A stretch of 64,000 bases of DNA. Origin: Tubulanus polymorphus. Its lineage: Eukaryota > Animalia > Nemertea. The translations under genes and the position numbers were made by a program. Each line of letters begins with the position of its first letter. Position 1 is the first letter of the stretch. Positions 1-64,000 of the stretch are shown here, one piece after another. The notes under the pieces are model-generated. The model was given only the letters and a program-made list of their open reading frames with translations, was not told where the DNA came from and searched no databases. The DNA lies in contig NC_134025.1 in NCBI RefSeq assembly GCF_964204645.1, positions 14,074,001-14,138,000 of the forward strand, given 5' to 3'.

Positions 1-4
1 TTTA

Positions 5-343
5 TCAATCAAAAAAATTACTATCATCAAAATATTTAGTTAACTTATTTATGATTAATTCAACATTTATTTCATTACTAGTTTTATGATTATCATATAT
101 TTTGGATAATATGTTTTTGATATCTTCAATAATTCCATCTTCATTTAATTCATAATATTCTAAAGGTGATTTAATTAAATCAATTACTTTTTCTATATTA
201 TACTTTTCTTTATCAATCATTGACACATTGTTAAATGATTTACTTTTTATATCAGTAATTACATCATTTAGTTTAATTCTCATTTCTTTACCATGTTTAA
301 AATCAAACCCAAAACATATACTCGGTCCAACAGTTATATTCAT
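5..343 (-). CDS. Hypothetical Polinton protein, 112 aa
   Basis: Clean ORF directly downstream of the penton-like gene, preceded by TTTTT..TATAAATG like its neighbours; no motif recognised. Confidence 0.6.
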   Translation of the reverse strand: MNITVGPSICFGFDFKHGKEMRIKLNDVITDIKSKSFNNVSMIDKEKYNIEKVIDLIKSPLEYYELNEDGIIEDIKNILSKIYDNHKTSNEINVELIINKLTKYFDDSNFFD

Positions 344-359
344 TTATATAGGTGAAAAA

Positions 360-1118
360 TTACTCTTTACATCTTATAACTAATTCATAAATTACAGGAA
401 AGTTATTTAAATCAATTAAGTATCCATTATGATTTCTAATTTCTAATCTAAAATTATTAAAACTAGGAATGCATGGTTTGAAATCACATTCTGTTAAATT
501 ATAATTTATTTGCGTTCCAAATTGTTTAACATTCTTCAATGGTAAAATGTTTAGTAAACCAGAATTACAAGTTATATCTTTAGTTGCTTCGAATGTTTTT
601 GTAGGATCGATTAAATTGCAATAAATATAAAAGTGTGTGTAAGGTATTAAGTTTGGTGTAACTTCTACGTTTCCTGTAGCAGTAAATGGTTTAATTCCTA
701 ACATTTTAGCTAATGGTTTGTTTACCATAAATGCTTGTTTGTTTCCTTCATCTAACTTTATTTTAATTTTATCAGAACTATCACTTTTTATGAATCTAAT
801 TAAAAATTTATCTTCACTTCTAAGTTTTAATCGTGCTCTTTTATTAATTTCTTGAGCTAATGTTTCTAAATTATATAATCCTGGTTTTAATAATAGATTA
901 TACCATTTATCTATATTTTCTACATAAATCATAAACAATCTATGTTCAATACTTTTATCCGATACATTGTAAAAAGAATTACATAAACTTATATTTACTA
1001 ATTTCAAATCAACGCAATTCTTAAATTCTCTATCTAATTGTACTAATAAATTATGAGATTTATAATTTATAAGTTTTCTAGAATCAACAAATATTCTGTA
1101 TTCTTTTAATTCTACCAT
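360..1118 (-). CDS. Putative minor capsid (penton) protein of Polinton/adintovirus type
   Basis: 252 aa with N-terminal IFVDS, LKPGLYN, YIYCNLID, LLNILPL and C-terminal RLEIRNHNGYLIDLNNFPVIYELVIR, a pattern typical of Polinton single jelly-roll mCP. Confidence 0.7.
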   Translation of the reverse strand: MVELKEYRIFVDSRKLINYKSHNLLVQLDREFKNCVDLKLVNISLCNSFYNVSDKSIEHRLFMIYVENIDKWYNLLLKPGLYNLETLAQEINKRARLKLRSEDKFLIRFIKSDSSDKIKIKLDEGNKQAFMVNKPLAKMLGIKPFTATGNVEVTPNLIPYTHFYIYCNLIDPTKTFEATKDITCNSGLLNILPLKNVKQFGTQINYNLTECDFKPCIPSFNNFRLEIRNHNGYLIDLNNFPVIYELVIRCKE

Positions 1119-1186
1119 TATTTATAACATAAAAAAATTACCGCTCATCACTAAAAATTAATTTTAATAAAATTTTTCCTTAATAA

Positions 1187-2506
1187 ATGGATGAGAAGAT
1201 AGCATGCGAAATTTGTGGTGAACTTCTAAGAAAAAGTAATAAGTCTCGACATATGAAAAAACATGATGAAAATTATAAACCCCCTAAAATAAACTGTCCA
1301 AATTGTAATAAAACATTCTCTAGAAATTATTTCAAAAAACATTCGGAGAAGTGTAAAAAAAATAACTTAATAGTTAATGTTGATAGTAACGAAAGTAATA
1401 ATAATTCTGTTGAAGTTGAACCTGAAATTATTTGGAAAAGACCTTTCTTATTCTATGATAAGGATAATATAAAAGATCATTTCTGTGAGCCTTGTCGAAT
1501 AAAATATAACCCTGAAAATATAGAAGATTGGGAGAATCATCAATTTCATAAAGTACATATAGATAAAATTTCTAATAAATTTGAAGCAGAATTCAATGAA
1601 AGAAAAAATAATTTATTAGAAAAAATAAAATATGAGAAAACGTTACCAGATAATAAAGAAACAGTTGAAAAGTTAGAAAAACAATATAATGAATTAACAA
1701 GAAAAACATATTATTGTAAATATTGTAAATTGATTATTACAACAAGTAATTCAAATCTACATAATAGAACAATAAAACATAAAGAAAACGTAAGAAAATA
1801 CCAAGAGCTTAATGAAGATCTATTACCAGTAAATTATAAACAAAAATGCCCACAATGTATTTATGTGACCTTAAGGCAAGAAGGTACTGTGTTATTTTGT
1901 GTTGATTGTGGATGGCAAAGGAATTTATGGGGTGAAGAAAAAACTAGAAATTTTCTTATAGAACCAAAATTAAATTATCTTGATGAAATCTTTAAAATAT
2001 TTTCTATAGAAGATCATACACCAGAATATATGCAATGGCTTGAAAAAATGAAAATAATAGAAAATAAAAATGGTGAAATAACTAAAAAAGATATTATAAA
2101 AACAATTATTCCACCAACATTTAACACAAAACAAAAGAAAATGTATTTATATTTATTATTTAACGATTATTATGAAAAACCTTATGAAAAATTAACAGAA
2201 GAAGATATGGAAAATATAAAAAAATTATTTAAACAAATATTAATGTATCATTTGGAAAATAGAATAACAGATTCAATAAATTATGAATTCTTTTTAAATA
2301 AGATTGTAAATTATTTAAACCTAGATATTATAATTCCATTTGATGAATTAACAAACAAAAAGAAACAAAGAGAGCGAGATGAAATGTGGAACAAGATAGA
2401 ACTTTATTTAAATGAGAAAAATGGAATGGAAGAAGAACCTGAACAATTAAATGAAAATGAAGAAGCCAATAGTGATTTCGAGTTTGATGATATAGATCCA
2501 TTTTAA
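1187..2506 (+). CDS. Multi zinc-finger protein, 439 aa, acidic C-tail
   Basis: CEICGELLRKSNKSRHMKKH, CPNCNKTFSRNYFKKHSEKC, CEPC..HQFHKVH, YYCKYCK..HNRTIKH, CPQC..CVDC. Stop codon overlaps the polB stop (TTAA at 2503-2506). Confidence 0.75.
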   Translation: MDEKIACEICGELLRKSNKSRHMKKHDENYKPPKINCPNCNKTFSRNYFKKHSEKCKKNNLIVNVDSNESNNNSVEVEPEIIWKRPFLFYDKDNIKDHFCEPCRIKYNPENIEDWENHQFHKVHIDKISNKFEAEFNERKNNLLEKIKYEKTLPDNKETVEKLEKQYNELTRKTYYCKYCKLIITTSNSNLHNRTIKHKENVRKYQELNEDLLPVNYKQKCPQCIYVTLRQEGTVLFCVDCGWQRNLWGEEKTRNFLIEPKLNYLDEIFKIFSIEDHTPEYMQWLEKMKIIENKNGEITKKDIIKTIIPPTFNTKQKKMYLYLLFNDYYEKPYEKLTEEDMENIKKLFKQILMYHLENRITDSINYEFFLNKIVNYLNLDIIIPFDELTNKKKQRERDEMWNKIELYLNEKNGMEEEPEQLNENEEANSDFEFDDIDPF

Positions 2507-5500
2507 TAACCATAAGGTAATGTTTTTATACCATCATCTGAAATATGCCTTTTATCATCAAATGGATTTAAACTAGTTTTTTCAACTTCATTAATGTACA
2601 TCTCATGATCTTCTGATCTTAAACAATTCATCTTGTGTTTCATTACAATTGATTTATATAAACACTTTATATAATCTTGAAATTCTATATGTTTATCAAC
2701 CACATGTTTTGTTATTCCTTTTAACTTTTTAGCTTCATGATCTTTTGTTCTGTAACTATACATTTTACTTCTTATCCCAACAAATTCAATCATTTCATCA
2801 CCTCCTAATTCATCTTTAAACTTACCAGGAATCTTTTTATTATCATTGCTAAATAGTTCATGATCTTTAGGATAATTGCTAAAATCAAAATGATGTTTTA
2901 ATGTTTTTAAGTCTTTTGTTATGTCATTTGTCTTGATTTTTAGTATGTACGCATCCGTATTTTTTTGTATTAATGGGAACCCAGAATTGAATGTTCCATC
3001 ATCTGTTGATAAATCATAAACATAGTCAGTTGGGTTATATATTTCAAATAAATCTTTAACTTCTTCAGTTAAATCTTTTTCTACATGCCTTAAATTAAAA
3101 CAATTTGGTTTAGATTTAATTAATTCTATATTCATATTAAATCCTAATGAACTACATAATATATTTAATCCTGATATAGCAACTTTTCCTTTTTGAGCAA
3201 AGGATATTGTTTTGCGGTTTTGGAAACTTTTTGAACCATCTGCTGCATAGAATCCAATGAAGAACCATTTTCTAAGATTATATTCTGAATTTAATATATA
3301 ATCTGGTACTATTTTTTCTTTAGTTGAAGTATTACTTTTCACTATTGTATGAATATAGAATTCATTATTATATTCTATAGCAAAATCTTTAGGATTATTT
3401 ACAAGTATTCTATAAACTGCTGATGATTTCATAACATCCATGATTCTAAATGTTTTATGTGAATAAACTTCTTCACAGAATTTCTTAATTCTTTCTAATA
3501 ATTTTAAGTCTTGATTGCATAAATACCAACAATATTTATTACCCCAAACATATTTATACACTCCTGCTGAACCATCACCCATGAAAAATCCTTTGATAAA
3601 ATATTCTTTTTCTTCTAATGTTTCAGGTTCTATATTATAAATATTATCAATTATTTCATCAAATGACATATGATTCATTCTTTGGAAAAATCTTTTATGT
3701 AATAATTCATCTCCAATTTTTATATCAGTTGGTTTTATTTTATTACCATTTTGTTTAATTAAACTATGGTCTCCGGTGCAATCTACAAATCCTAATTTAG
3801 TTCTAACTCTATAGATTTTCTTATTTGTTTTATGTCTAATAATATTCTTTAATTTTTTCCATCCATTTCTTGTCCAAACATCCATTAATCCATTTATTTG
3901 TATTAATTCTTTTTCACCATATGAAATATAATATTCATTTTGTTTTGGAATTATTTCTGAAATTCTTCTTACCAATATTTTATTATTACATTTTAATAAT
4001 ATTGGGGTGTCAGCCGTTACAGAATCGAAGTACAGAATTTCTATATGTTTTTCCCCAAACAATGGTTGTAAAACATTGTAATAAAAATTATACATTAGTA
4101 ATTTTGAAATTTCTAAAACGGTTGAACCTATAAATATAGGTTTATTGAATTTCATGGACGTTCTTTTTAATTTAACTGCTGTTAAATAATCTTCAAATCT
4201 TTTATTTCCTAAATGTCTAGGACTTGATTGTAAATGTCTTAATCTTTCAGAATTATTTACTAATTCAATATCATTTCTATTTCTAATATTTTCACATGTT
4301 TTACCATAAAAACTATTATTCATTAATTTGAAGAAATCTTTTTCAAAATCTGTTTTTGATATGGTTCTCTGTTGAGTATTGAAATCTATATATTTTTCTA
4401 ACCACTTCGATTGATTAAATTCAATATATCTATGTACTTTCTTTAATTTCATTCCTTGTTTTAGATAAAATTTTAACATTCTATAATGAACAATATAATT
4501 GTATTTATTATTTTGAGTAAGTATTAATTTTTCTGTAAAAACATGATCTTTCGGTTTTATTTTCTTCTGGTATTCACTTAAATAACTATCATCTACAGTT
4601 AAATGTTCTGGGCAATAAGGTAAGTTTCTTGTTTTAAACTTTATATTTTCAGGATATTCTAAATCAACTACAAAGAAATAACCAATTGGTGCTTCATCTT
4701 TTAAACTCGCAATTGCGCTTTCCCAATCAGTTTTATCACCATTTTCAACTTCTGTTAATATAAAATTTTTATATGGTTGAGGTTGCATCATTGCCCAACC
4801 ATATAAATTATTGGCGTCAATATATAATAATTTATATTCATCATTTGCTTTAAAATACCTATCTCCCATAACACCACTAATTCCACCTCTAATTGATTTT
4901 TCAAATAATAAAACCATATCTGGTTCTTTTAATAAATCTAATTCTACATTTGTATATTTTAAACCACATTGCCAGGTTAAACCAGGACTAGAGTAGCAAT
5001 AACAAGGATCAACATTAAAATGATTCAAATTAACTTCTCTAAATTTTTCAAATATGTCAGCTAATATCATAACATCTGATTTTAAATATAAATCAACTAA
5101 TTCACCATGATTTTTCATATTAAAATGGTTCCAAATATTTAATGTTCTATCAAAAACTTCGTCTTTCACATACTCCTCTTTTAATTTATCATAAAATTGA
5201 TCTTTTAATAATTCTATTACATTAAAATCATCATGTGTTTTATAAAATGAATAAGGAATTGCGCCTTTATATCTCAATAATTTAAAATCTTGTTCATTTG
5301 GATAATAATATCGAGTTATAACAAAATCATTATCAACTAAACTTTTTGATAAATTATCTAATGAACTTGCTAGAAATCTATAAGAATCTAAAAATCTAAT
5401 GCAACCAAATTGAAATGAAATATAATTTTCAGATGTTTTAGCTAATAGTTTAAAATCATATTTTCTTACATTTGCTTCATTCATAGCATTATATTCTTCT

Positions 5501-7566
5501 ATTTCTTGATTAATTGCACCCAATTTTCCTGATAATTGTTTTATAAATAGATGGGTATCATATCCTGATAAATTATGAAATAATATTGGTACAAAATTTA
5601 CTTTTTTAGCTTGTAAATTGCAATCTTCATGAGCAGCTCCACGATATTTTGAATTTAAATGATTATGATCTCTAACTCTTTTATCAAATGAATAAAAACG
5701 TTTTTCACAATAACAACAATGAGTTGCATAATTAAAATCAATTTCATCTTCTTTTGTCATAACTATTCTTTTATTTTTGTTTAATAATTTTGCAAAATCA
5801 CTTTCTAATTCAATAATTTTATCACAAAAATCATTAACTACATTTTCACCTCTAAAAGAAATATATTGACTTTCATATAATTCGGGATAATTTGATTTTA
5901 TGTAAATTCCATAAGCAGCAGCTCTTTGATGAACTTTTTTAATTGTATTTATAATTGGTGGGTCTTGTATTGTGTCTTCATTTAATTCATTTCCTTTGTC
6001 CATTGATTTTAATAATTGCTTTTTGTTATATATTTCTTTTCTATCTTGATCAGTTAATTCTTTATTCAACGATTCAAAATCCCCATAAATTACAAATGGA
6101 ACAATATTCTTAAATTTATGATTAGTAAATTTCAATTTATAATCTTTTTCTGTTGGCATTATTAATTTACAAAAATCTTTATTATCACATAATTCTTTAT
6201 GTTTTAATAATGTATTCTCAGTCATAAATTTAGATAAACATTTTCTACATAGATAAATTTTATTATGATGATCACTTTCTGTTCTAAAGAATAAATCAAT
6301 TTGTTTTAACCACATATAATGTTCATTTTCATCTTTTTTGTAATATAACAAATCTATAGCATTTTCATCATCATAATATTCTGTTAAATATAAAGCTTCC
6401 AATGTATAATCTTTAATATTTTCACCTTTTGTCTTTGGTAATTGCATTAATTCGAATACATTTATTTTTAAATTATTAACTTTTTCTATTTTAGGAATCA
6501 TTTTTATAGTTACTGGATATTGATCAATTTTATATAATGTTTCATATTTCCGATAATCTGTTATTCTACAAACATTTTCCTGTGTTGGATGTAAACAACT
6601 AATAATTGACCATAGAAAACATTTATTATCTTCATTTTGAACATTTATTACTGCTTTTGTTGTAAACGGTAATTTGATATAACTTGATGCTTTCATATCC
6701 TTTTCTGTTGTAAAGTTTGAATCATTTTTAAACATTTTATTACTTTTTGATGTTTTATTCCTTTTTGAATTATAAACATTTAAATCTAAATATATAATTT
6801 CATTCAATGTTAAGCCAGAACCCTCAAAATATCTTTCTTCAATATGACGTTTAAATTCATTTAATATTTTTTCTAACTTCTCTTTTATTTGTGTTTTTGA
6901 AATTATTTCTTCAGAGTGTGTTTGAATATTATAATCCATTTTTTCTTCTGACTTTATAAAACTTACTTTCCCAGAGATACTAATTTTTGGATATTCAACA
7001 TCTGTTATCAAATCTAGTAATTTTTCTATTATTTCATTAAATGTACTATAATCTTCTATTGTTGTACCTTTAAAAAATCTAAATATAATAGCTGCAGGAC
7101 CAATTTTACTATGTAATGTTTCTAAGATTTCAATTGTATCTTTTATTTCTAGTGAATCAATATAATTTCTAACATTTTCCATGTAAGGTTTATTTGAAAT
7201 GGATTTAGTTTTTGAAGTTGATTCTTTTACTTGTTGAGGTTTATCATCAAAATAATCTATTCCTAAAACATTATTTCTCAAATTTTGACGGTGTTTTTCT
7301 GTTTCGAGATGTCTATTATAATTCCTTTTTGTTATAAATTCATCACAAACTTCACATTTTATTTCATTCACATTCATATTTTCTAATCGTTCTTTTCTTT
7401 CATTGGAATTTTCTGGAGTTTCAAAATCTATTACATTTTTTATATGATTTGCAGTTTTTTCATGTCGTGTTTTATTAGATGTATCGATGTATTTTTTACA
7501 ATATTGACAATAATATTGATTTTTATTGACATTATTGTTTTCTAGTTGGTGTTCATTCTCCCCCAT
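2503..7566 (-). CDS. polB: Protein-primed family B DNA polymerase (pPolB) precursor with intein
   Basis: ExoI VIYGDFES, ExoII FHNLSGYD, ExoIII YLKSDV, motif A YIDANNLYG, motif B KLMNNSFYGK, motif C YFD/TDA split by an insert, KLKGI. Endonuclease VII-like insert (CCYC..RDHNH..YRGAAHEDCN). N-terminal CFLWS..HYMW resembles the vOTU region; two N-terminal C2H2-like fingers. ORF uninterrupted over 1687 aa. Confidence 0.95.
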   Translation of the reverse strand: MGENEHQLENNNVNKNQYYCQYCKKYIDTSNKTRHEKTANHIKNVIDFETPENSNERKERLENMNVNEIKCEVCDEFITKRNYNRHLETEKHRQNLRNNVLGIDYFDDKPQQVKESTSKTKSISNKPYMENVRNYIDSLEIKDTIEILETLHSKIGPAAIIFRFFKGTTIEDYSTFNEIIEKLLDLITDVEYPKISISGKVSFIKSEEKMDYNIQTHSEEIISKTQIKEKLEKILNEFKRHIEERYFEGSGLTLNEIIYLDLNVYNSKRNKTSKSNKMFKNDSNFTTEKDMKASSYIKLPFTTKAVINVQNEDNKCFLWSIISCLHPTQENVCRITDYRKYETLYKIDQYPVTIKMIPKIEKVNNLKINVFELMQLPKTKGENIKDYTLEALYLTEYYDDENAIDLLYYKKDENEHYMWLKQIDLFFRTESDHHNKIYLCRKCLSKFMTENTLLKHKELCDNKDFCKLIMPTEKDYKLKFTNHKFKNIVPFVIYGDFESLNKELTDQDRKEIYNKKQLLKSMDKGNELNEDTIQDPPIINTIKKVHQRAAAYGIYIKSNYPELYESQYISFRGENVVNDFCDKIIELESDFAKLLNKNKRIVMTKEDEIDFNYATHCCYCEKRFYSFDKRVRDHNHLNSKYRGAAHEDCNLQAKKVNFVPILFHNLSGYDTHLFIKQLSGKLGAINQEIEEYNAMNEANVRKYDFKLLAKTSENYISFQFGCIRFLDSYRFLASSLDNLSKSLVDNDFVITRYYYPNEQDFKLLRYKGAIPYSFYKTHDDFNVIELLKDQFYDKLKEEYVKDEVFDRTLNIWNHFNMKNHGELVDLYLKSDVMILADIFEKFREVNLNHFNVDPCYCYSSPGLTWQCGLKYTNVELDLLKEPDMVLLFEKSIRGGISGVMGDRYFKANDEYKLLYIDANNLYGWAMMQPQPYKNFILTEVENGDKTDWESAIASLKDEAPIGYFFVVDLEYPENIKFKTRNLPYCPEHLTVDDSYLSEYQKKIKPKDHVFTEKLILTQNNKYNYIVHYRMLKFYLKQGMKLKKVHRYIEFNQSKWLEKYIDFNTQQRTISKTDFEKDFFKLMNNSFYGKTCENIRNRNDIELVNNSERLRHLQSSPRHLGNKRFEDYLTAVKLKRTSMKFNKPIFIGSTVLEISKLLMYNFYYNVLQPLFGEKHIEILYFDSVTADTPILLKCNNKILVRRISEIIPKQNEYYISYGEKELIQINGLMDVWTRNGWKKLKNIIRHKTNKKIYRVRTKLGFVDCTGDHSLIKQNGNKIKPTDIKIGDELLHKRFFQRMNHMSFDEIIDNIYNIEPETLEEKEYFIKGFFMGDGSAGVYKYVWGNKYCWYLCNQDLKLLERIKKFCEEVYSHKTFRIMDVMKSSAVYRILVNNPKDFAIEYNNEFYIHTIVKSNTSTKEKIVPDYILNSEYNLRKWFFIGFYAADGSKSFQNRKTISFAQKGKVAISGLNILCSSLGFNMNIELIKSKPNCFNLRHVEKDLTEEVKDLFEIYNPTDYVYDLSTDDGTFNSGFPLIQKNTDAYILKIKTNDITKDLKTLKHHFDFSNYPKDHELFSNDNKKIPGKFKDELGGDEMIEFVGIRSKMYSYRTKDHEAKKLKGITKHVVDKHIEFQDYIKCLYKSIVMKHKMNCLRSEDHEMYINEVEKTSLNPFDDKRHISDDGIKTLPYGY
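2959..4023 (-). mobile_element. Intein (355 aa, residues 1182-1536) with LAGLIDADG homing endonuclease
   Basis: Block A SVTADTPILL, block B CTGDHSL, LAGLIDADG-like GFFMGDGS and GFYAADGS, block F VYDLST, C-terminal ..IQKN followed by extein +1 Thr. Removing it restores YFD-TDAY. Confidence 0.93.
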
Positions 7567-7569
7567 TTA

Positions 7570-7632
7570 TTAGGAAAAAAAATTACTTGTGGTGATGAGT
7601 GTTAGGAAAAAAATTACTTGTGGTGATGAGTG
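7570..7632 (-). promoter_or_regulatory. Tandem ~31-bp duplication immediately upstream of polB containing CTCATCAC
   Basis: ttaggaaaaaaaattacttgtggtgatgagtg x2; CTCATCAC also occurs at 1144-1151 between the divergent penton and ZnF genes. Confidence 0.45.
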
Positions 7633-7846
7633 GTGTCTCGTCCTCTCGTCCTCTGATCTGAAAGCCTACTTTTCTAATTACTAAAGCGTTTTATGTAATT
7701 GTGGAAAATATTATACTCGAAGCAATAAACCACACCATCTTAAATCAAAATATCATAACTCAAAAGTAATTATTCAACTCTAAATATTCAAAATAAGATA
7801 TTTCAAATTACTTATCTTATCATTCTTTTAATTTTTTCTTAAATAA

Positions 7847-8044
7847 ATGGATGGTTTCATCCAAACTGGGAAAAGTGATTTGAAACATTACCTTGTAGCA
7901 GGAGGGTTAATATTGGCGGCATTATACTTTTACTATGAAAATATTTCAAAAGATTTGATGAATGAAAATAATAAATTGAGTAAAGAATTAAAGAAGTTAA
8001 ATGGAAACAATCACAGAAATAAAAAGAATAAAAAGTTAATTTAG
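7847..8044 (+). pseudogene. Frameshift-truncated copy of the 77-aa small membrane protein
   Basis: Nearly identical to 10079..10312 but loses the C-terminal VNLENDLEDLNSIF through a 1-bp deletion in an A-run. Confidence 0.65.
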
Positions 8045-8102
8045 AAAATGATTTAGAGGATTAAAACAGCATCTTTTAATTTCATATATTTTGACTATAA
8101 AA

Positions 8103-8405
8103 ATGAGTGAAAATATATTAAACTTATTACATCTAATATATAAAAATCAACAGAATATTAAATCAGTTATTATGCTTACAGGTTTATTTTCTTTTTCAAT
8201 TTATAGTATAAAACAGTTGTTAGAATTCTATGATAGTTGTAAAATTAGATATACAGAATTGAAAGATAATATAAATTATATTTCAGATAGATTGAATAAT
8301 ATTAATTGTTGTGAAATTTGTAATAAAAGATATAAAAATAAAAAGAGTTTGAGAAATCATAAATATATTCATGAATTAGATGATAAACTGTATAATTCAA
8401 ATTAA
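8103..8405 (+). CDS. Small protein: hydrophobic segment + coiled coil + C2H2 finger (duplicate copy)
   Basis: ATG at 8103 in a TATAAAAATG context; CEICNKRYKNKKSLRNHKYIH. Confidence 0.65.
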   Translation: MSENILNLLHLIYKNQQNIKSVIMLTGLFSFSIYSIKQLLEFYDSCKIRYTELKDNINYISDRLNNINCCEICNKRYKNKKSLRNHKYIHELDDKLYNSN

Positions 8406-8501
8406 GCAATAGACTGTTAAATTGGCTGAAATATATAAAAATAGATTATATTATAACTATTTCTATATTTAGGTTAATAATTTATATTTATGATTTTTAT
8501 A

Positions 8502-8622
8502 AAAACTAATTTATATATCTATGTACTAGACGTACGAGTAAGAAAGTAAGATTTTTACCAAGAAAGTAAGAATCTTGGATTCTTACTTGTATGTCTCGTA
8601 CTTGGGTATATGAATTAGTTTT
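8502..8622. repeat. Imperfect ~120-bp palindrome, copy 1
   Basis: aactaatttatatatctatgtactagacgtacgagtaagaa ... ttcttacttgtatgtctcgtacttgggtatatgaattagtt. Confidence 0.85.
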
Positions 8623-8765
8623 ATAATAATTATTCTAATAATAATTCTAATATATTTATAAAAATGAAGAAAATTATATGTTTTCACATAATGAAAATGA
8701 AAAATAGATTATATTATAACTATTTCTATACTTAGATTGATAATTTATTCATTTTTATATAATCT

Positions 8766-8892
8766 AAACTAATTTATATATCTAAGTACTAGACGTACGA
8801 GTAAGAAAGTAAGATTCTTGCCAAGAAAGTAAGATTTCTTGGATTCTTGGATTCTTACTCGTACGTCTAGTACATAGATATATAAATAGTTT
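8766..8892. repeat. Near-perfect ~125-bp palindrome, copy 2 (in the IR spacer)
   Basis: tatatatctaagtactagacgtacgagtaagaa ... ttcttactcgtacgtctagtacatagatatata. Confidence 0.85.
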
Positions 8893-9535
8893 TATCATAT
8901 ATTTCTGTTTCAATATTTATTTATCTCACAGATTTATTATAAATATTTGGAAAAGTATAAATCATATTCAATTATATATTTAGATTTATCATTATTAACA
9001 GAGTAATACAATGAACCCACTAGATTGTTAAACTGTTTAAGTATTGAATTGTGTAGATTGTATATTCATAAACTAAATGATAAATCACGAATAAGACTGT
9101 TAAATTAGCTGAAAATATAAAATATGTTTTATTTCTGAAAATGAAGTCACAGAAGTAATGTATGTTTTAATTCATTCAAATATGATATTGTAAATTCTTT
9201 ACATTTGACTAGGATAATACAATAGTGATATTAGTTAGTTGGTTTATTCAATAAGAGAAACAATGAAATAATACAAGAGTGATACTAACAGTTAAAGTTA
9301 TTGAATTTCTTGTTAAATCTATTTGAATTCTAGTCAATTCTTGTTAACCAATAGCGTGAATAGAAATCAAAAGATTTAAATAAAAAAACATAAGTTACTT
9401 TACTTCATGAAAATGAATAAATTATCAATCTAAGTATAGAAATAGTTATAATATAATCTATTTTTCATTATGTGAAAACATATAATTTATTCATTTTCAT
9501 AAATATATTAGAATTATTATTAGAATAATTATTAT

Positions 9536-9655
9536 AAAACTAATTCATATACCCAAGTACGAGACGTACGAGTAAGAATCCAAGATTCTTACTTTCTTGG
9601 TAAGAATCTTACTTTCTTACTCGTACGTCTAGTACATAGATATATAAATCAGTTT
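9536..9655. repeat. Imperfect palindrome, copy 3 (inverse of copy 1)
   Basis: Same GTACTAGACGTACGAGTAAGAA arms and CAAGAAAGTAAGA-type core. Confidence 0.85.
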
Positions 9656-9752
9656 TTATAAAAATCATAAATATAAATTATTAATCTAAATATAGAAATA
9701 GTTATAATATAATCTATTTTTATATATTTCAGCCAATTTAACAGTCTATTGC

Positions 9753-10055
9753 TTAATTTGAATTATACAGTTTATCATCTAATTCATGAATATATTTATG
9801 ATTTCTCAAACTCTTTTTATTTTTATATCTTTTATTACAAATTTCACAACACTTAATATTATTCAATCTATCTGAAATATAATTTATATTATCTTTCAAT
9901 TCTGTATATCTAATTTTACAACTATCATAGAATTCTAACAACTGTTTTTTACTATAAATTGAAAAAGAAAATAAACCTGTAAGCATAATAATTGATTTAA
10001 TATTCTGTTGATTTTGATATATTAGATGTAATAAGTTTAATATATTTTCACTCAT
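9753..10055 (-). CDS. Small protein: hydrophobic segment + coiled coil + C2H2 finger
   Basis: Paralogue of 8103..8405 with about four amino-acid differences. Confidence 0.65.
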   Translation of the reverse strand: MSENILNLLHLIYQNQQNIKSIIMLTGLFSFSIYSKKQLLEFYDSCKIRYTELKDNINYISDRLNNIKCCEICNKRYKNKKSLRNHKYIHELDDKLYNSN

Positions 10056-10078
10056 TTTTATAGTCAAAATATATGAAA

Positions 10079-10312
10079 TTAAAAGATGCTGTTTAAATCC
10101 TCTAAATCATTTTCTAAATTAACTTTTTTATTCTTTTTATTTCTGTGATTGTTTCCATTTAACTTCTTTAATTTTTTACTCGATTTATTATTTTCATTCA
10201 TCAAATCTTTTGAAATATTTTCATAGTAAAAGTATAATGCAGCCAATATTAACCCTCCTGCTACAAGGTAATGCTTCAAATCACTTTTACCAGTTGGGAT
10301 GAAACCATCCAT
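10079..10312 (-). CDS. 77-aa single-pass membrane protein with basic coiled coil
   Basis: YLVAGGLILAALYFYY hydrophobic stretch; TTTTTTCTTAAATAAATG start context. Confidence 0.65.
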   Translation of the reverse strand: MDGFIPTGKSDLKHYLVAGGLILAALYFYYENISKDLMNENNKSSKKLKKLNGNNHRNKKNKKVNLENDLEDLNSIF

Positions 10313-10370
10313 TTATTTAAGAAAAAATTAAAAGAATGATATGTAATTTGAAATATCTTATTTTGAATAT

Positions 10371-10997
10371 CTAGAGTTGAATTATTACTTTTGAGTTATG
10401 ATATTTTGATTTAAGATGGTGTGATTTATTGCTTCGAGTATAATATTTTCCACAATTACATAAAACGCTTTCATTAGGGTTATATTTAGGCGTAACAATT
10501 TCATTATCTAAGTTACATTGAATTCCAACATCATTATAAGAATTATTATTAACTGATTCACATTGAATACCAATATTTGATGAATTTTCATTATAGATAA
10601 TTTGTTTATTATCAAAATTGAAATAATATAATTGTCTTTTTTCAATTCTTAAGTTAATCAAATCATTATAATCTTTTGAAAGTATTATATCATCATTTCT
10701 TTCATTGAAAGGAGTTTTAAGAATATTAATTATGTTTTCATCTAAAGTTCCTTTAAAATTTAAAACTGTATTGAACATTTTAGGATTTTTAACACCATTA
10801 TCAAAAGTATCAATTAGTTTAGTAATTAAATATGTTTCATTTGATAATATTAGATTAATCATAGTTATGTTATCGATTTTATAATGTCTGGCGGACACTA
10901 AATTTATTGCTGAAATATAATTTCTAATGTTAAACTGTGAAAATGATTTATTGATTTCATTGATTTCGATTTTAAAGTTGGGTTCTTCTTTCTTCAT
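10371..10997 (-). CDS. Hypothetical 208-aa protein with C-terminal zinc finger
   Basis: CNCGKYYTRSNKSHHLKSKYH; repeated (I/V)GIQC motif. Confidence 0.7.
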   Translation of the reverse strand: MKKEEPNFKIEINEINKSFSQFNIRNYISAINLVSARHYKIDNITMINLILSNETYLITKLIDTFDNGVKNPKMFNTVLNFKGTLDENIINILKTPFNERNDDIILSKDYNDLINLRIEKRQLYYFNFDNKQIIYNENSSNIGIQCESVNNNSYNDVGIQCNLDNEIVTPKYNPNESVLCNCGKYYTRSNKSHHLKSKYHNSKVIIQL

Positions 10998-11030
10998 TTT
11001 TATAACAAAATTTTAATTAAAACTCATCCA

Positions 11031-11390
11031 AATATAAATATTCAATGTTTTAAATATGAATTATTTCACTCGTTAATAACTCGTTACTTTTTATATTAAA
11101 AATCAAGAATTTAACACATATAAATATAAATATTCACTGTTTTAAATATGAATTATTTCACTCGTTAATTACTCGTTACTTTTATACTGAAAATAAGAAT
11201 TTAACGCATATAAATATAAGTATTCAATGATTTAAATATGAATTATTTCAATCACACTTTACTAACACTTTTAATGTCTAAAAATCTAACTCATACAAAT
11301 ATAAATATTGAAATATGTTTAAAATATATCTATATATCTATTCTATAAGAGCTCGTTAATTACTCGTTACTTTTTTACTAACACTTTTAT
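11031..11390 (+). repeat. Subterminal ~90-bp tandem repeat, 3-4 decaying copies
   Basis: aatataaatattca..ttttaaatatgaattatttcactcgttaat(a/t)actcgttactttt at 11031, 11123, 11213. Confidence 0.85.
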
Positions 11391-11456
11391 ATTGAATAAT
11401 CTATCAATTTATATGTTATTCATATATATTTTATTCATGTATATAAATATTTAAAG

Positions 11457-11649
11457 AGTAATAGGGGTAATGGGCTTTCAGGTTAAAGGTTGAACGGTTG
11501 AGAAATTTTCCAAATGTGAAATAATAATAATTTCTACTTGAATTAGGAGTGTACGCGACTAATTCAAGTAGAAATTATTGTTATTTTCATATTTGGAAAA
11601 TTTCTCGACCGTTCGACCTTTGGCCTGAAAGCCCATTACCCCTATTACT
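11457..11649. repeat. 193-bp terminal palindrome of the Polinton
   Basis: Arms 11457-11546 and 11559-11649, centre gtgtacgc; both ends read AGTAATAGGGGT inward. Confidence 0.92.
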
Positions 11650-12797
11650 TGCGGACATACTACAGAAATATATAGATATGGGGGAAAACCGGTACCGCCC
11701 AAGCGACGCACCAAACACTCCGAAAAGACAAGTCATAAAACCCCAAAACGAACATCCCAAAACCCAAACCCAAAAGGGGATTTAAACATTAGATCAAAAC
11801 AGCATTCGCAAAGAAGCAATATTTAGATCATATGTAAAAGCCTTACGGGACTGAACCTCCCTAATCGCTCACAAAGATAAAATATGTACACGTGCAATGG
11901 TTTGTAAGCATCATCAACCGCGGTAACATGACCAGAGGGAAGGAAAAGCAACCCCTCAATAGTTCCAACGGTAACCACAATCGTCGAAAATAGAATCCAC
12001 ACCCTCAAAGCAGATCGTACCGTATCCCACAGGCAACTCAAGGAGTATACTAAACCAACCCCCCAGCCAACATGACCGAAGCCATGACAACGGACACTAA
12101 GAGGCCCGCGGCTAGAGAATTGAAAACAGGACGCAATAAAACCACGAATTGAAACTGATCGACGATCTAATTTAATTACCAGCGTAAACAATCGACAGGT
12201 TTCAGACGCCAAATCTTTTGCAATTTCCACCCCGGAAAACGGTAAAGACAAATTGACCAACAAGCAAAACTCGTGGAATACAAGGGCAAACGCAACACGA
12301 AGCTGACCAGCCATGAACAAGAAATATGAAAATGCTAAGTTCTGAGTGCTCGCGTAAAACTGCAAAATGTAAGGTATTTGTCACACGTCTCGCACGAACG
12401 GAGCAAACTTAATCAAGCAAACTTAATTGAGCGCGACTAAAATCTCCACGGAAACGAAAATGCGCTAAATAAAATCACCGAAACGGATCAGAAAACCGAA
12501 ATAATAGACGAACTAGGCTGACCGATAAATCTCACGTTAGTGGGACCAACGTAGTATACGGAAACACATTCAGAATATGGAGAACCAACAACCCTGACCT
12601 CCCGAGTTTTCCCTGCCCTAAAAATGCATTTATTCATTATCACTCTTTATTCTCAAACGTAACAATTCTTCCATTCTTTTCTCACACACTCCGGAGCAGG
12701 GCACACAGCCCTCCATCCCGCACCCAGCAGGCAACAAGACGCACAGTCCTGTGACGCACACAGCCTCATATCCACATCCAGTCGCTACGACAAGTTT

Positions 12798-12950
12798 GTC
12801 CAAACATATTGGACGCCCGCACACAGTGGGCTTCAAAATCCTTCCAAACACATTGGATCGATAGAAATTTGGTCCAAACACATTGGACGCCCACACACAG
12901 TGGGCTTCAAAAATCTATCCAAACACATTGGATCTGACCACACACAGTGG
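12798..12950 (+). repeat. Short ~72-bp tandem duplication
   Basis: gtccaaacacattggacgcccacacacagtgggcttcaaaat..tccaaacacattggatc x2. Confidence 0.7.
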
Positions 12951-13943
12951 ACTACCCCCTATTCCACACACAGTGGAATACCCCGGACGACAGACTCCAA
13001 ACTACACAAAAGAGGACACACAGTTCAACAAAAGTACATGGTCACAGCACGAAGCCAAGCCGTGAACCACCACAACCGCATAAGCACGTCCGACAGCGAG
13101 GAAAACGAAAGCAAAACTGATTTCTTCCGTCTGTCCGCAGCACCACGTAGTGAGAATAGTTGCGAAATTCGTGTTTTCCACAAAGATCGTGAACTGGTAC
13201 GCTCAGTTGCATAGAATCTCGTGGGCTCGTCTTTAGGACTAAACGAACAGGTGCCAGAGGAATGGGCGGTGAGGCGTTCTTTGTACGGGACAAACTCGTT
13301 ATCCGCGAAAACTGTGACCGCGTGCCGATGGACAGCCCTAGAACCAGCGCGGAGGTATTATGCGTACAATTCGTAGACCGGACTGTTCTCGTATCTCGAA
13401 GTCGTTATGTTATCGAATTTGTAAATAGTGTAAATTAATGTGACAGTAGTCCAAATGTGAAAATGTAAATAGAAATATCGTTGGCTCGCATGTATATCAT
13501 AGGGCAGATACGGTTGTAGGTAAAAATCCCCAAATATTCAAAGTAGGTAAAAATCTCCACTTGTTGATTTTCAAGAAATTTCAAAGCAAGATGGTATAAA
13601 TAATAACTTTCATACGTCGGCCTACCTGATGTAACTCCAAATATTGTCACCTCTGATTTAAATGAGCAAAATGTTGTCACTTTTGATTTGAATAAGCAAA
13701 ATGTAACCAGTACAGCAAACGCAGCAACCATAAGTGAAACGCCTTGTATCAAATGATCATTTAAAAGTTTTCTACTAGTTTTCTGCAGTACTCAGAATGT
13801 ATGTGGATGTAATCTATATTACCCCAGAAAATAGTCGTTATTATTCAGAAATAGGTATCAGAGGGAGGAATTGAAATAGAGTTAAATGAAGAAATCCCAC
13901 ACTTCGAATTTGAAATTATACAATCAAATTTATTATTACGAAA

Positions 13944-13985
13944 CCACAACGTTTCGGCTGTTGACTAACAGCCATCATCAGGTGG
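13944..13985 (-). ncRNA. Minimal hammerhead ribozyme in the inverted pLTR
   Basis: Reverse complement of the 17183-17224 motif. Confidence 0.7.
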
Positions 13986-14319
13986 AATGACCAGAAAAAC
14001 AAGTTACAAAGCATATAAACTCACAGGATCTAAAATAAAAGCAGTGTGTCAAAACTAAAGATAAACAGACCAAGCAATAAAACATCAAGGGGTACCGTGG
14101 AAACCACAGCAATTCTAAACAGTTCAGAGTAAAAACAAATTAAGTGACTAAGAACAGATTTTTGGTATGGCTATGGGGAATTCACTTTCCCCTGTTCTTG
14201 CAGGTTTATTTTTGGAACATGTCGAAAGTGAAATTCTTCCTCTTTACACTGAAAGTAGACCCAAAATTTGGCGACGTTACGTTGATGATATTCTTTGTTT
14301 AGTTTCCCCCGATTTTAAT

Positions 14320-16077
14320 AAACCATTTTACAGTTGCTAGCCGCCATTTTGTTAGGGTACTTTTGTCCCGTATTGTTGGGTCATTTTTTTCTATTTTTTA
14401 AAAACTGTCCGTGATGCGTGTTGTATCATATTTCATCTGTCCATGGATGGATTTTGACAACTTCAGCAACATTCAAACTGCGTGAATCTCTAGTTTTCAG
14501 TTATGTAAAAATAATTTCTCAAATTTACAACAATGCGACATGAGAGCGATATAAAAATCGGTGGTCAGTTTTTGCCGTGCGCATAGAAATCAAGGGTACT
14601 GAACTTTGAAGTTCGTTATTTTCAGAAATAATTTTCTAAAAAATCCTAGCATTTCAAGCACTGTGCGCATAAATGCCCCCTTTCAGGTGAACTTTGAAAT
14701 TTTAAGATATCTTGCCTAGTTTTTTTTCTATGGCACTTTAACTACAGCGCGTGTATTGTCATTCCGAGATTCGGCGCTGTTTTCTTTGCGTGTATTTCAG
14801 TATATGGGTGTTATTTTTTCACTTTTACTACACTTGTCTCTACGGAAAATGGTTTTAATTGTTGGTACGAGTATCAGGTTTTAATATTACGTCATTTATG
14901 CAATATAATAGATCGAAGACATTAGAGATGTTGGAGTTAAAGGGATTTTTTTACCAGTTTTAGCAGCGAGACTGAACGGCATTTTGATCACGTATTCGAA
15001 GTTGCGCGCGGGAAGAGAATATATGGGCCTATATTGAGATGGAAGAAGAAAAGAAATATAACACACAAAATCGAGTATGATGACCATTTAAATCAGTAGT
15101 CTATCAATAAATTTACATAAAAATCTACTGAAATTAGATGGATGGAGAAGTGGTCAAAAAGCTGGACAAATGGGTTGGGGCAAATATTCAGCTACTTTCT
15201 ATGAATACTTTCTATTAAGTACACACAAGATTGATTAGATTGGGAAGAAAATATAGGAAAACGTTTTCTTGCTTTGGTGGTGACATATCAAGTATCAAGC
15301 CCTAATGTAAGACACCGGTGATAAAAAGTAAAAAGTGACATCTACCATCACAAAAACGCAAGAAGTGTGTGGATTGCATTTACAACAAAAGAGTGATATT
15401 TTGGGTTTTCTTGGGTGCATGTACGTAAGCCTCTGCCTGCTGTAAAAGCGGCTACCAATACAGCCATTACGAACTAGCGCCGGAGAACGGAATACAGTAT
15501 TAATGCCGTAATATTAAAACCTGATACTCGTACCAACAATTGAAACCATTTTCCGTAGAGACAAGTGTAGTAAAAATGAAAAAATAACGCCCATATACTG
15601 AAATACACGCAAAGAAAACAGCGCCGAATCTCGGAATGACAATACACGCGCTGCAGTTAAAGTGCCAAAGGAAAAAAACTAGGCAAGATATCTTAAAATT
15701 TCAAAGTTCACCTGAAAGGGGGCATTTATGCGCACAGTTCTTGAAATGCTAGGATTTTTTAGAAAATTATTTCTGAAAATAACGAACTTCAAAGTTCAGT
15801 ACCCTTGATTTCTATGCGCACGGCAAAAACTGACCACCGATTTTTATATTGCTCTCATGTCGCATTGTTGTAAATTTGAGAAATGATTTTTACATAACTG
15901 ATACTAGAGATTCACGCGGTTTGAATGTTGCTGAAGTTGTCAAAATCCATCCATGGACAGATGAAATATGATACAACACGCATCACGGATAGTTTTTAAA
16001 AAAGAGAAAAAAATGACCCAACAATACGGGACAAAAGTACCCTAACAAAATGGCGGCTAGCAACTGTAAAATGGTTT
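14320..16077. mobile_element. Non-autonomous DNA transposon with ~570-bp TIRs (PIF/ISL2EU-like, AT target)
   Basis: TIRs 14320-14891 and 15507-16077, flanked by AT. Excision restores the PLE RT frame (SPDFN-LNGFL). Confidence 0.85.
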
Positions 16078-16967
16078 ATTTGAATGGATTCTTACATTAT
16101 TTGAACTCTTTATATCCTACTTTGAATTTCACTTTTGAGTGGGAAGAAAATAATTGCATCCCGTTTCTCGATGTACTCATTCATAATTTCAAAACAAATT
16201 TGAAATTCTCTGTATATAGAAAACCGACTAACGCTGAAGCTTATCTTCATTTTTTCTCATTTACTCCTTTGAACATCAAAATTGGAATAGCCCAAGGATT
16301 ATTTCTTCGAGCTCTACGTATTTGTGATCAAATGTGTTTAGATAAAGAAATCAAACATATAAGAACTGCTCTCAAGAAACTAGCCTATCCAGACAAAATT
16401 TTGAACAAAGCTTATTTCAAAGCCCGAATTTCTCACTTTGGACATAACGACCTGACCAAAAAACGCAGAGCTCAAAAGAATATTATAATCCCGTATTTAC
16501 CTACTTTGGAACGCTTTAAATCCACATTAAGCACCATCGACACTAGATTAGTCTTTCAGTATAATAACAAACTCACTAATGTTTTAACCAAAAATAAACC
16601 CAACAGTGAGCTAATTGAGTCTGGGGTCCATAAGATACCATGTAAAAATAAAGACTGTAATATGATGTACATCGGCGAAACGGGACGTAATCTCAGTCAG
16701 CGTATTAAAGAACACAAAATAGATATCCGCAACCAAAAGCCTGAGAGTGGAATAGCGAATCGTGTCTTTACAACCAATCACCAATTTGACTTTCAGAATT
16801 CGAAACTTATTTATCCTTGTAAAGATATTCATAAGAGACACATAGTGGAATCAGCCCTTATATGTAAACTTTCGAAATCCAATTTATCTACTAATTTAAA
16901 TACTGGTTTTTCTCCACATAACCAATTATTATCCAGACACATCAACTCTTTATTAGATTTGGGTTGA
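16078..16967 (+). pseudogene. Penelope RT thumb + GIY-YIG endonuclease (3' part of the interrupted ORF)
   Basis: IPFLDV, VYRKPT, GVHKIPC..C..YIGETGR..RIKEH..VESALI..LN. Confidence 0.9.
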
Positions 16968-17182
16968 TGTCACTATGTGTCACTCTGTTATCGCCACCCT
17001 CTTCAGTCCACTTCACTTAGTTACATAATTTGTTTTTACTCTGAACTGTTTAGAATTGCTGTGGTTACCACGGTACCCCTTGATGTTTTATTGCTTGGTC
17101 TGTTTATCTTTAGTTTTGACACACTGCTTTTATTTTAGATCCTGTGAGTTCATATGCTTTGTAACTTGTTTTTCTGGTCATT

Positions 17183-17224
17183 CCACCTGATGATGGCTGT
17201 TAGTCAACAGCCGAAACGTTGTGG
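17183..17224 (+). ncRNA. Minimal type I hammerhead ribozyme in the pLTR
   Basis: ccac CUGAUGA u ggcuguu-aguc-aacagcc GAAA cguu gugg. Confidence 0.75.
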
Positions 17225-17289
17225 TTTCGTAATAATAAATTTGATTTTCAAATTCGAAGTGTGGGATTTCTTCATTTATCTACAGTTTA

Positions 17290-19750
17290 CACGGATTATA
17301 GTGTTTATTCGACAACTGAAATAGAGTTGTTACAATTGAAAGTTGAGTATGATTTTCATGTGTTAATTTCTGGTGACTTAAATGCTCACACCGCTTGTAT
17401 GCCAGACTTTTTGGAACCTGATAATCAGATAATTCAAGATGATAACTAAGACCCTATTGTTGACTCGCAAACGTTGATTAATTTAGGCGTTCCCCACTAT
17501 TAGAAATAATCAGGATAAAAGAACGGATAATACAGGCTATCAACTTATAGATTTGTGTAAAAAGCATTCACTAATTATTCTCGATTACAGATGTGGCAAT
17601 GATCAGACTGGTAATTTTACTTTTAGGAACGCTATTGTCATTGATTATTTTGTGTGTGATTTAGAACTGTTTGGTTATGTTGAGGACTTTGAAATAATGC
17701 CTTTTGACCCATTACTATCTGATGGACATAATCCTATTAATCCTATAGTGCGTGTATACGAATTCTAGGGACACCAGTGCTGGTAATAATGAAAGTAATA
17801 ATGAACACGCGAACTTAAACACTTCAATTAGGTGGGACAATACTAGATCGAAACATCTTTCCTGAGTGTAGAATCAAAATTACGTGATAATGATTTAGAG
17901 AAGTTACTTTTGGATGGGTTGCAAGATCTAGGAAATCAATCGCCAGATGAAATTAATGTTTTACCGATGAAGTGATGAAGTAATTAAGATGAAGTAATTA
18001 ACTAACATAACCAAACAGTTCTAAATCACACTTTACTCAAAAACAATAAGGCTTCAGGCATTGATGGAATCACGAATGAACTGTTGTTGAGAGTTAGTCA
18101 GTACCCGTGTTTAGTTGATATATTACAAGAATTATTCAATTTAGTTCTTAAAAGAGGATATGTTCCAGACATGTGGTCTATAGGCGTCATCTAACCCATT
18201 CTCAAAATGAACGGTGATCCCACTAACCCTGATAATTATAGAGGTATTTATGTATAAACTAGTCCATCATCTAGTGCCCGATAACTTCATGTATTTATTG
18301 CCTTTTAAAAACGAGAGACATGTAAGAATTCTACGCAATGCACAGGATCTCGATATACCGTATTTTTGCACAACAAATTCGTAATAGATTGTTTCCTTCT
18401 TAAATATCATTTTAAGTGTCACCTCCTTTCCTGTAATTGATGTATAATTCTATTCAAACATTACATAAAATCTTTATTTTATCCCAACTCGTTCTGCACT
18501 TATATTCAATTATATCCTCATCGCTGGTTTTCATCAATGTATCACTGCTTAATAGGTCGCCAAAATACTGTATTCCTTTATTTGACAGGGACCCGACTCG
18601 ATCTCCGGACTCTTCCGGTCCCTGGCAATCTCATTATCATCTCTGCTCATATGTATTTCCATATTTGTGACCAGTGTTCTTTATTAGATTGCAAATAAAA
18701 TACAATAAAATGCAGGTGTTATACCCTAGTTAGCTGTCTTGGTAAGTTATTTACAGGTATCCTAAATCAAAGAGTGCCAACATTCTTAGATACGAATAAT
18801 ATTATAAGTGAAGCTCAGGCTGGCTTTAGATCGAAATATTCCATTATTGATCATATTGACACACTTAAAACAATCGTAGAGCTGTATCTTTGTCAGGGAA
18901 GAAGACTTTTTTGTTGATTTTAAGAAAGCTTTCGACTCGATTTGTAGGGTAACGTTATGGCGGAAATTAATAGCTAACAGTATTTATGGAAACTTTTTTA
19001 ATGTGGTCAAAATATGTATAATTCCATAAAGTCATGTCTTAAATTTCATGGTAGCACGTCACAATACGCTGCAGCTGAGAGAGGCTTAAGACAAGGCGAA
19101 AATCTTTCACCTATCCTCTTTTTGTTATTCTTAAACGAATTTTTCATGAGTCGTGGAAAACCGACTTTGTCATTTGTTTCGTGATCAAGAGTTAGATGGA
19201 GTTGAAGATTATGTTTGTTTATCTCGGAGTAAAAAATAATTGGAACGGTAACTTTGCTAAGGCAAAAAAGTATCTTTACGACAAAGCTATGAGAGCCACG
19301 TTTTCGATCGTTTAAAATTGCCCATAGATGTTATGTTTAAATTATTTGATATGTGTATTGCTCCAACAGCCATACGGGCGTGAGATCTGGGGGGTACGAA
19401 AGTCTTGATTTATTAGAAAATATTCATTGCTTCTTCAGTAAAAATTTTAATGAAAGTGACGAAATATTCTCGCAACTTGGAAGTATTATCAGAGCAAGGA
19501 CTTTATCCTTTGAATAAAGATGTTAGACGCAGGATGATTAACTTTTGGTTTAAAACAGTATCTTGAAAGCAAACCAAACTTAATTCAATACTTTATAAAA
19601 TATCTTTCAATTTGTTTTTAAAGGATACACTTAAGAGCCTTTGGTTATCATATATAAAGAAAACTTTTGATGATTGTGGTTTGTCCTGCATTCGGACGCA
19701 GCAATTCATGACAAACAGTAAATCTTTTTCAAAACGAATAAAACAGATAC
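17290..19750 (+). pseudogene. Decayed non-LTR retrotransposon ORF2 (RTE/RTEX-like APE-RT); upstream part at ~13790-13884
   Basis: GDLNAHT, IDYF, SDGH, KASGIDGITNE, NYRGI, EAQAGFR, DFKKAFDS, GLRQGENLSP with many stops and frameshifts; ~465-bp insertion at ~18246-18712. Confidence 0.75.
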
Positions 19751-20129
19751 TCCGTGGCGATCTAGTCGTGGTGTTTATTTTATACAAATTTTCAATCTTT
19801 TAGTAAGCTGCCTTTGTGCTCTGTAGTGTCTGCTTATCTTGTGTAGTGTCTGCTCAACTTGTGTTCATACCTTATTGTTTGCTTATGTTGCTTACGTGCT
19901 TTAAACTATGCTTGATTTATACCATACTTTAGGTGACGGAGTAGGGTAGTATTTTGTTTGCTTTGCTTTGTGTTCTTAGTTGCATATTTTCTATGATTCA
20001 CCAAGTGGGTGGATTTCTCTTGTGTATATTCTTATTTTCTTGTACACACGGGTGGTGTGGTCAGGTGTTTTATTTTGTGCAAACTGTTGAGTTGAGCACC
20101 TGGTGTGATTCAAAGTCAGTTACTCATCA

Positions 20130-22796
20130 TTGAAATTATTATATGAGCTTGATGATGGTGGTGGTGTCTGTTTGTATATAAAGAATAACATTCAATATAA
20201 AATCCTTACTGATTTATGTGTTTGTAATAATGTATATGAATCTTTATTCATTGAAATTAAGAATGTAGTTGTAGGCGTTGTATACAGGACGGGTCCTGAT
20301 ATCAACTCTTTTAACCAATCATTTATTGATAAACTTGAATCCTGGCCTTTGATTAGTAATCGTAAATTTTATATACTGGGTGACTTCAATATAAACCTCC
20401 TTGACTATAACGAAGACGCCCGAGTACAACATTTCTTTGATTCTATGTGCTCCTTATCATTTCTACCGCTAAATGATAAACCCACTCGAATAACTGAAAA
20501 CTCTCAGTCAGTCATAGATAATATTTTCACAAATGACATACCATTGAGTAAACATGTACCGGGTTTACTCACCTTTGACATTTCAGATCATTTGCCTGTT
20601 TTCGTATTTTCTGATATTACTACCTGTCAACCCACTAGAGACTCTTTTTTCAGGCGCCATTATCCTAAAAAATCTATTTTATTATTTTGTGATGCGCTTT
20701 CAAAAACTGACTGGGATCCAGTGCTTGGTGACCCTAATCCTGAGTCTTCATATACCGTGTTTTTATCTATGTACAAAGAATTATTCGATCATTTCTTTCC
20801 CCTCAAATTGTGTGAACAACCCTCGGCTCGAAATAAGGAAAATAACCATAAGTGGCTAACTCCAGGGCTTCTTATATCGATTAAACGTAAGAATTCCCTC
20901 TATAAAAAGTATTTGAAATCTCGTAACTCTGACGATAAATCTGAGTATACTATATATAATAATAAGCTTAAACACTTACTCAGATTCGCAAAGCGTTCGT
21001 ATTACGCTTCTTGCATTGATTTTTCTAAATCCAAGGTAAAGGATACATGGAACGTCATTAAAAAGACCTTAGCCTTGAAGGGCCCTCCAAAATTACCATC
21101 TGCCTTATTAGACTCCTCTGGTACTGTTATAAATAATTGTAAAGCTATTGCTAATCTATTTAATGATTATTTTAGTACTATAGGCTCCTCTATTGCTAGC
21201 GATGTACCGCAACCAGAACCCAATAGGGAAACACATGTAACTAACATATCTGATAATTTCTTTATGTTTCCGGTTACTGAAATAGAAATTCATGACATTG
21301 TTTCACAGTTTATAGGCAAAACTTCATCTGGATGGGATGAAATCCCTATGTTTATTTTTAAACAGTCTATCGAGCATATTTGCAAACCGTTAATGCATGT
21401 AATTAACAATTCATTTGTTACTGGTATTGTCCCATCGGGTATCAAAATGGCTAGGGTAGTCCCTGTTTATAAATCCGGTGTTATAAATAATGTGTCCAAT
21501 TACCGCCCCATTTCACTTTTACCAGCATTTTCAAAACTTTTTGAAAAAGCTGTTAGCAACAGGTTATCTTCTTTTATTGATAAACACAACATTCTCTCTT
21601 GTAACCAATTCGGTTTTCGAAAAGGTCTCTCCACGTCACATGCTTTAATCGCATTTACTAATTACATCACTGAGAATCTAGATAATGGAAAATTTACTGT
21701 TAGTATCATGCTTGATTTAAAAAAAGCATTTGACACTATTGATCATTCTATATTATTAGACAAGTTGTATAGTTACGGAATTCGAGGGGTTGCTCATTCA
21801 TGGTTCAAATCCTACCTCACTAACCGCTTACAGCAAGTGTCGTTCAAGAACTATTTATCTGATGTCAGTCCCATTCCTATAGGGGTACCTCAGGGTTCCA
21901 TCTTAGGGCCCTTGCTATTCATTTTGTTTGTTAATGACATCGTTTATTCTTGTAATTTAAACTTTTTACTATTTGCTGACGATACTACTGCCATTAACTC
22001 TCATTCCGATCTGAATATACTGCAATCAAATACTAATGTTGAGCTCACTAAACTGTTTAACTGGCTAAACTCCAATAGGCTATCTGCTAATCTGTTGAAA
22101 ACGAATTATATGCTTTTCCATAAAAAGATCAATATTCTTGATGATATCGACCTTGTAATGGGTAATGTTTCAATAACTAGAAACAGAGAAACAAAATTCC
22201 TTGGTGTAATAATTGATGACAGCCTAACATGGAACTCCCACATAAACAAGCTGTGCTCTATTGTTAGCAGAAATATTGGTGTATTAAGAAAAGCACGACG
22301 TATTTTTCCTAGATCCGCGCTCATCAAGTTATTCAACGGTTTCATCCTTCCGTATCTACAGTACTGTAATATCGTCTGGGCATCTAATTATGTAACTAGG
22401 TTACGACCCCTTATTTTGCTTCAAAAACGCGCTATTCGCATTGCTAGTGGGGTAAATTTTCTAGAACACACTACTCCACTGTTCAAAAAGTCGTATCAAC
22501 TCAAACTTCAAGACATCAATGTGTTCCAAAATTCTGTACTGATGTATAAATCTGTCCATGTGTTGCTGCCTGTCAAATTGTCCAATAGTTTAATTCGTAT
22601 TTCTGATCTTCATTCCCACAACACCCGTAACTCTAATCAATTTCGTTTACCTTATTACAGAACCAATATCAGGATGTTTTCTCCTAACATTAATTGTATT
22701 AGAGTCTGGAATTCTCTTCCAACTGAACTTCAGCAAGCATCCAACATCGATATATTCAAGCGGAATTTGAAAAGACATATAATAGGATTGTATTAA
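20130..22796 (+). CDS. CR1/L2-group LINE ORF2 (APE endonuclease + RT), 5'-truncated but open
   Basis: GGGVCLY, GDFNI, IDNIF, SDHLP, NYRPISLL, QFGFR, DLKKAFD, GVPQGSILGP, FADD; AATAAA + (TTA)n tail at 23000-23032. Confidence 0.92.
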   Translation: MKLLYELDDGGGVCLYIKNNIQYKILTDLCVCNNVYESLFIEIKNVVVGVVYRTGPDINSFNQSFIDKLESWPLISNRKFYILGDFNINLLDYNEDARVQHFFDSMCSLSFLPLNDKPTRITENSQSVIDNIFTNDIPLSKHVPGLLTFDISDHLPVFVFSDITTCQPTRDSFFRRHYPKKSILLFCDALSKTDWDPVLGDPNPESSYTVFLSMYKELFDHFFPLKLCEQPSARNKENNHKWLTPGLLISIKRKNSLYKKYLKSRNSDDKSEYTIYNNKLKHLLRFAKRSYYASCIDFSKSKVKDTWNVIKKTLALKGPPKLPSALLDSSGTVINNCKAIANLFNDYFSTIGSSIASDVPQPEPNRETHVTNISDNFFMFPVTEIEIHDIVSQFIGKTSSGWDEIPMFIFKQSIEHICKPLMHVINNSFVTGIVPSGIKMARVVPVYKSGVINNVSNYRPISLLPAFSKLFEKAVSNRLSSFIDKHNILSCNQFGFRKGLSTSHALIAFTNYITENLDNGKFTVSIMLDLKKAFDTIDHSILLDKLYSYGIRGVAHSWFKSYLTNRLQQVSFKNYLSDVSPIPIGVPQGSILGPLLFILFVNDIVYSCNLNFLLFADDTTAINSHSDLNILQSNTNVELTKLFNWLNSNRLSANLLKTNYMLFHKKINILDDIDLVMGNVSITRNRETKFLGVIIDDSLTWNSHINKLCSIVSRNIGVLRKARRIFPRSALIKLFNGFILPYLQYCNIVWASNYVTRLRPLILLQKRAIRIASGVNFLEHTTPLFKKSYQLKLQDINVFQNSVLMYKSVHVLLPVKLSNSLIRISDLHSHNTRNSNQFRLPYYRTNIRMFSPNINCIRVWNSLPTELQQASNIDIFKRNLKRHIIGLY

Positions 22797-23243
22797 TACT
22801 TATCATACTTGTGTTTAACATCATGTCCATCCATTCCGCCAGGGCATTAGGCTTTTTTTCATTAAAAGTATACCCCCCTTTGGGGTCCCTTTTTGTCCTT
22901 TTTCTTTACTACGCTTTACAGTGTAGAAGTACTTTCTGTAACTTTTCTTTTATGTAATAGTGATGACTGTATTTCTGTATTGTATCTCTTTAGTGAAGAA
23001 ATAAACTTATTATTATTATTATATTATTATTATATATCCGTGGAGTCACTCCAGGTGTACAGCTAAAATAAGTGTAGCTTGGTAGATGAATACATGTAAC
23101 ACGGATTCAAGGACATCGCTGCTCGCCTACTCTACGTTTGAATTAGATGAGCTCTTAATCATTGAAAAAAAAATCCGTACTTTTTCCACTCAAAATTCTT
23201 AAAAAACGGGTTATCGGCTATAGCGTCGCTGCCTGGTCGTGCG

Positions 23244-25915
23244 GTGTATGCGCGTTTCACGGGACCAGACGTGTTAGATGTAATCACAATCCGACGTGTA
23301 TTCTCGCAGTTTGGTATAGTCGAGACTGCCTTGCTCAACGGTTTGGATGCCTATGTACTTTTCATCAGTGCGGGTGCTGTACCACTGGCTTGCGTTACCA
23401 AGGTTGAGGTTAATGGGGCGGTGGTTGTTGTTGAAGCTGTTTCCTAAGATGAGGAAAGTATTATGCGACAGGTTGTTGCATTCAGGATATTCTACGGACG
23501 ATCGAGCATGGTATGTGGAATATGGTTCTGAGAAGAGTGTCTCCTGAGGTAAAATCTGACCTTTCACGTCTGGTTCTGTCTATGGTACAAAGCGTAAGTT
23601 GAAATTTGAGAAAGTACCCTTTGCGCCTGCCGTTACGCCTCGAGGCTTTACATTGTACGAGCCTCCAGAGCAGAAGAAGGATGATAACCGTATGGTACTT
23701 GGTACAAATCTTTGACTAAGTGTTTTTTTCTGGAGAAGCCAATAAAACGGATGTTACATATCAGCAATGGAGAAGCGAGGTACTGGGACTACAAGCTGAT
23801 GATATCTACTCGGATTGTCAGATACTGAATCAGGCTCGTCGATCATTGAAGTGCAGAAACCGAGATTGCCTGCTAAACCTCGAAGGTGAATATGGAGCTG
23901 AATTGTCGGTACCCATTGTGCTCAGTCGTCTGAACACGCTATTCGGTGAGTTTTTGACGTCGAAGCAGGTACTAGCTAACTTCAATACCGCAGAGCAGTA
24001 CAAAACAGAGTCTGTAAACATGTGGGCATGCCGTATCGAGGAAATTCGCGGCCATGCGCCTGGTATAATCAATGACGAGGAATTAAAGACTCAGTTTTGG
24101 ACTGGTTTGGCGTGACCACAGCTGAAATTGGGATTGCGGCAATTGTTGAACGAGGGGACGTATCAGGAGTTGGTCCTAGAGGCTCGGAAGCTCGAGCAGG
24201 AGTTTAAACTGCAGCCTAGGATGGATACCACTCTGGAGAAGCCAAAAAGAGCTGCTGCACCTTCTCAACTGATTAATGCGGGTGGTTCAGGCGATGTAGG
24301 AAAGACAATTCAGACTTTGACTGACATTATTGCGGACATGAAGAAGGGACTCAAACGTTTAAGTCAGCGTGTAGAATCTGGAATGGCTGATGATAATCAT
24401 TTGATTTCGTCAGCCTCTCGAGGTCGTACTAATCTACAAGGTGGTGCTTGGCGTGGATCCTCGAGACACAACCAGGCAGGCGGCTGGGACCGTCCAGCAT
24501 ACTCTGGGCGACAGCATACTTGTTTTGGATGCGGAAGTGTTGAACACTTCAAGAAAGACTGCCCGGGACAGGGAAACCAGCGGGAGACTGGCCTCGAGGG
24601 CGGAAGTCAGGCCGGACACAATTAATCGGCCCTGCAAATGAGGAAGACATAGAGGTGGATGGACGTCCGACTAGAGAGGTTTGAATGGAAGTAGTTAGAT
24701 GGTGACGACCATGGCGTTGGGGTATTTGAAAACCAATCACCCTGGGGTTAATGTGTATCCCTAGGAAGATGAGTCGATTCAGCTGTACAGTGCTTGTGGG
24801 GGTGAATTGCCGTATTTCGGATGCGCTGAAGTTGACATACAATTTCGTGGTGTTAACATTCCTACTCCCGTTATGATCGTCGCGGACACGGAGTACTGTA
24901 GAAAGGTGCATGTTGTGATAGGAACTAATCTACTGAAGCAGTTCAAGAGGATTACTGGTAGAGCTTCTTCGTTCTCACATGGGAATAAGGAGACGTCAGC
25001 GGTGGCTGACCTGCGTACCACCGTTGCTGCCACTGTTCCATCTATGTCGCAGGTTTTTTTGAAAAGAGTTGCCAGAGGATTAGGTCGTTATTCGGGTCAG
25101 ACTATGACTTGCTTTTCTGAGAATATGTCACTACCAGGAACCTTACAGCTCGTGCGTACTGTTTCAAAGATAACTCCTGTATCCTGTCATCGAATTGTAG
25201 TTTTATTAGAAATGTGGGTGTGCGTCCGGCCACTTTTCCGGTCCGTACTGCTGTGTGTATGGCTGAAACAGTGGAGACGGTAAAGCCAGTATTGAAGGAC
25301 CAGGTAACCCTACTAAGACTCAGACAAAGGATAGGGCACGGGGAGGATGACAAGTTCCTGGGCTTGTTTAAGTGGGATCATATGGACGCCACTGCCGACC
25401 AGATATTCGGCTACAGGATACTCTCAGGAAGTATCGGAGTATATTCTCCTTGGATGATTTCGACAATGGTAGAGCTACGACACTGAAACATGAAATTAAT
25501 CTAGTGGACGATGTACCCTTTAAGGAACGTTATAGGCATATACCCCCTTCATTGATTTAGGAGGTAAGAATAGGGGGCTAGGGAACATTTAGAAATGATG
25601 GCGTCGGCAGGCATTACACGCCAGTCATATTCTCCGCATAGTTCACCCGTAGTCTTGGTCAGAAAGAAAGACGGAGGACTCAGATTATGTGTGGATTATC
25701 GCAACCTGAATTGGAAAACCATCAAGCATCCACCAGAGGATTTGATAGAGTCTGTCGCGGGAGCAAGGTACTTCACCTGTCTGGATTTGAAGTCGGGCTA
25801 TTGGCAGGTAGAATTGAAGAAGACCGACAAGGAGAAGACTGCGTTTAACGTTGGACCTGGATACGGCTTTTGGGAATTTAACGTGATGCCTTTCGACCTC
25901 ACGAATGCCCTCACG
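23244..25915 (+). pseudogene. Decayed Ty3/Gypsy gag-pol (PNMA-type gag, CCHC knuckle, protease, partial RT)
   Basis: FSGE..YQQW, CFGCGSVEHFKKDC, VVIGTNLL, PFKERYRHIP, SPVVLVRKKDGGLRLCVDYR, LDLKSGYWQV, KTAF, FNVMPF; no LTRs recognised. Confidence 0.88.
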
Positions 25916-27129
25916 ACTGGATTCTGGTCGGCTTGTAACGACTCCAACGACTCGTAAGGTCAAGGGGTTCGGGGAACAGCTTTAGCGTAGTGGGTTCGAA
26001 TCCCTTGACGGGTGAAGATGTGCATTACCAAAGAATGTAACGAAGTCACGATAAATTGGGTTCAGTAACCGCAATGAGTTTTTACATTATAAAGAAATAT
26101 CATCTATCATCCACTGTTTATGACTTAATTCCAATTCTTCCAATCTAGGGGTCCAAGGGATAGAAGGGGTTATAGAAGCTCGTGAGCTTTGGAGTTTGTC
26201 AAAGCTTGTCTTTTTAAATTTTTACTTACAGCGAATACTTACATACATGTAAATACTTACAAATCCTGACCTTCCAAAAACTTTGTTGATAAAAATATCA
26301 CTCAGTACTTCGATGCGAAAATAATTCATTCAATTTTTCATGGTTGCATGTGGATGGTGAAAATTGGTTTGTGTGAACCATGAACATTAATTAATACACA
26401 CTGAGTGCTAATTTGTCAAATTAATCTAGTCAAATATCAAAGGGCTACAAATTGGAGGAACTACATGTGTATAACAACAAACACAAATGACAATTTTAGT
26501 GGTAAAGGGTGCGTGCGTTGACCATTTGGAATGAACAGAAGTGAACATTCTTTTTCAAGATGAAAAATGTGACTCAAAACAATCAAGAGTACGAGTATAT
26601 AGCGTGCACAGCAGAGGAACGTGGTTCGAGGAACATAGTACAGAAAGATAAATTTTGTTTTAATAGCCTTTATTAAGCATGCATGCCTTACTCCCATTAA
26701 AATCCATCACCGGTATTGCTAAACACATTCAAGAGTATAATAGATAGCGTGCACAGCAGCAGAACAAGGTGCAGAAATAATTTTGTATAAATGCCTTTGC
26801 ATTAAGCATCCATGCATACCTAATCGTTTATTAAGATCCATTATTCCTACTAAAAATATAAGATATACCATTGAGATTATGAATTAACATCATTTTCGAA
26901 GTCAGAATACTAGTTAGTTATATTTCCTACTCCGAAGTCGAAATTAATTGAACCCTGTCAACTGTAGTGTGCTAGCGTTTAAGTTCTAGAGAAGAGAATT
27001 CAGTAGTAAAACTTAGGGTTGTTTCTCTTCTGATAGGGTTGGATTGAAAGACAGGTTGATAGGGTTGAAAGAAAGTATATAAAGTATACCAATTTTTATA
27101 AATTTCAGTTTATCTTACAGTTTTTGCAT

Positions 27130-28600
27130 ACATACTTTTACACAAAATTTTACACAACTATAGTGAAACCATTGGTTACAACTACTACATTCGATCATTT
27201 GTGAACCCTGAATGTGCATTTGACAGCTACGGTACAATAACACGACACGATATAGACTCTTGACATTTTTTCTAGGTTTCTCTTTCTACGAATGTGTGGA
27301 AACATTTTAATGCTACAATCGATAAAGCAAGGATGCAAATGTTTCCTCATTTAATTCTGCAGGAAACTGAAATCATGTGGATCATGGCCCAGACAGACAG
27401 CATTGGCAATAGCAAAAAACCACAGTCAGATGATGCCATTTGATCTTAGGGGTTAAAAAACTAACAGAAATTAATCCATCAGGTCCCCTAGAAAAATTTG
27501 GAAAAAAACATTGATTTCGCAGTGGAGAAATCGTGGAGACAGAGAGTCATAAATTGAAATACTACCACCGAAGTTGAAACAACCCAGCGATTACCAACAG
27601 GTGGATTTGTATTGCTTCCCCCGCAACAGGAGCATCAAAATCTCTCACTGAGAAGAATAGTTTCATTGAACCCATCAATAAACGGAGCTTCTATTTTCAT
27701 TGTGAGCAGCGGCTATATGCTTGCTATTCAGCCAACTGGCATCTAAAAGTTCAGTTTCATTATCTGTATCCAGACTTACATCATCTATATCAACCCATTT
27801 ATTGGGGATGAGTAGCTACACTGTACTGACATCATCATTCAAATGAGTTTTGCTTGTACTGGATATATCACAATATTCCGAAAAATTGTTATTAGATATA
27901 GATTGCTGTTGAACTTTGGTAATACTAACTCCAACATGTTCCTTTAACATGTCAGCCTACTTACCATAACGGTGCACAAATGCAGGTTTCTTTGGGGGTC
28001 TTTTTAATGTGAGAGTTTGTGTGGAAGATTTTTTTCTGAAGATTTTTGAACCAAGGGCAAGCAGCCATCCTTTGGTATATGAACTGCCAAATGGTCTATG
28101 ATTGATGACAACCCATCATCAAACTCAGTGATGACTTCATTATTATCAATCAAATATATGTAATCAATTAAACTTTGTAATTTTGAAATACATGAATTTG
28201 TTGCTTTCGTTTTGGTAGAGTGTATTCTTGCAGGCAAGATATTCAACTCAGAGGTTTCACACGGATGTGTCTCAATCTCAGTCTGTCGGGTGATCACTTA
28301 CTGGTACATGTACATCTAATGATTCAACATTCCTTGAAACTTTACCTTTGTATAGTTCATTTTTTACATCTTTGACAATTCTTTCATCAAGATAAAATAT
28401 AGGATAACATTTGTTATCGTCACTTAGTTTTTCCCATGAAAATTCTGGAATAAGTCTTAATATTGAGCACATGTGCTTGCATGGAAGGAGATTCAATCTC
28501 CAGTCTTTACATGTACAAGAAGTGAGCAAAAGATCCAAAGAGTACAGTATAGTACTGGTTTCCACTCTTTAGATTATAGGTGCGGTCAGTTACCTTTTCT
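27130..28600 (-). pseudogene. MULE-associated remnant: SWIM finger, Ulp1-like protease, PHD finger
   Basis: SCTCKDW..PCKH (SWIM); hand translation gives SDCG/FAIANA..DP..MRKHL..CF (~27290-27445) and MIECSSCNQWFHYSCV (~27150-27200). Confidence 0.6.
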
Positions 28601-30183
28601 ATGTTGGTTAAATCGAATGGATACTGAAGTCTATTTGTAATATGATCAACGAGAAATCGGGTTCTGTCAGTGAAATAGTTTGGTGTGTCCTCTGCATTTT
28701 ACAATAAGTGCTTGAGTAAAACACATTCAATGTAACATACCTAAAAAGAAAAGGATACTTTAATATCATGGAACATGGGGGAAAGAGAAAGTTATTGAGC
28801 AGTAATGCACCCGAATCATAAATCCCGTGCATGACAAACCTTTAGGATAATCATAGATATTCTTAATCAGGTTCAATAACTTTTTAATAGCATATACTTA
28901 CTTTCTATAGGAATCAGGTAGAAATAATTTCCAAGACTTTTGATCATTTAGAAAAATCGGTTACAATAAAGTAATCAATTGGGCCATCCACTACATTGTC
29001 ATGATTATAAGAAAATTGGGCCCGCAGGGCCGTTAGAGGCTGGGCAACTGAGTCGGTTTCACGCGAGCGTAACAGTAAACACGAAGTTTTTTTAGAAAGA
29101 TATGTTGAATAAAGATATGTCAATATCTATATATACATATAGTAACTTGTTGTTTTGTCAAGAGATGCATTTGTTAGTCGTGTTTGTAAAGTAATTAGTC
29201 AAATATTCTTTCTGTCTTTGTTTATGGCATGTTGTTGCTCAAATTGTCTACTCAGTGTCTGTCACCTTTGTTTTTCATACCTAAGTTTTTGTTACTATGC
29301 AGGAATATATAAATATATGTAAGAGTCAGTTGGGATAGAATAAGAGACACGACACACACTTTTAGTGGGCAGTTTGTACTGAGCAGTTGTTGCGGTCGGA
29401 AGCCGACCAAGCATATGAAAATATTTTATCAAGATGGAATTGATGACTTTGGATTTATTTTGACGAGCTAGTTCCCGAGTGCACTGAGAATGCTAGTTGT
29501 TACAATTGGTGGAGAACCCGGGCAAATTGTCCGATGATAGTTAGTTCACCGATCGACGTTGTTTTCAACTTAGACTGGGATAATGAGCATTTGTCTGTGG
29601 ATATTTTACAACCGGAGCGACTAGACACATCAAAGCTACTTCGTGAGTTACCCAGTTTTTAGCGCGATTGAGCTGGATCTCAATTTCGAAGAAATCCCAA
29701 ATCATGTTACTGATCAGTGCATCTTAGTAGATATTGTGTATTCTGCCGAGGAATCCGCAGCCGATATTTCTATTCTCGATGCGAAAATTCAAAATTTGTG
29801 TTCCGTTTGCGATCGATTAAAAAGACATAACTTTTCGGAATAAAAGGAATGGTGTCGTGATTGATTTGATGCTCATTAATTTTTTGGATACGATCGCGAC
29901 CACCTCTAAAGCGATATTGAGATGGCAAATGTGCCAGTAGATTAGTCAATATTTCAATGTCAAATGCCTTGTTTCACATGTATTGTGAAATACCACGTAC
30001 CCCTGTGTCTGTTTTTGTTTTCATATTATATATACCTTAGATCTCTTAAGCAATTTGAGCACTTATGTCTAGTATTGTGGTTTTTGTTGATTGTGTAATT
30101 GTTTTTATGTTCATCGTGTAATTTGTCATATATTATGTAGAACATGTTTTCTAGATAAGATGAGATTCCGAGTAATAAGTTCT

Positions 30184-30560
30184 AAATGATTTTGTAACGT
30201 TGTTGGGCTTTATAGTCAACAAGTATTGTTACGTTCGAGATACGGTTTTTTAAAATGATTTTGTAACGTTGTTGGGCTTTATAGTCAACAAGTATTGTTA
30301 CGTTCGAGATACGTTTTTTTAATGATTCTGTAACGTTGTTGGGCCTTATAGTCAACAAGTATTGTTACGTTCGAGATACGTTTCTCTATGATTCTGTAAC
30401 GTTGTTGGGCTTTATAGTCAACAAGTATTGCTACGTTCGAGATACGGTTTTTTAAATGATTTTGTTACGTTGTTGGGCTTTATAGTCAGCAAGTATTGTT
30501 ACGTTCGAGATATGGTAATTTTTTAAATTTTTAACGTTGTTGCGCTTGGTCAACAAGTAT
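30184..30560 (+). repeat. ~69-bp minisatellite, ~5.5 copies
   Basis: aatgattttgtaacgttgttgggctttatagtcaacaagtattgttacgttcgagatacggttttt. Confidence 0.93.
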
Positions 30561-30657
30561 GGTTGGATACTAAAAACATAAAAACCCACTATCTACAGAT
30601 TAAAAGAATTTAAAATAAAGAATTTATTTATTCAAGCAATCTAAAATATATAATAAA

Positions 30658-30697
30658 CACGACATTCCGATCTCACCCTAGAGATCGTCGTCAGGTG
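30658..30697 (-). ncRNA. Degenerate hammerhead ribozyme in a solo Penelope pLTR fragment (~30600-30883)
   Basis: cac CUGACGA c gaucuc-uagggu-gagauc GGAA uguc gug (GAAA to GGAA); local inverted repeat 30717-30754 / 30828-30883. Confidence 0.5.
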
Positions 30698-32764
30698 CGA
30701 GCTATAGACTAAAAACAGGGGTATATATACAGAGGAGAACAGGTTAAATTAGTAAATTGGTGAGTGAGTAAGGAATTAATGTTTGGCAAGGCATGAAGTA
30801 ATATACTATTTAGCTAAATATATAATATACTAATTAACCTGTTCTCCTATGTATACGTATATACCCTCTGTATACATACCCCCGCTCACACACGGCGTTA
30901 AAACACAAATTTCGTATCCATGTTTTCGAAGCTTCTCTTTTCGATTTGATGCATATCAGAGCTCTTACTATATCATTTTACCCACAATTACCCAGAAAAT
31001 GCCTTCAAACCATGTTTGAACTGCCCTATTGTGAAAAAGAATCAGAGGTTGAGGCAATATATCAATGAATATCCAAAGCTGGATGTCGACTGCTATAGTA
31101 AAGAGAGCTATTTGGATTTTGAGTAGTTTATTTAAAATTTATAATCATATTACCTTATGTTAATTATAATGATATCGTCATGAAAGTTTTTCATTGTATC
31201 ATTTCATCAGTTTAGTTCATAAATATGGAAATGAAAAATGACACTAAAAAAATTACAAAATTTATTTGAATACATACATTTTATCAAGCCAGAAACGTTA
31301 AGAAAAAAGATATTCACCGAAATCAGGTGGTGTTACATACACGTAGTTTATTGTAAAAAAAAACTCTCAAAAAACCAGGGAAAACAGATATCTGCCCTCA
31401 CTAGCGTTGTCTTTTCATCTCTGCGTGGTGAAATATTATCAAATCAAATTACGGGTACGTTAATCCAAATTGATTCTGTCGAAAATTCCTAAATCATAAA
31501 AAAACAGATATACGCACAAACGTCATAGTCTTAGCAATGAATGTAGTTTTCTTCAAATTGTTTTGCCCTACTGAAAATGTATTTACCTCAAATACTTTAT
31601 TGGCAAAAACTCTCGAATCCCTAAGAAAATCGGATGTACGACCGAATGATGTATCTAACGTGAGAAATGCTGTTTGTTTCCTACAAAATCTCAGCGCGTG
31701 GCGAAATTATGGATATCATGTACATACAATTGTACAAAGAATACTCGTTTCAAATGATACTGTTATTTACTGGATATCCCTGGTAATGTCGTGAAATTGA
31801 TAACCGTAGTTGGAATTAAGCATTGCAGCAAGACCCTAAACATTTACATAAACTGAAAACATCTTAACCCTTTCAATTTGCATGAACAGCGTCTAGATCC
31901 ACATTTACCCTCATCTTTCACACAACCACAACCTTTCAATTCAATGATTTTTTCAACATCAGCCTTATCTTCAACGAAGCTTGGGACAAGATTTAATCCC
32001 TCTTTCATTCATCCAGATTCTGAGGGTAAGGGTATTGGTGGCGATGGAATATGTGATTACTTCCAAATATAGCACTGGTAATTGGCCAGTAATAGGGGTT
32101 TAGTTGGTTCAGGCCAAAGGTCGAACGGTCGAGCTCAAATTCTATCAGTGATAAGGGTAATTCTAAATTATGTAAATTATGTGGGATGGATAGAGATATT
32201 TCATATAGAGTAAAAAATAGGATAATGAGTAAAAATACACGTTTAAATCAAAAAAATAAATACCGTAAAATATCAAATGATATAATATATGAAAAAAGAA
32301 ATATGGATGACAAAATCTTAGATTAATATTAGGTGTAGATGTTGTAACATTATCTTCTATTTTAGTTTTAATGTTATCTTCTATTTTACTTACTTTATAT
32401 TTAAATTGATTAAAGTATTATCCAAAATATTTACTATATTCAGAATTAGGTAATACATAATATATATCTGATGTAATTTCACCTTCCATTGTTAGGTAGA
32501 TTTATTTTTTCTTTATATTATCTTTTCATTATAGAAATAATATGATATATCATTTATTATATAAAAGATAAGATGAATAATTATTTTATAAACCAATCAC
32601 ATTTTTTCTCTATCACTATTCATCCTTAGTTTATTTATAAAAATATATTTATTTATTATATCTATTTTTCATCAATAATAAGAATAATTATTGATATTAA
32701 TATTTATTCTCATAATAATAATTATATTTATCTTCAGTTTATTTATAAAAATATACAATAAATG

Positions 32765-33617
32765 TTTTATAATAATTTCTCTTCTAATACATTTATAAAA
32801 TCTTCTTTATTTATATCCATATTCTTAGTATGTGGTACATTTATTAATCTTATTTCATCTTCCAATTCATCTTCATAATAACTTAATCCAGCTTTCCTTC
32901 TTAATTTTTCAAAGTAATTATTAGGTATAAAACCAGTAAACATAAATCCAAAATAACTTCTTCAAAAAGTGAACTCTTTATTTTTATCATATGCATATTT
33001 ATATATTTGTCCAGGGTTATCTTCTGCATAAGCTATAAATTTATTAAATAATAACTTAAAGAATATATAATGTTGTTCACTTTCAAAATTAAAAATATTG
33101 GAGACATTTCTTTGGATAATATAATATTGATATCATCCCAAACTTTTTATAAACATTAATTAAATGTGATTTTGATTCATAATGGGTATATCTATCAACA
33201 GGATCAATATCTTTACTACAAGATTAACATGTTAATTGTAATACATTATTAATATGACACATAGATATTTCATGTATAGACAGATTCTTTGTTAAAAGTT
33301 AAGGAATCTAAATTACATACGTTACAATATATCCTAAAATTATCAATTATTTCATCACCGTTTATATCGTTAGTTTTAATTGGGATATAATTATTTGATT
33401 TAATACTATATGTAGAGGGTTTATCATAAGATTTAGATGCTATTATATCTTCTATTTTAGTTTCAATATTATTTTTTATATAATTTATTTTACATTTATA
33501 TTTATTATAATACTTTCCAAAATGTTTACTATATTCATTATAAGGTAGGATATAATATAGGTTTCTATCTGATTTTATTTTACTAGATGCTTCTATTTTA
33601 TATATCCCACCTTCCAT
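32765..33617 (-). pseudogene. Zinc-finger protein pseudogene (partial second copy of its 5' end at ~32311-32489)
   Basis: ORF 33270..33617 continues in another frame: CNVC..HEISMCH, then C*SCSKDIDPVDRYTHYESKSH; the MEG..YY(I/V)LP..EYSK(H/Y)FG start and ~50 bp of upstream DNA are duplicated. Confidence 0.6.
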
Positions 33618-33782
33618 TGTTAGGTAGATATATTTTTTCTTTATATTATCTTTTCATTATAGAAATATAGAAACTCACTACTTTAGTTAACCCTCACTAC
33701 TTTAGTTAATAAGAGCGGAGCTTATTTAAGTCCTAGGTTAGTCATTTCGGATACTCGTTTCTATATTTTACCCTTTTACTTT

Positions 33783-34183
33783 TTAAAGGGTAAAATCATT
33801 ACTTATTAAATGTTGAGTATCATATAATTTAACATCTAGCTGTTTACCTTTTACTCTGTTTTCTCTTATTTGTAATGGTCTAATATTTATCCAATTAAAT
33901 ATTGAATATAAATCAGATTTATATTTTATTTCTGAAATTGGTATTACATGATCAAATTCCCAATATGTTCCATAATTATCAAATTCCATATCCTTGTCAA
34001 ATTGATAATTGATCCATTTAAAAAAAAAATACCATAACAATTTAAATATAATATAAGTTCATCCATATTTCTTTTTTCATATATTATATCATTTAATATT
34101 TTACGGTGTTTATTTTTTTGATTTAAACGTGTATTTTTACTCATTATCCTATTTTTTACTCTATATGAAATATCTCTATCCAT
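33783..34183 (-). pseudogene. HNH-type endonuclease, frameshifted in a T-run (~34020-34029)
   Basis: YLNC..FF/KWINYQFDKDMEFDNYGTYWEFDHVIP..FNWINIRPL..ENRVKG; start codon lies inside the right TIR. Confidence 0.72.
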
Positions 34184-37100
34184 CCCACATAATTGACATA
34201 ATTTTGAATTACCCTTATCACTGATAAAATTTGAGCTCGACCGTTCGACCTTTGGCCTGAACCAACTAAACCCCTATTACTTTGGCCCTCATGATATGAT
34301 TTTTTAATGTGCTTGCTGTTGGTGGTATATGATTTATTTTTGCTCTCGACCTGAACTTCTGTAGCCGAATAATGCTGATGGAATTTGTGTCTGTATTTTC
34401 ATCGTAGAGGTTGGAAATGAAATTCTCTACCAGTATTGTTGACTCGGTTGGTGTTTCGTTCTCTCCAAGATTTTTCAAAAGATGGGAATGCTTCGTGAAA
34501 ACCATCCACGCTGCTCGTTTAGAAATTCCTACTAGTTGGCTGGTGGTATCACATCCGGTCACAGCATGTGGCTGCTTTAAATTATTAACTCTCTGAATCG
34601 GGATAAACTGACGTTTTCTAATAGTTTGCATTGATAGATCTGGTAAAGTGTTGCGATCGGCTATCAACAGAAGAAAAACACCAGTGTCAGGACTCTTCAC
34701 TACTATTCGCTGGTAACCTCAATTTGCAGCATGGATGGAATGGAGTACAATACGAGTGTTTGCCTCCTCATGGGTCGACTGTAAACAATCATAAGTCCCC
34801 GGTTTATTAGCTAAGACGTTGTTCCTGTCGTGTCCTGATATCACAATTGTTTTGTCACCTTCGTATCAAGCTGTTCGTATCAAGCTATGTGCTAAGAACA
34901 TAGACAGCAATTCCTTGTTTTCATTATGTGACATAAAATTCTTCCATTCACTAGCAGTCGGTAGCTTCATTTCTTTTTTTCAAATATGCTTTTGTGATTT
35001 TCGTATATCAAGTGCATTTTGATAAGGCAAGTGGGACAGGTTTGATCCGACTCCCGTAGACTATCAAGTGATTCAGACACTAAAATTTGCATTATCTGTG
35101 CCTTGTTTGCTGGTATAATGTTGCCTTCATGAGTTGATACAGATGGGGGAAATTTGGTGAATTCGTATTGTAGAACGTCTTTAATATCTACGCGACCATC
35201 AAGCAAGTGACATCTTTCTCAATATTTCACAAGAGTCGACTGGAATGTTCTTCTTTGTTCCTTGACTTTTCGTTTTACTTTCTACATATACAATTGTCTT
35301 CAAGTGAAATTTCTTTATTGCATCGTGGAAGTTTTCAGGGTGATGTAGTAATCTATTGTTGAATGAGCTTGCCAAGACTGTACCCATTTTCTTTGCACCT
35401 AATTGATCAACTTTGGTTTCTCTGCAGCAACATCGCCATAAAGGTTTACTAGCTGTTCTCTCTCATCGAATATTCCACTCTTGATTAATTCATTTCTAAT
35501 CTTTTAGACATCCTCTCTTTCTTTCAACACTCGCAGCGGCCCATTTTCCTTATGACTAGATATACACTGACTAGAAATTCCCAATATTTTCTTGGTCTGA
35601 TTTGCTAAGTGCCCACCGTTATTGTATGATAGACACCATCGATTCAACGCGGCAGTATTTTGAGTGATTCCAACTAAGCCACCAGCAACCTTCCCTATTT
35701 TGTTCACATGATCAAGTGCTCGATCATCAGGTAAACTGTTAAAATGATGTTGGTTTGTTTCTCTCGCGACAAACTTCTTTTAAGAAAAGCCTCGTAGACA
35801 GGCAATGCCGAAACTTCAACTGCTTCGTATCATTGACGAAAACAGAAGCCCAACGAGAATAATTTTGATGGTCGAAAATGTGAAACTATGGGAGCATTTC
35901 TTTGAGAGTATTGAGATACAGAAACCAACACCCATCACTTTAGCAAAATTTAGCTGAATATGGAATCCTCCCATCATAATGATGACATCTTTGAGTGTTT
36001 CCGGGTTATTCCATTGCAGCTTCATCAAATGTTATGTGTGTTGCTGGTCTAGATGCTTGGATACAGCCATGCAGTTGTTTATTACTGTCCATATGGAGTC
36101 ATTCTCATGTTCCGGGTTGTTCAGAATTGGGTGGTGACTGATTGTTGCAAACATTTTATCATGGTTGTCTTTTTCCTTCAGCAGTACTTCATTAAAACCA
36201 CCCCAACCAAAAACTGTCCTGCACAAAACGTCGAAACTAGGAAAACGATTTTAGCAAGAATATCAACTTGACTAGTAGGCCTAGCAAACAGCCAATACTC
36301 GATTACCCCAAGAAGCTTCAAAAGGGGGTTTCTTTAAAGGCAAATAATATTTAATTCCAAGTTAACTCTAACACACAACTGTTGAACCGGGCCGTTTAAG
36401 GTACACCTCTCTTCGAATCAGCTATATTCAGGACTGGGTGTTCAAAATCATATGTCAATTTTGCAAATATATAGTTAATATTAAGACATACGTTTAGAAG
36501 AAAGAAGATCCTTGCTTTTACCGGAGGCTTACCACTATTTCATATTAACAAAAATATCGCAAAAATTGAAGTACTTAACTCTATCGCTTAACATGAGTAG
36601 GTGTGGTTAACACAGCAACTTGTGGAAAATGATGAATATCAAGATCAGTTCGTAACTTTTGTCCGTTTTAATTGTTAAATTTAACCGTAGTAACGAAATT
36701 GATGTTGCATTACTACAGTCAACATCTGGACAAGCTGGACAGCTTGATGAAATGTATATATTCAAATAAATTTTGTATTTTTTTTAGTTTCATTTTTCAT
36801 TTCCATCTAAATGATGAAACTAAACTGATGAAATGATACAACGAAAAACTTTCATAACGATATCATTATAATTAACATAATATGATTATATATGTTAAAT
36901 AAACTATTCAAAATCCAAATAGCTCTCTTTACTATAGCAGTCGACATCCAGCTTTAGATATTCATTGATATATTGCCTCAACCACTGCTTCATTTTCACA
37001 ATAGGGCAGTTCAAACATGGTTTGAAGGCATTTTCTGGGTAAAATGATATAGTAAGAGCTCTGATATGTATCAAATCGAAAAGAGAAGCTTCGAAAACAT

Positions 37101-40100
37101 GGGAATTGATACGAAATTTGAATTTAACGCCGTGTGTGAGCTGGGAAATGAATAATTATGATCCAAATAGCACAGTTATGTATTTCTGTTACTGTACGTT
37201 GTCATGGAAATGATACGTTCCATTGTTGTCAACTACGCATATTTTTAAAGGTGGGTTCTTCATGCATTGAAAATTGATATTTCACGAGCCCTAGTTTTGC
37301 ATGCAAGAAATATTCAATACGGAAGAACCGAGAAAAAAAACCTATTTTGAGGAAATAGCGTTTCATCATCCCAATTCCTTCATTATATCAACGAATCTTG
37401 CCGAGATATTTCCAGATATCAACCTTTAATATGCAATGTTCCCTAATAAAAAGTACATGAGCATGATCCCAATGAATTTCTGAAAATACGTTATAATTTG
37501 AAAATGTGTATTTTTAACAAAAATTCCCCTATAGTGACCACTCGGGGGCGCTGGCTATCAGGTACCGAGATTGTCAGGTTGGCAACAATGGTTTTTGAAG
37601 AGCCCAGATACTCTAACAAGAGAAAGTAAGCGTTGCCAAAAATTAACATGAAGTGTTAAGTCAAACGGGTTTGGCTCCCTGACTAATAACTAAATGAACA
37701 TTATTTTTTTAATAACTTAGATCAAGAGTGACTCTCCCGTTTATTAGGAAACACACGCAACTAGTGGAATAGGTTTAATATTCAAACACATGTTGCAAGT
37801 ATAAATTGTTTATCAGTATAGAATTTGTAATCCATAAAAGACAAAATCAACATCAGCTGGAAACCCAGACCAAATCAATTCATTATTCATTGATTCATAT
37901 CTGTAAATTTACTCGATCTATCGAATCAGCAGGTGCTTAAGATGAGTTCTTAATAGGACAGATCCATTTTTTAAGCGTGGTGATAATACAGTATCATGAT
38001 GTTTGAATGCCAAAATAAATGCCTGGTCGAATAAATTCATATATCTGTTGATTGTACCTATGTTCGGTTTCAAAGCTGGACCACATTTGGCGTTTACACA
38101 GTGGTTGAATATTAGGTTCTGTCAATGCATTTTATTCTATGTATCGGTATTTCAATTTACTACAATTCCCATCAACCTGAATGGCTTTGCAGAAAACCCG
38201 TCATCGCTGCTTTGCAGCTATATTTCTTACATTATTTTATTCATTTCATCAACTCACAGCGACAAGATAATACATTCGTGTCTGCTATGTATGTATATTA
38301 CGTTTGTATACACGCAGTCAGCATTCAGTGATAATAACAGCACTCCCATACATTGGCGGCGCGAGCGCGTGTTAGCCTCGTACATCAGACATACTAATCG
38401 GCAAAATTTAATGAAATCCATGTCAGAATTAAAGAAAACTGCCTTCTCGAAAGCGATTTCCGTATATAAGCGACTAAACTTGTCGAACTGATCACTTCAA
38501 CACTGTGACTAGTAGCAACCAATCATGGCGTGGTTCCCCATAATTAGGCCAAAAGCGCTGGCATTCCCAAAAACAACCAATCAGAGCGTGGGCTTTCCGT
38601 AATCATGTCAGCGCGCTCGACAAAGCGGTGCCGTGCCGTCAATATGTGCCATAGTGTAGCTATAACCATTCAAAGAATCCTGTCAATTTTTTAAATTCAC
38701 TACGTGAACCGACCACAAACACTATCAATCTGAAATTCTCGACACAATATGTATATTCATACGTATATTTATTCATGATTAGTTGATAATTTAATTCATT
38801 ATGAGATACATCATATGATTCATAAAATAACCTCAACTGATAATCCATAAAATCTTCAAAGAAATACCACCATATAACATTATTTCATGTCTCAATCCAC
38901 AACATATTTGTACACTTCAATACATGGTTCTTGAAATTCACAAAAAAATATCTTTTTTCCAGTAAAATTACCTAAACCCAATGCTATTCAGCTTCGAAAT
39001 ACAACCATTTCTTAAACACTGATTATAGCAGTGTTGTTACTAAAAGGATCCACAGAACCAGGGTTTTCATGACTTCATAGCTGACTAGCAACTCATTGTA
39101 TCATCCGTTTTTTGCGTGTAACTCTGCCATGTTATTATGTAGATATTACAACATCTGCTGTGAGTACATATACATAGGTATAGTATGCTAAGCAGCTAAA
39201 TTTAAATTAGTTCATACAACTGCCACGAGGGAATGGTAAAACACAGTATCACCTATATTCTCGAAGTTATTTTCCTAAACTTGGTAGATTACTTCTTTGC
39301 ACTTAGTAGCCATGGGTCAACATATCCATGATATGGGTTGACCCATGATACAAGCTGACCCCTATGCGGCGCTCCTTCACAAAATGCGGTACTCCGGTAC
39401 GTAATGACTGATTTCAGTGAAATCTTTTGCAACCAATACGACATTTAACCCAGCAAGGCAGAAACCCGTTATCGCTGCATTGCAGCTATATTGTATTTGA
39501 TCTTTTTTCAAAGAATTATTTCTTAGTCAAATAAGGCCAAAAATATACCTTAGTTTTATATACCTTTGTTTATGAAATAAGGCCAAAAGTATACCTTCGT
39601 TTTACCCACCAACAGAGGATGGCTGAATATTGAAAGACTTGGCAACCTCTTCAAATGTAGCTACAGAAGCTAACATACCATAAAAAACAGCTGTGGATTA
39701 TCTTAAACCTCAGATTTTACCACTAAGATAAAAACTGGGCGGGCGGAATGTTGAAATGTTTTCTTGTCTTTTTCCATTATATTGGGGTTGAGCTTACCAG
39801 TATTAGAGGTCACGAGTTTGCTTACTAAGTTCATATGTTATCTCACGGCTGGTGAGCCGTGACACGAAAACAATCAATGTGTGTTGGATTAATATGTTTG
39901 ACAAAATATTACCCCGCTAAATGTGGTGTTGTGGTGTATAAAATTGGACACAGGCACCCAAGATCTGTCTGCCTTGGTCCTTCGTGTCAATCAGTCAGGA
40001 TATTTAAGGCATGTTAAAAACTATAAGACATTTTGACAATGTTTTCATTCAGTGTTTTCATTCAGTGAGAGTACATGTAGTAATGATTCCTCGGTTCTGG

Positions 40101-40455
40101 TGTGAGTGAATGTCCACAACCTCTGACAAGACACACTTTACTCTTAAAGCTGGGTATCTTAGCTTTAAAATAAATTGCCCATGGGCAAAGTGTGGTTTAC
40201 CTTGAAAGCTAGAGGTTGTTTGGAGTAAGGGCATTGCTTGAAAAATCTTTTTAATTCGTGACTTCAAAGATCCACAGTTTATATTGTATTTTATCTTTCC
40301 TAAAGAATTATTTTGTAGTCAAATAAGACCAAAGATATACATTTGTTTGCGGTCCACGTCTAAAAGTTTGAAGGGTACAGGTAGGCACGGCAGGGAAACT
40401 ATTTTATATTTTCAAAAAAATATGTTTAATATAATATGAAAAAATATTCAAATAA

Positions 40456-41023
40456 GGCCATCCCAAAATAATTGTCTGTTTGCTGCAACACCGACTCAAC
40501 TTTTCAGGATGAGTCGGTAGGTAGGTAGAATTTTTTTTTTGCAAAATTTTTGGGCAAAAAAAAAACAAATTTTTCACCTTTGGGCTTTTTTACATGGAAA
40601 CAATATCGCAAAAAATCATCTACGTTGCGCACAGGAAATTTGTCTAATAGCGTAGATTTCAAGAATTATTCTAAAATTATAACTTCGTCCAGAGCGTCAT
40701 CTCTGTCTTAAAAATGAAACGGTACATTGAATATGTGCGCGCTTTCACGTTACCAGCTATTCAGTCACTTTAGTCACTATTAGAATGAATGGCAGCTTAT
40801 TGGAACACTGCCAGTTTCCTGGAAACTTAAACTAGGCCACATGTCAAGGCATGTTTTCACACCATGCACACTAGAATTCAAACATACGTAGCTCATAGTC
40901 GGTCGGCTGTTTTTATCAAAAATAAAATTTATTTCAATGAATCCTAGAAAAAAGTTTTCACTCGGTACCTCTGAAGTCAGGTTGGTCGGGTTACGGCAAA
41001 CAGACCATTATTTTGGGATGGCC
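40456..41023. mobile_element. MITE, PIF/Harbinger-like (TAA TSD)
   Basis: GGCCATCCCAAAATAAT..TCTGTTTGC TIRs flanked by TAA; partial copies at 57690-57965 and 60425-60495. Confidence 0.7.
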
Positions 41024-41347
41024 TAAAATTCATCACATATCAGAGGGTGGCTGAATATTGGGTCTTGGAAACCTCTTCCAATGTTGGCCACGGAAGCTAA
41101 AATATCGGTGGTACAGAAGAAATCGGCTATTAGATCGTTTTAAGTCCTGGAATTTACCACTACAATATTCAGACCTCGACAGACCTTTTAGTTTGCTGCT
41201 TAGTATTTTCAGGTCACAAGAAATTACAATTTATTACAAATTCTATCGAACAGAAAACACAGCGCTCATCTTCTGCTATGATTATTCAGCCTATTTTCAT
41301 ATCAAACGTTCACGCGTTACAGCATCACCGTAGTGTACTGTACGAGC

Positions 41348-41348
<1 letters not shown>

Positions 41349-41386
<38 letters not shown>
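41349..41386 (+). repeat. (TG)n microsatellite
   Basis: Pure TG run. Confidence 0.97.
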
Positions 41387-41387
<1 letters not shown>

Positions 41388-43300
41388 TGTAGCACTCCGC
41401 GTGCATGTGGAGGCCTCGTGTAAGTGAATATTCGCTTACACCTCAATGTCAATCAAAACAATCACCGGGTATTAAAATGAAACAATACCTATGGCAGATG
41501 AGTGAAATAATTACATCCTCACCAACAATGAGCATTTGAAATCGGCACGTATACGGCACCTAGTCCAATGAAACGTACACCATTCTATGGCTTTCCCATA
41601 ATTTTAGTAGCGCCGGAATTCCCCGTATATCCAAAAAACAATCCCATTTGTTCGTAGAGACAACGCCCCCCCAATCGAGGTCATTGCAATTTTATACGCG
41701 AGAGCTAAGAATTTTCCCGCCAAAAACAGTTTTTCGTAGAATTTTAACTCAGTTGACCATGTCATCGACGGAGGTTCGCCATGTCTTCAATCGCATCGAT
41801 TATACGTCTTTTAAGCCGAGAACCAATGAAACAAATGCTCACATAAAAAAACGTACCGCGATTTTACATGAATTGGCTCAATGCCAACATCATATCGCTG
41901 ACAAAGGTAAACCAAAAACAGAGACGTTGCTTCCAAATATTTTTATCAATAATAATAAATAAATAAAAATGTTGCATGCCAGGTCAAAATATCCAGCAAG
42001 AGCTCCATGGGGCTTGACGCGGCAGCTTCACAAATTATAAATGACCTGTCCTTTAATCAATTTCATATTTCAAAAATGCTAGAAGGGCATATCTAGGAAC
42101 AGATCCACGGATGATTGAACATTGAAAAGGGCAAGTTAAGTATCCATGCAGACAAAACAAGGGTTTAAAAATATGAAATTTCAGTGCAATTTTATACAAA
42201 TCCTAGGTACTGAGATGAAGCAGTTTTATTAAATGTTGGTGAAAAAGTGCCCAGAAAAATATTGCTGTATTTCAAAACGGCATGGGAAATTATATTGCAA
42301 CAGCAGCACCTGCTCGCTGTGTTCTCGTCTGAATCTGCCAACGAGGTCTTTATTAGATCATTTCCATGACTCTTTGCAGAAACTTCGGAAAGATAGGAAA
42401 TACCTTAAAGAGTGATGGAAACACATCATGTTCAGGGGGTTCGTGCAATTAATAGTTAAGAAAGTAAACTTTAATAGATGAACCAAGTAAACTTTATGAA
42501 AACCAGTCAAATGAAACTATGTCAGCATTATACACACGTAATAATCACACAAAACAACTCGAGTCATCATGAATATAAAAGTGGTAGTGGGTTTTTTCCA
42601 ATGACTCAAATAGACATGCCCAGTGCAGCATAAACCGCTAATGCCGAATGATTTCATTTACGTATAACATACACTGTGTATGAAATAAGAATGAAGTTTG
42701 TTAGACAATTTATTGTTATGAATTGAACAATCATCAAGATTCACTGCCCTTTTTAGATTTTAACATATTTTGTTTATTTATCCAATCAGCGCGCATTAAA
42801 AATATTCAAAAGGCGCACATTGGCGGGGGCTTCCTCCAACACACTTCACTGAGGTTCACATGCGGAGAAAATAGGTTGCCTCAATATTTCCTAAATTGAC
42901 GAATTTGTTCACTTTCAAATGTGAAACATGTGCCATTTTTCCATATGTATTGGCCAACTTCCCAATCTTCTCTTCCGATGGGCCCGTTAGACACCTATTC
43001 ATTGATCACAGGTGTGTCGACATGCACATGTTACAGGATAAAAGCCACTGGCGGCGAAAAGACTGCTTTTTTGGCTAATTTTGAGAATTGCATGAACTCG
43101 GCTAATAAATCAATGTTATCGACATCGGGCAAAACTTTTGTCGTAAGATTTCAAGGACCGCTAGTTAAAGATGGTAATGTGTGTTTGAAACTAAACTTCT
43201 TTCAGCTACCTTAACAGCGAAATTTCGCTGATAGCATTTTATTTTGGTGCAAAGCCATCGCAATAGACAGCCCCGATAAAAATTCATAAAAAATTAGATA

Positions 43301-44350
43301 AAAACTAGGGGTCCAGGGACACCATGCCCATTTGGGAAGTAGTTTCCAATGCTCAACAATCTAACGATTACAATGCATCCTGATGACCATATGCAAAACC
43401 CAATGACCTTGAAACTCACCACAATCATAGAACATGTCATGAACTACTTGCAAAACCAATTGATCATGGTAACAAAATATGTATAGGTCCCAATCTAATA
43501 AAGAAATACTAAGTTATTCTACTATTCAACGCCCACTTGTGACCCATATAGAATGACTAATGTCCTTAAAACTCACTTCATTCATAGACGATGTCTTGAG
43601 CTATAACTTTGCAATTAATTGTGGTAACAAAATATGCATAGTTACAAATATAATATAGCAATACTAAGTTATAGTATTATTCAACGCCCTCTGGTGGCCA
43701 TATACATAAACCAATGACCTTGAAACTCACCAATATCATAGAACACGTTATGAGCTACAACTTTCCAATTGATTGTGGTAACAGAATATGCTTAGGTATC
43801 AATATAATGTGGAAAAACTTTTTCACACCTACGAATGAGTACTGATGACACCAAGATGGCCGCCAATTGCATCATAATTGGCTGATAAAAATACTTGTCT
43901 CAGGTATAAAACATGCCTTTCCAAAGAATACCCATCACAAATTGCAATGAGAAATAGCAAACCAGTAGGAAGCTACAGGACTCAGAATTCGGGCCAAAAT
44001 TGACATTTTTGGGCACTAAAAAGGTCATAGGACGGCCATCTTGAGTCCGATCGACCCAATTTTTCTTATGCTGATGGGCCCTTGGTGAATTCAAATAATA
44101 CATGAAAGATCAAGGTAATTCATCAACGAATCTTCAAAATTTCCCTCAAAAAGTTCAAAAATGTGTGAAAAGTGCTGATTTCGGCGAATTTTTGGGCCAG
44201 TTTTTGGGCCAAAGATGTGTTCAGGGTATATATGTGTGTAACCGAAATATCAAGACATTACATTGAAGCCTCTTCAAAACTTCCCAAAAGTAACTGACGA
44301 AAAGTGAACGCAATAGCCCGCTGAGACTAAAGTCCCAAGTGGGTTAAAAA
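43301..44350. mobile_element. HINE/Helentron-like non-autonomous element with an internal ~156-bp tandem repeat (3 copies)
   Basis: aatgaccttgaaactcacc..tcatagaa..tggtaacaaaatatg units at ~43400, 43556, 43712; terminal hairpin followed by an A-run at ~44316-44350. Confidence 0.55.
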
Positions 44351-44483
44351 TGAATATCCAGGAAGAAAGACACTCTAAATATTTGGATGGATATATGAAA
44401 GCTGTGGGTACTGGAGTGTGTAATGGGTAGTGTAGTGTGATCTGTGTGCATTTGTGGCCAGCACACAGATCACATTGTTCAAT

Positions 44484-45114
44484 GGGGTTTGGTCCAGGAC
44501 TCGCGAGATTTTCAACAACACGGAAGTAACGTGTAATAAATGATGACTTGAATTGCATGACTACCTACCACCCCTCATTATTGTTGGAAAACTAAACGTT
44601 CGGCACTGACTAAAAATTAATAATAACATTTTAGAAATGGCCAGAATTTTAACTTAGGTTCTATCTCATTTTTATTTTACAATTGCGATTGGTATAATTT
44701 TATGTTTTTCAGTGTTTTTGGCAGCTGTACACTCAATCGGCACCGTTCGTGACTAGCTTCACTGCGGAATTATCATTAATTAACATCGCCATATCACATC
44801 ATCAACTTATATTGTGCCTTAAAACCCTAACAGCCGAAATAATTGAAATGCACACACGATTTCTATCATTGAAAATTGAGTGGCCATGTTTGTGTTTGCT
44901 GCTTCGCGTAAATCCCGCGCGTATCGGCCCCACTCCGCGCGGTTGCGCCACCGCGTAGGATTTACGCAAAGCAGTTATTACTAATTTTTAGTCAGTGCTG
45001 AACGTTTAGTTTTCCAACAATGAGGGGTGGTAGGTAGTCATGCAATTCAAGTCATCATTAATTACACGTTACTTCCATGTTGTTGAAAATCTCGCGAGTC
45101 CTGGACCAAACCCC
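44484..45114. mobile_element. MITE with ~145-bp TIRs, AT-flanked
   Basis: GGGGTTTGGTCCAGGACTCGCGAG...CTCGCGAGTCCTGGACCAAACCCC; internal GC hairpin at 44899-44973. Confidence 0.8.
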
Positions 45115-47927
45115 ATTGATTCAATTTCAATTAATTTTATTTTATCCATTAAAAGTAATTAATTTCCGGTTTACAACTATGCCCTAGTATCGCCACCTAC
45201 AGATATTTTTATGCAACGATGCCTTTTTTACGAAAACACGAGTTTATCTTTCTGATAAACAGCGCCACCTACTGACATTATCACGCATTGATGTCATTTT
45301 CACGAACACAGGAAGTTTGTCTTTTTGGCGGGGATGGCCGCCCATAATTATCCAACGCTTGTTTCATGCAATTATGATTATGCATTATGCATTCTTATCT
45401 ACCCCTGGATAAACGAACTGCTGTATTTATTTTTGTAACTGGACCAAAAGTCGAGAAATCAAAAAGATGAGACAACTTCTCTACAAAAAGGTGTGTGTTT
45501 GCAGGAGGGGTTCATAAAAATTTTAATGTTTAACTGCCGACTACAATATCTAATGATAGGGAGCCTATACAGCATATTGTTTGGCCAAACATAAGATGAT
45601 ATGGTACAGATTATGTGGTACTGTCTGCCCGCTTTGTCTTGAGTACATTCCTTCAAGAAAACCCTACTGCAGATTACAGCGGTTGCTATTTGAAAGACCA
45701 ATGTATAATGCACACCACAGCAATGACTGGCTAGTGTATTAGATGCATTTGATAAAAAGTGATTATACCAGTAACGGGGTAAGCTTGCTTTATTGCGTAA
45801 CAGTTCGAATGGACTGTTTGCTATAACAAGATTTTAGATGGCTCTACTATCAATTGCTATTGAAATCTGAAAAGCTCTAGTACTAAAAGGGTAGCGAAGC
45901 GTGGTAATCGAAAGGTGCAGTGCAGAAAAGTTAGTTATCTGCTGATATAAAGTGCCCAATTCAGTTCTTTTAATGTGCATGCCCGATTTTTCTGGCCCAT
46001 TCAAAGGGATGAGGAAAATATCCAGCAAGTTGGATGTAGGAAAAAATTCTCTCATTAGCGGAGCAAATGCTAAATTCATGAGAAAATGGTAGTTACATCA
46101 TGGAAACAAGAAACAAAATTCTTAATATTATGGACTTTCCTAAATTTACATGAGTGTATGTTCAGCATCAAAATTAAACATTGGTAGTCTAGATTAGAGA
46201 TTATAAGCAGAACAAATGAAAAATAGTGAAAACTATTGGATTGAATTCAATTGACTTTTTACAGACAATTAGATCGAAATTAGGACGGAAAACATCAAGG
46301 AAAAAATGCCTTTTTTTTCGAATTATGAATGGAACCGCATAGGCCTACTTATCCTTGGCATGAAGTTTTAGGCAGAATTTCAGAGAATCCGTGCTCCAAG
46401 TAATCAAAAAAGCCTGAGATGTCCCCCTTGATTGAATCCAGAAGTTTTCATGGAAATCTGTCTATTGATCCGATCTCCATCACACACAACTGCATGACGA
46501 TTCGAATATATATGATAGCGGGTTTTCCCCACTGACTCGAATAGACACTCTCCTCGTTCACGGTGCGACGATTTCTATACACTGTGTACGAAGTTTGCTA
46601 GACAATTTATTTTCGTAAATTGAACAATTTCCAAGTTCCCAATTATACTGCCCTTCTATAATATTCACTGCTTTCCACGGCCGGCCGCTACGAACTCTGG
46701 CAGTTGAATCATTTGCAGTTTCCAAGAAAACTTTAACTATAGCACATATAGCAGCGTGTAGATGTGTCAGGCACGTGTGTAAAGCATGAATGTACGTAAA
46801 AGGGCATGTGTTCTTCCGAAACGAAATGTAGTTCCAACAACAAATAAATAACTAAATTGTTAAATAAGCAACGGATTCCGATGAAATTCAATAGGGTTAG
46901 AGCTTTTATTACTGCATTGAATGTTTTAAAAATTCCGGAGAGAAACTAAGCCTCGTTCGGAAGTTATTTTGTACCAAAGGAAGAAAGTTTCATTTGCGAT
47001 AACAAAATGGACTTCGCTAGTGCGAAAGTCCATAAAAATGTCTACAGCAGCCAATAAACTGTACGTATTTGCCAAGTACCTCACTGTAGTAGTCATGTCC
47101 TGATCACTTTCCTGGTAATACTTTTCTCAAAGCACCAGAAAGTCTCGACATTCTTATGTTCCTTGTTTAGGGTCAATAAGCCGGCTGGCAATCATTTTGA
47201 TAAACTGGCGTACAGTACCAAATCAGCGGAACTGTCCCTGATTAAGTTTTATTGCTCATATATCTTTGTTCTGTATTTTCATTTAATTCAATCTGTCATC
47301 TTACACTTGAGAAATCCCAAATGAGATATCAGCTTGATTTTCCAGATATTTCAAATTTCTGAAACACTATGTAGTATGAACTGTATCAATGAAGTGTACG
47401 TGTATTACAGGACTGAGTTACTTAAAACATTAGTCCAAATACCGCGATAATACAGAACAAAATGAACTGCATTAGTTTTGAAATAATTATACAGACATAC
47501 CTCGATTTAAAGCCACCCTTGGTGATTTCCGATTTTGGCAGTAAATAAGGAATCCAGGTAATAATGCCAGAGGCAAAAATGCCATAGGTAATAATGCCAG
47601 AAGTAAAAATGCCAGAGGAAAAATCATACCATAGGTAAAAATGCCTGAGGTAAAAATGCCAGAAGGAAATATGAGGAAAATTAAGCGAAGAATTTATCAA
47701 CATTGGACCTGATATTCTAATTTATACTAGATTTTACGTGATGAATGCACAGTTTAGATATACATAACATATTCCTATGATAATACAACTTAGAAAATGA
47801 ATGACAAATTTATAAAATAAAGAGAATCACAAATCTATAAAATAAAGTCTGACATAAGCAAGAAATTCATTAAAATTATTATTGATATTCTTATTTTGAG
47901 ATTCTGGAAAATCTTAAGATCTTTTAG

Positions 47928-48825
47928 AAACAAGAGCCACAAGGGGCACTATGGCTAGCCTGCAAGCTTTTCATAAAATGGCAAATGATGCATTTTTTGG
48001 GTTAAATTTGTCCAAATACACTCCCAGCTCGATAGACCAGGCTAATCCCAGGCTAATAATTTACACAATTCAATCGTGCTTTCATAAGTAGCACAGACAG
48101 CGACTGGAGCTGGCAGGAACAAATATCTCAGATAAATCTTTTCCCTTGGTCTTAGTGATTTGAATGCGGAATAGATTGAATTTTCTGAAATTTACTCAAT
48201 AAAACAAAATTGAATTGAATTTGCTGTTTAACCTTGTCCAATAAAGTAAAATTGAATTGGATTTGATTTTTTTGCAGAATATAATTTGATTGAATTTGCA
48301 GTTTGAGCACATGGCTAATTAGCATATCAAGGTCATACATCCGATTTTAGAAAAAGCTATTTTTCCCAGACTTTGCACAAATGTCAATGATATATTCCGT
48401 AGTGCAAATAAATATATTCCTCCCAAAAACCAAACAACTAAAGATTTCACAGAAATCGATATTGAAATACAATTATTCTAGATCTTACAATAAAACCCGG
48501 AAGTAAAACAGTAGACGATACCGCGGGTTCACGTGAACACCTGCGGCTAAGCCAATCATAGAGGAGTGTTTGCTTTCTGATTGGCTTTTTAAAACAGATA
48601 TTTTTGCGATCAGATTTTCGCGAAAAAGCCCATATAAATTTTAACGAGACCCTCCTTCAAAATTCAGCTTCATAGGGGTTGGAGAATGGATAATGCTCTA
48701 ATGAATGATTTGCATGAATATATGCCCAGTTGCACAGTCAAAAAAGCCTTTACTCTGGAAACCCATGTCATTTAAATTCGCTCCATTTGTATAGTAATAG
48801 GCTCAGCCTACGGCTGGCCTTAAAA
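47928..48825. mobile_element. HINE/Helentron-like element, copy 1
   Basis: AAACAAGAG start, ggctcagcctacggctggcc hairpin + A-run end; colinear with 50049-50950. Confidence 0.65.
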
Positions 48826-50048
48826 TTAAACCACATATTCTTATATAATGGAAATCAAAAAGCGAACATAGTCATGATATATAACACATTTCTAAATTAA
48901 TGAATATTAATTAACAAATGAATGCACAGAGTTAACATATTGAATGCACAGTTCAGCATATTTCTAGGTATAATGATAGGTATGATAATTAAAAACAAAA
49001 GTTTTCGACGAGTTAGTTAGCTGTAATCCATTACATCAAAGCAACAATTCAATGAATAGTTTTTCAGTTTTTATAAACTTGTTTCTTAAAATCATTAAAT
49101 CAATTCATCTTTCTGGCATTATTTCCTCTGGCATTTTTACACCCCTGTAAATTTTCAGCACAATATCCAATGCTAAACACCTTACTTTTAAGGTTTATTT
49201 GGTGTAAATCGGATTCCAAATATTCATGCGGAGGCCGGAGTCCGTGTGGGTGTACAGGTACGGTACGCTTTAGGATGTATATGCGGCCCATTTTCTGAGG
49301 CCCATTTTCCAATGACAAAATAAGACTGCAGCCACGCAGTTGGTCATTTGTTTTTTATGTCTTGAAAAGGATGGCTCCAATGCACTTGTCAATAAATAGT
49401 TGAGTCCAAGAGGAGCACCTATCTACAATCTTCCTATCTATCACTCAAGACAAGCGCGCTGTGCCTGAATACTTCTATTCAGATGATTTTAACGTTCGCC
49501 GCCACCGCTAGAAGTGCTAGTGTTCGGTCACCAAGGTCAAAGGCGGAATGAGAAGAAAATCATCCAAAATCAACAGTTTGAGTAAAATTTAACGAACTAT
49601 AAACCATAAGGAGTCACCGGGCACTGAAGATTGAAGTATTTTATAATTTTCAGTACATGAATGTACAGTTATATGCCCTTGATTCCTAAAAAATTACTTT
49701 AAATAAGATATATTAGCAATGCAATAACAAATGCTCTTACAGGCCATAGATGGCAGCACTATACGGTCATTATTATCAGATATTTTTGGAAACTACCTAC
49801 CATTATAATCTTGAAGATATAAAGGAGTTATCCATATAAGTTAGAACGATAAATTATACCAATAAAACGAAAGAACAGAATTATGACTGTAAAACTGTAG
49901 ATGTTAATTAAGATTCTATCACAAAGCTGCAACAAGTGAGTATACGTGTTGCGTAGATTCTCATGTGATGGATTAGACTTCTCCGATAAAATTGTCAAAA
50001 AGAGCTAAAAAACCAATTCAAAATATATAGTTTTGATCATCTAAAAAA

Positions 50049-50950
50049 AAACAAGAGCCCCAAGGGGCACTATGGCCAGCCTGTCAGATTTTCATAAAAT
50101 GGCAAATGATGATGCATTCTGTGGGTTAAATTTGTCAAAATACACTCCCAGCTCAGCGTCAATACCTAATAATTTACACAATACAATCGTAGAATACAAA
50201 CACAAAAGCACAGACAGCGACTGGATCTGGCAAGAACAAATACCTCAGATAAATCTTTTCCCTTGGTCTTATTGATTTTAATGAGGAATAGAATTGAATT
50301 TTCTGAAATTTGCTCAATAAAACAAAATTGAATTGGATTTGATGTTTTTATTTGTTCACTAAAGTAAAATTGAATTGAATTTGATATCTTTTTGCAGAAT
50401 AAAATTTGATTGAATTTGTAGTTTGAGAACATGGCTAATTAGCATATCAAGGTCATCTATCCGATTTAAGAAAAAGCTATTTTTCCCGGACTTTGCACAA
50501 TGGTCAATGATATTTTCTGTAGTGCTTATAAAAATATTCCTCCCAAAAACCAAATCAACTAAAGCTTTCACAGAAATCAATCTTGAAATACAATTTTAGA
50601 TCTTAAAATAAAACCGGGAAGTAAAACGGTAGACGATACCGCCGGTTCACGTGAACATGTGCTGATTTCTGCGGCTAAGCCAATCATAGAGGAGTCTTTG
50701 CTTTCTGATTGGCTTTTCAAAACCAATATTTTTGCGATCAGATATTCGCGAAAAAGCTCATATAAATTTTAACGAGACCCTCTTTCAAAATTCAGCTACG
50801 TAGAGTTTGGAGAATGGATAATGCTTTAATGTATGATTTGTATGAATATATGCTCAGTTGCACAGTAATAGAGTCTTTGCTCTGGAAACCATGTCATTTA
50901 AATTCGCTCCATTTGTATAGTAATAGGCTCAGCCTACGGCTGGCCTAAAA
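50049..50950. mobile_element. HINE/Helentron-like element, copy 2 (degenerate third copy ~60500-60950)
   Basis: ~900-bp direct repeat of 47928-48825. Confidence 0.65.
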
Positions 50951-52281
50951 ACTTCGAACCTTCTACAATTATATTTTTCTTGTGATACACACGCGAGCTC
51001 TGAAGCTCTTTCGGGGGGTTTGGGGCCCTCCCCAAATAAAATTTTAGAGATAAGAAGCGTTTTCCGAGCACTTAGAGCGATCTTGAACCCATGAATGAAT
51101 ATCATGTTTTGGAAGGTAATAGCTATTTCTAATGTGGCATATCCTCATTCGATGGCGATCAGCATTTCATGCATTACAGGTCGCACCCAGAATCATTGCA
51201 TTTAAGTTAACCAAAGCATGCTTCGCGCTTGGGTGTGGAACGCTTAGTTGGCAAGAAAATGTTTAAAAATAACATCTCTGACACTGTCTGTCACACTGCT
51301 CTCTGTGCGGCATTTTGGTCCGTAATTTCGTTAATAATCTGTGAATATTATGCATCAATTTGTTCGGTAAGGAATTTGCATTCACAAATAAATAATGAAT
51401 TGGCATAAAGTTGTTTGTGTTTTCATCTATAAGCGATAGTTTACGCTCGCGTAATGCTGAAAAACGGCTTTCGCGACCCGTAACGTGGTGCCACCTACAT
51501 TGTTTCGTTATGCTTATAAATAGGTGATAACAAAGCAACGTTTCCGAGCGTCCGCGGAGTAATTTTTTCAGCATTACGCAAGCTTATGCTGAGTAAACTA
51601 TCACTCATGAGTAAAAACAAACAGAACTTAGACGAATTAGAATGGCAAAATATTTCCAGATTTTTTTTGTTGTTGAAAGTTTTGATTTCTGTAGTCCGGA
51701 AAAACACGGAAGTCTGGCAACACTGAAGATATTAATCGCCGATCGATTAAAAAATATACCAATAGTGCACGCTGCCTTCATACGTAAATCCCCAAAAATC
51801 ATTTTCTTTTCCATCTCACAGAAAACAGCTATTTCCTGTTGCACTAGATCTTTATTCTTCGTAGAATAATCACATATCTCCAGTGTTTATTGGATCGATG
51901 AACAGTCATCTGTATAGTTTTACGGTGGCGTATTGTAATATGATTCAGGATCGATTTATTCAACTTTTATGATGGCACTACATTGGAAAATATTGTAATA
52001 CATTAGTATAGGATTGTACTACTAGCAGATTACGTATGTGGTGGCGGTACACGAGAGGCGGTAAATTGGGGTTTTTCCTGTATATCTTAGATACAAATGA
52101 TGTTTTCCATGAAATCCAGGTGGAAGTTAAATCAAGGTATGACTGTATATACAGCTGTATCAACTGAAATCTAATGAGAAATCTGCGTTGATATACATGT
52201 AAGGACTTGGTAGATCTTCATCATTTATATTCAGCATTTTATTACAATTCAACATTGCATACTTCGATTGTCCAAGTACAT

Positions 52282-52437
52282 TTATTCATAATCATCATCG
52301 CTATCGTCATCATCATCATCATCATCATCGTCCATGTCATCAGAATCTGATCCACTTTCACCATCTTTGTCCTCTTCTTCATCAGATATTTCCCACTGAG
52401 GATGGCTCTCCACCTTGCGTGCTTCTTTTACATCGAG
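52282..52437 (-). CDS. Probable terminal coding exon of a host gene (acidic tail)
   Basis: ttttgcag acceptor, then open frame LDVKEARKVESHPQWEISDEEEDKDGESGSDSDDMDDDD..SDDDYE*; gene not identified. Confidence 0.55.
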   Translation of the reverse strand, partial: LDVKEARKVESHPQWEISDEEEDKDGESGSDSDDMDDDDDDDDDDSDDDYE

Positions 52438-52885
52438 CTGCAAAAGTCACATAATTTTCATGATGGTTAGTAAACAAATGTGGCCTGATGTATGAAATAT
52501 TTGTATCACACAGTCACAGAGGTAACTTAACACTGTCAATAACACCTAATAATTTTCAAATACCCTTTCCAAAATTTTCTACATACATGGGTGGATCAAG
52601 AAGGACCAGACATTGTGAATCAGGGGTGAGAACCAGGGATTATGAAAAAAAAAAGCGGGACTTTTGATTAAAATTTCTGTTAATTACTGAAATTGCAGCT
52701 AAACTACAACATAGGCACATAACTCAAAGTGGGGGTTCCCAGCATGGTTTCCAAAAGTCTTGTTTCAATTCTAGATGGCACCAAGGACTGGTTATTTTTT
52801 CATAGTAGTTTATATTGGCAATACTAGATGGCAGCACATAACGAAAATCTTTGGGTGAGTACTGTCAAGCAAGCTAAAATACTCA

Positions 52886-54194
52886 ACCCCAGTGAAGTTC
52901 ATTACATGTTCCTTATTCTGCTACTTATTCAGAATTCATCTCCCAATAAGGAACAAGTAACTTCTTACTTGTTACTTATTCGGATTTTCTTGTTGGTTAC
53001 TTATTGAGAATTCATCTCCCAATAAGGAACAAGTAACATGTTACTTGTTCCTTATTCAGATTTTCTTGTTACTTATTGAGAATTCATCTCCCAATAAGGA
53101 ACAAGTAACATGTTACTTGTTCCTTATTCAGATTTTCGTCTTTACCGGTTCAATTTTCGTTACTTATTGAGAATTCATCTCCCAATAAGGAACAAGTAAC
53201 TTGTTACTTGTTACTTACTCAGATTTTCTTGTTACTTATTGAGAATTCATCTCCCAATAAGGAACAAGTAAGGAACAAGATTTTCTCGCTGTTACTTATT
53301 CGCCAGGTGGCGCTGGTATACACTATTCCGTAGTCCAGACATTTTACATAACCACGTCTACTGTGCTGAAAAACAAACTCGACCTCGACCTTGACCTTGA
53401 CAACAAATCGCCAGGTGATGGCGCGAGCCAATCCAGACATCTAAACACGATTGCGTTACCACGTGTGCCGACCGCGAGAGCGGTCAACTGTAGCTACGTC
53501 AGTAAGTTGCGTCTATTAATAACTTGGTTTAAGAACGTGTGTATTGCTCGGTCGTTTTTCTCGTCACCGAATCGACAAGTTACTTGTTCCTTATTGGGAG
53601 ATGAATTCTCAATAAGTAACGAAAATTGAACCGGTAAAGACGAAAATCTGAATAAGGAACAAGGAACAAGTAACATGTTACTTGTTCCTTATTGGGAGAT
53701 GAACCAACAAGAAAATCTGAATAAGGAACAAGTAACAAGTTACTTGTACCTTATTGGGAGATGAATTCTCAATAAGTAACAAGAAAATCTGAATAAGGAA
53801 CAAGTAACATGTTACTTGTTCCTTATTGGGAGATGAATTCTCAATAAGTAACGGAAATTGAACCGGTAAAGACGAAAATCTGAATAAGGAACAAGTAACA
53901 TGTTACTTGTTCCTTATTGGGAGATGAACCAACAAGAAAATCTGAATAAGGAACAAGTAACAAGTTACTTGTACCTTATTGGGAGATGAATTCTCAATAA
54001 GTAACGAAAATTGAACCGGTAAAGATGAAAATCTGAACAAGGAACAAGTAACATGTTACTTGTTCCTTATTGGGAGATGAACCAACAAGAAAATCTGAAT
54101 AAGGAACAAGTAACATGTTACTTGTTCCTTATTGGGAGATGAATTCTGAATAAGTAACGGAATAAGGAACAAGTAATGAACTTCACTGGGGGGT
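52886..54194. mobile_element. Foldback-type element with modular tandem-repeat TIRs and a 9-bp TSD
   Basis: ACCCCAGTGAAGTTCATTAC...GTAATGAACTTCACTGGGGGGT; TSD AAATACTCA at 52877-52885 and 54195-54203. Confidence 0.85.
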
Positions 54195-55408
54195 AAATAC
54201 TCAGTCTTGTGAGCCAAAACATAATGCCAGACACAGCAAACCTCCCACCCCCTTACTTTCTCAACGGATCTAGACAATTTGGAAAGCTTGTTTTTTAAAA
54301 TTTATCATCACAAAAAAGCGGGAAATTCTCATCCCTGGTAAATGTTTGTCAAAATATGAAATACAAATACAACAGTGCCCATTCTGAAATCCGATATCAT
54401 ATTAATGCCATGTAATTTTAACTGAGATAAGATGGGTACATTGGTATAAGGGACACCAATCCATGCATCATGTTGGATGAGGCCAAGACACAATGCTTTC
54501 AATTATTACAATGGGTTTGAGTACAGTTTACTTTGAGCACTAAAATGGATTGGTTGTGGGGTTTGCAACCTGTGATCAGTTTGAAAGGCATTCTGCTGTT
54601 CGTGTTAGGAGATCAACTGACTCGTTTTTCAAGTTTTTCAGTGTGCGGACCTAAGTTTTGGAATCCCCTACCATTTGATGTAAAAAACTCTTTTCACATT
54701 GGATACATTTAAATCATCACTTAAGACATGGCTCTTCCATAAACACATCATGGAGAAACAAGCGTTTTGAGCTCTTGTATGGAAAAGCACTTGCTATTAT
54801 CATTATCATAATGTATAAAGATGGTGCACAACACCACTGTAGTAAGCAGGTTCAACTATGATGATATACATGGTAATAGGTTTTTTCCCTTTGACCCACT
54901 AGCTAATTGTAGAAGAATCAATACAAGGTTAATTCTATATACATTGGATGCTGAAGGGCTTTACCAGAGATGTCATTATCAAGAAACAAAGTCAAGCAAA
55001 GAACAATTCATTGAAGTTTCGCTTATTTTCCCTCAGTGCTTTTAAATGGCTAATACTAATTGATGAAACTTTCTATATTAATACCAACACCTATTTCTTT
55101 CTGAATGGCAAAATATCAGCTGTCTATATCCAGTGGTTACATTTGTGCCACCACCAGCTAACAGAAAGTTAGTCTCAGAACCATTCTATAAGGAAAAAGC
55201 AGGAATGTCCCCGAAGATAACTGATGCCGCAACATCAGGTGAAACATGTGAGTGAAATATACACCCAGTCAACCTGTCGTTTAGATAGTTATTGTTTCTT
55301 GAACCTGCATCGTGGGTGTTCACGCAGTTACCCACAGTCTCTAGGATAGCTCATCCTTCGAATTTCACCTAGTTATCTTAAACCATTTATGAGTAAGAGA
55401 CCGGAAAT

Positions 55409-56128
55409 GAACAAGAGGCCCATGGGCCTTATACCTTCATGACGCAGTAGAAGAATGATTCAGTATTCAAAGTTTAACGGAACGATTTACATTGTAACAA
55501 TGTAACAAGTTTTATAATAGTTAAGATGGTATAGGCTAAGTGGCGATAATGTTCATTTTCTGTTTATTGATCCTTACACGAAAAGACAAGCCCATTTTAG
55601 CTGCCCCAAAGATCACACTACATGAAAAAATGCATCAAGAATTGGTGTAGGCATCGTGCTGAAAAGAAATCCAAGATGGATCGCAACTCTGGTGGCCATA
55701 CTTGAACTCAATTTTCAATAAGGGGTAGACATTTCACCTACCAAAATTCTTACACCTAGTATCATGAAAATGCATCAAGAATTGCAGGCCATTTCGTGCT
55801 AGAAATTCATAATGGCTGACCTGGCGGCCATATTTGAAAGCCGATGACCTCTATATACAAATGGCATGGACAGCTTACCTACCCTGATCCTCATACCAAA
55901 TTTTGTGGAAATCCATCAAGAATTGCGGGCTGCGTCGTGCAAACAAGAAATTCAAGATGGTCACCCCAATGGCAGCCATATTTGATCACCAATGACATTT
56001 TTTACAATAGGGTTGGACACCTCGCCAGACCCAATCTTCAAGCTAATTTTCAAAAAGATTCATCGCAAATTACAGGCGAATAACTGTGTCGAATTCCATT
56101 CAATTCCAGAGGGCCTGGCTTAGGCCTA
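55409..56128. mobile_element. HINE-like element with ~142-bp internal repeats
   Basis: AACAAGAGGCCCATGGGCC start; aaatgcatcaagaattg..cgtgc..aagatgg..ggccatatttga units at ~55621, 55762, 55905, 56050. Confidence 0.55.
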
Positions 56129-56904
56129 TGCAATAGGAGTCAATTAAGATTCGACAGCACAGGTGCCTATTCAAATCACATGTAATTAACAAAATTCAGT
56201 GCTTCTTAGTTTGATGTCCCTGTTTTCATCGCGCACGTGGTTGAAATTATTGTTTACATCGAACGTCTGTCAATCATCTTAATTGATTCATATACTAAAA
56301 TGCTCACTATGAAAAACTACGCGGTGAATCGATCCGGAATTTTTCAGTAGAATGTCAGACACAAGGTACCTTTCTTTAAAGGTTCGTTTGATGTCATTAA
56401 CAATCAGTTATATAATACTTTATCATACCTTTGAAGCGGCGCGCCTGCTGCGAACGCTCAAGCAAGGTCAGTCACGTAGGCCAACGATAACACGAAACAG
56501 ATGACGGTTTTGCCGGTTAAGAGCATCTCTCCAAATAAATTAGAGGGACTGTAATGGACCATTTGTTGACACTAACCTTTAATAAACTTCGTATGGATAC
56601 AATCAAGATAATTCCACCCTATAATTCCACTATTCAACGATCCATGCGCAGCTTAAACATGGCGCCGCCATTCATTACGCTACTCACAATGTATCTCTAC
56701 ACACATCAACATCACACTTGAATTATAAGTGTTGACTTATGAGAAACTGATCGAAATCTAGCAATTTGATTAGGAAAATAGCAGCACTATAGTTAAAAAA
56801 TTGCCCATGGGCAAAGTGTGGTTTACCTTGAAAGCTAGAGGTCGTTTGGAATAAGGGCATTGCTTGAAAAATCTTTTTAATTTGTGACTTCAAAGTTCCA
56901 CATA

Positions 56905-57512
56905 CCGTATTTTCCGGCCAATAAGCCGATTTTCTAGCCTCAGATTTTTACCCAAAATATCATGATCAGCTTATTGGGCGGATACGATCTGACATAAAAA
57001 ATCACTTCCCGATCTATGCCACTCTAATGCTCTCAATGATCGCCAAAATCAAGAAAAGTGGTCGATATTTATTTGAGGTCATTATTTACTACCAATTATA
57101 ATCTATTTTGAACTATTTTATTTTTACTTTGATTGTTCCATCACCGCACAGCGGCAATGGTATACATTTATATAACGCGCGAGTTCATCGTACTACCACG
57201 TGTCAGTTCATACATTAGTATATATGCAAATCAGCAGTGAGCCGCGTACTGCGTGTATGGCTGTGTGTATAGTAATCAGCTGAGTGAGTCTATATATAGC
57301 ACAGTCACTCGGCGATGATAGTATACACAGCACTCTCACACATCGGCGGGCGCTACTGTCAGCCTCTTAAATCGTCAATTAAGACAAACTAATTGACAAA
57401 TCAGTGAATTAAAATCTCTGATGAAGGGCCTCGGCTTATTGGGCGAAGCTTTATGAAATCCATGTATTTTAGGCTAAAAAACTGCCCTCGGCTTATTGGC
57501 CGGAAAATACAG
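56905..57512. mobile_element. Tc1/mariner-pogo-type MITE (TA TSD)
   Basis: TA|CCGTATTTTCCGGCCAATAAGCCGA...TCGGCTTATTGGCCGGAAAATACAG|TA. Confidence 0.82.
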
Positions 57513-60500
57513 TAATTATATTTTATTTTATCTTTCTTGAAAAATTATTTTGTAGTCAAATAAGACCAAAGATATACATTTGTTTGCGGTCCACGTCCAA
57601 AAGTTTGTAGGGTACAGGTAAGCGACAGGGAAACTATTTTATATTTTCCAAAAAAATATGTTTCACAATATGAAAAAATGTTCAAACAAGGCCATCCCAA
57701 AATAATTGTCTGTTTGCCGTAACACCGACTCAACTTTTCAGGATGAGTCGGTAGGTAGGTTGCAAAATTTTTGGAAAAAAAAACAAATTAATCACCTTTT
57801 TTACATGGAAACAATATCGCAAAAATCATCTACGTTGTGCACGGGAAATTTGTCTTAAAGTGTAGATTTCGAGAATTATTCTAAGATTATGACTACGTCC
57901 AGAGCGTCAACTCTGTGTTAAAAATGAAACAGTACATTGAATATGCGCGCGGTTTTACGTTACAAGCTTTAAATATATAAGAATGATTAAATGAGAAACG
58001 AAGGTATCATTTTAGCCATGTGGATTTTTAATCCATATGCTATCATGTTATACTTACCATGACCACGGGACATAGTCTGCTTTCGGCACAGTTGCCAAGA
58101 ACCCATGACATAGGCCAATGACCATGCAGTCCATGGGGTACAAGCTTCACATCAATGTGTTTTGAAGCTGTTCACATACTGAACCAAAGGCCAACTGCTA
58201 ACTGTACCCTTAGGGCCTGGAGCTAGTCTAACAATTCACCAAATGGAACGGAATGAATATTTTACCAGGAGTCTCATTAAAATTCTTGAATGATATCTTC
58301 GAAAGATTGGTTATGGAAATCTTTGATTTGACTTGACAAATTTTTGATAGATCCAGAGAATGTTACAAAACTACGATGAGGGCATTACTGGCCGGTTACA
58401 GAAGTTAGTTACCTAATCGTAGGTGGTTAAAGCTATTATGATCGGAAGGGGTATTTGTGAAAATATCCAAACATGAAACTAAACCATCCAGTCGAGGTTA
58501 AAACTACTTACTGACGAAATTAAGTTTACTGACTTAAGGTTTTTAATGGTTTCACAATAGGATAACTTTTTATAGTTAATGTCACGAATAATATTTCCTC
58601 ACTAATTCAAGACCTTTTTGACAAAATGAGTGCGTGAATTGTAGCCTACGCGCAAACTGTTCCTTACCACGCGTTATCTATTACTGATATATACATGGTG
58701 TATAAGGCGATATTGCCAATGGGACCGTACCTAATCCAAATCACCAATGTGTCAACATTCAACACACCAAGAAAATACTTTCGGGCAATAAACGATGAAA
58801 TAAATTTCTCGATATCTTTATGCGGAAATAAACAACTAAATCAGTGAATAAGCCTATGTAAAGTGCTATTTCAAAATGTATGTGTGGCACTATTTTAAAC
58901 GCGGACTGATTACTTCTAGACAGGGGCGGCATAAACTTATGAAGTATTAATATTCTAATTAACTAGATTAAATCTTGAAGTGACAGATGTGTAAATACAA
59001 TTCATTTAATTCATCCCCAAAAAATTAAATTAAAATTTAATTTAATTTAATTCAGTGAAGAAATCAAATTCAATTTTATTTGATATGAGTCATAGGAAAA
59101 AACCTGATCTGAAGGGGCCGATTCAGTTACAAATCCTGTGACAAACAGATGCCTCACAAGTTTACTTTTATAGATTATGTGATCATCTGCCGTTTTATAG
59201 CCCATGATTTAATTTCATTCTCTAAATTGGGGGGATCTAGTCAATAATTACATAAGTGGGACCAGGACTGCTTAACTCATCGCCTGCGAAAAACGTACTG
59301 GTATGTTCGATATCTCCCATCACTTACTTGCCTGCCGAAAGCATACTGGTATGGTTGACTTGTTTCTTAACTTAGACGATAGATGGCGAATTCATCGCAC
59401 AACACCAGTTAGTTTGATGCCCATTATTACTAAAACAAACTATCATCAGTCATTCTATGCAGTGTGTTAGTGACGTCATCTATAGAAATTGGGGCTGAAC
59501 ACTCATGAATAAGCATATTTTCTGCAAAATACCCCCTCGGCACTGGTGATTGCTGCAGATTTGATCACTCTTAGAAGAAATGCTGCCTATTTTACATGAA
59601 AAAGCAAGACCACATGAACAAAATACAACAAATTTGATGAAGATATCTCTTCTAGTTTTTGTTTCATGAATCTCTGAAAAACACGGAAATCCTGGGAAAG
59701 CGCAGCATTTCCTGAAAAATAGGCCTGGCAGGCAAAGAGTTAAGAATTGTATCGTGTTAACAACAGGACAATAATATCCCGGGCAATTAAACACATGGCC
59801 TAGGCTGTATTATGGAATTGGAAACGTAGTCAGAGGCGACATTGCACCGACTAAATTATCAGCACTGCTTAGTATTTTCAGGTCACAAGAAATTACAATT
59901 CATTCTACTGCAAAATAAAATATAATTTATCGAAAATACGGAATGTCACTTTCTGAACAAACGCATGATCAATGAAGAAGTGATTACCCGGCTTAAAGGA
60001 TGCAAATAAAGGTTTTAAATTTTACTTTTACCTACATCAAGCATCTTTCTTTAAAATTAATTCACGTTTTCAAGTAAGTTTTTAGTAGGTGATGTCACCA
60101 AAGCTTAAGTCAGATTTTAAATTCATGAAAAAGCTACCAATTTACCAACTGAATGGCGAGCGAGCCCATGAAAATGACTTAACATGCACTCTGTTTGGTC
60201 AACTTAGAAATGAAATTGTCAATTTTTTAGAATGATAGTTCTTGAATGACAACTTTGAAACTTTGATAACAGGAACTTCAGACTACAAAATAATACTATA
60301 ATTCTAATAGATTGCGACATAAACATTTAGCAGAAACTGCTTACGCAAAGTTAAGTTCCTCAAATTTTAGGGCATATCAAATGAAACAAAGCCAGTTACT
60401 GACAAAGATTGACAAAATATTTCTACCCACCTACCGACTCATCCTGAAAACTTGAGTCGGTGTTACGGCAAACAGACAATTATTTTGGGATGGCCTAACA

Positions 60501-61023
60501 GGGACACTGGGGCTGGCACGAACGAATACCTTAGATCAACCTTTACCGATCGTCTTATGTATAAATTTGAATGTAGAATAAAATAAAATTGAATTTAATT
60601 AACTTGATTTTTTGCTCAATAAAGTAAAGTGACTTGGATTTGATATTTCTTGCGGAATAAAATTTTATTGAATTTCGTGCACAATTCGTGCACATAGCTA
60701 ATTCGCATATCAAGGTCATCCATCCGATTTGAGAAAAAGATATTTTTCCCGAAAAATTGTCAAGGATGAATATTCAGATGTGCAAATAGAACTTCACAAA
60801 AACCAAATTGACTAATGGTATAACTAGACTGGTTCCCGGTCTCTACCTTCAGCTATTGTAACTGAGAATGCAGGTGCCGCAGAAAAAGACCAGGTGACCA
60901 GCCTATGGTAACACAGGAATCGATCTTGAAATACAATTTTAAATCTTAAAAATTAAGGATTTTGATTATCTAGACTCTCTACCTAAGATCTACTTCTACT
61001 GCACTAAACCGAGAGCAATATAT

Positions 61024-62547
61024 GTGAAGGATTTCTGCAAATGTGAAAAGTTGTATCTGAAATGGTATAAACTACTATTAGATGTTTCATATTTTCAACG
61101 ATGTACTGAACTACGGGTGTGTCCAAAGTTCCTGCTATTTAAACCTCCGAAGCTGAATGCATACAGAAAACTAGACAACATAAAACTCGAGATTATGAAA
61201 AACCAAATTGGGAACTTACGGAAAGACCTCTTTTCAACCGAAAGAAAACTGAAAAAATTGAAATCCGAAATCTGTGGGAAGTTAACTTGGATCCAAATTA
61301 TAGTATGACTAACAAGACTGAATCAACTGGGCAAAAGAGTGTCATATTACACACAACATCGGCATGAAAAGAAACTTCTCAACTTATGGAAACAGCAAGG
61401 CCATCCTGCACCCGATTGTCTCATAAACCATTCAAAATACAAACTCTCTCCCGAAGAAACTGAAGTTTTACGTTACGGCTTAAAACACCATGTGCTTCCG
61501 AAAAACTTAAGTGAAATAGACATTAAATCTCGTGTGGAAAAAAACCGTGTTTAACAAAAACGGAATAATAAATGGTGGTAACTCGAGCACGAGCAGTTGC
61601 TTTATTGAAAACCTCCGACATGCAACAACCGCGTTTCTTAACAGTGCGAAATCGGGTTTTCACGAAACCATCGAAAAACTCAGAAACAATCCAGATATAA
61701 AAATTTGTTCGTTCGATAAGGGAAATGGTATTGTCATTTTAGATTCCTCTGAATACTTCGAGAAACTGGATAAGATCATTTTCGATAAGAACAAATTTGT
61801 CGAAATTAAGAACACTCGAAAAAATCAGCCAATTATAATCAACGAGACTTTCCTTTCAGACCTGTAGTTTCGATGATCGGCACTGCTGAATACAATCTGG
61901 CCAAGTATCTGGACAAAATTATCAAACCACATATTTCTATCAATTCCATGCTTAACAGTACCTGGGAATTCCTGGAAAGGCTTAAGGATTTCATCTTTCA
62001 CCCTTCTGATATACTCATTAGTTTCAATATCGAATCTCTGTTTACAAACGTACCGCTCCAAGAAACTATAGACCTGATTTCAGATTATATGTACAAATCA
62101 GATTCCAAACCCTCGTATGATAAGGCTATGTTTAAACAACTTCTCAATATCGCAACATCTGGAATGTTTATGTACAACAATTGTCTTTTTAAAAAAATTG
62201 ATGGTGTAACCATGGGCAGCCCATTAGGCCCTACTTTAGCTAACTTCTGTCTGGCACATTTTGAGAATTTACTATTGACTGATTGCAAATTCAAACCCAC
62301 ATTGTACCTTAGATATGTTGATGACATTTTCTGTATTCACAATTCATTTTTTGATGCATTAAATACTATGCATCCCAATCTGAAATTGACTTTAGAACTT
62401 GGCCCGAACATTTTACCCTTTAAGGATACTCTCATTCAAGCACTGCCTGACCCTTGCAGTACTAATTTCATCTCACGCATCTATAGAAAAGCTTCTAATA
62501 CTGGATTACTTTTGAACTTTAATGCAATGTGTCCTTACAAATGGTAA
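61024..62547 (+). pseudogene. Decayed Penelope-like RT (second family)
   Basis: LRYGLKH, DKGNGIVILD, YNLAKYL, SFNIESLFTNVP, DGVTMGSPLGP, RYVDDIF, YRKASNTG across several frames. Confidence 0.85.
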
Positions 62548-62639
62548 ACTGGTCTTATCAACACCGGTATATATACATGCACCGTAAAAAAGCCTCAGGC
62601 TCAGAGTATGGCTGGCCTAAAAATCACTTCCCAATGTTA

Positions 62640-63120
62640 CTCATGCATTATTTTGTTTATTTCATCAACTCACAGCGGCAAGATTATACAGTCGTATAGA
62701 CACGCGCGCAGCCCAATAGGACCTTGTGTCTGCTGTACGTTTGTATGCACGTGGTCAGCCTTCGGCTGCGTGTGTGCTTCAATGATGATAGTATGAACAA
62801 CACTCTCATACAGCGTGTTAGCCTCTTACATCAGACAAACTTATCGGCAATTTAATGAAATCCTTATATCAGGATAAAAACTGCCCTCTAGAAAGCGATG
62901 ACTGTATATAAGCCACTAAACTTGTTGAACTGATCACTTCAGCACTTTGACTAGTAACAACCAATCAGAGCGTGGGTTTCCCCTAGTTATGTCAAAACTG
63001 CCGACATTCCCAAAGCAGCCACTCATAGCGCGGTTTCCCATAATTATGTAAAAAGCGCTCGTCAATATGTGCCATAGTCTAAGCCATAATCTTTTAAGGA
63101 ATCCTGTCAATTTTTCAATC
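62640..63120 (+). repeat. Dispersed repeat, paralogue of ~38225-38700
   Basis: Shared ttcatcaactcacagcg..cagacaaact..actaaacttgt.gaactgatcacttca..caatatgtgccatagt. Confidence 0.75.
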
Positions 63121-63669
63121 GATCAAATGATGGAAATATTGGACCGCGCAATAAACTTGATCTAACGGACAAAACTGAACGGTAGAATTTGACTGACCTA
63201 GGAGACAGCACGACGTCATTTAAAGAGGATAACAAAGTGGTGGTTCGCTACGTGAAGCGACCACAAAGACTGAGTGCAAACCACAGCAATTAGCTATTTC
63301 GTGAAATAGGTGCCTGGACCTGGTAACCATGGCAACCATCAAAATGAAAACTCATGAATAAAATTGAATTGCTTGGCACGTCGATCGTCATAATTTCAAT
63401 GAATAAAATAATATTGAATTGTTTTCAGCATGGTCGACAGTATAATCTTTTTGTTCGAAACTCCTTAAACGTTTCTTAGGAAATTTTCAAAATGGACACT
63501 TTCAGTAAAAATTGAAAAAATAGAAATCACTGCCCCTTTTTACATTTCCACTGATCTTCTCAAAAATTCACTGCTATCCAGAGATGCTAGGGCCAAAGTA
63601 CCAAAATTCCGGAATTTAGAACGGGGGGGGGGGGTCTGAAAAATTCTCCCCCAGGAAAAATTTTGCGTT

Positions 63670-64000
63670 TTTGCATCGCCGGAGATGCAGTATCACGATC
63701 GGCATCTTTCATCTGAAAATACGACGGCAGGCATTCGTTGTGCTTCACATCCCTCGCTGCCTTCTTATGCCGCGCGCTATCCGGGTGACGAAGAATATCT
63801 TTTTTCCCGCCACTACCGTATTTGACCTGGTCTTTACAAACGACGCAGTACGCCACGCCAGCTAAGTCTAACTTACGAATGTAGTTCGATAAGTAGTCCC
63901 CGTTACTGTCCTTACACTCTAGCCAGTGCCAGTTAAATTTATTTTTTATACCGCTGTCAATTGCCTTTATATCGGCCGACTCCCGACTGACAATCTTTCC
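63670..64000 (-). pseudogene. N-terminal zinc-finger fragment of a hAT-like transposase
   Basis: KNKFNWHWL..(frameshift)..YIRKLD..AYCVVCKDQVKYGSGGKKDILRH..SARH. Confidence 0.5.

Follow-up and report, generated by a model that had tools for sequence, protein, structure and literature searches.

Inteins that interrupt PolB genes at the pol-c site, in motif C, are known from Mimivirus, from archaeal PolB (position III) and from the PolBs of giant viruses. The intein of the Mimivirus PolB is 351 aa long and lies at the site YGD|TDS (PMC549080). Reviews describe inteins as absent from metazoan genomes (PMC5784728, PMC7765530), and intein-bearing viral PolB genes are reported as endogenised in Klebsormidium, Tetrabaena and a labyrinthulomycete (Nucleocytoviricota section of PMC10710043). 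HNH and VSR nuclease insertions have been described in the protein-primed PolBs (pPolBs) of Polintons (Jeong et al., PMC10748475), and Krupovic et al. suggest that such insertions 'result from intein invasions' (PMC11161782); in the main text of Jeong et al. (PMC10748475) the words 'intein' and 'LAGLIDADG' have 0 occurrences. In addition, Chilo iridescent virus carries a Gln-type intein (cited in PMC549080). Since this is a virus of animals, protein splicing in animal cells has precedent. The host gene of that intein encodes ribonucleotide reductase.

In the present study, we analysed a stretch of 64 kb of DNA (the window), which holds a pPolB gene interrupted within its catalytic motif by an intein; the gene and the parts of the insert are as follows.

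2503..7566, minus strand: pPolB open reading frame, 1687 aa, no stop; the N-extein (residues 1-1181) ends in YFD and the C-extein (from residue 1537) starts with TDA
2959..4023, minus strand: intein, 355 aa, in frame, residues 1182-1536 of the 1687-aa pPolB
about residues 1-110 and 316-355 of the intein: HINT splicing domain, flanking a two-motif LAGLIDADG endonuclease

An earlier note on this DNA had described a 355-aa insert between YFD and TDA in an unbroken frame, and both the translation and the intein-less homologues bear this out. The junctions read ILYFD|SVTAD on the N side and LIQKN|TDAY on the C side. Because three homologues that are 72-73% identical in the N-extein (P0137-39) run through YFD|TDS uninterrupted, the boundaries of the intein are exact, and exactly the intein columns are missing from three empty homologues (P0137, P0148 and P0253). 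The N-extein matches PF03175 (E 7e-19), its polymerase motifs were located, and homologues of the pPolB were found in 21 viral contigs, most of them 14-20 kb long; the PF03175 match and these homologues uphold the identification of the host protein as a Polinton protein-primed polymerase. It likely belongs to the divergent 'Beta' class of PMC8502044, as its weak PF03175 match suggests. Judged by sequence, the insertion site is the pol-c site (motif C, between YxD and TD) known from Mimivirus and archaeal PolB, as the same note had proposed: the motif-C position is that of the intein described in PMC549080, and the intein tree places the insert with motif-C inteins. Among the 117 loci examined, 101 gave an intein-like stretch ending in N|TDS. 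An Endonuclease-VII-like motif was also noted near residue 633 of the pPolB, with PF02945 matches in its relatives.

Ser1, TxxH, two LAGLIDADG motifs, a terminal Asn and Thr+1 had been listed for the insert, and all of them were located in the translation. The splicing residues present are Ser1, block B TGDH at 83-86 (T83/H86), block F D337 (YVYD at 334), N355 and Thr+1; the LAGLIDADG motifs are GFFMGDG at 145 (D150) and GFYAADG at 257 (D262), with both acids present. The penultimate residue is a lysine (K354), where histidine is usual but non-obligatory, and among 10 relatives checked this position held Lys in 5, His in 4 and Ser in 1. A Hint-domain match, which the earlier note had made decisive for its reading, was found: TIGR01445 (intein N-terminus) scored 31.5 bits against a cut-off of 24.5, and intein structures were matched by the structure model. 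The Pfam Intein_splicing profile gave E 2e-8 (34.4 bits, slightly below its cut-off of 35.8), and LAGLIDADG_3 (PF14528) gave E 5e-7, above the cut-off. The AlphaFold model, built on a 40-row alignment, had a pLDDT of 90; its best PDB matches were the endonuclease-bearing inteins 7qsu, 2cw7 and 7qst (E about 1e-16), I-DmoI, PI-PfuI and PI-SceI were among the fold matches, and the top viral matches in a BFVD fold search were giant-virus PolBs. By residues and modelled fold, the insert is a class 1 intein with a HINT fold, which is predicted to splice. Its endonuclease part has the two acidic helices and the modelled fold of a LAGLIDADG homing endonuclease and may cut the empty allele. A hedgehog-type or BIL HINT domain was ruled out, as the insert carries an endonuclease and sits within a PolB.

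The insert thus resembles the pol-c inteins of Mimivirus, archaeal PolB position III and giant-virus PolBs in site, Ser1/Asn/Thr+1, TxxH, LAGLIDADG motifs and length; unlike them, it resides in a protein-primed Polinton-type PolB with about 20-27% flank identity, in an element that is multi-copy and likely chromosomal. Like the HNH and VSR insertions, it places a nuclease domain in a Polinton pPolB; no HINT domain was described for those, and here the catalytic motif itself is split by an entire intein. As with the endogenised PolBs of algae and a protist, the intein occupies a DNA polymerase gene of viral type on a nuclear scaffold; in contrast to those viral-like genes, its carrier is a self-mobile, multi-copy Polinton family of a likely animal host, so that one genome would offer many potential endonuclease targets. 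It also differs from the intein of Chilo iridescent virus, an exogenous iridovirus whose intein is no inherited part of its host's genome. Within the main text of openly available papers, searches brought up no HINT intein described from a Polinton pPolB, nor did a look-up of terms find one in PMC12220804, PMC13768754, PMC13215967 and bioRxiv 10.64898/2026.10.13.758929. A passing mention may exist, because some of these proteins have been tagged automatically by Pfam. The intein allele itself is familiar; what is new is the class of polymerase that carries it and, probably, its location within animal chromosomes.

We consider it probable that this is a pol-c intein in a Polinton pPolB of a likely animal genome, which is predicted to splice and likely persists by homing. 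Before splicing, motif C is split and its two aspartates lie 355 residues apart, and for this reason the polymerase should be inactive. Following the class 1 route (PMC7765530), Ser1 would undergo an N-O shift helped by T83/H86 and D337. Thr+1 would then attack and Asn355 cyclise, by which YFD is predicted to be rejoined to TD. Once freed, the intein could cut motif C in sister copies that lack it, whether these are chromosomal or replicate as linear DNA, and the cut copies would be converted by repair from a copy that carries the intein. On the longer time scale, the intein lineage may have entered pPolBs long ago from the RNA-primed PolB of a large DNA virus and then passed through cycles of gain and loss within Polinton lineages, with at least one jump between two pPolB classes.

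To place the intein among its relatives, two intein searches were made, which yielded 136 proteins; by extein, 15 were pPolB-like, 107 RNA-primed-PolB-like, 5 topoisomerase-II-like and 9 unassigned. The closest inteins were those of pPolBs, at 64% identity for P0019, 50% for P0020 (a cluster of 136 sequences, longest contig 657 kb) and 46% for P0021-23, and RNA-primed PolBs reached 41%, their best members being 40-41% identical by local alignment. A representative search gave 148 new proteins, comprising 135 RNA-primed-PolB-like, 2 topoisomerase-II-like, 11 unassigned and 0 pPolB. Scans of viral contigs with P0001 and P0022 found no relatives, and the 22 loci with related pPolBs (L118-L139) gave no intein match.

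The intein tree was built from 46 inteins of at least 320 aa out of 99 extracted, 31 of its rows being motif-C inteins of RNA-primed PolBs; the 53 shorter inteins, partial sequences, locus-derived inteins and later representative matches were left out, and the tree was midpoint-rooted without an outgroup. In this 46-row tree, the eight full-length pPolB inteins formed one clade (support 100/99), the sister of which, with support of only 79/84, consisted of five RNA-primed PolB inteins. A block G one residue shorter is common to the pPolB intein clade and to inteins of giant-virus MAGs (L001, L002 and L009), and the five sister inteins likewise share the shorter block G with giant-virus-MAG contigs. 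Given the midpoint rooting, it is the location of the diversity that suggests a passage from RNA-primed into protein-primed polymerases. In P0022, a pPolB of a very different class, the intein is 49% identical to that of the window and the flanks are 22% and 33% identical; the corresponding values for the RNA-primed PolBs P0025-27 are 43-46% for the inteins and 20-27% for the flanks. The contrast in P0022 argues for a horizontal move between pPolB classes. A placement of P0022 outside the other seven pPolB inteins was not rejected by the AU test (p 0.22), and we dropped the claim that it is nested inside them, to which this value gives no support.

The link to the inteins of RNA-primed viral PolBs that the earlier note had drawn is supported by the tree, by the fold matches and by the identity contrast in P0022 and P0025-27. 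Its idea of a transfer stood, since the pPolB inteins form a clade amid RNA-primed ones; the window's intein is no fresh jump, because it tracks extein identity within the window's pPolB class (61/64/59 and 68/66/70) and its base composition is matched. With a GC of 24% and a GC3 of 13%, against 23% and 11% in the exteins, a recent arrival was ruled out. Sequence comparison indicates that the window's intein is one member of an old pPolB intein clade present in several other assemblies.

Some further inteins deserve mention. In P0125, a 1164-aa pPolB with a strong PF03175 match, the same motif (YCD|TDS) is interrupted by a distantly related intein of 398 aa, which may mark a second arrival of inteins in protein-primed polymerases; we dropped the claim of a separate origin, as the AU test (p 0.35) leaves a common origin unrejected. 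Related inteins were also seen in topoisomerase II (P0057, P0063, P0078), at a second PolB-type site (P0061, P0067, P0069) and in one non-polymerase protein (P0014). Each of these insertions follows an Asp and precedes TD, a pattern that suggests a short DxD-like context as the guide for switches between sites. In P0025 and P0267, PolBs that by their motifs we take to resemble T4-type phage enzymes, the intein belongs to the subgroup nearest to the Polinton clade.

The distribution of the intein among pPolBs is patchy. Among the best 120 of 4955 pPolB matches, 5 carried the intein, 104 were empty and 11 were unscorable. An extein tree of 51 rows combined 43 of the 104 empties with 8 intein rows, of which two came in from the intein searches, while P0022 and P0023 were omitted; on this tree the intein rows need 8 changes against a shuffled mean of 7.6, and several intein rows have empty sisters (94%, 79% and 74% identical). 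All 8 full-length clade members, which are about 45-65% identical, retain the two acids of the endonuclease, and with 46-61% identity in the endonuclease part against 42-70% in the splicing part, the former has not diverged further than the latter. Many RNA-primed relatives are shortened to 200-260 aa. The patchy distribution and the conserved catalytic acids make homing of the intein likely.

The same distribution could be explained by an old passenger that splices but no longer homes, patchiness having arisen through repeated loss or through recombination with empty copies. Vertical descent with repeated loss predicts that intein identity follows extein identity within the class, as it does; the GC and GC3 of the intein match those of the exteins, and empty copies dominate the best 120 matches. 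Nor does the window copy carry a co-conversion signal: no dip in extein identity was found near its site in the comparison with P0137-39, and a co-conversion tract in this copy is ruled out by the lack of such a dip beside the site. However, the retention of both acids in every full-length clade member and an endonuclease no more diverged than the splicing domain, unlike in the shortened RNA-primed relatives, speak against a passenger, and the jump into the class of P0022 needs horizontal movement. We regard the loss of homing as unlikely.

For an intein that still homes, the full and empty pair P0020/P0148, one of 21 pairs, is instructive, because it diverges specifically around the site (29/40 vs 480/510, p 5e-5). 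This dip may reflect co-conversion or an altered, resistant target in P0148. The empty pPolB alleles P0148, P0153 and P0162 read YxD|CDS instead of YxD|TDS, and these sites could be endonuclease-resistant targets. In the window's own genome, no read joint skipping 2959-4023 was found among the 15 of 253 joints listed; read depth over the intein was 167 and 240 against 325-379 beside it, and the 439-aa open reading frame dips as much (223-278). At position 4037, five contigs of run X1 have a loose end 13 bases from the N-terminal junction of the intein, implying that some copies differ right at the site.

The pPolB gene belongs to an element of which only the right end, at 11649, is visible, the left part lying beyond the window. 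Listed below are its further parts, up to 11649, and the features recognised in the flank.

360..1118, minus strand: predicted penton (minor capsid protein), 252 aa, single jelly-roll by structure model
1187..2506, plus strand: accessory open reading frame with zinc fingers, 439 aa, convergent with the polymerase gene
11457..11649, no strand: right end of the element, 194-nt imperfect palindrome
13914-17254: Penelope-like remnant (GIY-YIG), within nested inverted repeats
20109-22796: LINE endonuclease-reverse transcriptase frame, 895 aa
32088..34281, no strand: mini-element, 2.2 kb, AT-rich, with the same terminal motif as the right end at 11649

The five best matches of the penton model (pLDDT 68) were capsid chains, namely PBCV-1 (two entries), the mavirus penton, EhV-201 and Sputnik; Z was 14.3 for the PBCV-1 chain (rmsd 2.3, 127 aligned), 10.3 for the mavirus penton (rmsd 2.6, 119 aligned) and 9.3 for Sputnik. 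No major capsid, ATPase or protease gene was recognised in the visible 11.6 kb, the window starting inside the element. At 11649 the GC content steps from 23% in the AT-rich block of the element to 37% in the flank, and the outer right end reads 5'-AGTAATAGGGG on the minus strand. The arms of the terminal palindrome are 90% identical, and because the last 194 nt are palindromic the terminal motif is present twice in opposite directions. The hallmark given for Mavericks is a target duplication of 6 bp around terminal inverted repeats that have AG/AGT ends (PMC8097293). The mini-element has inverted repeats of 243 nt (230/243 identical), a 6-bp target duplication TTGGCC, for which the chance of a match is about 4e-4, and a 127-aa open reading frame without Pfam match; it is likely a non-autonomous derivative that shares the ends of the element family. 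Shared ends and a target duplication indicate that the ends of this family insert into DNA of the same host.

In WGS run X7, which is independent and has the same species label, 37,661 reads fell on positions 1-13000, 24,598 of them less than 95% alike, and 1696 reads pass 11649 into mutually unlike sequence (agreement 0.34). This pattern points to a diverse multi-copy family inserted at many sites. None of the contig pieces listed spans 11649, the junction of this copy. The pPolB, predicted penton fold and Polinton-type end mark the host element as Polinton-type, and the reads and the mini-element make its integration likely.

Beyond the element, the flank carries LINE sequence and sequence that we ourselves read as Penelope-like and gypsy-like. 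The intact LINE scored 0.98 to clusters that are 100% Eukaryota, with Arthropoda or Echinodermata the commonest (Atlas, 3-10 members per cluster). As a lead only, the clusters near the related pPolB P0020 were commonest in Arthropoda or Mollusca (scores 0.83-0.84). Nothing but transposons could be recognised in the flank, and no host gene was identified in the window. The flanking transposons make an animal host for the element highly probable. Integration into an animal genome, as the earlier note had it, is likely in view of the many flanks beyond 11649, the duplication at the mini-element and the animal-like LINE.

It might still be that the intein is real and its element lies outside the animal germ line, in a protist or other eukaryotic host, or in a free virus joined by mis-assembly. 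The window yields no host gene, 11649 is spanned by none of the contig pieces listed, and the left end, integrase and major capsid gene fall beyond the window, as such a reading would allow. In contrast, an independent WGS run holds a diverse multi-copy family with many flanks behind 11649, the flanking DNA contains a mini-element that has the same ends and is bordered by a 6-bp target duplication, the LINE resembles animal clusters, and the clusters near P0020 (a lead only) are commonest in Arthropoda or Mollusca. We judge an origin outside the animal germ line to be quite improbable. That the insert is a non-splicing remnant in a dead polymerase copy, as the penultimate Lys in place of His and the Pfam splicing score slightly under its cut-off might suggest, is most improbable given the intact 1687-codon frame, the presence of all nucleophiles and of the block B and F residues, the same Lys in 5 of 10 relatives and the confident structure model.

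A splicing intein in a Polinton of a likely animal host would, if true, be a bounded exception to the absence of inteins in metazoans, as it lies in a virus-like resident of the genome and not in a host gene. It would mean that a pol-c intein can move between two types of polymerase, RNA-primed and protein-primed, whose similarity hardly extends past a few codons of motif C. Such a crossing implies a cell in which elements of both kinds replicated, and it touches on the open question of an active viral phase in animal Polintons. If one lineage has many full and many empty copies, the cycle of invasion, resistance and loss that homing predicts could be tested directly; the element would also provide a meganuclease and a Ser/Thr intein that are adapted to a eukaryotic host. 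A wider reading, in which homing inteins from a giant-virus PolB have long been resident in germ-line Polintons of animals, in both polymerase classes, and are still driving by cleaving the replicase gene of empty Polinton copies on host chromosomes, is tentative and falls a little short of an even chance in our estimate. If true, no natural gene drive by an intein would have been known before from the nuclear genomes of animals, and the lineage would bear witness to cells that Polintons shared with large DNA viruses.

Some minor observations concern the rest of the window. A search of its 64 kb against Rfam gave 0 matches. No RNA data set was listed as matching positions 2500-7600, a result that says nothing about expression. 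Within the element, an inverted duplication (7683-8758 and 9407-10471; 1.07 kb, 96.7%) holds two copies of a 100-aa C2H2-finger open reading frame. Read depth over it is about 40-80, against 350-400 over the polymerase, and many reads leave at 7682; because of this low depth and these departing reads, the duplication is specific to some copies of the element.

Follow-up and report, generated by a model that had tools for sequence, protein, structure and literature searches.

The window analysed here is a 64,000-nt stretch of contig NC_134025.1 from the nemertean Tubulanus polymorphus. It contains a 2.2-kb element with long inverted arms and a target site duplication (TSD), lodged in a decayed DNA transposon, and, at positions 1–11649, a Polinton. 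The features discussed are collected in Table 1.

Table 1. Features of the 2.2-kb element, its host transposon and the Polinton terminus in the same window
Feature	Positions	Strand	Remarks
Mini-Polinton element	32088–34281		2194 bp; starts AGT, finishes ACT
TSD TTGGCC, left copy	32082–32087	.	
TSD TTGGCC, right copy	34282–34287	.	
Left terminal inverted repeat (TIR)	32088–32310	+	223 bp
Right terminal inverted repeat (TIR)	34059–34281	-	223 bp
Polinton end signal in element	32088–32137	+	50 bp: conserved tip and conserved 26-bp box, separated by a variable 8-bp block
ORF2b	32311–32489	-	paralogue of ORF2a; one in-frame stop
ORF3	32767–33223	-	orphan; in-frame stop near 32963; 5′ part probably frameshifted
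ORF2a	33270–33617	-	115 aa, intact, orphan
HNH / endonuclease-VII-like gene	33783–34273	-	frame open from element end
Host: decayed DNA transposon, interrupted by element	30871–37154	-	~400-bp inverted arms, 381/403 identical
Window Polinton terminal palindrome	11457–11649	.	193 bp, right end; end signal on both arms

The two arms of the element are identical at 218 of 223 positions (2.2% apart), and the flanking duplication is exactly 6 bp, with no extension to 7 bp; from local composition, this 6-mer match would arise by chance with a probability of 1.2e-4. Both features lie within the Polinton range (TIRs of about 100–1500 bp with AG..CT ends; TSDs of 6 bp, range 5–8 bp). In silico excision of the element and one TSD copy closes the minus-strand host frame (...NHIMRANYQCYIWK). 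The preliminary description of this locus had reported these arms, ends and TSD and the restored host frame, all of which we confirm, together with its statement that no integrase, polymerase or capsid is encoded: the longest stop-free frame has 127 codons, and Pfam matches were found for 0 of 6 element frames. Comparisons with Pfam, the window Polinton and the PolB loci gave no matches to remnants of pPolB, integrase, ATPase, protease or capsid genes anywhere in the 2.2 kb. Lacking mobility genes of its own, the element is non-autonomous.

The host transposon we provisionally take to be Academ-like, by its protein motifs. Academ elements have an Academ transposase, TAG termini and a 3–4-bp TSD; the outer ends of the host are decayed and no TSD was seen, there was no Pfam match for the label, and a word-based homolog search with a host fragment returned 0/309. 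The window Polinton is labelled as such by its PolB motifs, by the structure of its end and by 497 PolB-like relatives. Its PolB matched only intein, LAGLIDADG and zinc-finger entries in Pfam, and PDB sequence searches with PolB and the putative minor capsid returned nothing useful.

All four frames of the element lie on one strand and read inward from its right end, and three of the four genes are broken. The outermost, an HNH gene, adjoins the 50-bp end signal directly, a position occupied in other ends by A-rich sequence without coding capacity. Its first in-frame ATG stands 99 bp from the end (about 200 bp in L005 and 380 bp in L006, the metagenome Polintons that are the two closest PolB relatives, and about 650 bp in the window Polinton), and its frame is shifted at an A-run near 34020–34029. 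Bp 51–223 of the left arm repeat the 5′ third of this frame in inverted orientation. The gene is assigned to the HNH/endonuclease VII family by a profile match (phrog_1035, E 0.0011) and by the motifs W-x-x-D-H-x-x-P and N-x-x-P-L-x-x-x-E-N, invariant in all three aligned HNH sequences, with no Pfam match; its score against an Atlas HNH cluster was 0.94, and a word-based homolog search with the frame returned 0 of 6 candidates. In L006 an HNH gene directly follows PolB, with 69.8% DNA identity over 225 bp (E 4e-18). At the protein level a giant-virus copy (L001, 53% over 59 aa) and the L006 copy (39% over 96 aa) are equally close. Among the 83 PolB-selected loci, many of them short, the gene was present in one.

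ORF2a and ORF2b share a leader, forming a direct repeat (32351–32539 and 33446–33667, 74%); the likeness stops near 32350, and the ORF2b frame runs into the left arm after about 59 codons, as against 115 in ORF2a. ORF2a had no match among 1.84 billion representatives, in 10 stretches searched against viral contigs or in the Atlas, and its single-sequence model reached a mean pLDDT of only 40; a likeness of its N-terminus to GIY-YIG found no support. For ORF3 the word-based search returned 0/4 and the viral contigs 0/5 stretches, and neither ORF2 nor ORF3 had a sequence tie to any Polinton (0/84 loci). The longest open frame is by itself weak coding evidence, as 6 of 200 shuffles reached 109 codons. 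The two in-frame stops (0.93 expected, P(>=2) = 0.24) are compatible with decay after insertion. GC3 is 0.10–0.13 in the element cargo and 0.12–0.15 in three Polinton ORFs, compared with 0.43 in the host transposon and 0.33 in a LINE. The HNH relative beside PolB in L006 and the Polinton-like codon composition indicate that the cargo is Polinton-type DNA, though unrelated to the window Polinton copy. The cargo had earlier been called unrelated; that holds for the neighbouring copy but is not supported for Polintons as a class.

The first 46 bp of the element match the window Polinton end (11604–11649) at 39 positions, and all seven mismatches fall within the 8-bp block, as the preliminary description had stated. 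It had also called the TIR beyond these 46 bp unrelated, and we found no convincing similarity past bp 46–50: five of the six parts compared scored no higher than the maximum of 15 shuffles, and the sixth, ORF3, reached a local score of 57 against a shuffle maximum of 55. In L005 and L006 the 46-bp signal lies at the flank/element boundary, collinear with the element, and matches at 34/46 and 30/46 respectively (median best match over 84 loci, 24). The ends of the element are thus homologous to Polinton termini. The end-signal pattern occurs four times in the window (0.04 expected), with no match in the viral contigs or the metagenome contigs searched. The 8-bp block was considered as a satellite marker and dropped, as ends carry other block variants. 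Since the ends are genuinely those of a Polinton and the 6-bp TSD is of Polinton type, a Polinton integrase likely made the insertion.

Copy number was examined in the contigs of three runs (X1, X2 and X3; at most two samples, one study), whose depth is not a copy number and which show presence better than absence. X1, the deepest run, may be the source sample. Its contigs cover the element interior in three pieces (259, 966 and 451 bp) that show 0 other letters and have a depth of 30–36 where the flanks have 36–39; arm bp 53–223 is at 48, and bp 1–50 at 9,000–45,000. The 50-bp end signal is the only part of the element common to many other ends. Before 32088 the contigs show low agreement (six in X1, four in X2, two in X3), and the signal adjoins many flanks. 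Other ends in the runs share 49–50 bp with the element, against 46 bp and a different 8-bp block in the window Polinton; where ends part from the element, at bp 46, 49 or 50, they continue as AT-rich sequence. By the contig read-outs, it is a subfamily other than that of the neighbouring Polinton whose ends come closest to the element. Proximity to the Polinton 20 kb away did not count as evidence for a helper, given how common the end signal is and how densely mobile elements are nested in the window. With closer ends elsewhere and end variants so many, the helper/satellite pair formerly proposed for this window finds no support.

No second copy of the architecture was found in the contigs of X1–X3, where low-copy diverged siblings may remain, and no other contig shared arm bp 51–223 or the HNH part at 85–88% or more (weak evidence of absence). 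The element appears to be a single copy. The multi-copy satellite of the preliminary description is not supported, since in X1 both the interior and arm bp 51–223 are at single-locus depth. A single copy aligning with both ends of a full-length Polinton subfamily was to have signified an internal deletion after insertion; the element does look single-copy, but no longer element sharing its arm beyond bp 50 was seen in the contigs, so deletion after insertion is also unproven.

A satellite family whose members, this element among them, kept the 50-bp end, carried cassettes of their own and were repeatedly mobilised in trans would be expected to have several copies; flank-level depth on long unbroken contigs is at odds with it, and we regard it as improbable. 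Perfect ends and TSD, and an end signal very abundant beside many different flanks in all three runs, would suit such a family. So would the relatives of ORF2 and ORF3 found at 85–95% identity and high depth (ORF2b about 85%, summed depth in the thousands; ORF3, diverged, 250–3850, both contig read-outs), and the contigs that leave the element at 33663 and 32817 for other sequence, which resemble swapped cassettes. Ordinary Polintons and their fragments explain abundant ends and modules equally well, three of the four genes are broken, and the end type nearest to that of the element is not found on the neighbouring Polinton. We take the N1 in the zebrafish family name Polinton-1N1_DR to mean non-autonomous, following Repbase usage. 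That family exists in the available text of PMC9341505, and polB-less Polintons can remain mobile, as described for Pieris mannii in the part available of 10.1101/2025.02.07.637071. An extended form of the idea seems to us just as doubtful: low-copy modular satellites for which the 50-bp end is the whole cis signal, whose fold-back genomes swap HNH, ORF2 and ORF3 cassettes and depend on resident Polintons for replication, integration and perhaps packaging, would form part of the hundreds-fold end-signal excess and amount to defective-interfering genomes, now heritable, of a DNA virus in the animal germ line.

The explanation that we favour, with about even credence, is a lone, defective Polinton genome, probably generated by copy-back at one end of a larger Polinton and likely integrated a single time in trans. 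A Polinton lineage would have gained an HNH gene right behind its 50-bp end signal; the junction is seen, its origin conjectural. During extrachromosomal, protein-primed replication the polymerase may then have copied about 2 kb from the HNH-bearing end, switched template and copied back the first 223 bp, leaving the 5′ third of the HNH gene in both arms and cutting ORF2b short. The retroviral-type integrase of a co-resident relative would have acted on the end signals, leaving the 6-bp TSD; the TSD is plain, and the source of the enzyme is suggested by known Polinton biology. Decay in place, with 2.2% arm divergence, frameshifts and stops, would have followed with no detectable amplification. 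Both arms share the HNH continuation, whereas other ends leave within 50 bp, which implies that end copying came after the HNH junction formed. The preliminary description had a non-autonomous parasite mobilised in trans, and of this the non-autonomy, the Polinton ends and the TSD survive; the satellite family is unsupported.

Fold-back products recur in this Polinton clade. The window Polinton end matched by the element is one arm of its 193-bp terminal palindrome, a palindrome of 257 bp terminates a second pPolB-bearing relative, the window Polinton also has a 1.08-kb inverted duplication, and X3 yielded an end-to-end hairpin contig of ~48 bp carrying the element's block. The palindromes carry two complete end signals in transposon-like orientation and so raise the thought that an AGT..ACT-bounded palindromic end moved like a MITE and captured 2 kb of Polinton genes into its loop. 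Yet neither palindrome is flanked by a TSD, free movement of hairpin units is unsupported, and the element arms share only 46–50 bp with hairpin arms before passing into coding DNA; such an expanded hairpin is highly improbable.

Copy-back before insertion and deletion after it are both compatible with the anatomy, since a single deletion within a full-length insertion whose arms contain gene sequence and span at least 223 bp would give an identical result; no parent sequence, against which the junction might show template switching, was seen. A full-length Polinton with HNH-containing arms may have inserted itself and later lost >10 kb, the 2.2-kb form never having moved; we hold this to be a real possibility, though short of even. 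The left breakpoint would have to sit within or exactly at the left-arm edge, with no recognisable left-end genes, and all four frames run inward from the right end. Degraded copies are nevertheless the rule for Polintons: 96% of vertebrate Mavericks are degraded fossils in the available part of PMC8097293, and remnants occur in C. elegans. The single-locus depth of the element fits as well, and genes inside arms are known from butterfly Polintons, which have long coding arms (10.1101/2025.02.07.637071, available part). That arm bp 51–223 and the HNH part are unique at 85–88% in a fairly young insertion speaks against deletion, contig absence being weak evidence; one-off integration of an otherwise absent lineage would also explain the missing parent.

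With autonomous Polintons (the window Polinton, L005 and L006) the element shares the 46-bp signal, 22% GC and a GC3 of about 0.12, and with L006 the HNH accessory gene. Unlike them it is far below 13–25 kb, lacks pPolB, retroviral-type integrase, ATPase, protease and capsid, and its end signal is followed by neither an A-rich non-coding stretch nor a terminal palindrome. Copy-back or panhandle defective genomes of linear viruses are short and helper-dependent and derive both ends from one parental end. The element appears to match them on all three counts, but it is a chromosomal fossil whose template switch is inferred and for which no free molecule or parent was seen. Non-autonomous and defective Polinton derivatives have Polinton termini, arms within 46–1447 bp, a 6-bp TSD and no replication or integration genes, as the element does; it differs from them in being only 2.2 kb long, apparently at one locus, with arms that are mostly HNH 5′ part and no core-gene remnant.

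HNH nucleases are patchy passengers of Polinton-class elements, as in the HNH insertion elements of Tlr1 and Polinton-like viruses (PMC5499653, available text) and the patchy HNH genes of Halocafeteria elements. Here the gene differs in position, abutting the end signal and overlapping the arms in part. The literature covered, which takes in neither Repbase nor most subscription journals, yielded no study of a short Polinton derivative with an HNH gene. Transpovirons, to which the element had been likened, are in the available text of PMC5499653 about 7 kb long, carry a gene for an SF1 helicase joined to a polymerase-derived domain (inactivated pPolB) and reach high copy in giant-virus particles. 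The element is likewise small and linear-type, with inverted ends and no capsid genes; the analogy is not supported, as it has no helicase–polymerase gene (no long ORF, no Pfam match) and nothing in the assembled contigs pointed to a free form at high copy.

Polinton derivatives that are short or lack a polymerase have been described before, most copies of Mavericks are defective, and a lone shortened Polinton is ordinary in kind. The value of this element is as a mechanistic clue, a possible fossil of fold-back replication. If copy-back is correct, the element would preserve as a fossil both the extrachromosomal replication of a Polinton and integration in trans, and would narrow the cis signal that serves priming and integration to about 50 bp that include a variable 8-bp block. 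In this group the life cycle has been deduced mostly from sequences. The terminal palindromes of two pPolB-bearing relatives give the same indication and could prove the better lead to follow.

The 2.2-kb element with Polinton-type ends is bounded by 223-bp inverted arms that differ from each other at five positions, and is flanked by an exact target site duplication (TSD) of 6 bp and not longer, TTGGCC, a match with a chance of 1.2e-4 under the local composition. Removal of the element and one TSD copy leaves the host frame as ...NHIMRANYQCYIWK. Coordinates and excision thereby confirm the 223-bp repeats, AGT..ACT termini, exact 6-bp TSD and restored frame of the preliminary description. The host transposon, Academ-like in its protein motifs, a label that neither Pfam nor a word-based homolog search confirmed, predates the element, in keeping with its arms (table) and with the nesting of one in the other. 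The left junction (31896-32125) is covered by one contig in sequencing runs X2 and X3, so the same insertion is present in a second sample. TSDs of 6 bp are described for Polintons (PMC8097293 among the sources), and such a TSD next to these termini makes a Polinton integrase the probable agent of insertion. A mobile expanded hairpin is a highly improbable reading, neither terminal palindrome (window Polinton, L006) being enclosed by a TSD.

Features of the window, by window position
Feature	Position	Strand	Remarks
PolB frame of window Polinton	2503-7566	-	open, 1687 aa
Inverted duplication in window Polinton	7683-8777 / 9390-10471		1055/1081 aligned bases identical
Tandem repeats, about 90 bp	11021-11417		between last Polinton ORF and terminal palindrome
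Terminal palindrome	11457-11649		193 bp; right end of window Polinton, two full end signals
Nested inverted repeats	13914-17254		arms 239, 183, 410 bp
Weak GIY-YIG match	16017-16967		in ORF enclosed by nested repeats
Endonuclease/reverse-transcriptase ORF	20109-22796		895 aa
Tandem array, 67-69 bp	30178-30545		directly left of host transposon
Host transposon arms	30871-31289 + 36742-37154		381/403 identical; decayed DNA transposon
Element	32088-34281		2194 bp; AGT start, ACT end
ORF2b	32311-32489	-	one stop; reaches left arm after about 59 codons
ORF3	32767-33223	-	one stop; 5' part ill-defined
ORF2a	33270-33617	-	115 aa, unbroken
Complex fold-back repeat cluster	52887-54236		
Second RT fragment	61810-62547		

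As first noticed, the initial 46 bp of the element match the window Polinton end (39/46) except in an 8-bp block, which holds all seven mismatches. Against an expectation of 0.04, the window has four occurrences of the end pattern, two of them in the element and the other two in the terminal palindrome. A search with a segment of the window's PolB gave 497 relatives in 589 metagenome stretches; the best 80 of these relatives were used, together with three viral loci. Among these the closest PolB relatives are the metagenomic loci L005 (88%) and L006 (73%), and of 84 loci the same two give the best matches to the 46-bp signal (34/46 and 30/46, followed by 27, with a median of 24). In L005 the signal lies at the switch from 40%-GC flank to 21%-GC element DNA, about 200 bp ahead of PolB. 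Tip and 26-bp box are conserved among ends and the intervening block is variable; these comparisons mark the signal as a genuine Polinton terminus. Beyond it, the element has no convincing match in window 1-11456, five of its six parts scoring no higher than the maximum of 15 shuffles and ORF3 scoring 57 against a maximum of 55.

No TSD surrounds the window palindrome; all six of its inter-arm substitutions would give G-T pairs on the + strand, and its inner-arm variant is found again in second-sample contigs. L006 has a 257-bp terminal palindrome (190-446), and none was seen in L005. Protist virophages and PLVs are described with terminal palindromes, mostly without pPolB (10.64898/2026.07.28.741278), whereas those of the window Polinton and L006 accompany pPolB. 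The window PolB carries an intein with a LAGLIDADG domain within the catalytic YxDTD motif, uninterrupted in L005 and L006; among the papers listed by a literature search, none showed an intein in an animal Polinton PolB.

The four frames of the element all lie on the minus strand and run inward from its right end, beginning with an HNH/endonuclease-VII-like gene. This frame matches phrog_1035 (E 0.0011), an HNH cluster (Atlas score 0.94), a giant-virus protein from locus L001 (53% over 59 aa) and, weakly, 36 phage records, some of them annotated as HNH or endonuclease VII genes. The giant-virus relative (L001 1428-2177) has a major-capsid-like gene downstream of it and sits within a set of ~416-bp repeated segments that resemble group I intron pieces. 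The element gene carries a frameshift at an A-run around 34020-34029. Because its first third is inside the right arm, the left arm contains that stretch in inverted form. In L006 an HNH gene follows PolB immediately (69.8% identity over 225 bp, E 4e-18; 39% over 96 aa as protein); of the 83 loci selected by PolB this is the one with such a gene, which makes the gene a patchy passenger, as already published for Polinton-class elements (PMC5499653; 10.64898/2026.07.28.741278). ORF2a and ORF2b are paralogues with a common leader and frame-preserving indels; for ORF2a and ORF3 no relatives were detected in protein collections or among the 84 loci. The GC content of the element (22.1%) is near that of the window Polinton (22.6%; host transposon 36%), as is GC3 (element frames 0.10-0.13, Polinton ORFs 0.12-0.15, host transposon 0.43, LINE 0.33), and this composition ties all four frames to Polintons. 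The cargo had been called unrelated; this stands for the window Polinton copy, and not for Polintons at large, given the Polinton-like GC and GC3 and the HNH relative in L006. Short motifs at 33670-33710 loosely resemble the tandem repeats of the window Polinton, not above shuffles. Integrase, polymerase and capsid are absent by frame scan and Pfam, as had been claimed, and the element cannot move by its own means.

Copy number was read from contigs of three runs of a single study, which represent no more than two samples; the deepest run, X1, is possibly the source sample, and summed contig depth is no copy number. In X1, contigs of 259, 966 and 451 bp cover the interior at depth 30-36 without any alternative letter, next to flanks at 36-39, and arm bp 53-223 have depth 48, the value that a single locus with two slightly unlike arms should give. 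Summed depth over bp 1-50 is 9,000-45,000, inflated by overlapping short contigs. Other ends part from the element's sequence and continue in AT-rich DNA, at bp 46 in the window-Polinton type and otherwise at bp 49-50; they adjoin many different flanks. Depth and divergence points thus indicate that the end signal is abundant, that the ends most like the element's come from a different subfamily than the neighbouring Polinton, and that, in the contigs of the three runs, sequence past bp 50 occurs at this locus only. The proposed helper/satellite pair in one window is thereby not supported. It is also unlikely that the element is one copy of a satellite family, whose key prediction, further copies, is missing at these flank-like depths. 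For parts of ORF2 and ORF3 the contigs contain relatives of 85-95% identity, with summed depths from the hundreds into the thousands, and at 32817 and 33663 some contigs pass from the element into other sequence; for the HNH part no such diverged relatives appear in the contigs. One X3 contig (32105-34263 joint) links 18 bp from one end with 19 bp from the opposite end across 11 letters, forming an end-to-end hairpin of ~48 bp whose block is of the element's type.

The element may well, at about even chances, have been born by copy-back before insertion, one Polinton end being copied onto the other after the bp 50/51 junction arose, since that junction is common to both arms and missing from other ends. 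Copy-back is favoured because the arm contains a gene fragment and cuts ORF2b, because all genes read from one end, because the first ATG is nearer to the end (99 bp) than in three relatives (about 200-650 bp), and because fold-back products recur in the clade (terminal palindromes, the 1.08-kb inverted duplication, the hairpin contig). The duplication, apparently another fold-back product, doubles a zinc-finger ORF, the tail of ORF 10371-11012 and a block of short palindromic repeats. Deletion after insertion of a longer Polinton copy is a real if lesser possibility: a single deletion within a copy whose arms are long and coding would give the same anatomy, such arms are described in butterfly Polintons (10.1101/2025.02.07.637071), and 96% of vertebrate Mavericks are given as degraded (PMC8097293). 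The two in-frame stops (0.93 expected from decay in place, a figure for stops and not frameshifts) fit decay in place under copy-back and deletion alike.

The element differs from autonomous Polintons in having no core genes and from transpovirons, defined in the cited account by a helicase-polymerase gene (PMC5499653), in having no such gene; the transpoviron analogy drawn earlier is not supported on that ground. Short or polymerase-less Polinton derivatives are known: published accounts name a zebrafish family, Polinton-1N1_DR (PMC9341505), butterfly polintons that stayed mobile without polB (10.1101/2025.02.07.637071) and C. elegans remnants, and for Anolis a study reports that non-autonomous copies are apparently absent. 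Similar short HNH-bearing elements may already be on record, e.g. in Repbase or the 2006 founding paper. That Polinton satellites of fold-back origin form a modular class, for which a 50-bp end would suffice, is unlikely; the element behaves as a defective Polinton derivative dependent on a helper would.
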